DNA of 64,000 bases from Selaginella moellendorffii (lineage: Eukaryota; Plantae; Lycopodiophyta): assembly GCF_000143415.4 (NCBI RefSeq), contig NW_003314277.1, positions 1,140,652 to 1,204,651 on the forward strand. The letters run 5' to 3'. A model generated the notes under the pieces. The model was not told the DNA's origin, ran no database searches, and saw only the letters and a program-made list of their open reading frames with translations. The position numbers and the translations under genes were made by a program. This document shows positions 1 through 64,000 of the stretch, piece after piece; the stretch's first letter is position 1; each line of letters begins with the position of its first letter.

Positions 1-640
1 ATATTTTTTCAGGGGTGTAATGTTATAATATGTCATAACAGCATATATCACATCATAATGATTGTCACCATCTTTTTTCACCAAAAGCAAAAAATAGATA
101 GAGCACTTCTTGAAAATCATGGAATTGCAATATTTTTAAACAAGTAAGAGATGTGTTATGCAATAGGATGGTTATTATAGCTCTTAACCCTTGAACTATT
201 ACCTTGAGAAGAAAGATTGCAAGAGTTAAAATTATTAACACTAAAATACATAAATGTTTATGTGTATTTCCCTCTTTTAGAATGAGAGTTCAAATGAATA
301 TTCATATGATTTTAGACACTATGTTATAAAAAACCCTAAGAATGCATTCTAAAGAACTAAATCTCTTTTTTATATATAACAAGTTTACATTAATAGTTGT
401 TTTTTAATCTTTGAAATTGGTATATGGCCTTGCAGAAGAATATTATTTTAAATTTAATAGTTTTTAAAATCTAAAAAACCTAACATTTAAAAGCTGAAAA
501 GCACATAGTATGGATTTTACAAGTGAAAAATATTACTTTTTTTGCAAAAAATCTTATCTTACTTTATGTTATAACAAACCTCTCTATTAAAGCAGAGAAT
601 AAATATTTAAAATCTTAGACAAGAAGTATCCTCCAGAACA
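1..640. repeat. Dispersed AT-rich repeat, homologous to 17075-17810
   Basis: Collinear blocks shared with 17075-17810 (e.g. tgtgtatttccctctttta, ggttatatggc, aaaagcaca.ag); probably a transposon sub-terminal region. Confidence 0.7.
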
Positions 641-779
641 CACACACACACACACACAAAAAACAAACTCACAAGCTGAACTCTTTAATTCATAAATTCA
701 AGAATGGTCAACATTATAAATTGTAAGGCCAATGCTTGCCAATAAGAACCACATTCTTTTTGCAGTTACAAGGTAAAGA

Positions 780-1330
780 AAAATTGAATACTTCTATAGA
801 AATGTATTATTCCAGCATAGAAAAGGTATGTCATAGTAGTGATATTAGGTTTTCTTCTTTCCACTCATCCTTGCAATAAGTTTGCATTCAATGTTCTTTA
901 TTTCTTAGTACTTCTCCAGTTTGTGTATATCTAAAACTAACAATTTCTTCTTACTGGACTTAGATATGTGAATTTATAATTGTAGCCACATTGCTGAATC
1001 TTGTATCTTTAATATATAATAGTGTTTCTGTGGATTTTTGGAGCCTAGGCTGTGTTGCACTTGAAATATTTAAAACATTGCACCCATAAAGCAAAACTTA
1101 AGCATGGTTTTTATGCTTTCTTTGCAATTTTATTTTAATTTCTTTGTTTAGTTCATCACAGCTTTCACACTTTTTTGAACGAGAATTAATCAAGGTCCAA
1201 TCTTGTACCCCTTAAATACCTGAGAATAGTTTCTTAGTACAATCATTTTTTGCATCTATGCTTTGAAAGAGGAGCAACAAATAGAATCACAATAGTGTAG
1301 CTACTATCTATTCATGTGTGGTTATCTCCA
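780..1330 (+). pseudogene. Decayed Ser/Thr kinase (MAP3K-like) C-lobe fragment
   Basis: VDFWSLGCVALEIF (subdomain IX, ~1030-1072) and FLHLCFERGATNRIT..LLS.HVW (subdomain XI, ~1245-1322), with stops and frameshifts. Confidence 0.6.
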
Positions 1331-2714
1331 AGTTTGGTAAGTTAGATTGCTTTCTTCTAATTCACCTAATAAATTTGAGTTTATTCCACAATATATAATA
1401 CCTCACTTGTTAATCTTGGGCTTTAGAGAAACTTTAATCTTGGTGTCTTGCTTGGAGTTATAACATCCATCCTTTTGTGAATGGGAAGAATATTGTTGTC
1501 TAGAGCAAGCTGCCCAAAAGTACAATTCTTTCTCCATTGCTTTGTTGTGCTCTAGGTTCACTCTATGAAACCTTGGAAGGGTCTATGGGTGACATGTTTG
1601 AGAAAAGCAGGACTAAAATTGGAATAAATACCTTGTACAAGTTATTGTCACCACTTTCTTCCACCATGGCTTTTCCACTATATGATCAAATTACCAGAGA
1701 AGCTAGTAAATAAGTCATTTGAGCTTTGCTTATCATCTTCTAGTTTGACAATCTTCAAACCATGAAGTTTAGAATGCATTGAATTTGCTATGAGCTACAA
1801 TGGGGATCTAAAAGAGGATAGGATGGAGTTGGCAATCACTAATTTCCACCAGGTTATAGAAATGGCATTAGAGGACTTTGGTGGTGAAAAGTATGCGAAA
1901 ACAATGAAGGAATGCATGGCAATGGTCATCCATTAAAGGCTCTTTTTGGAATCCAAGTTAGTTGATGATGCCTTGAGTATGATTTCAGCACTCTATCATG
2001 ATGGAAGCTCTCTAACAACCATACAAGAATGGAGTGCCCATAAAAGCTTTAACAAGCATTAGCACTGACTCACTCTATATGTTTTTACCTTAGAATGTGT
2101 AGTTTGAATAGAGGATCTTATCAAGGATTTCTAATTTGAAGGTGTTACAAAGCATCCAAAAATATGGTTTTTGGAGATTGTCCAAGGTAAGTACTTATCT
2201 TTCAATCAATATTATCTAAAATATTATGGAGTGGTTGTCAAAACTCTACCATTTTGTAGTTGATTCACCTGACTTCAAGCCAGGGGAGGAAATCTATGTA
2301 TGTAATAAGTTCTGGGGAACTCATCACATTAGGTTCCATGATATATAACATTTCTACAAGCCATTTACATCCCATCAACGTATCCTAACAAGGATTGGAT
2401 GTAGGTTAAACTTTTANNNNNNNNNNNNNNNNNNNNNNNNNNNNNNNNNNNNNNNNNNNNNNNNNNNNNNNNNNNNNNNNNNNNNNNNNNNNNNNNNNNN
2501 NNNNNNNNNNNNNNNNNNNNNNNNNNNNNNNNNNNNNNNNNNNNNNNNNNNNNNNNNNNNNNNNNNNNNNNNNNNNNNNNNNNNNNNNNNNNNNNNNNNN
2601 NNNNNNNNNNNNNNNNNNNNNNNNNNNNNNNNNNNNNNNNNNNNNNNNNNNNNNNNNNNNNNNNNNNNNNNNNNNNNNNNNNNNNNNNNNNNNNNNNNNN
2701 NNNNNNNNNNNNNN

Positions 2715-3414
2715 ATTTTAATTCTCCCACCTACTTTCCAAAAATTTGTTTCTAACAAAAGTGCTTTTAAATCTTCCTCCGGTATGAAGTAACCATTGTA
2801 CTCCTCATTAACTGGAATACTTTTTAATGCACTATTAGTCAAAGCAGTGGAGGAGGGCAAGTATTTGAAGTGGTGTTTAGCATTATAAAAGTTGATCCTT
2901 CTCAAAATTATAACTGTGCTTCATGTTCTGAGTAGAAGCCAGCAGCTCCAGATGGCAAACCTTGAATCTATAAAAATTAAACTTATGCTTGAAAATTGTT
3001 CCTTGTTAGGGGTAAGACATTCTTTCAATAGCAAAAATTTTCAATTCTCTTTTCACTCAAAACAATATAAAGAGGATACTTTTGCCCCTAAGATCTTCCC
3101 CACTATGAAATAACCATTATACTCCTGATTAGTTAGAATACTCTTCAATACATTGCTAAGGAGGAGGGCAACCAAAGAGAGATATTTGGAATGGTGTTTT
3201 ATTGTTGTAGTATTATAGGAGTTAATCCTTCTCAAAGTAATAATTATGCTTTATAGTCAAAGTAGAAACCTTTTTATTTGCCAATTCCAAATGGGAAACC
3301 TTAAATCTACAACAACTATAGTGTGAAAATGATTATTTACTTAAGGTACAACATTATTCCAATAACAAAAAATTGTAATCCTCCTTCCTCTCCACACAAT
3401 ATAAAGTGGATACC
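2715..3414 (-). repeat. Diverged ~330 bp tandem repeat with coding-like content
   Basis: Minus-strand ORFs 2414-2905 and 3053-3235 give parallel peptides (RRINxYN..KHHxKYL..LKSI..NxEYNGYFI); cut off by an LTR insertion at 3415 and a gap at 2714. Confidence 0.6.
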
Positions 3415-6400
3415 TGTCGCGAATGTGATTTCGAGTATCGAAAGTTACTTGTTAACTGTCTTTTCGGATATTCTTTCCTTACTGTCATGATGGCAGAAAG
3501 TCGGTATTGCTAGTTCCCTTTATCAGCCTCTCTTGTTCAAGTGTTAGTAAATTGGGTTTAGCACTTGTACTTAGCTAGATGGACATAAGGTAGGAATTCC
3601 TATGTGTTTTTAGCTTAGCATACTCGGTCTGGCTCTTAGTCATCTTTTGCTCTGTCTTGCATTGGCTTAACAGGAACCCTCATGTATTGAAAATAGTTCT
3701 TTAATNNNNNNNNNNNNNNNNNNNNNNNNNNNNNNNNNNNNNNNNNNNNNNNNNNNNNNNNNNNNNNNNNNNNNNNNNNNNNNNNNNNNNNNNNNNNNNN
3801 NNNNNNNNNNNNNNNNNNNNNNNNNNNNNNNNNNNNNNNNNNNNNNNNNNNNNNNNNNNNNNNNNNNNNNNNNNNNNNNNNNNNNNNNNNNNNNNNNNNN
3901 NNNNNNNNNNNNNNNNNNNNNNNNNNNNNNNNNNNNNNNNNNNNNNNNNNNNNNNNNNNNNNNNNNNNNNNNNNNNNNNNNNNNNNNNNNNNNNNNNNNN
4001 NNNNNNNNNNNNNNNNNNNNNNNNNNNNNNNNNNNNNNNNNNNNNNNNNNNNNNNNNNNNNNNNNNNNNNNNNNNNNNNNNNNNNNNNNNNNNNNNNNNN
4101 NNNNNNNNNNNNNNNNNNNNNNNNNNNNNNNNNNNNNNNNNNNNNNNNNNNNNNNNNNNNNNNNNNNNNNNNNNNNNNNNNNNNNNNNNNNNNNNNNNNN
4201 NNNNNNNNNNNNNNNNNNNNNNNNNNNNNNNNNNNNNNNNNNNNNNNNNNNNNNNNNNNNNNNNNNNNNNNNNNNNNNNNNNNNNNNNNNNNNNNNNNNN
4301 NNNNNNNNNNNNNNNNNNNNNNNNNNNNNNNNNNNNNNNNNNNNNNNNNNNNNNNNNNNNNNNNNNNNNNNNNNNNNNNNNNNNNNNNNNNNNNNNNNNN
4401 NNNNNNNNNNNNNNNNNNNNNNNNNNNNNNNNNNNNNNNNNNNNNNNNNNNNNNNNNNNNNNNNNNNNNNNNNNNNNNNNNNNNNNNNNNNNNNNNNNNN
4501 NNNNNNNNNNNNNNNNNNNNNNNNNNNNNNNNNNNNNNNNNNNNNNNNNNNNNNNNNNNNNNNNNNNNNNNNNNNNNNNNNNNNNGGGCATGGTTGACAA
4601 CCTAAGGCATAATATAATTCCCACTTGCATGCCTATATTTGTTCTACGTCCGGCTTAGGTATAAGCCCAAGTTCCATTCTATGCTAATTGGTGGAGTACC
4701 TATATTCTTGCATTAGCCCACCGATATGCTGAAATAATGCTAAATTGCATTTAGCTCCATTTTGCGTGCTAGTCCTGGCATTGGGATGCTAGTTGTTTTA
4801 GGACTGCTTCAAGTTGCTCTGTGCTCTTGTCTTTTCACTTCTTGGGTTGTATGCTCGGGAGTCATTTCGTCTCTAGTGCCATTGCTCTTTGGCTCCATGC
4901 TTGGGAGTTTGGCACCGTTCCTTTGTTCAGTGGCCCAAGGCTCTGAAACTTGAGTTCCATTTTGCTGTCCTTTGGACGCATGGCATGTGGCATATGGCAT
5001 ATGACATATGGCACATAGAGGGTTTAAGCTCCACTTCGTGGTTATCTTATGGTAAATCATCATAAGATAAAGGGTAAAAACCACATGTGCTATATTTGGT
5101 ATCAGAGGATGAGTCTTGGTGAGTATTATCCAATGAGATTAGGCAACTAATTTTGTTGCATATGCAAAGATGAAAACGATGATTCGAGTGGGTACATGTT
5201 GGGTGCTAAAACTTTGTATTGGTTCTTTAGATATGGATTTGGTTACTTTTTTGTACTGTAATAATGTGAGTTTGCTCTTGGGCTCATAAGATGGACTGAG
5301 AAGCTTTGTTTACACGAGTTTGCGCTTGAGCTTGTGAGTGAGGCACATTAGCAACTCAAAGTTATGCTTTGAGTTGGCAGGATTAATGTTAGCCTATTGG
5401 TGGTTCCATGAGTTATTCCATGTACTGTGGGTGAAAGGAAACCTCTCCTGGGTTTGCTATGAGTGGCAAATAGGTTGGTCTGTAGTTGTTTAGCACAACA
5501 CTAGTGGATCCTTCCTAGGCATGATTACAAGTGAATCAACCAAGATTGTAGGGATTAGTCTATTGGTTTAAGTAATCATTGCCGTGCTCTCTCATAAACT
5601 CTTCTTAGATTGGACTGAAGGTAGTGTGAATACAAATTTAAGGTTTGGTTAAAGATGAAGCCAAAAAGAGAGTTATTAGGGATGAGGGATCAAACACGTA
5701 AATCATCTTCCCTTATTAGAGAGATGATTTACAATGAGGTGTTAACTCATTGCTTCTACCTTGATGCATGTTGGAAATGATGGCCTTGCAAGTGGTGAGT
5801 TGTGGAATGGATAGTGATGAAGCACTAAACCATTTTGTCTAAGGTTTGTTATTGGAAAGCTTGGCTTACAATGCACTTTTTTTTTTTGGGGAACCTTGCT
5901 ATTGCTTCTTAAGTAACTTGGTATTGGATTAATTTTGAGTTTGGTTAGAAAGTGAGTGGCATGAGTTTGCCTATATTGTGAACAAAGTTAGTGGTCTTCG
6001 ATGTTGTAAATCTCTATTGGTGGGGTGTAGCATTTATGTTGCATTTTATCGAATCGAGTTAACACTTGATACTCACATAAACCTTTTTAGTAATGACATG
6101 AGCATTGCTTGTGGTGTTGCTCAATTGATGATCAAGTCATTGTGATTTTAATATTACATTCATGTGATAGGAAGCGATGTGTTTACGAAGTTGTTTGGTT
6201 AAATGATGATCAACCCCAAAGTGGTTGATAGTGAAGTTAGTCTACTTGGACAAAGTAGCATTGTAGTAGCTTTAACTAGATTCTCGATGGTGATCTATTA
6301 TGTTAAACTTAAGTTGGTATCTTGTTTCCTTGAGAGTTTGCTCATTGAGGTGTTGGAAAGGGTTATAGCATTCATTTGCTATAGCTTGTTTATTTATCCG

Positions 6401-9400
6401 TTAGCACTTGGAGTAAATTGTTGGATGGAAAAGATGTGTAGTTGAAGCATTGACATTGCTAGCACTTGTATTAATGGAAGTGAAATTGTTATTTCGAGTG
6501 ATGAAGAATTTTCCTTAGAGCTTGATTTTCCATGATATTTTTTTTGTTAGTGTTTTGGCTTCACATTGGATTTTGAAGGCAATTGAAGAAGAGTGTTAGT
6601 GTATCGAAAGATATAGTCTTCGTGATCAAGCCCTAGATGTTCATTTTGCATTTTGCAGATGTCGGTGTTGGATGTCAGAAATATGGGTAAGATGTTCAAT
6701 GTTTAAGTATACTATGGGCCATAAGAATTTATGTTGAGGTGAACCTATATGAAGTTGTAGGTAAGAGGAAGTTGATTGAGTCTTAAAAATTTGCATTCCT
6801 GGATTGAGAGTCATTTTTTTTTTAGGATGGAAAACTTTCCATAGATTTTCTTACACTTTTCCAATGGTTGATCTATTGATCACTTTGCTTGAAAACCATT
6901 CCGTTTCATAAGCCATACNNNNNNNNNNNNNNNNNNNNNNNNNNNNNNNNNNNNNNNNNNNNNNNNNNNNNNNNNNNNNNNNNNNNNNNNNNNNNNNNNN
7001 NNNNNNNNNNNNNNNNNNNNNNNNNNNNNNNNNNNNNNNNNNNNNNNNNNNNNNNNNNNNNNNNNNNNNNNNNNNNNNNNNNNNNNNNNNNNNNNNNNNN
7101 NNNNNNNNNNNNNNNNNNNNNNNNNNNNNNNNNNNNNNNNNNNNNNNNNNNNNNNNNNNNNNNNNNNNNNNNNNNNNNNNNNNNNNNNNNNNNNNNNNNN
7201 NNNNNNNNNNNNNNNNNNNNNNNNNNNNNNNNNNNNNNNNNNNNNNNNNNNNNNNNNNNNNNNNNNNNNNNNNNNNNNNNNNNNNNNNNNNNNNNNNNNN
7301 NNNNNNNNNNNNNNNNNNNNNNNNNNNNNNNNNATGGAGTCTTGGATGTGGTGAATACTTCTTGATGATGTATTATCTATAGCTGAGTGTGGTTGGAGGA
7401 TTGGTCTCAAATACTGACTAAGGTATTTTCAACTATGGTTAGCTTAGTTGCTGAAGAGTTTTGAGTGGTGATTCGATCTTGCTTTTTTTTAGCTTTGTTC
7501 TAGTGTGGATAGCATTGAAGTGATGCCTTGTTGTTGACATTATTGATATTGAGATTTAAGTAAAATGAGATGTCTCTCCATATGATTAATATCAAGTTTT
7601 ATTAGTCTCAATGAAGATAGTGTTGATGGTTTAATGGTAGCTTTATGTTATTGGCATTTGTACAATTGCTAGTTAGCAACTATATTGACGTTCAAATGAA
7701 TTAAGTGGCAAGTTTAAGTTAGTTATGTTCTAAATGAGATTATTTAATAGGGGTTAATCTTTAAGCTTTTCCTTGAAAAATGACTTAGTCGTGGACTATG
7801 CTAGCTTTATGAGAACAAGAGTTAGTGATTGATATTGGAATGTTTGAATCTTTATCGGATTTGAGTTGAAATATATTAATCATTGATGATTCTTCTTGTG
7901 CTTGTTATGAAGTGAGTTACGTCTTGCTAAAGATGGATTCATGGAGGATTAGTTTAGTGGTCACATGTTGAGCATAGCTTTGTTATGTTTAGCTTTTGGA
8001 TTATACAAATGTGCTCTTCATTAACTTTGTATTATGAAGTTTAGCTTATGGATGTGTGAGGAGGATATTGCGGGATGTACCACAATTTCTTCTTTAGCAT
8101 TGAAATTAATTCATGTGAGACTCATGATCATTGTTAGGCAATATTTACCTATAAGCTTCTTCGAGCTTTTGGTTTTTTTGAGTTTTTATGCTTATTATTT
8201 CATTTGCTAGGAGGTGTTGGGGAAGGCATTTTTGGCTTATTAACTTCGATGTTGTTAGTATTTACATTTAGCAATCATTGATGACGAATGACTATCATTT
8301 TGAGGTAGTTGATTGTTTTCATTAAGAGATTTGTTTGATTATTGTTGATATAGAATGAGTTGCCATTCTTCAGGATAGTCAATTCTTTCTTTAATAGTTA
8401 GTTGTTCTCTTTGATGACTTATGGTTTTTCACATTACCACATGTTCTTTATAGTTTGCTTTGGATTGGTCTCTTGGGTTTAAGACATCAATAAGATGTTG
8501 TTGACACTTGTTTAAACAACTTGAGTTCCTTTGTATTATTAACCAGGATCTATTTAAATTGGCTAGTGCAATAGTTAGCATAAATGAGTGTTTGTTGGTC
8601 TTATTGCATTTATTTTGTTCAGTTGATTGTTGTTTGAGTTAGTTTTGATAGATTTGGATGTTATTTTCTTTGGGTGATACATTCGCAAGTATCTTACTTG
8701 CTAGTTAATAATACATTGTGTTCTTTGAGCTATTTTTTGTAAATTATTTGGCATGCTATTTACAATCTTTGGTAGTTAAGTTTTATTATTAAGTTTTTTC
8801 TATGATACATTAACTATTGAATTTTATTGGATAGTGAATCCTATGTTTTCCACTTATGATTATCTTGGTGATTCCTATACTCAAATATTGGTTTATTGGA
8901 TGATAACTTACTTGGAATACTTTTGTGTTCTATACTAAGCTTTATTCACTGATAATTAAGTCTCTAAGATATAATTGTCTATGACTTTGATATTGTCCAT
9001 CTATTGATTTTTGAGTTTAGGCCAGTATAGGCAGACTGGCTTTGGCACTTTGTGTGCATGGTGAAATTTTTAGTCATGGGGTAGCTACTATCGACTGGTC
9101 ACATCACGCACCTCTTTGTCGATATTCTTTATTATGTAAAAAGGGCATGACCATATAAACAACTTTAATTGCCTATTTGCAGTAATCTATCTAAACCTTA
9201 CTAACAAGTTTGGTTAAGAGGGTTGGGGCCTCTGGCTTCTCTCTTTATGTCTCTGCAGGCAGAGGCATATCACACTTTTGTAAGGTGGGTGACAACTAAA
9301 GTAGCAAGGGTGGCTAACTCTGTTAGTCATTTCCTTGTTAGCAACGGCCGGAAGGTGTCTGAGTTGATAGTACATCCATGTTAGATAAAGAGGTTACCCT

Positions 9401-9965
9401 AACTCATTTAAGTTGGTGCATTTCTCGCATAGTGTGATCATTGTGAACATTTTTTAGAGTTGTTTCCTTGGTGGTGCTCTAGACTTGAGTATGCTTCGAT
9501 GAGGACATCGATCTTCCTTAAAGGGGGGAAAGTGTCGCAAATGTGACTTTGGGTATCAAAAGCTACATGTCGGTTGTCCTTTCGGATATTCTTTCCTTAC
9601 TATCATGACAGTTATTGCTAATTTCCTTTATCAACCCCTTTTGTTCAAGTGTTAGTAAACTGGGCTTAACACTTGTACTTAACTAGATGGACATAAGGTA
9701 GGAACTTTTATATATTTCTAGTTGAGCATACTCGGCTTGGCTCTTAGTTCTCTTTTGCTTTATCTTGCACTGGCTTGATAAAAACCTTCACGTATTGAGA
9801 CTAATCCCTCAATATTGCTGTATGATAGCTTACTGTGTCTGCCAAATACCCTTGTTATCATACCCTTTGTGTTAGTCTTATTTCAGTCCCAAATATTATT
9901 TATGGAAAGTGTCTAGATTCGCTCATTTGGCATATCTACATAATGTAGAGATTGTCTTGAATACA
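3415..9965 (+). mobile_element. Decayed non-autonomous long-LTR retroelement (Gypsy-derived, LARD-like), copy 1
   Basis: 5' LTR TGTCGC at 3415 to ~5094; tRNA-iMet PBS TGGTATCAGAG 5097-5107; PPT AAAGGGGGGAAAG 9520-9532; 3' LTR starts TGTCGC at 9533 (truncated); internal region has no ORF, only faint RT/RNase H traces (VVLFDDLWFF, YDFDIVH). Confidence 0.8.
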
Positions 9966-10019
9966 ATGGTATTTGTCTCGTGTCCAAATTTGCAATCTAG
10001 GGACATTCCATATTTAGTA

Positions 10020-11185
10020 AGTTTTGAGCATTAAAACTTATGTTAGTGGAAGTGACATTATTGTTTTGAGTGATAAAGAATTTTCTTTGGATCTTGATTT
10101 TTCTCTCGAATGTGATTTCAGGTATCAAATGTTATTTTTTAGCTAGTCCTTTCGGATATTCTTTCTATAGTGCCATGATGGCAGGAGGCTGATATTGCTA
10201 GACCTCTTATTAATCCCTTTTGTGTTAGTGGAGTTAACTAGGCATTTCGAGTGTACTTAGACCAAACGAGTATAAGGACAGAATTCATATGTGCTATTAA
10301 CTAAGCATGCTTAGCCTAATAAAGAGTTCCCGTCTCATTGTATTTTACACTAGATAGTGATAAAAATCCTCGCGTATTGAGATTAGTCCCTCAATATCGC
10401 TGGATGATAACTTACTGTATTTGCCAAGGACCCTCACTCTATCATACCCTATGTGTTGGTCCTATTCAGTCCCAATTGTTATTTTATAGAAAATGTCTAG
10501 AATTGCTAATTTAGCATATCTATAGAATGTAGAGATTGTCCTGAACTCTCTTAAGACCAAAAAGGGAGTTATCAGGGATGAAAGATCAAACACGTAAATT
10601 ATTTTCTTCTCTTGGAGAGATGATTTATAACAAGGTATTAATTCATTGCTCGTGTTCATATTATGTAATTGAGAATCCCTATCTTGATATATGTTGATTA
10701 TGGTGGTTTTACAAATGGTGAGTCATAGGATGGATAGTGGTGAAACGTTAAACTATTTTATCTAAGCTTGTTATTGAAGACTTGGGTTACAATGTTCAAT
10801 TCTTTTCTAAGGAACTTAACTATTGATCCTTGAGTAACTCTGTGTTGGATTAGTTTTAAGTTTGGTCAGAAAGAGAGTGGCATAAGCTTGTCCGTGTTGT
10901 GAAACAAAAGTTAATGATATTAAATATTCTAAATCTCTATCAATGGGGTGTGGCATTTATGATGCATTTTGTGGGGTGTAGCACTTGATACTCACATAAA
11001 CCTTTGAAGTAATTATGACAGCATTGCTCATGGTGTTGCTCAATTGGTGATTAAGTTATTGTGATACTTATATCATATCTATATAATAGTGAGCAATGTG
11101 TTTATGAAGTTACTTAGTTAAATAATGATAATCCCTAAAGTGATTGATAGTGAAGCTAATTTAAAAGTGATTGATAGTGAAGCTA
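10020..11185 (+). mobile_element. Rearranged fragment of the same LTR family (LTR start ~10105 plus internal piece)
   Basis: 10105-10545 matches the LTR start; 10555-11185 matches the internal region ~5660-6240. Confidence 0.7.
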
Positions 11186-11387
11186 TTCTAAAATGTGTTA
11201 TTATATCAGATACAATTGTTTACAAGATGTTGAAGGAGGAGATGGCAACACATAAATACTACAAAGTGATGGTGACAGGTGAGAATGAAAATTTGTAATT
11301 ATGATATCTGACACTTATACTGACATTTAACACTTTCACTGATATCTGACATATAACAAGCTTTTCATTTTATGTAAGGATATAATT

Positions 11388-14150
11388 AACTTTCTTCTAC
11401 CACATCACCGACATATTTTGCTTCCTCCTATATTTCTATTGTGATGCTTTATTTCGTTAAAGTGGAACTTTTCATTATCCCACTTATGGTGTGTGGCCAC
11501 ATGCCATTTTTATAACAACAATAAAAAATTGAAGTTTTAGCTTTATAATTTATAAATTAAAAACTTTTCATATGATTTTGTGTTATAATATTGTGAAATA
11601 TAAAAAATAAATTAAAAAACTGATAGAAATATTAATAAATATTAATTAAGTACTAAGAAATGGCATGTGGACACATGCTAATTAATGTCCCACTTTACTG
11701 AATAAGTTCCACTTTAACGAAATAAAGCATTGTGGGGAAGATTCATCTTGCATATGTTGAGCCATAGCTTCTACATAGTCAGGGAAACTTCCAAAGCCTC
11801 AAATTCTAAAACTCTAGGTGACTGTGATCTATAAAATAGAATTAAACATATATTGAAATTTTAATAAACATAATTTACCTCCTTGAGGTTGGAGGCAACT
11901 CACGAAATCCTTTAAGTTGACGTTTGAAGAAATGATGTTCTTTAATAGCAAACACCGACTTACCAGAGTCATATGCTGCCTCCACCATAGAACTGCTACA
12001 TGTTATGCAATCAATCACAACACCATCCGGTGGGCAATAAAGCTTAAACAAGACTTGCATCGTTGATAGAGTTTGAAATTAGTACCTTGGAAATGTCTTG
12101 TGGATCTGCTCATCCACAAGGTTGGGTATGATAGTGGAACTATCGTACCCAGGCAAAACATATGTTACACGTTCACTATCACAAAATCTATCATGTGTGT
12201 TTTTGCAAAAGGCATGATAGGTCTACATCATAACTTGGAAAATAAAAAAGTTTAGAAATTAGATAAAAATATAAAATACATACTCACATTTTCAGGCTTC
12301 CCTTGGATGCCCCTTGTATTGATGCCAATAGGATCCATGATGCACCCGGAAGAAAATGACTTGAAATGAACTTCTACTACACATGTTATAAGCTCATACA
12401 TCCAATTGGGGTCATTCAGTAGGATGAAGATGACATGGCCAACTTCGAGCATAAGTGCTTCGAACAAGAGGAATGCATTGTGCATATGATAAGGTGTGAG
12501 AAAGTTCCAATCCTCAACTTTCCCATTGATATCTGAAAGACTATCTGGAAAGTAGAAGAGAATGAAGTCCTCAACTGGGAGGAAGGGCCTTTGTATCTTT
12601 CATCACCAATGATTGAACTGGCATCATATATCCATATTGATGTCATCTTTTGTGAAAGATGTCAACAATCTACTATAGGAGCCAATGAAGACACCCATAA
12701 TACCTTGGTGTGTTATTAGGGAAATATGACAAACCTATAGAATAGTTAAGTGAATGAAAAAAGCAATGAATAATATGCTATTGTTATATGGCATGTTGTC
12801 AATGAGAGTTCCTCTAACTCCTCTTCACGAGCATTTTGTCGAGCTAGAATGAAATTACTACTAATAGTCATTGTTGCAAAAAACATGTATTACCACCTTT
12901 AGTTTGTAAAATTCACTTTTGCTTACCTTGAGGTCGACATGATATTCTATGAACCACTTGATCATTGTTATTTACTGGTGGAACCTGATCTGGATCTTGG
13001 TTGTTTGATGGTTGAACTGGAGCCTGATCCTAATTGTCTATTGGTGGAATGTGAAATTGATCTGCTTCCTCATCCTGGTCTCCATCATCACTTGTGTTGC
13101 CATGGTTACTAGCATTGACAACTTCTTCGTGATCTAGTGTAGAGGTCTCCTTCCCTAGGAGCTCCAACTCCCAAGGGCATTCTATCTTCCGTGCATTTGA
13201 AACTCTTGCAAACATTTTTGGGTACATTCCTCTATCCCTTACACCCTTTGCAATAAGTTGAGTGCAAACTGGTGCCTCAAATAGCACGCCTCTATATCAA
13301 AGATATCTATAAATAATATATATTTAAAAATAGTCTTAGAAATCATATTATACTTGTAAGCTGCATGTCACATGAAATAAGGTTAACCATATTGGCAATC
13401 ATAAGTTGTTGTGCTTATAGACTTCTCTGGGAGCCACCCTTCTTCAATCCCTTCCAATGATGTATTGATGTAGGTGTTGAAAAGCATGAATATGCCATCT
13501 GGATCATCACCAATGTGCAGTGCCAAAAACTTTTCACCTTCACTTATAGTTTGCGTGATGTAGACAGCCTTTCTTATTATGTTCTCAAATAGTTTTGGTA
13601 GTCTTTTTTCTCTGTTTATCAAGCAAACATTGAGGAACTCTAGAGTCTTTATCTGTTGCTTATATGTAAGCTTCAATTTTGCGATATTGTAAATTATGTC
13701 ATCTGGATTTTTATTCACTACAAAAGTAACATATGTATAATTGAGAAAAATAAAGTGTGATAAGAAACTTACATTTATAAGAAGAAAGTTTAGCTATATT
13801 CTCTAGCCACTCTTTCAGCCTACAATTGTCTACAATGCATACTAGTTTCTTCAATTTTGAAGACTTTGCATATTGAATTTTGTGCTTAATTTGTACGAAC
13901 TCAGCCGAAAGCTCTTTCAGACTCTTCTCCAGATATGCAAGTTTGTAAGCATCTTGCTTGACCTTCACCAAAGGCTAAAAACAAAAACAATAAAAAGAGG
14001 CCCTTATAAAATGAAAGGGAAAGACATACCTTGCACCACACAACGAGCATAAAATTGATTGGGTTGTTAAACCAAGTTGTACTATCATTTTGAGTACATG
14101 AGTGCCAAACAAGTGTTCCGACATTATCACCATGATGTTGGTGGATGTCA
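11388..14150 (-). pseudogene. Decayed multi-exon gene with a C-terminal N4C/N6A DNA amino-methyltransferase-like domain
   Basis: Exon ~12290-12735: VEDFILFYFPD...VEDWN...FEALMLEVGHVIFIL (resembles the motif IV DPPY region and LKPGG strand); next exon LFKLYCPPDGVVIDCITCSSSMVEAAYDSGKSVFAIKE (resembles LIKLYSxPGDxVLDPFxGSGxTxxAAxxxGRxxIGIE); GT-AG junctions; in-frame stops. Confidence 0.55.
11444..11730. mobile_element. MITE with 27 bp perfect TIRs and 4 bp TGTG TSD
   Basis: ATGCTTTATTTCGTTAAAGTGGAACTT (11444-11470) is the reverse complement of 11704-11730; inner IR ccacatgccattt/aaatggcatgtgg; TGTG on both flanks. Confidence 0.85.
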
Positions 14151-14159
14151 TCCTCACTC

Positions 14160-16875
14160 AAGTTTACAAAAAATCAAAGTTGCTCAATGTTATGGACAAG
14201 GTTTTGCTTTTAAATAGCAAACTGCCCAAGAGTGCTCCTTCGTCTTCAAAATGTCTACCATAGACCCTGCCTCTGGTTTAGATTTTGTCTCCCAAATAGA
14301 CATGTTTGGGTCCAGTGACCTTACAAATACATGGGTACATTTTGACCATATAGAGCGTGTATTGGGTTATACCACTATGGGAGCTCATGTATATGATCCA
14401 AGGTAATTTTTATTCTTATTATATTGAAATTGTTGTAATATTTCTGTTTTCACAGGTTATGTTGTAACTAAACAATTGCGATAGTAGAGTTTAAAGTACA
14501 AGACCAGACAGCCCAAAAAATATTTTAGAAGTCCCTCTCCGATATTGTCCTAAAGCGGACTGGTGAGCTTGCAAACTTTCTGTAGCGCACCTTATTGGAA
14601 AAGGGGCAATTGCTTGATGAGAGAGCCCTTAATGGCTATTTTATCCCCATTTATCCCCTAAGGTTCCAAGGATCCATGGTGACAGTATATCTAAATCTCC
14701 CTGTCCTTATTGACTATTGACTAACAACCCCTACTAAGCCAAGGGGAACCAACACCTCCATTTCCGCACTAAATCTACCAATCCTTCCATTGTGTAGATT
14801 AGCTATTCCATGTAAGGCAACTAATCATCCACCTGTACTACAGTCCCACAGTGGATATCTTCATCCGTGGATGCTCTACCAAGAGGAAGGATATATACAT
14901 GGATGCCCAATACGTACGATTTCAAATTTAAAGAAAGGAATATACCTTGCTCAAGGGTATACTATATTTTTAAGTAACCACTAATCAATGGGAATCGAAC
15001 TCGTGCCATTTGCTTTGATACCAACTATAGCACACCTTATCTCTCTCCCCTTAAGCCAATTAGAAAATGGGCAATTACTTGATGAGAGAGCCCTTAGTGG
15101 CTATTTTATCCCCATTTATCCCCTAAGGTTCCAAGGATCCACGGTGACAGTATATCCAAATCTCATCCCATGATCACATGCGCTACACTTTCATGGTTTC
15201 ATGGCAATTGGGGCTGGTGCAAATTGGAATGGTGTCTGAGCAGTTTTTGGGAATGGTTAGCCATTGAAAAGTCATAAGAGGACTTGTGAGTTCCATTGAG
15301 CTCAAAGCTTAAACCAACACTACCACCTTATCAAGCCAAAGTTTCAATCAATGTTTAAGGAGTTGTGCAAACAATGGTAAGTTGCACCTTCTGAAGAAGA
15401 GCACGAGGCAAAAGTAAATGAGATTTGAATGTAGTGGTGTGAAGATGGCTATACGGATATAAGTTGTCTACCACAACTTAAGTCATGGTTAAGGTGGTGG
15501 GAAGTTAGGATATTCCAATGGGGACATCACTCTTTTTAGGTTGGTTTCTATTTTTTCTTCTCATTTTATTACCTTTTAATATTGCTTTTTCCATTATAAT
15601 CAACCACTTGAGGACCTCACATATACCCGAACTATGAATCTATCCAAAAGTAAGCACCAGAGTTTATGTTCCTCTGAGGTAGGGAAAGGGAAAATAAGTC
15701 TATACAAAGCCTATCTATTATATTTGATATGCACTATAGAGCAATCTTCAAAAGCATTGGCATTCAAGGAAGGAAGATATATGGGAACAAGGCTTTCTAT
15801 TGAGATGTTACATGATAGAATGAAAAGAAAATTAACCCCACCCACCCTAACAATAGCAACTGCAATTGTGGAAGTGGTTCGTGGCACATCTATGAAGTAC
15901 ACTCTCTAGGCTTTTATTAGTGATATGAAGACTGTCCACTCAAAGTGTCATTTCTCCTTTACTAGTGAAGATGTTGGCATGGACCTTAGAGTAAAAAAAC
16001 TCTTACAGGCTTGATGTTGAATACCATTCTACTCCAAGACACCACTCTCGATGAACCGGTAAACCGAGCCACCTCAAGTGGCTGATAAAGAGAGTGTATC
16101 ACAATAGGTTGATATTGCTTACCATAGCGTGAAGCTAAAGCAATGGGCAATCTGATACATGCCAGCAAAATTGAATGTAAGGTGTTGGGGATGCTGTCAA
16201 GGGGCAAGTGTTGGGCCTAGATTCGTGGTGACAAATCTACTTTTGTTCTAGCCCCATGTTTCTATGGGGAACGAAAGCAAGTAAGATTTTTGAGATGGTG
16301 TTGGCTATATTGTTGCAACATTGATGCCAACCATACAAAGCGGATTAAAGACACTATAATGACTAAACCTTATGCAATACCTAAAGAATGGCTGGTTGCT
16401 AATGGGGTCGCACTCAACTTAAATGAGATAAAAACCTGNNNNNNNNNNNNNNNNNNNNNNNNNNNNNNNNNNNNNNNNNNNNNNNNNNNNNNNNNNNNNN
16501 NNNNNNNNNNNNNNNNNNNNNNNNNNNNNNNNNNNNNNAATTATTGGTACCGTCTCCAAGTTGAAGCAGGGTAAAATAAGCTTGGCTCAAACACTTGAGT
16601 GTGGGATTTTTTTCACGAAGTACATCATTGTGCTTACAAAGGAATATATAGTCAAAATAGAAGGTAAAGAGTACACAATTGCCATTCAAGGCTTCCCTTT
16701 TTGCACATGTCTAGACTTTACGAAGTGTGAAGAATATGGGAAGGCATATATTTCATACAAGCATTTGTACTACATCTTCATCAACATCTTGCACCATGAT
16801 CCTAAAGTGGATATTCATATATACTAAGCAAGCCTTACTATTGCTGAGTTGCAGAAATTTTTTGGAGATAACTAG
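14160..16875 (+). pseudogene. Mutator-like (MULE) DDE transposase with C-terminal SWIM zinc finger, decayed
   Basis: FVFKMST...WVHFDHIERV.GYTTMGAHVYDP; HGFMAxGAGANWNGV; CEFH(W>stop) CxxH motif; SWIM-like FPFCTCLDF...KHLYYIF (16690-16790); introns, stops and a TRIM insertion. Confidence 0.7.
14581..15187 (-). mobile_element. TRIM (terminal-repeat retrotransposon in miniature) inserted in the transposase
   Basis: Ends TGTAGCGCA...TGCGCTACA; direct repeats ~14581-14700 and ~15025-15187; iMet PBS on the minus strand (gctttgatacca ~15012-15023); 5 bp TSD CTTTC at 14576-14580 and 15188-15192; removing it restores the ANF|HGFM frame. Confidence 0.9.
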
Positions 16876-17074
16876 ATTTCTCTAACACTATTGATGTTTA
16901 TTCTCTATTATTATTATGAACTTATTATACTTTATATAATTAATAAAAAAACAATTTTTCATTTCACTTTTCATTTTATAAACTTGCGAGTGTTCTTTTT
17001 GCAATACTACCCATAGTACTCGTGTGTCTCCATTTCTATCTTTACCATCTCAAAAAAGATTTAATGATAGTTTT

Positions 17075-17810
17075 TCAGGTGTGTGATATTGCAATGTGTC
17101 ACGAGAGCATATATACTATCATACTGATCATCACTATTATTTCTACCAAATGCTAGAAAAAAAATAAGGCATTTCTTGAAAGTTGTTGAATTGCAATTTT
17201 CTAAAACAAATAAGAGAGCATTCTTTTTCACCTAATTTATTGTGCCCTCTGTCATTGCATTTATCTCCAATTCATGATCACTATCCTCACTATCCTCTCT
17301 TCATTTTCTTGTGTGGTTTAGTTATGCTATATAATAGGATAGTTATTGCATCTCCTAGCCCTTGAAGCTTAGGAAGAAAGATTATAAGAATTAAAATTAC
17401 TAACACTAAAATTTGCAGACATTTGTGTGTATTTCCCTCTTTTTAAATGAGAGTATGAATGAAAATCTATACATTCTAGATAGTATGCTATGACAAACCC
17501 CTCAAAAATGTATTCTAGAAAAGAACCAAGTCTTTCTTTTATATATAATAAGTTTATATTAACGGTTTTTTTTTTTTTTCCTTTCAAACGGTTATATGGC
17601 TTTACATAGAATCTTATTTCAAATTTAATACTTTTTTAATTTTGAAAAACCTGACATTTACTAGCCAAAAAGCACAGAGTACAAATTTAAGGAAGTGACA
17701 AGAATACTTTTTCTACGAACATTTTATTTTATGTTCTAACAAGAATCCCTATTATGGCATGTAGTAAATATTTAAATTGTTAGAATAAGAAATATCCTTT
17801 AGAACATTTT
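17075..17810. repeat. Dispersed AT-rich repeat, homologous to 1-640
   Basis: Collinear similarity with the window start; lies just 3' of the MULE transposase. Confidence 0.7.
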
Positions 17811-19534
17811 TATCTATATAATATTTAAAGAGTTATGAAATTATTAAGTTTGCCATAACCTTAATATTTTAAAGTTTTTAATATTTATATTAAACTACAA
17901 TTGAAACTTGAGCTCAACTTAGTTGGATTACATTGAGTCTTGGATATGGTGATTCACTCCTTAGTGATGTGGTATTTGTAACTGAGTAATGTTGAAAGAT
18001 TGATTTTAAATATTGACTAAGGTATCTTCAACTTTGGTTAGCTTGGTTGTTAAAAAGCTTTGAGTGGTAATTCACTCTTGCTTTTTTCTAATTTTGTTCT
18101 AATATTGATAGCATTGAAGTGATGCCTTGTCATTGATATTGTTCATATTGAGATTTGAGTGAAATGAAATGTCTTTCTGTAGGATTAATATTGAGTTTTA
18201 TTAGTCTCCATATAGATAGTTTTAAGGATTTGGCTATAGCTTTGTGTAATTAACATTTGTGTATTTGCTAGTTAGCAACTATTTTGGCATTCAAATGAGT
18301 TGAGTAGCAAGTTGAGTTAATTGTGTTCTAGATAAGATTGTTTAGTAAAGGTTGAACTTTAGCTTTTCCTTGAAAAATGATTCAATTATGGACTATGCTA
18401 ACTTTACAAGAGGAAAAGTTAATGATCAATACTAAAAATGTTGGTTCCTTGTTGGATTTGAATTAAGATATATCGATCATTGATGATTTTTCTTGTGCTT
18501 GTTATAAAGTGAGTTACGTCTTGCTATAAAGATGGATTCATAAAGGATTGTTTGCTAATTACTTGTTAAGCATAGCTTCAATATGCTTAGATTTTGGATT
18601 GATGCAAATATGCTTTTTATTAGCTTTTGCATTATGAAGTTTTACTTCTGGCTATACTAAGGAGAATATTATGGGTTGTACCATGATTTCTTCTTTGGCC
18701 TTGACATTAATCGTTAGATCATTGTTAGACAAAACTTAGTTATAGATTTTTTTGAGCTTTTGGGTCCTTGAGTTTTATACTCATTATTCTGTTTGCTAAA
18801 AGTTGTTAGGGAAGGCATTTTTGGCTCATTAACTTTAGTATTAAAATTAATTTCTACTAGCAATCATTGGTGATGATTGACTATCATCTAGGATAGTTAA
18901 TTATCCTTGTCAAAGGTTTTACTAAATTATTATTGGTATTGAATGATTTATTATTCTTATGGATAATGGATTCTTTCTTCGATGATGATTATGCATCTCT
19001 TTATTGATAGGATGATTGATGATCTTTTATGATAATTAGTTGTTCTCTTTAATAACTTTTGGCTTTTCGCAATACTACATATTCTTTGTGGTTTGCTCTG
19101 GATTGGTCTCTTGGGTTTAAGACATGAATAGGATGTTGCCAACACTTATTTGAGCAGCTTGAGTTTCTTTGTATTGTTGACTCGAATTTATTCAAAATTT
19201 TTAATGTGATAATTGACATGAATGAGTGTTTATTTGTCTTGTTGCATTCATTATGTTCTGTTGATTGTTGCTTGAGTTAGTTCTGATAAATTATAATGTT
19301 ATTTCCTTTGGGTGATATATTTGCAAATATTTTGTTTATCTGTTAATGATACTTTGTGTTCTCATCTTTCATAAGTTATTTGGCATATTATCTACAATTT
19401 TTTATAGTTAAGTTTTATCATTGAGTTTTTTTTATAATACACTTGCTATTGAATTTTATTAGATGGTGAATCCTATGTTTTCCAATTATAATAATCTTGG
19501 TGGTTCCTATACTATAATATTGGTTTATTGGATG

Positions 19535-22500
19535 TGTGAGGGCCAAGTGTACGGCTACGATGCCGTATACTAATATTAGCGTAGTGGGATTTTGGTAGCC
19601 GTCGGATTGATTTCAATCCGGACCACTCGCTTCTGTATATAAGCTAGGGTTTTTGAGCTAATTGAGATGCACATTTCTGTATTCCCTTTCCATATTCCAT
19701 GCACTCACATTGGTGGAGGTGAAGAGCATCTTTGATTGTCCCTGGGGAGTGCTTGGATTTAGGATTTCGGTTTAGATCTAACTTTTGCATTGTCTAGATT
19801 TAGTTTTTTCCATTTCCTTCCTTTTGTTCTTTCCTTTCAGGATTTTGGTTTAGATCTAGCTTTTTGCATTGTCTAGATCTACCATTTCTTTCCAGCTTTT
19901 TGTCATTTCTCTTCTTTTGCTCTTTCTTTTTCGTTCATCTTCATGGCCGATCCGCAATCTCCTCCTTTGACTCTAGAGCAGCAGTTGGTTCAATTGCTTG
20001 ATGCTATGCGCTTGCAATTGAACAACCAAACTCAATTGATGGCGGCATTCATAGCACGTGGTCCAACTCCTCTTGCTCTTGGTGCCAATCCTCGCGTTCG
20101 GCCGGAGTTCTTTCGTGGGAATTTTGGGGATGATGTGTACCATTGGTTCGATCACTTCACGGTGATTGCCACATATCATTCTTGGGATGATGCTCGACGT
20201 TTGCATGAGTTTCCCACGTGTCTCCAAGGGACAGCGTTGCAGTGGTACAATGGATTGAGTGCAGCCACTCGTGGGGATTGGAGTGTTCTTTCGGGCGTCT
20301 TCAAACGCGCCTTTGGACATACTGATGNNNNNNNNNNNNNNNNNNNNNNNNNNNNNNNNNNNNNNNNNNNNNNNNNNNNNNNNNNNNNNNNNNNNNNNNN
20401 NNNNNNNNNNNNNNNNNNNNNNNNNNNNNNNNNNNNNNNNNNNNNNNNNNNNNNNNTAGGAATGTTGTGGCCAGCACTTCGTCAAGATCTTGTCGGCCTT
20501 GTGCATGCACTTGCTCCTGCCACCCTTGACAATGCTCTGCGCTTGGCACAACATTATGAGACGTCGCCTCTTCCACTTCTCGCTGCACGTCCTCCAGCTC
20601 CACTTCCTATGAGTGATGGTCCTGTTCCAATGGAGGTTGATGCTGCTGCTACTCAAGTCCACGGACAAGGGCGAGGACGTGGTCATGGCCATGATGTTTG
20701 TTGCTGAGCGTGTGATGAAGTTGGTCATACTTATTGGCGTTGTCGACGCTTTCCAGATTGGCGACCTCCATTTCCTGGATGGAGACCTTGGCGTCAGCAA
20801 CGTCCTATTGGTGCTGCTGCGGTGGAAGGTTTGGACACTGAGGTGCATCCGGGAAACGAGGAGTCGCACGAGTAATGGAGGGACCTTGCGCGAATAAGTT
20901 AGTGACCCCTCCATCTTTCTTTCGAGAGTATCATCAAGGGGCTCACTCGGCACTGGTTCATCCAGTGTTTACTTTCCAAGCTCGTTATTATAACAAGAGG
21001 TCTCCTATTCTTCTCTCCGTGTTAGTTGATACAGGTTCGAGTTTATCTTCTATTGCTCGACCTGTTGCCACACGTTGTTGTCTACACTTGCGTCGTGCAG
21101 CGGATCCAGTTTTCATTCTTTATGGCAACGGCCGTACACATGCATGTGCACGGGATGAGGCGGACCTGGTTGTGCGTGTGGGCGATCTCGAGCTTGAGTT
21201 GCAGTCGTTGCGGGTGGTGCCGAGTCAAGCTTTTGACCTCATTCTTGGTATGGATTGATTACAGCACAATCATGCCAAGTGTGACTTTGAGGCTTCTCCC
21301 CCTTGTCTTATACTTCCTTATGTTTCATCCATTCCTCTCACTTCCGTATTCTTCGTCCTTCTACTTCTACCTCTGCTTCTATTACTTTTGTTTCCCCACT
21401 ATTTCCTCCTATGTTTCCATCTTGTTCTACTCTTCCCTTTTCCGATCCCTCCGAAGATCTTTGTGTTGCAACTGTTGATCGGCTCATGCAGGAGTATTCT
21501 GATCTCTTTGAATTTAACTTATCTTCTGGGGCCAAGATTGCCACACGTCATCCAGTTCCAACTGGGGATGCTCGTCCAATCAAGGTTCCTGTTCGTCGTC
21601 GGTCACCCAAGGAGATCAAGATTTTACGTGCAAACGTCAAGGAGATGTTAAAGAAGGGTGTTATTCGGAAGTCGCGGAGTCCTTGGGCATGTGAACTTCA
21701 TCTTGTGACGAAGCCTGATGGGAGTATTCGTTTCTGCATCGACTATCATCCGTTAAATGAAGTAACGATCCCGGATGTGTACCCTCTTCCTCACACGGCT
21801 GATCTCTTGGATCGTCTAGGGCGAAGTCGTTGGTTCACCAAGCTCGATCTTGCTTCTGGGTATTGGCAAGTACCGATGGCCGAAGAAGATATTCTTAAGA
21901 CTGCTTTTCGTACACCATTTGGTTTGTACGAGTTCTTGGTGATGCCGTTTGGTTTGAACAATGCTCCAGCAACTTTCCAGCGGATGATGGATGAAGTTCT
22001 TTGTGATATGCCAGAGGTGACTACTGACTTCATTGATGATGTCTTGATTCACTTGGAGGGGACATGGGAGGAGCACATTCGTGATGTGTGTAAAGTGTTG
22101 GATCGGCTACGGGACGGTTTAAAGCTGAAGCGGTCGAAGTGCATGTTTGGGTCCAAGGACACAACTTATCTTGGGTACCATATTTCTCGTGAAGGTTTGC
22201 AAGTTGATCCTGACAAACTTGTAGCCGTTCTAAAGTTCCCTACTCCAAAGTGTGTGAATGATGTGCAGTGCTTCCTGGGCAAAGTGCAGTATCTTGGTCG
22301 TTTTGTGGATCATCTTTCTAATCAAACTGCACCGTTGCGAGTGTTGCTAAGGTCATCAACGTCATCTTTCATCTGGTCTTCAGATTGTGAGCAGGCGTTT
22401 GTGAATCTCAAAGAGCTGTTAACGACTCCTCCAGTTTTGGCATATCCTGACTACACTCGACCTTTTATTTTGTGCGTAGATGCTTCTGATATTGATGCAA

Positions 22501-24536
22501 GAAAGCCCGAGCGTGCCTGGTCAGCGTCATCCCATTGCATATATAAGCCGTACGTTACAACCAGTAGAAGTGAACTACTCCATGACAGAGAAGGAGTGTT
22601 TAGCGGCAGTTTGGGGTTTTGAAAAACTTCATGCATATCTACATGGTTCTTGGACGTTACTTGAAGGTGACCATGCTGCCGTTACTTCATTATTGAAGCG
22701 GAAGAACCTGGTTGGTCGTATTGCTTGGTGGGCTTTAAAGCTTCAAATATATAATTTTAATGTTGTTCATCGCCCAGGGAGTTCTATGGCTGATGCTAAT
22801 GCCCTTTCTCAAGCTCCTCTTCCTTCTCCGCTCTCTTCTTCTGTTTCTGATGAGCCTGTTGTTCCAGCATCTGTGGATTTTCTAGACGAGGATTCTGTGC
22901 CGTCGGCAGGTGCTGTACTTGACGTTCAGTGTCCACAAGGCACAGAGCAAGATCTACCTTCTCTTGATGAGGTTTGTGAGGCTCAAAAGATTGAGCCGTG
23001 GATTCGAAGGCTTCAATATGCATTTGAGAATCCTGCATCACTTACTGATGACTTGCCTTTTTGGCATTTACATTCTCAATATCGTCTTGAAGATGGCCTT
23101 CTTTATTTTGTGGGGACGAATCCTAATGATCCTTTATGGCTGGTGGTGCCTTCTATCTTTATTTCGCGGTTTCTCCATGCCTACCATGATTCTCCTGTTC
23201 TAGGTGGGCATATGGGACATCGTCGTGTGACCGAGAAGCTGCGCAGGTCTTTCTATTGGCCGGAGATGCGATGTGATGTTATCCGGTATGTGTGTAACTG
23301 CGTTTGGTGCCAAGCTCGTAATACTCCCCCTTGTGCTATGGAAGGACGGTTAGAGTCAATAGTAGTTTCCCGTCCGTTTGAGTTGGTGGCGTTTGATCTT
23401 ATGGGACCTTTTCCACGGTCAACTGCTGGCAATGAGTATGTTATTATTGCTTCTAATTACTTGACTCGTTGGGTGGAAGTTGGTGCTCTTGCTAGCGCCT
23501 TTGCAACTGCTGTTGGATACTTCCTCCTCAATCGAGTGGTGTTCCAGCATTCTTGTCCAGAGTGGATTCTTTCGGATAATGGTCCTGCATTTATGGCTGA
23601 AGTATTTCATGTTTTGACGTCTCGGTTGGGGATACACCACACTTTTATGAGTGCTTATCATCCACAATCAGACGGTCTGGTGGAACGGCTCGTTTGGACA
23701 TTCAAAGGGATGATTGCAAAGTATGTGAACTTTCAGCATTCGGATTGGGATGGTTATTTGCCGTCTCTTCGGTATGCTTATGTCACAGGGGTGCAGAGTT
23801 CTGTTGATGCTTCACCATATAAACTTCTATATGGTCATGATCCAATATTACCAACGGAGCTGGGTTTACCTTCGCGATTGCCATGAGCTCCTGATGCTAG
23901 GTCATGGGATCAATATTTGACGAGCATTCTTCGAGCATTCTTCCACTTGTCCGAACAGAGTCTGCCGAATACTTAGGCCGCGTACAAGTGGGACAACAAC
24001 GACACTACAACTCCCATCATCGTCCACCTGCAAAGTACAAAGTGGATGATTTGGTGTTAGTCCGTTTTTCCCATCTTACGGTACGTGGTTTATCTAAGGG
24101 GCTCCTTGCACAGTGGAAAGGACCGTACCGGGTGTTGCGGCAAGTTGGACCGCAAGTTTATGAGGTTTGGCATGACGTTCAGCAGGCCGATCCTCCGGAG
24201 ATTGTGCATGTGCAGCGGTTGAAACGCTTTATACAAAGGGATCAGGAGCAGTTAATACCGTCTACAGATCCGCCGATGCCTCCTCCTGACATTCCTCCAG
24301 ATCCCGACCCATCTACAAGAGAACCCTGACAGCCTTCCATTGTTCCGAGAGGAGGGGATGATGTGAGGGCCAAGTGTACAGCTACGATGCCGTATACTAA
24401 TATTAGCGTAGTGGGATTTTGGTAGCCGTCGGATTGGTTTCAATCCGGACCACTCGCTCCTGTATATAAGCTAGGGTTTTTGGGCTAATTGAGATGCACA
24501 TTTCTGTATTCCCTTTCCATATTCCATGCACTCACA
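19535..24536 (+). mobile_element. Full-length Ty3/Gypsy LTR retrotransposon (nested, defective)
   Basis: 175 bp LTRs TG...CA at 19535-19709 and 24362-24536 (4 transitions); PBS TGGTGGAGGTG; PPT GAGAGGAGGGGATGA; 4 bp TSD GATG; order gag-PR-RT-RH-INT. Confidence 0.95.
19943..24329 (+). pseudogene. Gypsy gag-pol (Gag, CCHC knuckle, protease, RT, RNase H, integrase) with stops and frameshifts
   Basis: PVPMEVD Gag end; VLVDTGSS protease; RFCIDY, KLDLASGYWQ, MPFGLNNAPATFQ, FIDDVLI RT; CVDASD RNase H; HHCC, ILSDNG and HPQSDGLVER integrase; WKGPY GPY/F motif; no chromodomain. Confidence 0.93.
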
Positions 24537-25769
24537 GATGATAATTTCCTTAGAATACTTTTATATTCTAACTTAAGATTTATTCATTCATAATTAAGTC
24601 TCTTAGATATTATTATCTATGACTTTGATATTGTATATCTATTGATCTTTGAGTTTGGGCCAGTATAGGAAGATTGGCTTCGGCACTTAATATACTTGGT
24701 GAAATTTCTAATCATGGGGTAGCTGCTATCAACTTGTCACATCACCCACTTCTTTGTCAATGTTCCTTATTTTTCAAGGGTGTGACCATATAAACAACTC
24801 TAACTGACTATTTATAGTAGTCTTTTTAAACCTTATCGATGAGTTTAGTTTCTTTGCTCATGAGGGTTGGGGCCTCTATGTCCTTGTAGGCAGAAGTGTA
24901 TCACATTTTTGTAAGCTAGATGACACCCAGAGCAACAAGGGTAGCTAACTCTGTTAGTTATTTTCTTGTCGGCAATAGTTAGAAGGTGTTTGAGTGTCTA
25001 AGAGGTTATTTTAACTCATTTAAGTTGGTGCATTTCTCACAAAGTATAAACACCGTAAACTTTTTCTGAAATAGTTTCCTTAGTAATGTTCTAGATAAGA
25101 GTATGGATTAACGAGGATATCAATCTTCCCTAAGGGGGAGAGAGTGTCGAAAATATGATTTCAAATATCAATGTTACCTGTCGGTTAGTCTTTTTGGATA
25201 TTCTTTCCTTACTACTAAGAGGTTGGTATTGCTGAACCTTTTATTAATCCCTCTTGTGCTAATAGAGTTAATCCCTCCTATGCTAGTCCCTCAGGCATTA
25301 ACAAGGATTGAATTGTTGGTCACTATTATATCTAAATTAGTTCTCTTGCATATGCCCTTTGGGTAACCTAACATGGTTGCTACTAAATGAAATACAAGCT
25401 ACTATACTATCTTAAGGGGTTCCAAATGTATAGTAGGGATAGTGGGTAGGTCAAGCATGGCCGACCAACTTGAGGCATAGTTTGGCTCTTGCTTGCGTGC
25501 TTGTCTTTATTCTGTGTCTAGCTTAAGCCTAAGTCCAAGTTCCCCACCATGCTAGCTGGTGGAGTACCTATATCTTCGTATTAGATCACTAGTATGCTAA
25601 AATAGTGCCAAACTCCATTTAACTCTGTTTTGCATGTTAGTTTTAGCATTAGGATGCCAAATGCTCTAAAATTGTTCCAAGTCACTCTGTGCTCTTGAAA
25701 CTTCACTCCTTGGGCTATATGCTCAAGAGTTGCTCTGTGTTATAGTTCTATTGCTCCTTAGTGTTCCTA

Positions 25770-26512
25770 ACACTAGTAAGTGCAAGTTAACAACATAAGT
25801 TTCTCATCACCATGTCAAATATGCTTGATAAAATGCCAACTTAGAATTTCCTTCTTTAGTGCCCTTCCAATCTCAGTGCATATATGATAACCAATTTCTC
25901 AACTAACTTAGGCAGAGATTGATAAAAGATCCATAATACCGACCTCCTGCCGTCGTGGCAGTAAGGAAAGAATATCTAAAAGGACTAGCCGACATATAAC
26001 TTTTAATACCCATAATTACATTTGCAATACTCTTCCCCCCTTAGGGAAGATCAATATCTTCGTCAATGCATACTTTAGTCTAGAACACTACCAAGGAAAC
26101 ACCTCTAGGAAAAGTTCATGATGTTCACACTTTGTGAGAAATGCACTAACTTAAATTAATTAAAGTAACCTCTCTGTCTAATGCAAATACACTACCAACT
26201 TAGACACTTCTTGCCATCACCAACAAGGAAATGACCAATGGAGGTAACCACTCTTGTTGCTTTGGGTGTCACCCAATTTACAAAAGATGATAACCCCTAC
26301 CTACAATTGGCATAGAGAGAGGCCCCAACCCTCATAAGCAAAGAAATCAAACCTGTCAGTAAGGTTTAGATAAACTACTATAAACAGGTAGCTAAAATTG
26401 TTTACATAATCACACCTTTTTTTAATGAAATAAGGAACATTGAAAAAGAGGTGTGTGATGTGGCCAGTCAACCATAGCTACCCCATGACTAAAGATTTCA
26501 TCATGCACATGA
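25770..26512 (-). mobile_element. Inverted 3' end (internal region, PPT, LTR start) of the long-LTR family
   Basis: Reverse complement of ~24700-25300; minus-strand PPT (ctcttcccccctt) at ~26030-26042. Confidence 0.75.
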
Positions 26513-26514
26513 AG

Positions 26515-29090
26515 ACCAAGTAGACTAGAAAGTCCTTCAAGCCATAATGTGCAAAATAGGGATCCCATAGGAATACATCAATTGGATAGCATCTATGTAC
26601 TACACAACGTTTAGCCAAGTCACCATCAATGCCACTCTAGGACAGTTGTTCAAACTTCAAAGATCCATGCACCAAGGCTGCCCCCTTGCCCCTTACCTCT
26701 TCTTATTTATTGTAGATGCCCTAGTGTATTACCTCATACGACCTGGTGGTTTGATAGGGATGTCCCTCCCTGGCTGTTAGAACTCATTACAGGATATGCT
26801 CTCGACAACCAACAAGGACCTTCTCTCCTTAGCCTTCACAGATGACATAGGGGTAGTAGCAAAGGGATCACCAGTAAATCTATCACGTCTAAAGTAGAAC
26901 TTTGACCTTTTCAATGAAGTAGTGGGCTCAAAAGTGAACTAGTCCAAATCGGTGGGGCTTTGGTTATCACAAGACCAACCATCCACATGGGGAACTGAAA
27001 TAGGCTTCAAGTGGGTACACTTAGACGAGACCACTTGATAGCTCGGATTCTAAATAGGATATCACTATGTTTTTGAACCTCAAAACTGCAAGGCAATCAC
27101 AAAATTATAGGACCAACTCAAGTTCTGGGCAAGCAGGAAACTGCCCTTCTCGGCACACTGTGTTGTAGCCAACAACATCCTCCTCGGTGCAATCTTGTTT
27201 CTCACGTCCTGTTGGAACTTAAATTAAAGGACAATCCAAGATATGAACTAGCTGATCAAGATATATGTATGGAAAGGTTCCTCTTGTGTCTCATGAGGAA
27301 GTGCCAAAGTGGACTAGCAATTGGTCACACTGCCCAAGCACGAAGGAGGACTGAACATCATCAATATTGAGGAACAATGCAAGGCCCTCCTTTCAAGATC
27401 TTCATGAGGATGCTCATGCTAGGAAACCAACCTTGGAGGCTACTACTATGCCACCAATTCCTTAAGATCCTCCCAGATTGCCAAGAATACACACAACAGG
27501 ATTGGGCACTAGATAAACAATGGATGTTCTTAGACACCAAACTCAAAATGCCAGATGCCAACACCTTCACAAGGAAGTTTTTCAAGATCTGGAACTAATT
27601 CAAGTCCAAGCTACAACGCAAACAACTACAGTCCAAAGAATAGTTGGACCGACAACCAATTTTCCTCAACAAGTGGTTCCAAGTCGTGGGAAATTGAAAA
27701 TCGAGGCTTGGACCAAACCTATAGAGATCTACACAAAGCAGGCATGCGCACGTTCACAGAGGCTAATACCATGATCCAAGAGAATCAAACGGCCAACAAC
27801 TGCGACCAAATCAAAGCCTTCTATAGGCTAGACATCTCAAAACATAGGATGTGAAAATTCCAAACTACCTTCCATAAAGCCCACCAAGCGTGCCTTGAGA
27901 CATTATAGGTACCTAATATGTCAAATCATTGATGGTGGAAGCTAAATGACACTATCATCTACACACTCCCAAGTAGGACATCTGGCTTGATCTTTGAGGT
28001 GGAACACACGGGATGACTTCTTCCCATCAATACCCCAGAATATGAGGATCTCTCAAACATGATTGTTACCCAGCCTATCTGCATCATCCAGATGGAGAAG
28101 AAGATTGCATGCATAAACCCAGCGATTTTGGAGTGATAGTATGCTAGACTCTATTGGTTTTGCCACTAAACCCTAGATGAATTATAGTGGGACCTAGTGG
28201 AGTGGGAATGGAAGGACACATGCAAGGGGTTCTTTTAATATAAGACCAAGCTCGGCCAATGAATGATTCGCCCCTCAACTCATTCCATTTTTATCCAAAA
28301 AGCAAGAGCTTAATAGATCCTCCCCCGGAACCACTTACAATGTGTGAACAAGATCTGGAAAGGCCGCTGATCTACCAAAAATTGCTATTTCATATGGCTA
28401 GCCCAACAAGAATGACTCCCCTCACTCGTGGCAATACACCTCCTGAACACAGCGTGCAATGTTTGTGGAGCAAAAGAGACATAACAACATATATTATAGG
28501 AATGCTCGGCAATATAGAAAGTTTGGGAGGGAGCCATGGCAATCCCTCACAAGGAAGCACAGTTATCACCTACGAATCGACACTCTGGGGTAGCTTCCTT
28601 CAAGGGAAGACCAAACGCTTGGACACCTGGAAATGGAAGCACAACGAACACCCCCACTTTGACAAACTCAATTGAACGCACACTCACTTCACACATTTCT
28701 ATCAAGAACTCTTTGATGTTCTCAGAGGATGTACTCTAACAGAGATCTAGAAGGCCCACTATACTAGGATGTTCAATGACAAGAACCTCTTAGCTTGGGC
28801 AACAATCTCAAAGGTCTAGTCATGACTGATCATCACACTAGAGTGGACATGCTGACGAAAAGAGGGAATAAAGGAAAAATCGCTCAAGAATACACTCTCT
28901 AGTCATTCTTTAGACACGAAAGTGAGGTTGGCAAAGACAAATGGATATGGAAACCACCACTATGGCTTTGGCACCACTTGTTTACAAGTGACAAAACATA
29001 TACCTCCTTGAGTCCCGCAAACTCCCCATGAAGGACTTCGGCCATATCGACCACGATGGATAGGGACACAAGCTTCACCTCACCTCCCCC
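26515..29090 (+). mobile_element. LINE (L1-like) ORF2 3' fragment: RT and C-terminal zinc-binding region, pseudogenised
   Basis: RSMHQGCPLAPYLFLFIVDAL, LAFTDD (YADD equivalent), LPKHEGGLNI; many W>stop changes. Confidence 0.85.
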
Positions 29091-29107
29091 CCATTGACCA
29101 ATTTCTC

Positions 29108-32100
29108 ATCTAGCTCAAGTGGGAATTGATAACGAATCTAGCAATACTGACCTCTTGCCGTCATGACAATAAGGAAAGAATGTCCAAAAGGACTAGCTGA
29201 CATATAGCTTTCAATATCCAAAGTCACATTCGCAACAAACATCCTACCAATGTTTCAAACCTCAGAGACCAATCTAAAATAAACCACAAAGAACATATGG
29301 TAATGTGAAAAGTCATAAGCCATCAAAAAGAACAACTAAATATTATGAAAGATTATTCCATCAATAAAGATATGTATAATCGTCGTCAAAGAAAGAATTC
29401 ACTATCCTGAAGAATAGCAAATCATTTTAGATTAACAATAATCAAATAAAACCTTTTAAAAGGATAATTAGCTATTCTAGATGATAGTTAATCATCACCA
29501 ATGATTGCCATATGCAAATACTAACTTCAATATCGAAACTAAAAAGCTCCCCAACAACTCCTAACAAATGGACCAATGAGTATAAAACTCAAAAAACCAA
29601 AAACTCAAAAATATTTACACCCAAGTCTTGCCTAATAATGATCATAAATTTTGCATGAACTAAATTCAATGCTGAAAAAGAAATCATGGTACAACCCATA
29701 ATATTCTCCTCAACATATCCATAAACTAAACTATATAATACTAAAGCTAATAAAAAGCATTTTTGCATCAATCTAAAAGCCAAACACAACAAAGCTTATG
29801 CTCAACAATTTTTTCGCACTTATTATAAAGTGAGTTAAATCTAACAAAAAACCAATATCTTCAATATCAATCACTAACTTTTCTTCTCGTAAAGCTATTA
29901 TAGTTCATGATTAAATCACTTTTCAAGGAAAAATTCAGCAGTATAGCCCAACCCCTACTAAATAATCTTGTCTACAGCATAATTAACTCAAATTTTCCAC
30001 TCAATTTATTTTAATATCAATATAGTTGCTAACTAGCAAATACACAAATGCACAAAGCTACAACCAAATCATTAACACCACTGCATCGAGACTAATGAAG
30101 CTCAATATCAATTCTATTGAGAGATATGTCATTTCACTCTAATTTCAATATCAACAATATCAATGACAAGGCATCATTTTATTTCCATGAACACCATAAC
30201 AAAACTAATATAAAACAAGAGTGAATTACCACTCAAAGCTTTTTAGTAACTTAGTTAACCAAAGTCAAAAATACCTTGCTCAATATCTGGGATTAAACCT
30301 TTAGTAAAACTCAATTACAAATAACATATCATTAAAGAGTGATTCACCACATCCAAGACTCAATATAATCTAACACTATAGACTAAATACAACCAAATAA
30401 TATCGATAGAGGTAGAATCAACATGCCAACATGGAAAAGTTATGTAAGTTTAATAACATGATCTTCCACAACACCATTTGGTAAAGTAAGTCTATCACTA
30501 TTAAATCATCATCGAGCTAAACAAGTGTCAATAGTCCTTGATGAAATATACAAATAGTTACAAAACAACCAATAATCACTCTTTAATTTACCTTTCACAA
30601 GACCCAAACATTAAATTCATGCCATCAAGTCATATACTTGTCCAATAGAAAGATACACTCAAGGTACTAGATATAGGAACACGGACAAACATGGACTAAA
30701 TAACCATTTGAATCCAATTGAACTGTCGTAAACTCACCAACACATTTAGCCATAGCTCTAAGTAAATTTTGAAGAGGCTAGCTATACATAATTAACACTC
30801 AGTCTAAACTAAAGTGAAGACCATAAGATAGACTCATATGGTATATAACCTCTTAATAGACAAAGCTATAGTACGGATATTAACATCTCAACCTTAAACA
30901 ACTAAGTTAAACATTCCTATCTTCAGCCAAGGTGCAGGGCCACCAAGACCAAGTTAAAATTAGTGAGAGCTCATTACTCTCATAAAGCATTAACGAAATA
31001 TAAGGTGTAACCTACCACTAAACATAACATTATAAAAGAAAGGCACAAGGGTCATATTTCTAAAAAAGCTTAATAGCCACTTTTTTACACTAACTTCAGA
31101 CTCTATCCAACTTAATTACCTTAACCCCAAAAGTTAGCCTCCCTTTCAGGTCACATCATACAAACTACTCACTAAGATTTAAGCTAACCAAACTCAATTC
31201 CAACCCCTTCACTAGTTTGTATTAGCTTATGAAAACGGAATGGTTTTCAAGCAAAATGATCAACAAATCAAACATTGTTAAAGCCTAAGAAAAATTTGTA
31301 AAAAAAATTCCATTCTAAAAAAAAAATGACTCTCAATCTAAAATTACAAACTTTCAAAACTCAACTAACTTTCTTACTTACAACTTTACAAAGATTCACC
31401 TCAACACAAATTTTCATGACTCAACAGTATGTCTAAGCATTGAATATCTTGCCTATATATTTGACATTTGACATCCATAAAATGCAAATGCATACCTAAG
31501 ACCTGATCACGAAAACCATATCTTCAGATATTCATATTGCACTAATACTCTTCTTTAATCACATTTGAAATCCAATGTAAAGCTAAAACACTAACAAGAA
31601 AAATGACATGGAAAACAAGCTCTAAGGAAATTTCTTCATCACTCAATATAACAATGCCATTTCCACTAGCACAAGTTTTAGTAATGTCAATGTCTCAACT
31701 ACACATGTTCTCCATTTAATAATTTACTCCAAGTGCTAACAAATAAACTAACAAGTCATAGCAAGTGAATGTTATAACCCCTTCCAACATCTCAATAAGC
31801 AACCCTTTAAAAACTAAAGTATCGACATAATCTTAGCATAATGGATCACTATTGAGAATCCAGTCAAAGCTACTACAATGCTACTACGTGCAAGTAAACT
31901 AACTTCACTATCAACTATTTTGGGGTTGATCATTGTTGAACCAGACAACTTCATAAGCACATTACTCATTATCACATAGATATGATATAAATATCACAAT
32001 AACTTAATCATCAATAGAATAATACCACAAGCAAATGTACATTATTACTTTAAAAGTCTACATAAGTATGAAATGCCAACTCTATTTGACAAAATGCAAC

Positions 32101-34088
32101 ATAAATGTTACACCCCACCAATCGAGATTTACAACATCAAACACCATCAATTTTGTTCATAACATAAATATGCTCATGCCACACTCTTTTTTACCAAACT
32201 CAAAACTAATCCAACACTAAACTACTTAAGGAGCAATAACAAGGTTCCCTAAAAAAGAATTTAGCATTGTAACTTAAATCTTCAATAGCAAGCATAGACA
32301 AAATGGTATAGTGCTTCACTGTTATCCATCCCATAACTCACCATTTATAAGACCATCATAACTAATATACATCAAGGTAGGGACTCTTGATTGTATAATT
32401 TGAATATGAGTAATGATTTCACACCTTGTTGCCAAATTATCTTTCAAAGAAGTGAAGATGATTTACATGTTTAATCCTTTATCCCTGATAACTCTCTTTT
32501 TGGTCTTGACTTTGACCAAACCTCAAGACTATGTGCACATTACTTTTAGTTCAATCCAAGAAAAGTTATAAGAGGGCACAACAATGATTACTTGAACCAA
32601 TAGATTACTCTACAATCTTGATCCACTTTTAATCATACATAGGAAGGATCCATTAGTGCCATGCTAAACAACTATGGACCAACATATTTGCCACTCATAA
32701 CTAACCTAAGAGAGGTTTTCTTTTTACCTATAATACATGGTTCATAACCTCCGATAAGCTAACATTAATCCTACCAACTCAAAGTGTAACCTTGAGTTAT
32801 TAATATGCCTCACAAGCCCAAATGCAAACTCATGCAAACAGAACATCTCAATCCATCTTATGAGCCCAAAAGTGAGCTCACATAATATAGTATAAAAAGT
32901 AACCAAAATCCATACCCAAGTAAAGCCTTAACACCTAAATGTGTACACACTCAGATCATCATCTTCATCTCTACATATGCAACAAGACTAGTTGCCCAAT
33001 TTTATTGGATAGTACTTATTGAAATGTATTCTTTAATACCAAATGTAACAGTTTTCCACCCTTTATCCTATAGTGATTTACCATAAAATAACCATGAAGC
33101 AGAACTTAAATCCTCCATATGCCATATGTTATATGCTATATGCCACATGCCATGTGTCCAAGGACAGTGGAGCAAAACCTAAGTTTTAGCACCTTGGGCA
33201 ATTGAATGAAGGAATGAAGCCAAACTCCTAAGTATGGAGCTAGAAATTAGAGTATAGAGTGACTTATGAATATACAACCCAAGAAATAAAAAAACAAAAG
33301 CATGGAGCAACTTGAAATAGTCCTAGAGCATCTAATATCCCAATTCCAAGACCAATATGCAAAATAGAGCCAAACATAGTTTAGTGTTATTTCAATATAT
33401 TAGCGACCTAATGTGAGGATATAGACTCTCCACTAACTAGCATAATATGAAACTTAAGCTTAGACCCAAATTGCACATAGAACAAAAATAGGCATGCAAA
33501 CAGAGCTAGACTATGCCTTAAGTTTCCACTTTTAATACCAAAAGTTAGTCTTTAGAACAAACTTGAAATTTATTAAATATCAAATAGTTTGAAATTGTGA
33601 CTTTGGACATGGGACCAAAACCATTGTGTTATAGATAATCTCTACATTCCATAGATATGTAAAACTAACAGATCTAGACACTTTCCACATATAACAATTG
33701 GGATTGAATAGGACTAACATAAAGGGCATAATAGCGAAGGTATTTAGTAAACACAATAAGCTATCATCTAGCAATATGGAGGGACCAAATTTAATATTAT
33801 AAGGGTTCTTAACACTAGCAAGTGCAAATTAACAACATAAGCTTCTTATCACCATGTCAAGTATGTTTGACTAAATAATAATTTAAAATTTCCTTCCTTA
33901 GTGCCCTTCTAGTCTAAATGTACATGTGATTACCAATTTCTCTAGGCAAAGACTAATAACGGGTTCAGCAATATTGACCTGAACCCTTTATTATGGTTCA
34001 GGTCAATAATAACCATAATAAACCAAAGGAATAAGGAAAAAGGACTAGTCAACAAGTAACTTCGATGCCTATAATCATATTTGTGACA
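29108..34088 (-). mobile_element. Inverted copy of the long-LTR family (5' LTR 34088-33044, PBS, internal region; LTR fragment 29108-29237)
   Basis: On the minus strand the LTR starts TGTCAC at 34088 and ends TGTTACA at 33044; PBS TGGTATTAAAG; internal region collinear with 5100-8500. Confidence 0.8.
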
Positions 34089-34554
34089 AAGATAGTATTG
34101 TAACTTATATTTTATTTGGTAGCAGCCATGTTAAGTTACTTAAAGGGCATATGCAGAAGAACTAATTTAGATACAATAGTGACCAACAATTCAATCCTTG
34201 TTAATGCCTGAGCCACAACCTATACAAAAAGCCTCTACCAGCCCCTTACCACATAGAATAGGCAACTTGGGTGCAAGCCCATTTTGGCAGTTAACAGGTG
34301 TGTATGCGGCCTTCACAGGGTTGTGCCCGAGCAGTTAAAACATGTGGCAATAAGTGCAGATGTTCTCAAAGAACAATAGGTAAAGATCTATTCTTGGTTA
34401 TAACATTTTTCAATTCAACCATCACAGATAGTTCAATTAATTAACTCAACAACCAAAAGTCAGCCCATGAAAGAGTGGACATTGGAATCAATCAGTACCA
34501 ACCATACATATAGTTGGACTTGACTTGGCTCATTAATTGTCAAGTTAAAATCAG

Positions 34555-36166
34555 ATGATGGATTTAGGTTTTTCACTTCAAAGCTTGATTCCGAAAATGT
34601 GCCTGGCTTTTGTTGTTGTTCTGCTTCTAATCATGATCGCCTCCTCATTCCTCAGAAAATTGCAAGCTCAACATGGTCAGCTTCCACCAGGTCCTATGCC
34701 TCTCCCAGTTTTAGGATCACTTCTTTCTCTCAGGAATCCGCTGCACCGTCACTTTGCAAGCCTCACAAAGATCTATGGACCCATAATCCATATCAAGCTC
34801 GGGCTTGTGTCTTACATAGTTGTGAACAGCTCTGAGATGGCCAGGGAGGTCCTGAGAGCTCATGATGTGGAGTTTGCTTACAGGCCACTTTCAAAATTCG
34901 GAGAATACTTCAGCTTCGGATGGAAAGATGTTGTGCTTGCTCCTTATGGAGAGTCCTGGAAGAACCTGAAGATGATCACGGCTCGACACTTGCTGAATCC
35001 CAGCAGGCTGGATGCTGCTGCTGCTTACCAAGAATCTGAAATGGCGCTCGTGGTCAAAGATGTTGGACGTCTTGCCACCGCCTCCAAAGTCATCAATCTC
35101 AAACATTTCATTGGTAAGTTTGTCTCTGGTGCGTTCTGCCAGGTTCTGTTTGGAAAGAGAGATGTGCCGGTTGTGGATTTGATCAGCCTGATTGAGAAGC
35201 AAACCCTGAGCATCAATGTCGGGAAGTTCATACCGCCACTTGATTGTCTTGATCTCCATGGAGTGAACCGGAGAATGAGGGATGATCTGATGCCAAAGTT
35301 GGAGTCTCTCTTTGCTGGTATTATCCAAGAACACAAACAGTGCAAACTCAACATTGAATCCTCGGGCAAGAAATTCATTCCCAAGGACTGGACGGATGTG
35401 CTTCTGTCTCTGCAAGACGCTGCTGATAATAATCTCTCAGATATATCAATTATGGCCCTCGTCACTGTTAAGTATCCGCAAAGTTCTCCATGGACAGTTT
35501 TCTAATCAGGGCTATGTCGGATGTTTGTTTCAGGACCTGGTTGTAGCGGGAATTGACGACATGAAGGGAGCTGTAGAGTGGGCGATGGCAGAAGTGATTC
35601 AGAACCCCCCTGTCATGCAAAAAGCGCAGGAAGAAATCCAAGAGGCAATCGGGACCGAGCGCCTCCTAAGGCCTTCAGATGTCCCCGGCTTGCCTTACAT
35701 GCACGCAATCCTGAAAGAGGTGTTGCGACTTCATCCAACAGGCCCACTTGGAGTCCCTCATTTTAATCCCAAGGAAGCTGTTCTAGCTGGCTACAGGATC
35801 CCGAAAGAGTCCACTGTGCTCATCAACATCTGGGCAATTGGACGAGATCCAAAACACTGGCTTGACCCAGAAGACTTCCGTCCTGAACGCTTTCAAGGAA
35901 CCGAGATCAAGGTGGTCGGACAAGAAGCGCAGCTGGAGATGATCCCATTTTCTGCTGGACGCAGGATGTGCCCGGGGCATCCAGTTGCTGTTCGTTTCAT
36001 CCCCTTTGCAGTTGCAAGCCTGATTCATGCCTTTGATTGGAGCCTTCCACCGGATCAAAACTCGGTCGACCTGATGGAGAAGGGTGGTACAATCGCAAGC
36101 AAGCTGGCTTCAGAGCTAACAGCTGTCGCAAGTCCCCGGTTGAGCTGCAAATCTCTGTATGAATGA
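34555..36166 (+). CDS. Cytochrome P450 (CYP71 clan), 2 exons (34555-35466, 35534-36166)
   Basis: N-terminal anchor plus LPPGPMPLPVLG; KEVLR (ExxR), PERF and PFSAGRRMCPG heme motif; single GT-AG intron at the conserved CYP71-clan position; I-helix reads AGIDD. Confidence 0.93.
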
Positions 36167-36272
36167 GGAATTCAACTGCCGGACTATTATATATCAGTGC
36201 GCTGATCCAAACATATCCAGTCTTTGACTTGAATGACAATCGTTTTCCGGAGCCACTGGCACCAATATTCCT

Positions 36273-36378
36273 TTGGTTCTGGTGGTACCTTCCTATCTGT
36301 GTTGAGCTTGCGATTTTCCGAAGAATGAGGAGGCGATGATTAGAAGCAGAAGAACAAGAACATCCAGCCACATTTTTG
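36273..36378 (-). repeat. Inverted copy of the P450 5' coding region
   Basis: Reverse complement matches ~34591-34697 (ctgcttctaatcat..cgcctcctcattc..gcaagctcaaca..ccaccag). Confidence 0.8.
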
Positions 36379-37756
36379 GAATTAACATCCTTGCAGGAGG
36401 ATACGACGTATGGCTACACCAGTTTCCGGATCTCCCCTGGGCCATACGAGCACACGTTCCATGAAGGTCATGATCAAGTGGTCCTGGGCCAAGGCCGATT
36501 AACTACAACCACCGTTCTCGTATATGCGCAGAGCCAGATGTCGAACCATCGGCCCTCTCACGCTTACGACCACAAGAGAAGTCCACAATATGATCCGGTC
36601 AGTGATCCCAATCCACGGTACGTATGTATTATGACCTTCAGCCAAGACGGTGACGATACGATCTTCATGTTGGATCCATCTGCGCACAAGAGATGACTAG
36701 AAGCTCATCCTCCTCAGGACCATGACCTGAGACTACTTGAAAATATTGAGGAAGAAGATATCGTTTCTGAGCGTTCTTTTAGAGATTCGTCACGGTAAAA
36801 CTTCCACCTTTAACATTTGGAATCCTTTCTTTGTTTTCTGGCATTAAGTTCAAACATCAATTCTCTCTACGTGGAGCTGGCCTGCTACTTTTTCAATGAC
36901 AACGACAAGGATATTCGCAACTACCGGGATTGATGAAATAACCGGACGATCGAGCTCTTCAAGAACTGAGGTTAGTCTTCGACAGGATCAAACTCCACCC
37001 AGGCCATAGGAGCCAAGATCAGTTCATGCCAACGGATGTTTTCGGTGGTTTTGTGGGCCAGCCAGCGACATGGAAAGAGTTTGCACCATGCATGCCAACT
37101 GCGGCCAGGGCCTCCGCTCCAAGCTCGTGGATTTGCAGCTCGTACAAGAGGACTGGAACCATTTCATGGTCCGGGAGAGCTAATCGCTTTCGAGCTCCGA
37201 GGACATGCTTCAAGCCGTGCTACAGGTCTTGTTACAATGGGAAATATTTCAACTAAACTGTACATAGCAAGACGTTTATCTAGGATCACAGCAACGTTCT
37301 CAAATAATCATGATGCAAACGGGATGCTATGGAAGTTGTAGTAGTCGTTTGTATAATAGAATGTATACAGCATTTGATGAAACAATGAACCACATTTGGC
37401 CTGTGAGAAACAAGAACACTCAAAGATGGTCATAAACAAGGAAAGTGGATTATGGCATGTTTGTGGCCAGCAACCAGGATGACAACAGGGACGTTGAGGT
37501 TGGCAAGGACGTGGCTGAAGACGTGACTACCATCGCTCTCGAAGTTCCATTTCAAATTCTTCATGGGGTACTCCGCAGGACCATGTAAACAATGAATGAA
37601 TGAATGAATTCTATGCTGGGAAACAAGGCATTTGTCCTGTTTGAAACTTATGAGTTTGCAATATTGCAAACAACCAATTAACTTTTGAAACTTCTGGACA
37701 CAAAACTTGATTGAGTAACATTTAACTATGATCGTTTAAATTTTACTATCATAGGC

Positions 37757-38075
37757 TTGTTTCCTGTGGAGTGGCTCATCCCTCTTGTTGAGACTACTCT
37801 GGGATTAAATCTGGAGATAGGGCTTGTTATTTTGATTCTTGTTCTGCTCTTCATAATCTCCTACTTGTACTTCACCAAATTGCAAGTTGATCGTCATCCT
37901 CTTCCACCAGGTCCTAGGCCTCTCCCAGTTTTTGGTTCACTTCTTTCTCTCAGGAGCCGCTGCATCGTCACTTTCCAAGCATCGCAAATAGTTAGGGACC
38001 CTTAATCCACCTCAAGCTTGGTTGTAGTTGTGAACAGCTCCAAGATGACTAAGGAGGTCCTGAGAGCTCATGATC
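37757..38075 (+). pseudogene. P450 5' fragment (paralogue of 34555)
   Basis: PLPPGPRPLPVFGSLLSLR and VVNSSKMTKEVLRAHD with frameshifts; truncated before the AT microsatellite. Confidence 0.85.
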
Positions 38076-38130
38076 CTCTTCAAAAATGTTTTAATAGGAT
38101 AGAGTTGAAAGACACACAAAATAAAAGAGA

Positions 38131-38136
<6 letters not shown>

Positions 38137-38199
<63 letters not shown>
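38137..38199. repeat. (AT)n microsatellite
   Basis: About 31 perfect AT units. Confidence 0.98.
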
Positions 38200-38200
<1 letters not shown>

Positions 38201-39579
38201 CAATGTGAGTGCATGGTTGGACCTCACATAAAAAATTATCCAGTTACACTAGACCACATAGAAAAAGAGTTTTCAAAGATGTTCAAAGCCACAATGAAAT
38301 CGAAATATAAATTTAGAGAGATTACTAATGTCTATATTCAGCCATAGTCAGAATGATCCTAAAGTTATTACATGAAGCATGTCCAACCAAGAATGGTGAT
38401 AAAGCTGCAAAGCTTAATGACAATTTGCACAACCTTTCATCTATCTAACAATAAAACTCTAGTTCATTGACAAGTAACCTTGAACATGATCATAAGGCTT
38501 GACATGGTAAATTCTCTTAAATTGCCAATTCAGTGTTCTCTCCCCACCACTTCTGGCTTGCACTGTTGCATCATTCCCAACCCCATGTACCTGCGAGGGA
38601 GACACAAACAACCAGATCAGCCAAGAACAGCATCACCAAAACTTTTAGCTCTCACCTTCCATAATAGATTAACAAAATAATTGCATACCTGTAAGAACTA
38701 TATCAAAGAAACAAAGAAACAAAGAAAAACTGTGTTCAAACATCAACTTGCACTCCTAAAGACACTCAAATGCAGCCCCAAGCTAGTAAGAGCTAAGTGT
38801 AGCTTTTGTGTGTCCAGCAGCAATGGATGACTTTCCAGCTCCTAATTTTCTGCGAACATTTGGGGTTGGCTGAGAGTTTTATGGCATAGTCAATGAGGAA
38901 CTTGCCAGGTACAAGGTTGGAGAATACTGGAATTGTACTGAGTCAGTACAATTCTAGTGCCAAAATTTTCTAGTGCCAAAAGCTAAATGTGTGAAAACAA
39001 CAGAAAATAAAGACAAGATTAGAGTACCTCCAGGCCTTGATGAACAGTTGCTTCTACTCTTTTTTTCATTCCTACTTAACCTACATTGAAGTGAGTGAAG
39101 AAAAATTAAACTGGCAAGAAATAAATACCTGTAGGTTCTTGAAAGTTTGCAAAACTTACTTCCATGTGTTGAAGAACATCTCCAAGCCCAGGGAGAACGT
39201 GATGTGATCTTACACTGTGTCAAGATTGGTAAGCATCTTGCCCCTAAAACTTATTGTTTCTATTGTTAACATTGAGTTGCAAGGAGCTCCATGCAGCACA
39301 AGCAATTGCAATTGTATCTCTCAACTGGTGCCATGTTTTCGTAAAACATACTTAAAAGCAGTCTCACAAGTTCTTAAAAGAAACAAATTTCACAGCAAAG
39401 AGTAGGGTTTGTTGCGTGCATTCATGAGTTTGGCAGTTACCGTTGCCACAAGCAAATTCACCATCGTAACTAGCAAATCTAGTGCTCTTCCCACAACCTT
39501 GGAATTTCTCGGTCTTGTAGCATCCTCCAATAGCAAGCTCTGCACCATTGCACACGGTGAAGCTCATCCTGTCGAAAAC

Positions 39580-40460
39580 TTTCCTGTACAAGAGCGTTGA
39601 CCACCATTGTCTCCAACTCGAGCTCTTGGTTTGGCAACATGAAATCCCGATGAGCGGCCTTACACTGGCTGAGGCGTGCCAGATTCGCATAGCACCTGGG
39701 CGATTATGATCTTGTCCGGATGATCGATCTTGGAGAAGATCTCCATAGCGTCTTGGATGTGGCCCAGCGTCTTGGATGTTCCAATTGTGTGCTACCAGTT
39801 GCGAGCGGTTGCGAGCATGCATTTGCTATAGCTATTGAGCTTTCTTGACGATCGAGCAGGGGCTTAGATCCGATCCAGTCGTGCTTTTATCTACTCCACA
39901 ACTTATCAGCCTTCCTTTTTGAGCAGCTTCTTCGGCATAGCCCGCTTCATTGATCCTCCCGCGACTCCCAAAGCTTTTCACCTGTGCTGTGGACATAGCG
40001 ACGTCCCAATCGATCCCACGCGCAGGCAAACTTGCAAATTCACTGGGCATAAGCATCGATCATCGCCACCAGATCTTTCTGTAATTTTTTCCAGCCAGTC
40101 AACCTTCCTGCAGCGATCCATACTTCCTCGCAATCTATGTGGCGAAATCCCTGAAAGGCCACTCCTCCAGCGTTACACCAGGCTAACGAACGCTACCTTG
40201 TGTCCGGCTTCATCCACCTCCTCGCTGCAAGGATGGGCCGCAATCTTGAAGCCCCAAGAGAAGACGTTTTTGTCGGCGATGGCATCGAATGCCCCGCGCT
40301 TGTCGTGCGCTTGCCATACATGTCCACCAGAGGATTGCCGATACTGGTGGGCGAGTGGCGGCCATGGAATTGCAGCCGCGCTTGCATGCGTCCCACATTT
40401 CGACACAAGGGCCCCAAACTCCACCGCATCGATCGCAATGTCCGTGCTCCTGGACGCAAG
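39580..40460 (-). pseudogene. Internally deleted duplicate of the adjacent PPR gene
   Basis: Short blocks collinear with 41190-41430, 41565-41590, 42230-42245 and 42400-42925; frameshifted. Confidence 0.85.
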
Positions 40461-40707
40461 GTTTCATCGAATTCTTCCATCGAATGCTGGAGCCGGACGA
40501 CTTGGTCCACTCCACCGCGCTCCAATCATTCGCCATAGTGACAGCTGAGATGTTCTGGACTTCTGGATCGTCTCCTCCAAGCGCTCTTTCAGGATCCACG
40601 AGCAAATCTCTTTGGGCGGATTTGATTGGAATGGTTTGTTGGGGAACTTGCTTCTCCAGATGTATGTAAAAAGGTGTGGACGACTAACGCTCGAGGCCAG
40701 CACGGTT

Positions 40708-42978
40708 TCAAGATACCTGGACCTGACGAATGTTGGAATATTTAACGTACGCCGAGGGAGATTCTAGCGCTCTTCCCACAATCTTGGAGGCCATCTCTCG
40801 GTCTCCTTGCGTGTAGCATCCTCCAAGCAAGCTCTCCACCATCGCGCACGGAAGCAATTCCTCGCTTTTGCGAGAAGAGCTAGACTCCCCAATCTCTTGT
40901 GCGTGCTTGAGCATCCCAGCCCGTCCGAGAAGATCAACCATATGAACCAGATGACTCTGGGACGCCACCAAGCTGTGATCTTGCTCCATGCTGTAGAAAC
41001 AGTACGCTGCATGATCGATCAAGCCCGAGTGGCTGCAAGAGCTCAAGATACTGATGAAAGTCACTTGATTCGGCTCCACTCCTCGCTGCTGCATCCTCTG
41101 GAACAGTTCCATCGACTCGGAGCTCCGGCCGTGCTGGGCGTAAGCCGAGATCATGGCAGTCCACGAGACGATGTTCCTGGACTGCAAACTCATCCTGTCG
41201 AAAACTCTCCTGGCCTCGTCCAGGCTCCCACACTTCGCGTACATGTGTACAAGAGCGTTCGCCACCATTGTCTCCGACTCGAGCTCTTGGTTTGGCGACA
41301 CGAAATCCCGATGAGCGGCCTTGCACTGGCTGAGGCATGCCAGGTCCGCGTAGGCATCCAGCACCTGCGCGATTGTGATCTTGTCCGGATGATCCATCTT
41401 GGAGAAGATCTCCAGAGCGTCTTGGATGTGGCCTGATCTTGCATATCCCATGATCATGGAGCTCCACACCACTGCATCTCGTTTGTCTGTCGGTAGTCCT
41501 TCGAAAGCGCTCCTCGCAAGGCCGAGCCTCTGGGACTTGGAGTACGAGTTGATAAGTGCTGCTACCACGACTGGATCGGATCCAAGCCCCAAACTGGTCG
41601 CTCGATCATGAAGAAAGCTCGTTTGTAGCAATGCATGCTCGCAACTGGTAGCACACGCAGTTAAAACAGTCGCCAACGTGAACGTATCAGCCTTACCACC
41701 TTCCAGATCCATCTTTTTCAGCACGAACAGAGCTTCTTCAGGATGGCTGGTCTCGGCATAAGCCCATACCATGGCATTCCAGAGCACCAAGTCGAATCTA
41801 CAGAGTCGAAATCTCTCAAACACCTCCTCAGCTTCATTGATTCTCGCGTGACTTCCAAAGCATTTCACCAGTGCTGTAGCAACAACTAGATCGTCCCTGG
41901 TCGAAACATCTCCTCCAGTAGAACACAGATACTCCATGGCTCTCGAGCTGATCGTGTTTATCATGCCTGTGCTAAACCCAGACTTCGAAGAGCTCGACAA
42001 TCCCTGAAGGAGAGCAACCAACGTAAAGCTGCTTGCTCGGAAACCTTGCTGTTCCATCTCTCGGAAAACTTGAATTGCTTCCGTGATCTTTTGGTTCTGA
42101 GAGAGGCAGAGGATCATCGCAGTCCACATCCCCACGTCCTTGTTCCCTGAGAAATTCTCAAACACAGCCACTGCTTTCTCTGGATTTCCGCAGCGACCGT
42201 AGCAACGCACCAATGCAGTGGACATGGCAACGTCCCATTCGATCCCATCACTCACTGCACAAGCATGTATCTCTTCTCCATCGCCCAGATCGTCACAGCA
42301 TGAAAGAAGCGTCGTGTAGGTGACTTTGTCCGCTTGCAAAGGCATCCTCTCGTAAATTGCAAATGCCTCTTTGCATTGCCCGCACTGGGCATGAGCATCG
42401 ATCATCGCGTTCCAGGCCACCAGATCTTTCTGTCCAAGACTCTCAAAAACATTTCTAGCCATTCGGCCTTCCTGCAGTGATCCATACATCCTCAAAAGCT
42501 CTGTGGCAATCTGCAAATCCCTGCTAAGCCCACACTCCTCGAGGAGCGATCGAACAAGGTTGCCATGCTCCAGCGTCAAGCAAGACCTCACCAGTCTAAG
42601 GAACACCACCTTGTCCGGTTTCACTCCCTCCAAGCACATCTCCCCAAGAACCTTAAATCTCTCATCCGTGCTAGCATAGGCCGCGATCAAGAAGCCCCAA
42701 GAGAAGACGTTCTTGTCGGCGATGGCATCAAATGCTGTGCGCGCGTCGTGCGCGCTGCCGCATTTGCCATACATGTCCACGAGAAGATTACCGATCCTGG
42801 TAGGCGAATGTCGGCCATGGAATCGCAGCTGCGCGATCAGAGCGTGCAAGCGCTTGCCTGCTTCCAGGGCATTGGATCTGCCACATCTTGACACAAGAGC
42901 CCCAAACTCCTCTGCGTCGATGGCAATGCCCCTCCCCTCTTGCAGCGGAAGAAGCATTTTGGACTTAGAGTTGACCAT
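40708..42978 (-). CDS. PLS-class pentatricopeptide repeat protein (single exon, truncated E region, no DYW)
   Basis: 756 aa ORF from ATG 42978; NLLVDMYGKCGS, NALVHMYAKCGSLDEARRVFD, VSWTAMISAYAQHG, TFISILSSCSHSG, MVDLLGRAG. Confidence 0.92.
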   Translation of the reverse strand: MVNSKSKMLLPLQEGRGIAIDAEEFGALVSRCGRSNALEAGKRLHALIAQLRFHGRHSPTRIGNLLVDMYGKCGSAHDARTAFDAIADKNVFSWGFLIAAYASTDERFKVLGEMCLEGVKPDKVVFLRLVRSCLTLEHGNLVRSLLEECGLSRDLQIATELLRMYGSLQEGRMARNVFESLGQKDLVAWNAMIDAHAQCGQCKEAFAIYERMPLQADKVTYTTLLSCCDDLGDGEEIHACAVSDGIEWDVAMSTALVRCYGRCGNPEKAVAVFENFSGNKDVGMWTAMILCLSQNQKITEAIQVFREMEQQGFRASSFTLVALLQGLSSSSKSGFSTGMINTISSRAMEYLCSTGGDVSTRDDLVVATALVKCFGSHARINEAEEVFERFRLCRFDLVLWNAMVWAYAETSHPEEALFVLKKMDLEGGKADTFTLATVLTACATSCEHALLQTSFLHDRATSLGLGSDPVVVAALINSYSKSQRLGLARSAFEGLPTDKRDAVVWSSMIMGYARSGHIQDALEIFSKMDHPDKITIAQVLDAYADLACLSQCKAAHRDFVSPNQELESETMVANALVHMYAKCGSLDEARRVFDRMSLQSRNIVSWTAMISAYAQHGRSSESMELFQRMQQRGVEPNQVTFISILSSCSHSGLIDHAAYCFYSMEQDHSLVASQSHLVHMVDLLGRAGMLKHAQEIGESSSSRKSEELLPCAMVESLLGGCYTQGDREMASKIVGRALESPSAYVKYSNIRQVQVS

Positions 42979-43189
42979 TTGACTCTTGGAAAAGATCAAA
43001 GGTTTCAATTCTCATAGTGGTGGCAAGCAAAGCAAGCCAGTCGCCCAAGGATCCATAAGTTATCCACGTGGTGTCCCACGTGGCATTTAGTGCGTCTCTC
43101 CAGAGGCTGCTTAATTCGACCATCCACAAAAGTGGTTCCGAATCCTTGTCTACTAAGTGGCTCATCTTTTTATTAAGAATGTTTTTAAG

Positions 43190-44300
43190 ATTCATAGTCT
43201 TCTAAAGTCGATTGTTTCCGAGATCCTAAGCTTACAAGTAATTTTTGGACGAGTCTCTTTGAGATTCTGAGAATGGATTTGAGGTTTAGTTCTTCGCACC
43301 CAAAAACGGATGGCCAAACTGAAGAGATAAATAGGACTCTTGAAGATGCTATGCAGCTATGCGGGAGGTTGCCCTTTTGCATGAGAAGATTATCATATAC
43401 TGGGGCAGTAGAAAATAAGCAAGCTGTGTGAGCCGGTCAACGATCACAAGAACTGCATCATTCTTGCGTTGACTTCATGGTAATAAAATCCATTCTAAAG
43501 GATGTAGTAAACCAGTAGGGCATTGTGTATCAACGCTATTTACCACTTTTTTGTACCACTATATGGCAAATTAAACACCCTTGCACAAAAATAAGCATCC
43601 GTCTACCCTTTCATAAATTTTAGGAAAACCAGGGTGAGTGACATATAGCTTCTCATGAGCTTCACGTAAATGTATAGTCCTGATTTCCTTCTAAAACTTT
43701 CATAAATAGGCTTAAAATAAAAATCAGTCATATGCTTATGTGGAAAAGTGAGAACCACTGAAATAGCGTTAATGTGTGCCCTCCAACTTAGTGCATCAGC
43801 CACTAAATTCTTATTGGCAAGAATATGAATGATCTTAAAATGAAAATTAGTGAGAAAGGCCAACCAGCAAGCCTGTCACTTATCCATAATTGGTTGAGTG
43901 AGGTAATGTTGTAACACATGATGATCAGTATGCACTTCAAAATCCACCCCCCAGAGAATGTGTTTCCACTTTTGCAAAGCATAAATCATGGCAATAAATT
44001 CTTTATCATAAACTGAGTAATGAGATTCAACACTTGAAAATTTATGGCTTTCAAAAACAATTATATGATTGTCTTGCAAGAGCACAGCACTGATTCTACC
44101 ATCACTTGCATCTGTCATCACTATGAATGACTTTGCAAGATTTGGAAGAACAAGAACAAGAGCTATATCTGCCACCATGACGTCCAATGGTTCCTTAGTC
44201 ATCAAGCCCAGCCACTGCAGCATTGCTCTTGAGATGAAGTTGTGAGAACACTCACTATCAATGCCGCCAATTCCTGACTGACTTATGGCATGCAATTTGT
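43190..44300. mobile_element. Rearranged Gypsy pol fragments (integrase core on +, RNase H and protease on -)
   Basis: +: FWTSLF..SSSHPKTDGQTEEINRTLE; -: IDSECSHNFIS, FIVMTDASD..AVLLQ..YSVYDKEF..VHTDH, NLVADALS. Confidence 0.85.
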
Positions 44301-44517
44301 AAAAAATGTAACTTTGATGTAAATTTCATGTCCATGTGTCAAATATTTATTGGATAAACTTCTCACATGAGCATCATGACTAATCCATGACACACAACTT
44401 CTAAATGATGGGTCACACATGGCTCAGGAATGGCTTGGTGTGCTTGCTATAGGCAAGCTCAAAACATCATGCACAAGTGATCAGAGCAGCCTCAGGTTGG
44501 GAGGAGAACTTGCAACA

Positions 44518-45256
44518 CTCTTTTTTCAATTTTTTGCAGTTAAGAGCTTTATGAGAAGTTGAGAAGATTTTAAAAGAATATTTGAATATTCTAAAAGAAT
44601 CTGCGCGAAGAGATCCAGTGGAGCACGGCTAAGTAGAGCGAGGGTCACACAGAGGATGTGAGTGAGGTGTCACGTGGAGTAAATCTGGCTTGCAAGCAAT
44701 CAGAGAATACACACTATCTGCCCACATTGTGGACAGAAGTGGCTACACATCTTACTTGATGTATTGGCAGAGTTGCTTATGAACTAATAGCAATTTCTTT
44801 CTCCATTGTAGTTCCAGAAGTGTTGACTTGGGATTTGTGTAGTAGTTGTCATCAAAATGACAACTATTACAAGCACACACAAGTTAATCCTAAATCAACA
44901 CTTCTGAAACTACAATGGAGAAATAAATTGCTCTTGGTTCATAAGAAACTCTGCCAATACATCAGCTAAGAGGCATAGTCATGCCTATCCACAATGCAGT
45001 GCGTATTCTCTGATTGCTCGCAAGCCAAACCTGCTCAGGACACCTCACTCACAGCCACCCCATAACCATGTCTGCTCCTTTGCACATCCTCAAGCTCTGG
45101 CTCTGCACTCCACTCGTGCTCCGTCTCTTCCACTGCCCTAACCAACTTTTTCCCACCTTCCAGATCAGATTCTTTTGGAATATTCGGACATTCTTTTGGA
45201 ATCTTCTCAACTTCTACTTATTTTAAGCTCTTAACTGCAAAAAATTGAACAAAGAG
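44518..45256. repeat. ~740 bp foldback inverted repeat with a 4 nt loop
   Basis: tagtagttgtcat-CAAA-atgacaactatta centre (loop 44853-44856); inner arms ~90% complementary; outer arms ttcaattttttgcagttaagagc / gctcttaactgcaaaaaattgaa. Confidence 0.9.
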
Positions 45257-45815
45257 ACAATTTCTACACCATGTGAAAAATTCCAAGGTTCATGCTAAAT
45301 GTGTAAGCTGAGCTTTACAGCCGTCTCCTTCGAGCTTGAGACGAATAATCCTCCACCATATGAAGTTGAGTACATGCAGCCAAGCATAATGGACAATGCA
45401 TGGGGATGTCTACGACAAGAGCCATCAGATCTTTTGGCGTAGCATCCAATACGAAGTCAATAGTCCTTGCGTTCAAATGTCCTCGCCGCCCACCAGTCTC
45501 TCTTGGACAGTCCCTTCATAGTCTATGCAACAAGAAATTACGGAGAAACTACAAAGGTTGCAAACTTTGAGTCAAAATAAGGGGGGCTAAGTTAACATCT
45601 CCAAACCGATCAAACCAAGAAAAGCCACCTCTCAAAAACTCTAATTGCAGGTGGATTTCTTCCTCAACACGGCTAATGGGAATGCTACAATCGAAGCTGC
45701 AAGAGCTTTTATTCCTGCAAATGCCACAGTTTTCCTTCAAACTCCAGGTTTATTACAGAAAATCTTTATTCCTGCAAATGCCGTGGTGAATTCATATTAC
45801 AGCAGTGTTGTGTGA

Positions 45816-46115
45816 TCACATCCTAATGCAGCGGCTTCCACCACCACTCCAGCTCAAACCAGGAGGGCAGCGATGGCAGCCATTTCTATACCAGTACCAG
45901 CTGCTTGGGCAACTCACGCATTTGCTTCCACTCCACTTCCATCCGGAGAGGCATTGGTGGCAACCGTTGCCATACCAGTACCAGTCTTTCGGGCACTGGA
46001 TACACTTCTCACCATCCCAGTTCCATCCGGATTTGCATCGCTGCTGGGCGTCCACTCCCACTAGGAGGAGTGTCACAAACATCGCCAAGAGTATCAGCTG
46101 GGACTTGCTTGCCAT
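45816..46115 (-). CDS. Small secreted Cys/Trp-rich repeat protein, copy A (5 repeats)
   Basis: Intact 99 aa ORF; signal peptide MASKSQLILLAMFVTLLLVGVDA; 14-aa CxxxWxWxxxxCxx repeats; TATA ~100 bp upstream; two paralogues in the window. Confidence 0.88.
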   Translation of the reverse strand: MASKSQLILLAMFVTLLLVGVDAQQRCKSGWNWDGEKCIQCPKDWYWYGNGCHQCLSGWKWSGSKCVSCPSSWYWYRNGCHRCPPGLSWSGGGSRCIRM

Positions 46116-47822
46116 GATGATTGATCTCAGAATTGTGATATCAGATTATAAACTATGATCTAGATCTCTCCAACTTCTTTAGCTTCTTAAAGATCAGGGT
46201 GTGGTTTGGGGAATTTATAGCACCGAGATGTTGGAAGGGACGAAGTCTAAATAATCGTCTTCACTCGGCTTTGACTTCTTACCACGTACACTTTGTTGCT
46301 CTTGATATAGTCAAGAACTAGTACGTGTGTAAACGGCCTGTGGAATCTTCAGACGCCATGCAGGTTGGAAGCTGCTGTTGGAAACTTTCTTACTATATTA
46401 TAATAAGGATATGAAGTTGGAATGGTCAAATAGTTCCAAGAACTGTGATATTGGGCCTCTAACTCCCCTCCATGCTCCACCATCTCTTACGCATGTTTAT
46501 AATCATCCACACAAAGATTCTACCAGCCAGCTCGCCAAAGAAGGTGGCGAGCTTTTTCTTGCACATAGATTTTGCTAGGCTGTTCTAAGTTGAAGACTTC
46601 ATCAAGACCTCTCAATGGGATCACTATGTTCCTATATTTGATTGCAAACAAGAAGATGGCGAGCCTCTTCTATTGGCTATTTTTATTGGGTGTCAATGCC
46701 TGATTGCAAGCCAATTTTTTTTTCACCAAGTTTGAGATTCTTGTGTTATAATGATGCCCACCATCTTAGACTTTTCATTTTTTTTCATGTTTTGCCACAT
46801 TCCCCTCATTTTAGATTCCTTTAGGTTCTGATCTCTTACTACAATCTCCTAGATAGATAATCTAAAAATATTTTTGAAGCTGACTATATAATGTTCATTT
46901 GATAAAATATAATAAAATTAAAATAAAAAAGTTTATCTTGAGTATTTTATCCTTTTCTATTTTTATTAATTTGTCATTTTGTAATTTAGATATATTGTAT
47001 ACATAACACTTAATTTTCTTGTAAACTTAAAATTTTATTATGAAATTTTCTTAATTTTTTATATTTTGTTACTCCTGATAATTATACTTTAGAGTATAGA
47101 GGAAAAAACACACTTATACAAAATGAAATTGTAATTATTATAATTCAGCTTTCACAAAAACTTAGAAATATACTATCTAGTAAAACTCCAAGAGATCAAT
47201 AAGCAGTTGTAATGGAGTATGAAAATAATAATATAAAACAAAAAAATTATTACATTAACATTATTTAATATTAATATTAATTATTTTATCCTTAATCAAG
47301 AAATTATGAAGATAGAGATAATATAAGAATTACTCTTAATAATGTTTTAAATCGAACTAGAAGAAAAATTAGAATATTAAGTGCTTTTTACAGTAGTAAT
47401 TGGCTTATAGAGTTTTGAATATATGGCATTTAATTATAATTTTACTTTCCATATAAATGAGGTATGACAAAATGCTGAGAAATGCTACTTTGGATGAAAT
47501 CAAGAGGCAGCTAAACTTACCCGGATTTTTTATGTAATCCGCTCCTAATTACAAACCATGCCTTTCTTAAAAATTACTTGTCATAGTGCTGTGTCCATCC
47601 GGATTTGGAGCGGATTCAATTCCCATAAGTGGATAAGTGGGACACTTTTTGTTGCACTTGGACATGGATAATCTCAAAACAAAAGCATACATATCATTAG
47701 GAAATGAGAAACTTCAAACGCCATGCAAGTTGGAAGCTGCGGTTAGATCTTGCTTATATTATGAAGTTGGAATTTAGACATGTTTAGCTTGTTAGTGAAA
47801 ATTGTTAGTGAAAATTATAAGT

Positions 47823-49033
47823 TTAGACTTCCAAGAACAGCCATTCTTCCCCATCCACAAACGCAATACTGCTGTAGTCCTGAGCCTCTTCTTCGCTCAA
47901 GTGTTTCACCCAATTGGCAAGCTTCGTGGGGACAGCCCCTGGACCCTGACTATCGTACTCAGCAAACAAAACGTTCCTGGAAATCACACAAAAAAACGAT
48001 TACATGCCTACTTCGAGCCAATATCTAGATTCATACCCATTGCCATTGTTGTATGGCCATCTGTCCCAGTTGTTTGGAGTTACAACTTCGTCAAAATAGC
48101 TACTGATAAGCACAACGCGGGCAAAATCTTTCCAAGGGTGGCCGAAAGACAGTTGCCCAGTTCCTCCAAAGTAGCTGTTGACGAACGAGTAACCCCATGA
48201 TCCCTCTGGCTTAGACTGAAGAGTAATCCCTCCAGTGTTGTTCCTCGAGTTGGAGACGATATTACACTCCTGTGCACTCAAAGAATTGATCATATAAGCG
48301 TCACGGACGAAACAATTCTTCTTCAGTTTCATATTTACCTGGAATAATGACCTTCCTTGTCCAGTGATGAAGTTTATACTGCCTTGGATGAAGGTCCTCT
48401 TGTAAAAATGCCTGCCGCGGTCTTCAGAGAGCGTATGCTGGCTCGAAGTGATGAAACAGTCGTAAAACGCCGCAAAGTCACCCGATACTTGCACGGCTAC
48501 GGTGTTGCTTTGTTGTTCTCCTACGGCTCCAGCATAAACAAATGGCGCATCGTTCTAAACTTCATATTAATAAAAGTTGAAGAGACAAGAACTTGGAAGT
48601 ACCTTGAATGTGATGAACTGCGCAACAAAGTATTTTGCCTGAACTGAGAGTGTGGGCTCGTTTCCAGCGGACACAACAATCGTCGCAAACTTGTCATCAA
48701 AGTCGCCCAAGAGCGTGATGAAATCCTTGCTTGCTGGAATCGTGACTCTCTCGCTGCAAGAGAACACAAGCATTAATGATAGTAATGCTATAGTGATTAC
48801 CGATAAACTCCGCTGGCGACATGGATTATGTAGCGCCGCTTGTTCTCCAGTGGAACAGCATCGATGGCGGCCTGGATCGTCTTGAAATCGCTGCTCGGCC
48901 CAACATAAACGTCGATCTTTCTCTCATTCGCATTGACAAGAGCGGGGTGAAGATCATCTTCAGCATGACCTTTGCATAGATTATGCTGAGACAAAAGAAC
49001 CAATAAGCCCAACAGGAAAATCACCCTCAACAT
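47823..49033 (-). CDS. Pectinesterase (PME, CE8) homologue, 5 exons, catalytic residues substituted
   Basis: Signal peptide; DFKTIQAAIDAVP, GVYRE, AEYDSQGPGA and FVDGEEWL; intact GT-AG structure; QHTL, NFITG and GHPW in place of QDTL, DFIFG and GRPW. Confidence 0.9.
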
Positions 49034-49392
49034 TGCAACGATCTCCAAGATTAAAAATGGGAGGAAACTTCCTCTTTAAACGCTCTTGGGAGAGTTGAAT
49101 ATGGTTTATGCGCATGTTAATTTTATTAATAAAAACGCAAAAATAAATCTAATAATAAAAATAATTAATTTTGGATTGCGTTAATGTACGGTTGGTGGCG
49201 TCCGTACGGCCTTGGCCCCATGGCATGATGAAAAAACCCTAAAGTGCGAGGTATGATTTTGTGTGGACTGGAAGAGTCCTACTCGAATTCCTTTGTCTCT
49301 CTTCTACGGCGGGGAGGCCATTCTTGTCGGCGCGGGCGATCGATCGATCTATTCTTCTTCTTTCCTCGATCGGGCGATCGATCGTTCGGGCT

Positions 49393-51122
49393 ATGGGGGC
49401 ATTGCCGATCGCGGAGTTTGTGAGCAGCGCCAGCAGCGCCAGCGATTCCGATAGGTCAGCAGCCAGCGACGAGGATTGTCTCGTGGACGACGGCGACGGC
49501 GATCTGGTAGCCGATTCGCGGCTGGTGAGCTCGGTGCGCGCGCTGCTCCAGGGGCTGGGCGAGGATCTCTCGCGCAATGGACTGATCAAGACGCCGTCCA
49601 GGGTCGCCAATGCCTTCCTCTCTGCCACTAAAGGTTAGCATTTCTCTTCCAAGGCGAGATATCGATCGCGTAGCGCTTGCATCACAGTCCCTTCCTTTCT
49701 TTCTCTTGAGTGATTGGTTCTTTGCGTCGGTCTTCTCGTGCTAGATGACAAAGCTTTTCTTTTTTAAATCTCGCGAGCCGAGACTTTCGTATAGAACTCT
49801 TTTTTCCATGTCGGATGGAGTTCTAAGTTTTCAAGCTTAGAAATCTTCTTTCTTTCTAGAGCTTGGAGAGAGTTCTAAGCTCTGTTGGACAGGCTTCTAC
49901 GTTTCAAGCTTTCTTCTAAACTTCTTCTCTTACTTGGACCATAGGCTATGGACTCTCGGCGGAGCAAACCATCGGTGGAGCTCTCTTTGCAGAAGCGGGC
50001 CCTGGAAACGGCAAAGGTGGCGGCTGCGGAGGAATGGTGGTGGTCCGAAACATCGAGCTCTTCTCCACCTGCGAGTCCTGCCTCTTACCATTCAAGCTCT
50101 GCTGTCACATCGCTTACATTCCCTCCGAGCAGCGCGTCGTCGGCCTCAGCAAGCTCCCCCGCGTCGCGGAGATCTTCGCAGCTCGGCTCCAAAGCCCGGA
50201 TCGTCTCGCCAACGAGATCGGCGGAGCTCTCTGGGACGGATTCAAGCCTCTCGGGGTGGCCGTGGTTGGAGAGACTTGGCATCTCGAGTGTCCCCGAGAG
50301 CTTCGAAGCAGCAGGGAGCCGGCTTCCTGGATTCGACGATCGGTCTGCGCCAGGAAAGGCAGCTTCGAGGACGACGATCGTGGCTCGGAAGACTGGCAAG
50401 AGTTCGTTGCCATGCTCCAGCTGAGTGGAAGTTCGCAGCTCTCGGTGACGAAGAAGCCGGCGATCTGTCCACTACTAGCCGGTGACGCCGCCGCTGAGAG
50501 ATCCTCCTCTTCGCACCCCAACTTTGAGACGATGGTCGAGGCGGTGGTGACGCTGCTGCGAGCTCTTGGCGAAGATCCAACGCGGGAGGAGCTCAAGCTC
50601 ACGCCCTCTCGCTACGTTCGCTGGCTGCTAGCATCGACGCACGGGAGCCGGCTCTCTAGAGACTTGATACTAGGGAATGGAGTAGCAGCAGTAGAACAGG
50701 ATGGCGATCACCACGCGACGATGGTAGCTGTGCTGGATCTTCCATTCTGTTCCCAGTGCGAGCACCACCTTCTTCCATTCTCTGGGGTGGCTCACGTCGG
50801 AGTTCTTCCAGCGAAAAACCACCCGAGCTCTCATCCCAGAGCTAGTCGGGCCATCCTCGAGAAGATTGTCAAGCTGTACAGCTGCCGGCTCCAAGTCCAG
50901 GAGAGATTGACGAGGCAAATCGCCGACGCTGTGATGAGCTCCACTGCTGCTAGCGGCGTCATGGTCGTCGTCGAGGCTGGGCACGTCTGTATGATCTCTC
51001 GAGGAGTGAAGAAAACCGGCAGCACTACAGGAACGCTGGCGACAATGGGCGATTTTGCCGTCCATGGCAAGAAGAGAGCGGAGTTCTTACAGATGATCGC
51101 TACTGCAAACTCTTCCAAGTAA
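49393..51122 (+). CDS. GCH1: GTP cyclohydrolase I, plant two-domain type (exons 49393-49633, 49945-51122)
   Basis: GLGEDLSRNGLIKTPSRVA; FSTCESCLLPF; LGEDPTREELKLTP; CEHHLLPF; VQERLT; HVCMISRGV. Confidence 0.95.
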
Positions 51123-51274
51123 AGAGGGAGAGACAGAGATCTGCGAGTAAAGAGTTGAATTTACCGAGCAAAGGAATTTTTTTAACGAAGAACAGACTTA
51201 CGTACTTCTTAGGACGTCTTTACACTTACAAAATTACGATGCCACTGCCGCTGGAGCTCGCCAGGAACTCTTCT

Positions 51275-52562
51275 TCACGCAGTGGTCAAGTATCTCTTCA
51301 CGGCGGCCTTTTGCTCTGGAGTGAGTCGCGTGGGAAACTTGACGTCGAATTTGATCTTGAGGTCTCCTTTCCTGCCTGGCTCCTTGGCGATCGGCATGCC
51401 TTCCCGTGGAACAATCTTCTCGTAGCCGGGAGAGATGATGTCGTTGATGGGAATCGTGAGCGTTCTTCCGTCGAGAGTGTTCACTGTGATCGTCGTTCCT
51501 GTTAGAGCGTCGGCCAGGGACACCTTCTGTGTCATCACCAAGTCGTTGCCGTCGCGCTTGAAAACGTCGTGTGGCTTCTCGTCGATCACGAAGACGATGT
51601 CCGCCGGTATCAAGTTTGGCTGCTCGTTTCCCTTCTCTGGAAAAGTGATCTTGGTGCCTTTCTTCCACCCCGGCTTCACGTCGATAGTAAGAAACTCCTC
51701 CACAGGCATTGTCTTCCTGTAAAGAAACAAGAAGCTCTCACGTTAGAATCCTCCATAAGAGCGTTCTAGGCAAAGTTCTAACGAAGTTCTAGCAAAGTTC
51801 TAGCGAAGTTCTAGCAAGGTTCTAGCAAGGTTTAGCAAAGTTCTAAGGAAGTTCTAGCGAAGTTCTAGCAAGGTTCTAACTTTCCAAAGAAACTTACCCG
51901 CTGGGATCGGCGATGTTGCGAGAGATCTTCATCTTCCTGGTGGAGCCAGTGTAGAGCTCCTCGAGACTGCACGGGAGCTTGTTCTCCACCGCCGGAGCCT
52001 TCCTCGGACCGGTCGACAGAGATCCACCATCCTGGCCGAAGGATCTGAAAACGTTCTCGGTTCCACCAAAGCCCCCAAACATTCCATCGCCAAAGGGCGA
52101 CCGGCTAGCGCTCCTCCCAAAACCTCCCATCCCAAACGGGCTGGATCCACCGAAGAACTCGGCAAAGATGTCCTCGGCGTTCCTAGGATTGAACACGAAC
52201 ACGTTGGGTCCCGCGCCATTCGCGAAATTCGTCCCTCCCGTGGCGCCGGGAGGAGGAACTTGGCCCTTGAGACCCTCCTCGCCATACTGGTCATAGATCG
52301 TCCTCTTTTGGGGATCGCTCAGCACCTGCGAATCACAGAAATCGATCGATCAGCCACAGCCGATCGAGAAGAGAGAAAAAAGAGGGATCGATCATACCTC
52401 ATACGCTTCCGAGATTTGCTTGAATTTGGCCTCGGCCTCCTTCTTGTTGTTGGGATTCTTATCGGGATGCCACTTCATGGCGAGCTTGCGGTAGGCCTTC
52501 TTGAGATCATCCTCGGTGGCATTCTTGTCCACCTTGAGCACGCTGTAGTAATCTATCCCCAT
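51275..52562 (-). CDS. Type II DnaJ/Hsp40 (DNAJB4-like), 3 exons
   Basis: J-domain with WHPDKNP; G/F-rich linker; CSLEELYTG; [13 protein letters not shown]; [13 protein letters not shown]. Confidence 0.95.
51763..51880. repeat. Intronic minisatellite of ~12-13 bp AAGTTCTAGC units
   Basis: About nine degenerate copies within DnaJ intron 2. Confidence 0.85.
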
Positions 52563-52700
52563 CGATTCCTCGCTAGCAAGGATTTTCCCCCTTTCTCGAT
52601 CCTAGAAGCTCGAATCTCGCTACACTACTCTCGCGAATCCGGAAATTTCACAGCGCAGTCGATCGACCGATCGGCTCAAAACCCTGATAGCTTTAGCTCC

Positions 52701-52776
52701 AGAATCTTCTGGAAAATACCATGACGTGGAACTTAGGCCCAAATATAAGCCGCCACGTCAGCCGGGATGCCACGTC
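52701..52776. promoter_or_regulatory. Heat-shock element plus three TGACGTGG/CCACGTC bZIP motifs in the divergent DnaJ/RibBA promoter
   Basis: aGAAtcTTCtgGAAa at 52701-52715 (perfect 3-unit HSE); TGACGTGG 52722-52729; GCCACGTCA 52752-52760; GCCACGTC 52769-52776. Confidence 0.7.
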
Positions 52777-52869
52777 TAAAACCCGTGTAAGGTTTAAACT
52801 CTAATTCTGCGTGCTCTACTTTAGGGCTCTTTGTTCTATCCAGAAATATTTCTGGGAAGAAAGGGCGCG

Positions 52870-54758
52870 ATGAGGATGATGCGCTTGGATGGAAATCCCG
52901 TCGCGATCCAGCTCAATCTCAATGGCGGCGGCGTGTCAGTGCGAATGGTTGCGAGATCGCCGCGAAGGATCGGCTACGCTGCCGCCGTGCGCATCAGGCG
53001 AGGAGCATTCGCTGTGCGATGCGAGAAGGGGAATGGCGCGGTGAATTCGTCGTCCGGCAGTGGATCTGCCGAGGTAGGCGGCGTGAGGATGGATTTCGAT
53101 CCTGTAGAGGAGGAATTCGAGAGCAGCGAGATCGAGGGGGATCCCGATCGTCCGTCCGAGGGATTTAGCTCCGTCGCCGAGGCGCTGGAGGCTTTCAAGC
53201 AAGGCAAGGTAAGGTATGGGTGCTTGCTAGAAAAAAATTTCCTTCCTTCCTCCTTTCTTGTTTTTTTCTTCTTGTGCGTCTTAAAGAACTCCTCATGTAG
53301 ATGGTCATTGTTGTGGACGACGAGGATCGAGAGAACGAGGGTGACTTGATAATGGCGGCTTCCATGGTGACTCCCGAGAAGGTCGAGTTCCTGCGAAGCC
53401 ATTGCACTGGGATCATTTGCGTCCCCATGAAGGGTGAAATTCTGGACCGATTGGACGTAAAGTTGATGGTTTCGGACAAAGAGAACGAGGAAGCACTATC
53501 TACAGCGTTTACGATTCCTGTGGTTAGTAGTTTTTTTTGTTCTTCACTTTTGGCTCGAATTCTTAGTTTTAAACTCTTTGTGCTACAGGATGGCCAAGGG
53601 ACAACCACGGGTGTGTCATCCGAGGACCGTGCGAGAACCATTTCAATGCTTGCGTCGCCAAATGCCACTGCGAGCGATTTTAAGAAACCGGGACACGTTT
53701 ATCCTCTACGTTATAGAGAAGGTGGAGTTTTGAAGCGAGCAGGACACACGGAAGCCGCGGTTGATCTCGCTGTGCTTTCTGGAATGCCACCCGTTGGAGT
53801 GATCTGTGAGCTGGTGAACGAGAAGGATGGAAGCATGCAACGTTTGCCACAGCTACAAGTGTTTGCGGAAAAGCATAACTTACACATCATCTCCATTGCC
53901 GACATGGTCAGGTACTGGAAGCTCATTGTTGTTTTTCGTATGTTTCGTTCTGAGACGCAGGCTGTGCTCGTAGGTACCGGAGAAAACGCGAGAAGTTGGT
54001 CGAGCGAACAGCCATTTCGAGGCTTCCAACAAGGTGGGGGCTTTTCAAAGCGTACAGCTACAAATCCAAGCTCGATGGCATCGAACACATTGCCATTGTG
54101 AAGGTAAAAAACACTCTTTTCCATACACTCGACTTAAAAAATCTTCCAGGGTGACATTGGCAACGGCCGGGATGTCCTCGTCCGTGTCCACTCGGAGTGC
54201 CTCACCGGGGACGTTTTCGGTTCCAAGCGATGCGACTGTGGCAACCAGCTCGAGATCGCGATGATGCAAATCGAGAAAGCCGGGAGGGGAGTGCTGGTTT
54301 ACTTGCGTGGTCACGAAGGACGAGGAATCGGCCTGGGACACAAGCTACGGGCATATAACTTACAGGACGAGGGCCGTGACACTGTGGAAGCAAACGTAGA
54401 GCTCGGCCTTCCAGTCGATTCGCGGGAGTATGGAATTGGAGCACAGGTAATGGATCAAACACTCGAAAACCTTGCGACTGATCGAACTTTCGTTTTGTAG
54501 ATTCTAAGGGACGTGGGTGTTAGAACGATGAAGCTCATGACCAACAATCCAGCAAAGTATATGGGATTGAAAGGCTATGGTTTGGCGATCACTGGCCGCG
54601 TTTCGGTGATCTCCACTATCACTGACGAGAACAAGCGCTACTTGGAAACCAAGCGCGAGAAAATGGGCCATGTCTATGGGTCGGAGTTACCGGGGACTTT
54701 TACTGGGCTCATTGCTGACAAGGTAAATGGGAAAAAAAAGAGCCAAAATTCTCTTTAA
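52870..54758 (+). CDS. RIBA1: Bifunctional DHBP synthase / GTP cyclohydrolase II (plastid riboflavin biosynthesis), 6 exons
   Basis: Transit-like N-terminus; [22 protein letters not shown]; [37 protein letters not shown]. Confidence 0.95.
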
Positions 54759-54854
54759 CAATACGTCGAGTGTTCGAATCCCGTCAATGGCAATTTTTTC
54801 TAAAACCCCATCAAATTCTTTCTTTCTTGTCCAAGCCCTAAAATGTGCCTTGCA

Positions 54855-56319
54855 ATGGCGAGAGGAGCTCCGCTATGGCGCGCGGCGACGGCGATTTGTA
54901 GGGGCCGATCGGTGCGTGGATTGCCTAGAATCACTGCAATCGGTGCGAAATCTTTCTCTGTCGATGCTTCCTCGCGCACCGATCTCATCAAGACGCTGCG
55001 CGAGCGGACCGGGGCGCCGATCAAGGATGTCAAGGAGGTGCTGGTGAAATGTGAATGGAACGAAGGTATGCTCTTGATGAGATTGTGGAGAATTATTTTT
55101 TCTTTGGATTTTTCTATAGAGAATGCGTTTACTGAGCTGAGGAAGAAGGGCCTTGCTGCCGCGACGAAGAAATCTTCTCGTGTGGCTGCGGAAGGATTGC
55201 TTGGACTGGCACACTTCGAGAAAGGTGCCGCGGTCATAGAGATTAACAGCGAGACTGACTTTGTTGCTCGAAACGATCTCTTCCAGAGCCTTGTAAGTGA
55301 TGGATGATCTTTTAGTTTTGCTCACGATTTTTCCAGGTGCTGTCAGTCGCAAAAGCGGCATCCACATTGAAAGCTGTCCAACAATTTTCTTCTAAACCAG
55401 CTGCTCTTGATTTGCACGATTTAGAGGTAAGTCTGTTCTCTCGAAGGAAAGATCTTTCATGTTTGGAAATTTCCAGCTTGTAAATGTGAAGCTGGATCAC
55501 GCATCAATCACCAGAGAGCTTCGTGTACGCGACGCAGTCTCGGAAGTTGCCGCTATCACTGGAGAAAATGTGAGACTTCGAAGAGCTTTCTATATGTCTT
55601 CGCAAAGAGGGATCGTGTCCTCGTATTTGCACATGAGTCCGGCATCAGGTACTTGTAAATTCCACTGTTTGCTCGTTTCTCACAGATTTATTCTGAAAGG
55701 TTTATCTCGGCTCGCGGGGCTCGTTTCGGTCGAGGTTGAAGATGATCAAGAAGGCTCGCATTCGGAAACACTGAAAAGCGTGGGCTCGTCTCTTGCAATG
55801 CATGTTGTTGCTGCAAGGCCGCTGTTTTTGTCTAAGGAACTCGTGGACTCTGAAGTACTGGAGCATGAGCGGAACATCTGCAAAGCACAGGTGCAAGGCA
55901 TTTGTTTTTCTGTGCCTTTATTGATTGTCTATTGTTTTTTTGTTTTGTTGTTGCAGGCCTCGACTGCTGGAAAGCAAGAGAATGTCGTCCAGAAGATGGT
56001 CGAAGGCAGGCTTGCCAAATACATGGAAGAGGTTGTTCTTCTGGAGCAGAAGTACGTTGCAGACGAAACGAAACGGATCAAAGTAAGTCACATCCTTCGA
56101 ATGTGTCTCATCAGCCTCTCTTTCAGGTCCTGCTAAAAGAGGCGTCCAAGGAAATCGGGAAGACGGCCAAGATCGAGGGATTCCTGCGAATAGAAGTCGG
56201 GGAGGGGATCGAAAAGTAAGTCCTTGTTACAATCCAAGCCTTCACGAACCAATTCCTGGCTTCACTTTCCCAGGCTTGAAAAGGACTTTGCTGCCGAGGT
56301 TGCTGCTGCAGCACGATGA
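54855..56319 (+). CDS. tsf: Mitochondrial elongation factor Ts, 8 exons
   Basis: Arg-rich presequence; LIKTLRERTGAPIKDVK; [12 protein letters not shown] signature; KMVEGRL; EVGEGIE; alternative ATG at 54843. Confidence 0.93.
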
Positions 56320-56458
56320 CAGGTTGGATATTCAAAACAAGTAGGTGGTTTTATTCGAATCAAATCAATTGCCAAAGACGCTGGCACATTATCTCGAGGA
56401 CAAGACGCAATGAAATAACGAATTGGAAGGTACTTCTTTCTCGCTGGAGTTAACTGAC

Positions 56459-56860
56459 TTAGTTCTTGGTGCAGTGAGCCTTGCTCCATTTCCAGCCATA
56501 CGGACAGCGGTGGCAATCGTTGTTATACCAATACCAGTCACTCGGGCAGCTCACACACTTGCTTCCACTCCACTTCCATCCGGACGGGCATTGGTGGCAC
56601 TTGTTGTTGTACCAGTACCAGTTGCTCGGGCAGCTCACGCATTTGCTTCCACTCCACTTCCAACCGGAGAGGCATCTGTGGCAATCGTTGCTATACCAGT
56701 ACCAGCCCTTGGGACACTGGATGCACTTGTGGCCGTCCCAGTTCCATCCAGATTTGCATTTCTGCTGGGCTGCTGCGCTTGCGATGCCACCAACGTCCAC
56801 TCCAACCAGGAGGACTGTCACAACCATGGCCAGAAGCATCAGCTGGGACTTGCTCGCCAT
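56459..56860 (-). CDS. Small secreted Cys/Trp-rich repeat protein, copy B (7 repeats)
   Basis: Intact 133 aa ORF; signal peptide; seven 14-aa repeats with 14 Cys and 14 Trp; TATA at ~56959-56965; GA-repeat 5' UTR. Confidence 0.9.
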   Translation of the reverse strand: MASKSQLMLLAMVVTVLLVGVDVGGIASAAAQQKCKSGWNWDGHKCIQCPKGWYWYSNDCHRCLSGWKWSGSKCVSCPSNWYWYNNKCHQCPSGWKWSGSKCVSCPSDWYWYNNDCHRCPYGWKWSKAHCTKN

Positions 56861-57323
56861 CTTGGTAGAAGAAACTTTCGAAGTGTACTGAGATCTCTCT
56901 CTCTCTCTCTCTCTCTCGCAAAACTTGCTGCTGTGTGGTGGATTAGAAGTGGAGGCAATTTATAGGATGGAGGAAGTGGAGACCAAGTCCAGCGAGATTG
57001 CTACAGCGTCACTCGGTTCTGACTATTTAGCCAGCATGTTATGCTTGACATAGTCGTTAGACGTAATCTATCCAATTATCACAGAAATGGTATAAATTCG
57101 ACGGCAGCCAGAACACGAGACATTGATTTCTATGTGCCAAACCATGAAATAGTCATTTTGAAAGGATCAACTTTCCTCTTTAATAAGAAAAAGCGAAAAC
57201 ATGAAATTTAGCTCCCACCACCTTTTCTTGAGAAGCATATGATTATTAAACCAGAAAATGAAACTTTATTCAACTTTCTTGTGACTAGAACCGAATAGAA
57301 GTTAGCAAAATGCAGAAACGATC

Positions 57324-58472
57324 TATGCTTTCTGACTAAACAAGAAATCCGCATATGCATCACTGAATTTCTGCATTGTCCGCTCTCTCTCGTACAATTT
57401 AGTCATGCAGACACAATGTGTTAACTGCTTGATGCTTTCCAAAAACTCCTCATTCTGATATAGAGTAACCACACAAGGCTAGAAACCAGGAAGAAATCGA
57501 GTATCAAATCTTGTCCAACTCAATAAAGTCTCCAGATTTGATGCATTCAGTTTATCGAACTTTATCTCTCTCCTTTTAAGCCAATTGAAAAAGGGACAAT
57601 AGTTTGATGAGAAAGCCTATTTTATCCCCATTTAACTCCCTCCCAAGGTTCCAAGGATTCACGGTAACAGTATATCCAAATCTCATCTCATGATCACATG
57701 TGCTACACTCACCCCCCCCTTCAGAGATGTCAATGTCCTCATTGATTGTTAATTAACAACCCCTACTGAGCCAAGGGGAACTAACACTTCCATTTCTACA
57801 CTAAATCTACCAATCCCTCTATTGTGTAGACTAACTATTCCATGTGAGGCAATTAATCATCCATCTGTACTGTAATCCCACTGTGGATACCTTCGTCTAG
57901 GATGCTCCACAAAAGGAAGGACATACGCATAGATGCCTAATACGTATGATTTTCAAATTTAGGAGTAAAAATATACATTGCTCAAAGGTATATTATATTT
58001 TAGATAGCCACTAATCAATGGGAATCGAACCTGTGCCATTTGCTCTGATACCAACTATAGCAAGATCATAGGTCACCACCACCTTAAAAATTCCAGGCAA
58101 ACAGACTTTGTCAATCACATCTTTTGTGACAATAACCACCGCTCTCTTGTCTTTGACCCTCTTTTTCTCCAAAGTGCTCAATTCCTCCACTATAGTTATT
58201 GTTGCCATTGTCACTCTCTTGGCATCCAAAACCTGTTTGATTTCATATGCGGTATCCTTGCCATTACAAAAGACTAGCATTGGGGCTCCTTTAAAAGGGT
58301 GTTGCAGCATACATTTCACGGCACTTGCAAACCTGGTAGCTCTTGATTCCCTATCCACTGGGATCGCACACATGCGAAACTTGATAAGCTTTTGATTGCA
58401 GTCAGTGAAATAATCAGATGGACTGCCCAAAGCACCCATGCCACTAAATCCTTCCTTCTTAAAAACCTCCAT
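57324..58472 (-). pseudogene. Disrupted copy of the helicase-C-like gene
   Basis: Matches 60928-61566 but has a TRIM insertion and a TGG>TAG stop, and its upstream region is cut by the duplication junction. Confidence 0.85.
57557..58064 (-). mobile_element. Circularly permuted single-LTR TRIM of the same family as 14581-15187
   Basis: Starts inside the LTR (actttatctctc), then LTR end TGTGCTACA, PPT (ctcaccccccc), internal region, PBS gctctgatacca, then only the remaining LTR bases tatagca; absent from the sister unit. Confidence 0.85.
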
Positions 58473-58720
58473 CCTGGTAGGGTTTCTAACTTATTTGAAA
58501 GAAGCAGAATTAGGCCTAATAAGAATCAAAGGTTCCAGAAGCTTATGGATAAATAAACATAAACCGTTTCTTTTCAAAAAATAAAGGTGACAAAAAAAGT
58601 ATCATTTCGAAACAATTGACGAAGCTTTCTTTCCTTTTTCTTCTGCGGATTTCTACGATGTGGAGATAATGCTAATGTTAAAGGAAGGAAGAATTGTTTT
58701 TTCTTTGGATTTTTCTATAG

Positions 58721-59930
58721 AGGATGCGTTTACTGAGCTGAGGAAGAAGGGCCTTGCTGCCGCGACGAAGAAATCTTCTCGTGTGGCTGCGGAAGGATTG
58801 CTTGGACTGGCACACTTCGAGAAAGGTGCCGCGGTCATAGAGATTAACAGCGAGACTGACTTTGTTGCTCGAAACGATCTCTTCCAGAGCCTTGTAAGTG
58901 ATGGATGATCTTTTAGTTTTGCTCACGATTTTTCCAGGTGCTGTCAGTCGCAAAAGCGGCATCCACATTGAAAGCCGTCCAACAATTTTCTTCTAAACCA
59001 GCTGCTCTTGATTTGCACGATTTAGAGGTAAGTCTGTTCTCTCGAAGGAAAGATCTTTCATGTTTGGAAATTTGCAGCTTGTAAATGTGAAGCTGGATCA
59101 CGCATCAATCACCAGAGAGCTTTGTGTACGCGACGCAGTCTCGGAAGTTGCCGCTATCACTGGAGAAAATGTGAGACTTCGAAGAGCTTTCTATATGTCT
59201 TCGCAAAGAGGGATCGTGTCCTCGTATTTGCACATGAGTCCGGCATCAGGTACTTGTAAATTCCACTGTTTGCTCGTTTCTCACAGATTTATTCTGAAAG
59301 GTTTATCTCGGCTCGCGGGGCTCGTTTCGGTCGAGGTTGAAGATGATCAAGAAGGCTCGCATTCGGAAACACTGAAAAGCTTGGGCTCGTCTCTTGCAAT
59401 GCATGTTGTTGCTGCAAGGCCGCTGTTTTTGTCTAAGGAACTCGTGGACTCTGAAGTACTGGAGCATGAGCGGAACATCTGCAAAGCACAGGTGCAAGGC
59501 ATTTGTTTTTCTCTGCCTTTTATTGATTGTCTATTGTTTTTTTGTTTTGTTGTTGCAGGCCTCGACTGCTGGAAAGCCAGAGAACGTCGTTCAGAAGATG
59601 GTCGAAGGCAGGCTTGCCAAATACATGGAAGAGGTTGTTCTTCTGGAGCAGAAGTACGTTGCAGACGAAACGAAACGGATCAAAGTAAGTCACATCATTC
59701 GAATGTGTCTCATCAGCCTCAGGATTTGATCTTTCAGGTCCTGCTAAAAGAGACGGCCAAAGAAATCGGGAAGACGGCCAAGATCGAGGGATTCCTGCGA
59801 ATAGAAGTCGGGGAGGGGATCGAAAAGTAAGTCCTTGTTACAATCCAAGCCTTCACGAACCAATTCCTGGCTTCACTTTCCCAGGCTTGAAAAGGACTTT
59901 GCTGCCGAGGTTGCTGCTGCAGCACGATGA
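58721..59930 (+). pseudogene. 5'-truncated duplicate of EF-Ts (exons 2-8, frame intact)
   Basis: Duplication starts inside intron 1, so the presequence exon is missing. Confidence 0.85.
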
Positions 59931-60069
59931 CAGGTTCGATATTCAAAACAAGTAGGTGGTTTTATTCGAATCAAATCAATTGCCAAAGACGCTGGCACAT
60001 TATCTCGAGGACAAGATGCAATGAAATAACGAATTGGAAGGTACTTCTTTCTCGCTGGAGTTAACTGAC

Positions 60070-60471
60070 TTAGTTCTTGGTGCAGTGAGCCTTGCTCCAT
60101 TTCCAGCCATACGGACAGCGGTGGCAATCGTTGTTATACCAATACCAGTCACTCGGGCAGCTCACACACTTGCTTCCACTCCACTTCCATCCGGACGGGC
60201 ATTGGTGGCACTTGTTGTTGTACCAGTACCAGTTGCTCGGGCAGCTCACGCATTTGCTTCCACTCCACTTCCAACCGGAGAGGCATCTGTGGCAATCGTT
60301 GCTATACCAGTACCAGCCTTTGGGACACTGGATGCACTTGTGGCCGTCCCAGTTCCATCCAGACTTGCATTTCTGCTGGGCTGCTGCGCTTGCGATGCCA
60401 CCAACGTCCACTCCAACCAGGAGGACTGTCACAAACATGGCCAGAAGCATCAGCTGGGACTTGCTCGCCAT
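60070..60471 (-). CDS. Small secreted Cys/Trp-rich repeat protein, copy C (7 repeats)
   Basis: Mature sequence identical to copy B; one V>F change in the signal peptide and two synonymous Lys codon changes. Confidence 0.9.
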   Translation of the reverse strand: MASKSQLMLLAMFVTVLLVGVDVGGIASAAAQQKCKSGWNWDGHKCIQCPKGWYWYSNDCHRCLSGWKWSGSKCVSCPSNWYWYNNKCHQCPSGWKWSGSKCVSCPSDWYWYNNDCHRCPYGWKWSKAHCTKN

Positions 60472-60504
60472 CTTGGTAGAAGAAACTTTCGAAGTGTACT
60501 GAGA

Positions 60505-60547
<43 letters not shown>

Positions 60548-60927
60548 ACTTGCTGCTGTGTGGTGGATTGGAATTTATAGGATGGAGGAAGTGGAGACCA
60601 AGTCCAGCGAGATTGCTACAGCGTCACTCGGTTCTGACTATTTAGCCAGCATGTTATGCTTGACATGGTCGTTAGACGCAGTCTATCCAATTATCACAGA
60701 AATGGTATAAATTCGACGGCAGCCAGAACACGAGGCATTGATTTCGTGCCAAACCATGAAACTGTCATTTTGATGGGTTCAAATTTCCTCAAGAAAATGC
60801 GAAAACATAAAATTTAGTTCCCACCACCTTTTCTTGAGAAGCATATGATTACTAAACCAGAAAATGAAACTTATTCAACTTTCTTGTGACTAGAACCGAA
60901 TAGAAGTTAGCAAAATGCAGAAACGAC

Positions 60928-61566
60928 CTATGCTTTCGGACTAAACAAGAAATCCGCATATGCATCACTGAATTTCTGCATTGTCCGCTCTCTCTCGTAC
61001 AATTTAGTCATGCAGACACAATGTGCTAACTGCTTGATGCTTTCCAAAAACTCCTCGTTCTGATATAGAGTAACCACACAAGGCCAGAAACCAGGAAGAA
61101 ATCGAGTATCAAATCTTGTCCAACTCAATAAAGTCTCCAGATTTGATGCGCTCAGTTTATCATAGGTCACCACCACCTTAAAAATTCCAGGCAAACAGAC
61201 CTTGTCAATCACATCTTTTGTGACAATAACCACCGCTCTCTTGTCTTTGACCCTCTTTTTCTCCAAAGTGCTCAATTCCTCCACTAAAGTTACTGTTGCC
61301 ATTGTCACTCTCTTGGCATCCAAAACCTGTTTGATTTCATATGCGGTATCCTTGTCGTTACAAAAGACTAGCATTGGGGCTCCTTTAAAAGGGTGTTGTA
61401 GCATACATTTCACGGCACTTGCAAACCTGGTAGCTCTTGATTCCCTATCCACTGGGATCGCACACATGCGAAACTTGATAAGCTTTTGATTGCAGTCAGT
61501 GAAATAATCAGATGGACTGCCCAAAGCACCCATGCCGCTAAATCCTTCCTTCTTAAAAACCTCCAT
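60928..61566 (-). CDS. Protein with a degenerate DEAD-box helicase C-terminal (RecA2)-like domain; may have an upstream exon
   Basis: MLVFCNDKDTAYEIKQVL (motif IV-like), VIVTKDVIDK (motif V-like), VVVTYD; AG acceptor just before the ATG. Confidence 0.6.
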   Translation of the reverse strand: MEVFKKEGFSGMGALGSPSDYFTDCNQKLIKFRMCAIPVDRESRATRFASAVKCMLQHPFKGAPMLVFCNDKDTAYEIKQVLDAKRVTMATVTLVEELSTLEKKRVKDKRAVVIVTKDVIDKVCLPGIFKVVVTYDKLSASNLETLLSWTRFDTRFLPGFWPCVVTLYQNEEFLESIKQLAHCVCMTKLYERERTMQKFSDAYADFLFSPKA

Positions 61567-62388
61567 CCTGGTAGGGTTTCTAACTTATTTGAAAGAAGCA
61601 GAATTAGGCCTAATAAGAATCAAAGGTTCCAGAAGCTTATGGATAAATAAACATAAACCGTTTCTTTTCAAAAAATAAAGGTGACAAAAAAAGTATCATT
61701 TCGAAACAATTGACGAAGCTTTCTTTCCTTTTTCTTCTGCGGATTTCTACGATGTGGAGATAATGGACTTCGACCGCTGCAGCCGTTACAGCCCGGACGA
61801 AGACGATGCTTGGGTGTTGGCGAGGCTTTCCAAAAGCTTTCGGCTGGCCACTACTTCCGGAAGTTTGAGGTTTTCGAGCAAGAGTTTGCTGGCATTGCAA
61901 GGCTCTACAGGCCCAGCTGGAGATGTTTTCAGGGATTGAAGAAGGGAGTGATGCAGATGAAGACAGTGACTTGTCGTTTGAGTTTGTTTGTTTTCATTTG
62001 ATTTCTTTAGTAGTGTATTCAACTTCTCTGTTTGTTGTTTCTTTATTTCAATGGAAACTTGGTATAGCGCGAGAGTTAAAATGGATAAACAAATTGGTCC
62101 CTTGAAAGTTTGCATCCGGGAAGTCTGATCGTGATTCATTTGACGCTTTGATTCATCCAGCAGGGTTTTGCTTCAAGTTTTCAAGAACAAACTAAAACAC
62201 GAGAAGGGGACTCATGAAACAAGAATCATGATCTTAACGAGACAAAGGAAAAATTGATTGCCAATGCATGTAACAAACAAAAAGTTGTACCCGGAACAAA
62301 AATACGTCTGTTGTCTTCTTGCTAGGTGCTGCTCCTATTATTTCATCGGAAAAATCAAAAATTAGTGTTGAGACCACCCTTGCTAAGC

Positions 62389-64000
62389 TCAAGATGTTGA
62401 ATTCACCGCGTCGTGGGTATCAATCCCTCTATCTACCGCCACTGTACCCGATTCCACCGAGCCAGTCATGGAAGAAGACTTCAATCCTTTGAAGTATGTC
62501 GAGTAAGGAAAGAGCTGCGCGCAGCGAGCGCGCCATCCTGTTCAGAAAGAATAACACTTAAGTCATAACGAATCCAAAACCAAATTTCGAGGCCTACTCT
62601 CAGCGGCATCTGGATCATCAAGCACTGATTGTAGCTTCTTGTGCACCGTCATGCATTGCTTGAGCTCCCATTTCTCTTCGCCACTGCAAAAACGAAATCT
62701 TTGATACGAGAATCCTCTGCAGTTACCACATACCTTGAATCCAAAACAATTTTTACGGAGGCATCTTTTTCGCCAGGAGATAGTAGTTGGAGGACCTCGG
62801 CCGCGACGACTCTATGTAGCAGCGAATCTAAAAAATGATAGAAGGCATTAGGAAAGCTCATAGGAGATGGAATAATGATCGTACCAGTATGACAGTCCAA
62901 GAAGTCCTTATTTATCTCTAACAGAGTTCTGTCCCCAAAATCCCTGCCAAGCAAAAGAAGCGACAATGAGTTTGCTTTAGACATTGAAAAACCAAGACCT
63001 TAGCAAAGATCGCTCCGCAGCGACCACTTCCCAAACAAGCTTGTCCGTAGAATCAGGTTCTGGCTTGTTGTCCACCATGTTATAAAAACGACACTGCAGA
63101 CAATTCTTCAAACATTTGTTCCGAGAACAACAAGAGAAAGAAATACCAGGCAGTGATGAATGTCAGGATGGTCACTGTTCACTCTGATGAGCCTCTTGAT
63201 AGCCTGTGGGACAGTTTAAGCCAGGATGAAAAATGTTTGCACAAACCAACCTGGAATGCCAGGAGAACTTTTTGCCGACGCATGTAAATCTCAAAAGCAA
63301 GAAGATGTGTTTCAAGCGAGTCCGGTGAGTGCATTTGCAAGAGTTTCAAATACTTCAATGCCTCGCCCAGGGGATCTTCCACCTGAAATCCAGTTCAGCA
63401 CACAGCTGAAAGCCAGTAAAAGTACTTACATGAACAAGCTGCTCGCCGTCGGGATCGTTATCAAAAGGTTTCGGCGCCTGGGTTCCTTTCTTTGCACCTT
63501 TGCTGGCATTCGACGCCTTCTCTTCCTCCTTGGCCTTCTCTGCTTCCTAATAACAGAGGACACTTGTAACCGAATGTGTCATATGGATAAAACCGACCTT
63601 TTTAGCTCGAGCTTCTGCTTTTCTGCTCTTTTGACGCAGCTTCTTCCGTTCTGAAGGAGTCAATCCAGCATTGACTGCTTCTTCTTCCTCCACCGCGGTC
63701 TTTGGTGGCGAATCATATATACATAAATAGCACCTGAATCAAGAATGTCAATATGGAGTCATCACTGAACCAAAACGGACCTGATGGCGCTGCAAGCAGC
63801 TCGGTAGAAAAAGGGAAACGAGTGCAGACGGTCTTGAAATCTCAGCATATGAACGTATGCGCGCAAAGTCATTTTACGAAGACAGTACGTGTGGAAGTCA
63901 AACTGGTCCTCCGTCATATCATTGTAATGCTTCTCCACGGCCACAAACTTTTTCAAAGCTTTGCCTAAAGCTCCTTGTCGAAAATGACTGTCTCCGGATG
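62389..64000 (-). CDS. NAA15: N-terminal acetyltransferase NatA auxiliary subunit, 3' exons (continues beyond the window)
   Basis: EDQFDFHTYCLRKMTLRAYV; DPLGEALKYLKLLQ..SLETHLLAFEIYMR; final exon WRARCAQLFPYSTYF, stop at 62389-62391. Confidence 0.93.

Follow-up and report, generated by a model that had tools for sequence, protein, structure and literature searches.

Genes for small, probably secreted proteins of alternating 14-residue Cys/Trp units, with a possible role in defence, in Selaginella moellendorffii

The 64-kb window of Selaginella moellendorffii DNA analysed here contains three intronless open reading frames, A, B and C, at the positions given by an earlier sequence-only reading. 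All three are on the minus strand, which that reading had left out. Over 15.5 kb the window matches scaffold GL377581.1 of the species at 100% identity. The features of the locus are:

46115-45816, minus strand: gene A, intronless coding sequence, 99 aa with 10 Cys; leader of about 23 aa, QQ and five predicted hairpin units
46213-46219, minus strand: TATA box of A, 104 nt before the ATG
46227-46312, minus strand: upstream block of A conserved with B and C; TGAC-core motifs, two W-boxes in A
54843-56319, plus strand: mitochondrial EF-Ts gene, converging on B with the stop codons 139 bp apart; context, outside the family
55089-58689, no strand: tandem duplication unit 1, with the EF-Ts 3' part (plus), gene B (minus) and a further minus-strand ORF
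56350-56355, minus strand: candidate poly(A) signal of B, AATAAA, from sequence
56860-56459, minus strand: gene B, intronless coding sequence, 133 aa with 14 Cys; leader of up to 31 aa, QQ and seven predicted hairpin units
56958-56964, minus strand: TATA box of B, 104 nt before the ATG
56966-57055, minus strand: upstream block of B conserved with A
58690-61765, no strand: tandem duplication unit 2, with a 5'-truncated EF-Ts copy and gene C
60471-60070, minus strand: gene C, 133 aa with 14 Cys; tandem copy of B
60573-60579, minus strand: TATA box of C

The hydrophobic leader and QQ are followed by five (A) or seven (B and C) alternating 14-residue units of the form C-x10-C-x2, as had been described. 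The cysteine spacing is strictly 10, 2, 10, 2 and so on in all three proteins, with the last unit of A (x12) as the sole exception. Odd units carry G-W-(K/N)-W-(S/D)-G and even units W-Y-W-Y-x-N; this alternation holds except that the terminal units are slightly off, A5 having L instead of W5 and B7 having K instead of G9. The 84-bp higher-order repeat was recovered by TRF in B and C (2.6 copies, 82%). Of the claim that A differs from B and C by exactly one such unit, the extra two-unit block stands, and the unit-to-unit DNA identities show that it arose by block duplication; there is, however, also an 8-aa leader insertion, and the last unit is longer in A. The window has 18 occurrences of the single-unit motif, against none in any of 30 shuffles, and no further or decayed copies of the family were found in the 64 kb beyond A, B and C.

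The leader has a hydropathy of 3.0-3.2, against a maximum of 0.16 in the mature part, and fits the -3/-1 rule, in agreement with the proposed signal peptide; no second hydrophobic segment or retention signal was found in the proteins. An N-terminal pyroglutamate, also proposed, is plausible for A, where QQ is preceded by a single good cleavage site, but for B and C, with seven candidate sites, it is uncertain. The mature parts of A and B both have a pI of 9.0, with net charges of about +7 and +10, and the Trp and Tyr content is 17-21%.

The family had been counted as three copies. Three genes are present, but B and C are near-identical copies rather than independent members, separated by 3 nt and one amino acid, with the differences in the leader. 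From the sequence, B and C go back to a recent tandem duplication of 3.6 kb, in which the 3' part of EF-Ts was also copied; the identity is 96.6% between 55089-57556 and 58690-61161 and 98.8% between 58065-58671 and 61159-61765. Because EF-Ts was carried along, the duplication of B may have been passive. The other haplotype has three such tandem copies, so that the number of B-type genes is two against three, and the five copies over both haplotypes have seven variable sites, five of them silent. The B and C units diverge about as much as the haplotypes do, and an assembly artefact joining two haplotypes in tandem was therefore considered; it was rejected since the other haplotype also has tandem copies, one of them C-type. 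Gene A is intact in the other haplotype with an identical mature region. The neighbours of the family genes are housekeeping genes.

Between A and B, dS is 1.08 and dN 0.10 (dN/dS about 0.09, Fisher p 7e-7), while pairs of internal units give a dS of 1.25 and a dN of 0.08; no sign of diversifying selection was found. The local alignment of the A and B upstream blocks scores 40 against a shuffle mean of 17.7, a score reached by 0 of 2000 shuffles. Judged from the low dN/dS, the intact state in both haplotypes and the common promoter blocks, A, B and C are real, conserved coding genes under purifying selection. Gene A has three W-boxes within 320 bp, where about 0.3 are expected, and no canonical W-box was found upstream of B or C. 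In the annotation, B is a called but unnamed gene in GCA_000143415.2, C is not called and A is mis-spliced (model SELMODRAFT_403507).

Similarity searches gave no confident match to a described family, all matches to known families being below threshold. The pattern (C-x10-C-x2)n differs from those of the plant cysteine-rich peptide (CRP) classes compared, namely knottin, thionin, defensin, hevein, snakin, lybatide, beta-ginkgotide, jasmintide, potentide and RALF (PMC11253845), which upholds the earlier statement that no standard plant pattern is matched. No Pfam CRP family was found at E values up to 10, nor did the Pfam CBM14 (PF01607), hevein, lectin or BURP profiles match. Scores below the curated cut-offs were obtained for PF23091 (26.3 vs 33.2 bits), PF07699 (16 vs 23.1), PF15913 (13.2 vs 28) and DUF5874 (PF19202; 11-13 vs 27.1). 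NCBIfam and PHROGs gave no match, and a word-based search found nothing for B and only the mis-spliced SELMODRAFT_403507 for A. The exhaustive search of 1.84 billion representatives returned one Selaginella chimera (XP_024531936.1) and otherwise motif-level matches only, those sampled being unnamed metagenome proteins. No plant homologue outside the S. moellendorffii genome was found in the searched collections, which miss unannotated small genes, so that other plants may still have one. No description of the family was found in the literature covered, which leaves out most subscription papers.

Horizontal transfer, which the sequence-only reading had raised, found no support, as relatives were lacking in metagenome, bacterial/archaeal genome and viral contigs. 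The nearest Tyr-rich repeat protein, P0002, is encoded on a bacterial contig behind prepilin-like genes, and its similarity (37% identity) is too motif-driven for transfer to be deduced. The Trp-rich, Cys-free bacterial repeats P0032, P0044 and P0052 were dismissed as compositional matches.

The beta-hairpin suggested for each unit was predicted by AlphaFold2, with seven hairpins in both models, forming a continuous ladder. The pLDDT was 78 from the single sequence and, once a 9-row alignment was used, exceeded 90 across most of the repeats; pTM was 0.38-0.56. A Cys1-Cys12 disulfide closing each hairpin would agree with the spacing and with solved C-x10-C proteins, and some of the Trp and Tyr residues are probably structural. 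The top structural neighbours were all growth-factor-receptor/TNFR-like Cys rods, at values below significance (Foldseek E at best 0.04, VIA Z at most 4.0). In the ESM Atlas B had no usable feature match and the best for A was 0.83, with TM below 0.45; CBM_14 clusters were weak neighbours (0.83, 0.76).

The growth-factor-receptor/TNFR-like group, here comprising the thyroglobulin type-2 region, Ephrin_rec_like (PF07699), TNFR_ELAPOR1_6th (PF23091), Furin-like_2 (PF15913), Mst1, meckelin and ELAPOR1, resembles the Selaginella units in its C-x-x-C-P-x-G start and in the short hairpin ladders predicted for them, and thyroglobulin shares the C-x2-C-x10-C-x2-C pattern with a 14-residue period. The Selaginella units are shorter and uniform and have W5 and W7 where the known ones have mostly Y/F6, and they make up the whole secreted protein rather than a stalk within a large one. 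DUF5874 and the unnamed C-P-x-G-x-x-W-N-G-x-x-C repeats in surface proteins of microbes, viruses and protists have C-x10-C-x2-C, G4, W7 and G9 in common with them, with phmmer E values down to 1e-30 at 35-50% identity (e.g. P0001, P0002, P0005, P0019 and P0020). These repeats form parts of long proteins or follow a membrane anchor, hardly ever have both W5 and W7 and show no strict two-unit alternation; on sequence grounds the similarity is at the motif level and does not imply descent or transfer. Only one of 787 same-spacing units in the distant matches has W5 and W7, which makes the aromatic excess family-specific. The family is undescribed in plants, as had been proposed, but its unit is not new, resembling the known growth-factor-receptor/TNFR-like Cys hairpin; what sets the family apart is confined to the W-x-W/WYWY decoration and the stand-alone secreted format.

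Long-form C-type lectin-like domains (LOX-1, CLEC12A, NKG2D) have one C-P-x-x-W-x-W-x-x-x-x-C stretch in the N-terminal hairpin, which is closed by a disulfide, and the C-P-x-D-W-x-W-x-G-x-x-C of LOX-1 is nearly identical to unit A2 (E 0.002). There the hairpin is a single accessory of a globular domain and not the ligand site. The alignment to this domain, itself globular and of about 120 aa, extends over no more than some 30 residues around one hairpin, and the Selaginella proteins have no lectin domain. The start of unit A5, C-P-x-G-L-x-W, resembles the motif of the C-terminal hairpin of CBM14/peritrophin-A domains (tachycitin, Avr4), although the Selaginella proteins lack a PF01607 match and the six-Cys beta-sandwich core and are modelled as a hairpin ladder. 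A lone CBM14-like hairpin does not imply chitin binding, since Avr4 binds chitin through residues spread over the whole domain (PMC6128652). Plant CRPs are similar in having a leader, a small cationic Cys-rich mature part, tandem genes and poor annotation, and in the broad sense A, B and C belong with them by their secretion-type N-terminus, small Cys-rich mature part and even Cys number. In the known CRPs the number of Cys is fixed and the fold is compact and cross-linked, and none has (C-x10-C-x2)n.

The best explanation of the whole, to which we give a probability of roughly 0.45, is that the genes serve defence by encoding a cationic aromatic rod with affinity for microbial surfaces. A (five units) and B/C (seven units) would be members of a Selaginella-specific secreted cysteine-rich family, in which each 14-residue unit is predicted to fold into a beta-hairpin of two strands, with a Cys1-Cys12 disulfide closing it, and the units to stack as a short rod of the growth-factor-receptor/TNFR-like type. 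The protein would be secreted intact to the apoplast or plant surface rather than cleaved to peptides, and its net positive charge would attract it to anionic surfaces. With W-x-W on one face and, in every second unit, Y-x-Y on the opposite one, the repeated Trp and Tyr may make multivalent contact with microbial glycan chains or membrane interfaces, the rod agglutinating microbes or inhibiting their growth and the unit number tuning avidity. The W-boxes of A, the copy number difference between haplotypes, the pI of 9.0 and the richness in Trp and Tyr favour this reading. Copy number variation is common among defence genes, and the composition is that of antimicrobial peptides (cationic, aromatic-rich). 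Cationic plant CRPs are commonly antimicrobial (PMC11253845), and for A, B and C an antimicrobial or lectin activity is something we infer. The structural matches below significance, the lack of a canonical W-box in B and C, the housekeeping neighbours, the possibly passive duplication of B and the absence of a CBM14, hevein or lectin match weaken it, as does the probable structural role of some aromatic residues.

Strong purifying selection fits a fixed ligand or a structural role as well as defence. The rod could have a structural or adhesive role in the wall, cuticle, spore coat or mucilage of the plant itself, binding pectin or phenolic polymers or self-associating side by side like the Cys-rich rod of Chlamydomonas Mst1, which was the best Foldseek match of the first model (probability 0.93, E 0.04) and whose Cys-rich domain forms antiparallel dimers and filaments (PMC11015965). 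The selection, the same-spacing repeats of large microbial surface proteins and the B-matching contigs in runs of at least four studies, which fit constitutive expression, argue for such a role, and against it stand the small size of the proteins (9-12 kDa) and the lack of any Pro-rich, glycosylated or anchoring segment or N-glycosylation site in A, B and C; it is possible but not probable. As a protein ligand, the protein would either signal to a plant receptor after secretion or inhibit an enzyme of a microbe or herbivore, using the rod as in TNFR, R-spondin and furin-like Cys domains. The solved relatives of the fold are mostly protein binders (TNFR, RSPO2, HVEM, Eph) and many plant CRPs are signals or inhibitors (PMC11253845), but near-identical alternating units in variable number better suit a repetitive ligand than one receptor pocket, and no receptor or hydrolase partner was linked to the genes, which leaves this explanation unlikely.

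The sequence-only reading had also suggested a multi-core precursor; it would be cleaved to single disulfide hairpin peptides of 12-14 aa as are Impatiens AMPs or alpha-hairpinins. Each unit could close its own disulfide, the Gln at the mature start could cyclise and multi-core CRP precursors exist (PMC11253845). The suggestion was weakened to a slim chance by the lack of spacers: the units abut through the two residues of CxxC, these linkers are conserved by unit type, no acidic spacer, Asn/Asp, dibasic site or BURP domain was found, and the AlphaFold2 ladder is continuous. The CxxC pairs might instead bind metal in a zinc-ribbon or metallothionein-like manner, to which the spacing, the His adjacent to Cys12 in even units and one weak match to the Nup153 zinc finger (E 0.055) point. 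This is very improbable, as the leader points to an oxidising secretory route, the matches are mainly extracellular disulfide proteins, and a CxxC partner is missing for the first and last Cys, whereas all 10 or 14 Cys would be used if Cys1 paired with Cys12. Transcription, on which the original proposal had been made to depend, was found over B, which is covered without mismatch by spliced RNA assemblies from at least four studies; the contigs carry no strand. Runs X1 and X4 each have a single contig leading from spliced EF-Ts through B to past its TATA box, so the RNA over B could be merely an antisense 3' tail of EF-Ts and no protein be made. The dN/dS of about 0.09, the conserved promoter blocks and the TATA boxes make this scarcely credible, as do contigs of further paralogs in runs X4 and X10 and a separate B-only contig in run X9 that ends 12 nt past AATAAA, which is a hint only, since where an RNA stops cannot be read from a contig.

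Plant CRPs are sorted into classes by a small set of Cys patterns and, to our knowledge, lycophyte defence peptides have hardly been catalogued. A conserved, largely mis-annotated family with a new Cys pattern would add a class of plant CRPs, and would show that a vascular plant of an early-diverging lineage made secreted effectors out of a repeat that elsewhere serves as a stalk in animal, algal and microbial surface proteins. Tentatively, and with more doubt than conviction, the family may represent a lycophyte-specific defence class with a scaffold new to plants, a new modular antimicrobial or lectin fold of free-standing, disulfide-closed Trp/Tyr hairpin ladders in which the number of units (5, 7) sets the avidity for microbial glycans or membranes. 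The ladder of adjustable length could serve as a useful scaffold, its small regular units being synthesisable. Should the function be structural, it would still be a new type of wall or surface protein, of narrower interest.

The three intronless open reading frames proposed by the sequence-only reading are present, and all lie on the minus strand:

46115-45816, minus strand, gene A, ORF of 99 aa
56860-56459, minus strand, gene B, ORF of 133 aa
60471-60070, minus strand, gene C, ORF of 133 aa

Each protein has a hydrophobic leader, then QQ and then cysteines spaced 10, 2, 10, 2 and so on, giving 10 cysteines in five units in A (the final unit x12) and 14 cysteines in seven units in both B and C. 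The proposed alternation of unit types was also found, odd units being G-W-(K/N)-W-(S/D)-G and even units W-Y-W-Y-x-N, and TRF picked up a period of 84 bp in both B and C. Across the window the unit motif was counted 18 times, against none in any of 30 shuffles; an HMM of the repeats found no further family copies there. Leader hydropathy peaks at 3.0-3.2 in all three proteins, while the mature part has no such peak and no retention signal was found in it. A has a single good cleavage site, immediately ahead of QQ, and B and C have several candidate sites. The mature proteins (8.9 kDa in A, 12.3 kDa in B and C, pI 9.0) have a net charge of about +7 and about +10, respectively, a Trp plus Tyr content of 17-21% and no N-glycosylation site.

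A, B and C are real genes. Over the first four units, A and B differ with dS 1.08 and dN 0.10 (Fisher p 7e-7). Between units 3-4 and 5-6 of B, dN is likewise low (0.08, dS 1.25), and the extra 28-aa block is therefore an old duplication under selection. The five B-type copies show seven variable sites, of which five are silent. Common to A and B are a TATA box 104 nt ahead of the ATG and an upstream block scoring 40 (shuffle mean 17.7, reached by 0 of 2000 shuffles). The B region is present in twenty public runs, drawn from seven or more studies. The four compared in detail, X1, X4, X9 and X10, are RNA assemblies, because the seven GT-AG introns of the mitochondrial EF-Ts gene are skipped. Contigs in X1, X4 and X9, which carry no strand information, cover B without mismatch and thereby tell it apart from C. 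EF-Ts (plus strand) and B (minus strand) converge at 56319-56459, with their stops 139 bp apart. In X1 and X4 one contig joins the two genes and extends beyond the TATA box of B, so antisense read-through from EF-Ts over B probably exists, which suggests a sense-antisense overlap. A separate X9 contig (56338-56885), from 12 nt past AATAAA to the 5' GA repeat of B, suggests B's own transcript.

In GCA_000143415.2, protein B was located on scaffolds GL377581.1, identical to the window across 15,542 bp, and GL377566.1, the other haplotype (identity about 98%). B is called there as an unnamed gene, C has no gene call and A is swallowed by the mis-spliced model SELMODRAFT_403507 (P0154, L002 10001-12028), its frame intact and its mature part identical. 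The first 53 residues of the RefSeq "pectinesterase" XP_024531936.1 come from a further paralog, and this entry looks like a chimeric gene model. Both models begin with the family leader and first units and then depart at what looks like a false GT donor, in one case into pectinesterase. X4 and X10 also contain contigs of diverged paralogs; the substitutions in the X4 contig would fit the XP_024531936.1 paralog, and the contig goes on into repeats, not pectinesterase.

A tandem duplication of 3.6 kb contains B and C together with the 3' part of EF-Ts. The duplication is real and not an artefact, because B-type copies number three in the other haplotype, and one of these three is C-like. There (L003 13100-17340, L005) the three B-type copies are accompanied by additional truncated EF-Ts copies, and a decayed PPR block and an EF-hand gene call are inserted between duplication units. 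The other neighbours are pectinesterase, GTP cyclohydrolase I, DnaJ, RibA, PPR and P450 genes, and no sign of a functional cluster was found among the neighbouring genes in the window. GTP cyclohydrolase I (folate, 49261-51122) and a RibA-type DHBP synthase/GTP cyclohydrolase II (riboflavin, 52831-54758) adjoin with DnaJ alone between them in both haplotypes; an 11-bp tandem repeat of 10.5 copies (51763-51878) separates two DnaJ exons. The P450 gene has a partial second copy (34555-36166, 37757-38074) and the PPR gene (39364-43008) has decayed copies alongside. A duplicated ORF (58011-58472 and 60928-61566, minus strand), with related DNA 43 kb away at 14636-15189, resembles by eye the C-terminal half of a helicase; its exact database product was not found. 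About 560 bp downstream of A is a long imperfect, MITE-like inverted repeat (44518-45256; ends 86% over 91 bp, internal palindrome 78%), and a Ty3/gypsy-type retrotransposon at 19943-24329 has gag, protease, RT and integrase-like ORFs in several frames and an assembly gap.

AlphaFold2 predicts the proposed beta-hairpin in every unit; W5-W7 form its first strand, and its second lies around Cys12. Without an alignment pLDDT is 78, and with an alignment of 9 rows it exceeds 90 across most of the repeats; the pTM values are 0.38 and 0.56. We infer Cys1-Cys12 pairing in each unit, which would leave no cysteine unpaired, and the protein is predicted to be a rod of stacked disulfide hairpins. Structure searches with the models gave no significant match; the rankings were uniform (Mst1, meckelin, TNFR family, R-spondin, thyroglobulin, ELAPOR1, class C GPCR Cys-rich domain), and Pfam gave the same families, all below cut-off. 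Its score fails for every TNFR-like Pfam family, so the family would work like a TNFR-like ladder while standing outside the named families. The C-x2-C-x10-C-x2-C period recurs in thyroglobulin (sequence match, E 0.006). A stretch of LOX-1, a disulfide-closed hairpin, is near-identical to the second unit of A (E 0.002). The hairpin of CBM14 resembles the fifth unit of A and is treated as a lead only, since no match to the CBM14 family was found and Avr4 binds chitin through residues across its whole domain (PMC6128652). As had been proposed, the Cys pattern fits no plant CRP class covered by the review PMC11253845, and the literature searched contains no account of the family.

A search of 1.84 billion representatives gave 304 proteins at E up to 0.001. 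The hits examined, the Selaginella chimera aside, are unnamed proteins that are either long or anchored in the membrane; most are metagenomic, and they carry C-P-x-G-x-x-W-N-G-x-x-C type repeats. W5 and W7 occur together in 1 of 787 same-spacing units of these distant hits; the spacing is therefore common in nature and the aromatic decoration family-specific. Judged from the sequences compared, what distinguishes the Selaginella family is this decoration, its alternating units and its format as a stand-alone secreted protein. Bacterial, viral and metagenome contigs contained no close relative; horizontal transfer is unsupported. The closest spacing analogue found is the end of a bacterial 728-aa protein behind prepilin-like genes (P0002, L001 5001-7187), with many Tyr-rich 14-aa C-x10-C-x2 units and a faint match to the Pfam family PF27023 (6BHPP), on which the literature search turned up no paper.

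The favoured function, with a probability of about 0.45, is that the rod is secreted uncut, that its positive charge would pull it onto anionic surfaces and that the repeated Trp/Tyr would make multivalent contacts with microbial glycans or membranes, serving defence. Three W-boxes lie upstream of A (about 0.3 expected) and none upstream of B and C; those ahead of A and the haplotype copy-number change lean weakly toward defence. Less probably, the rod binds the plant's own wall polymers or self-assembles, for which Mst1 is a precedent (PMC11015965). A protein ligand or inhibitor is unlikely. The earlier idea of a multi-core peptide precursor is very improbable, as spacers and processing sites are absent between units, and metal binding and, last, a silent locus are given hardly any weight.

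What we rate as new is a lineage-specific family of secreted CRPs; the hairpin module beneath it is already known.
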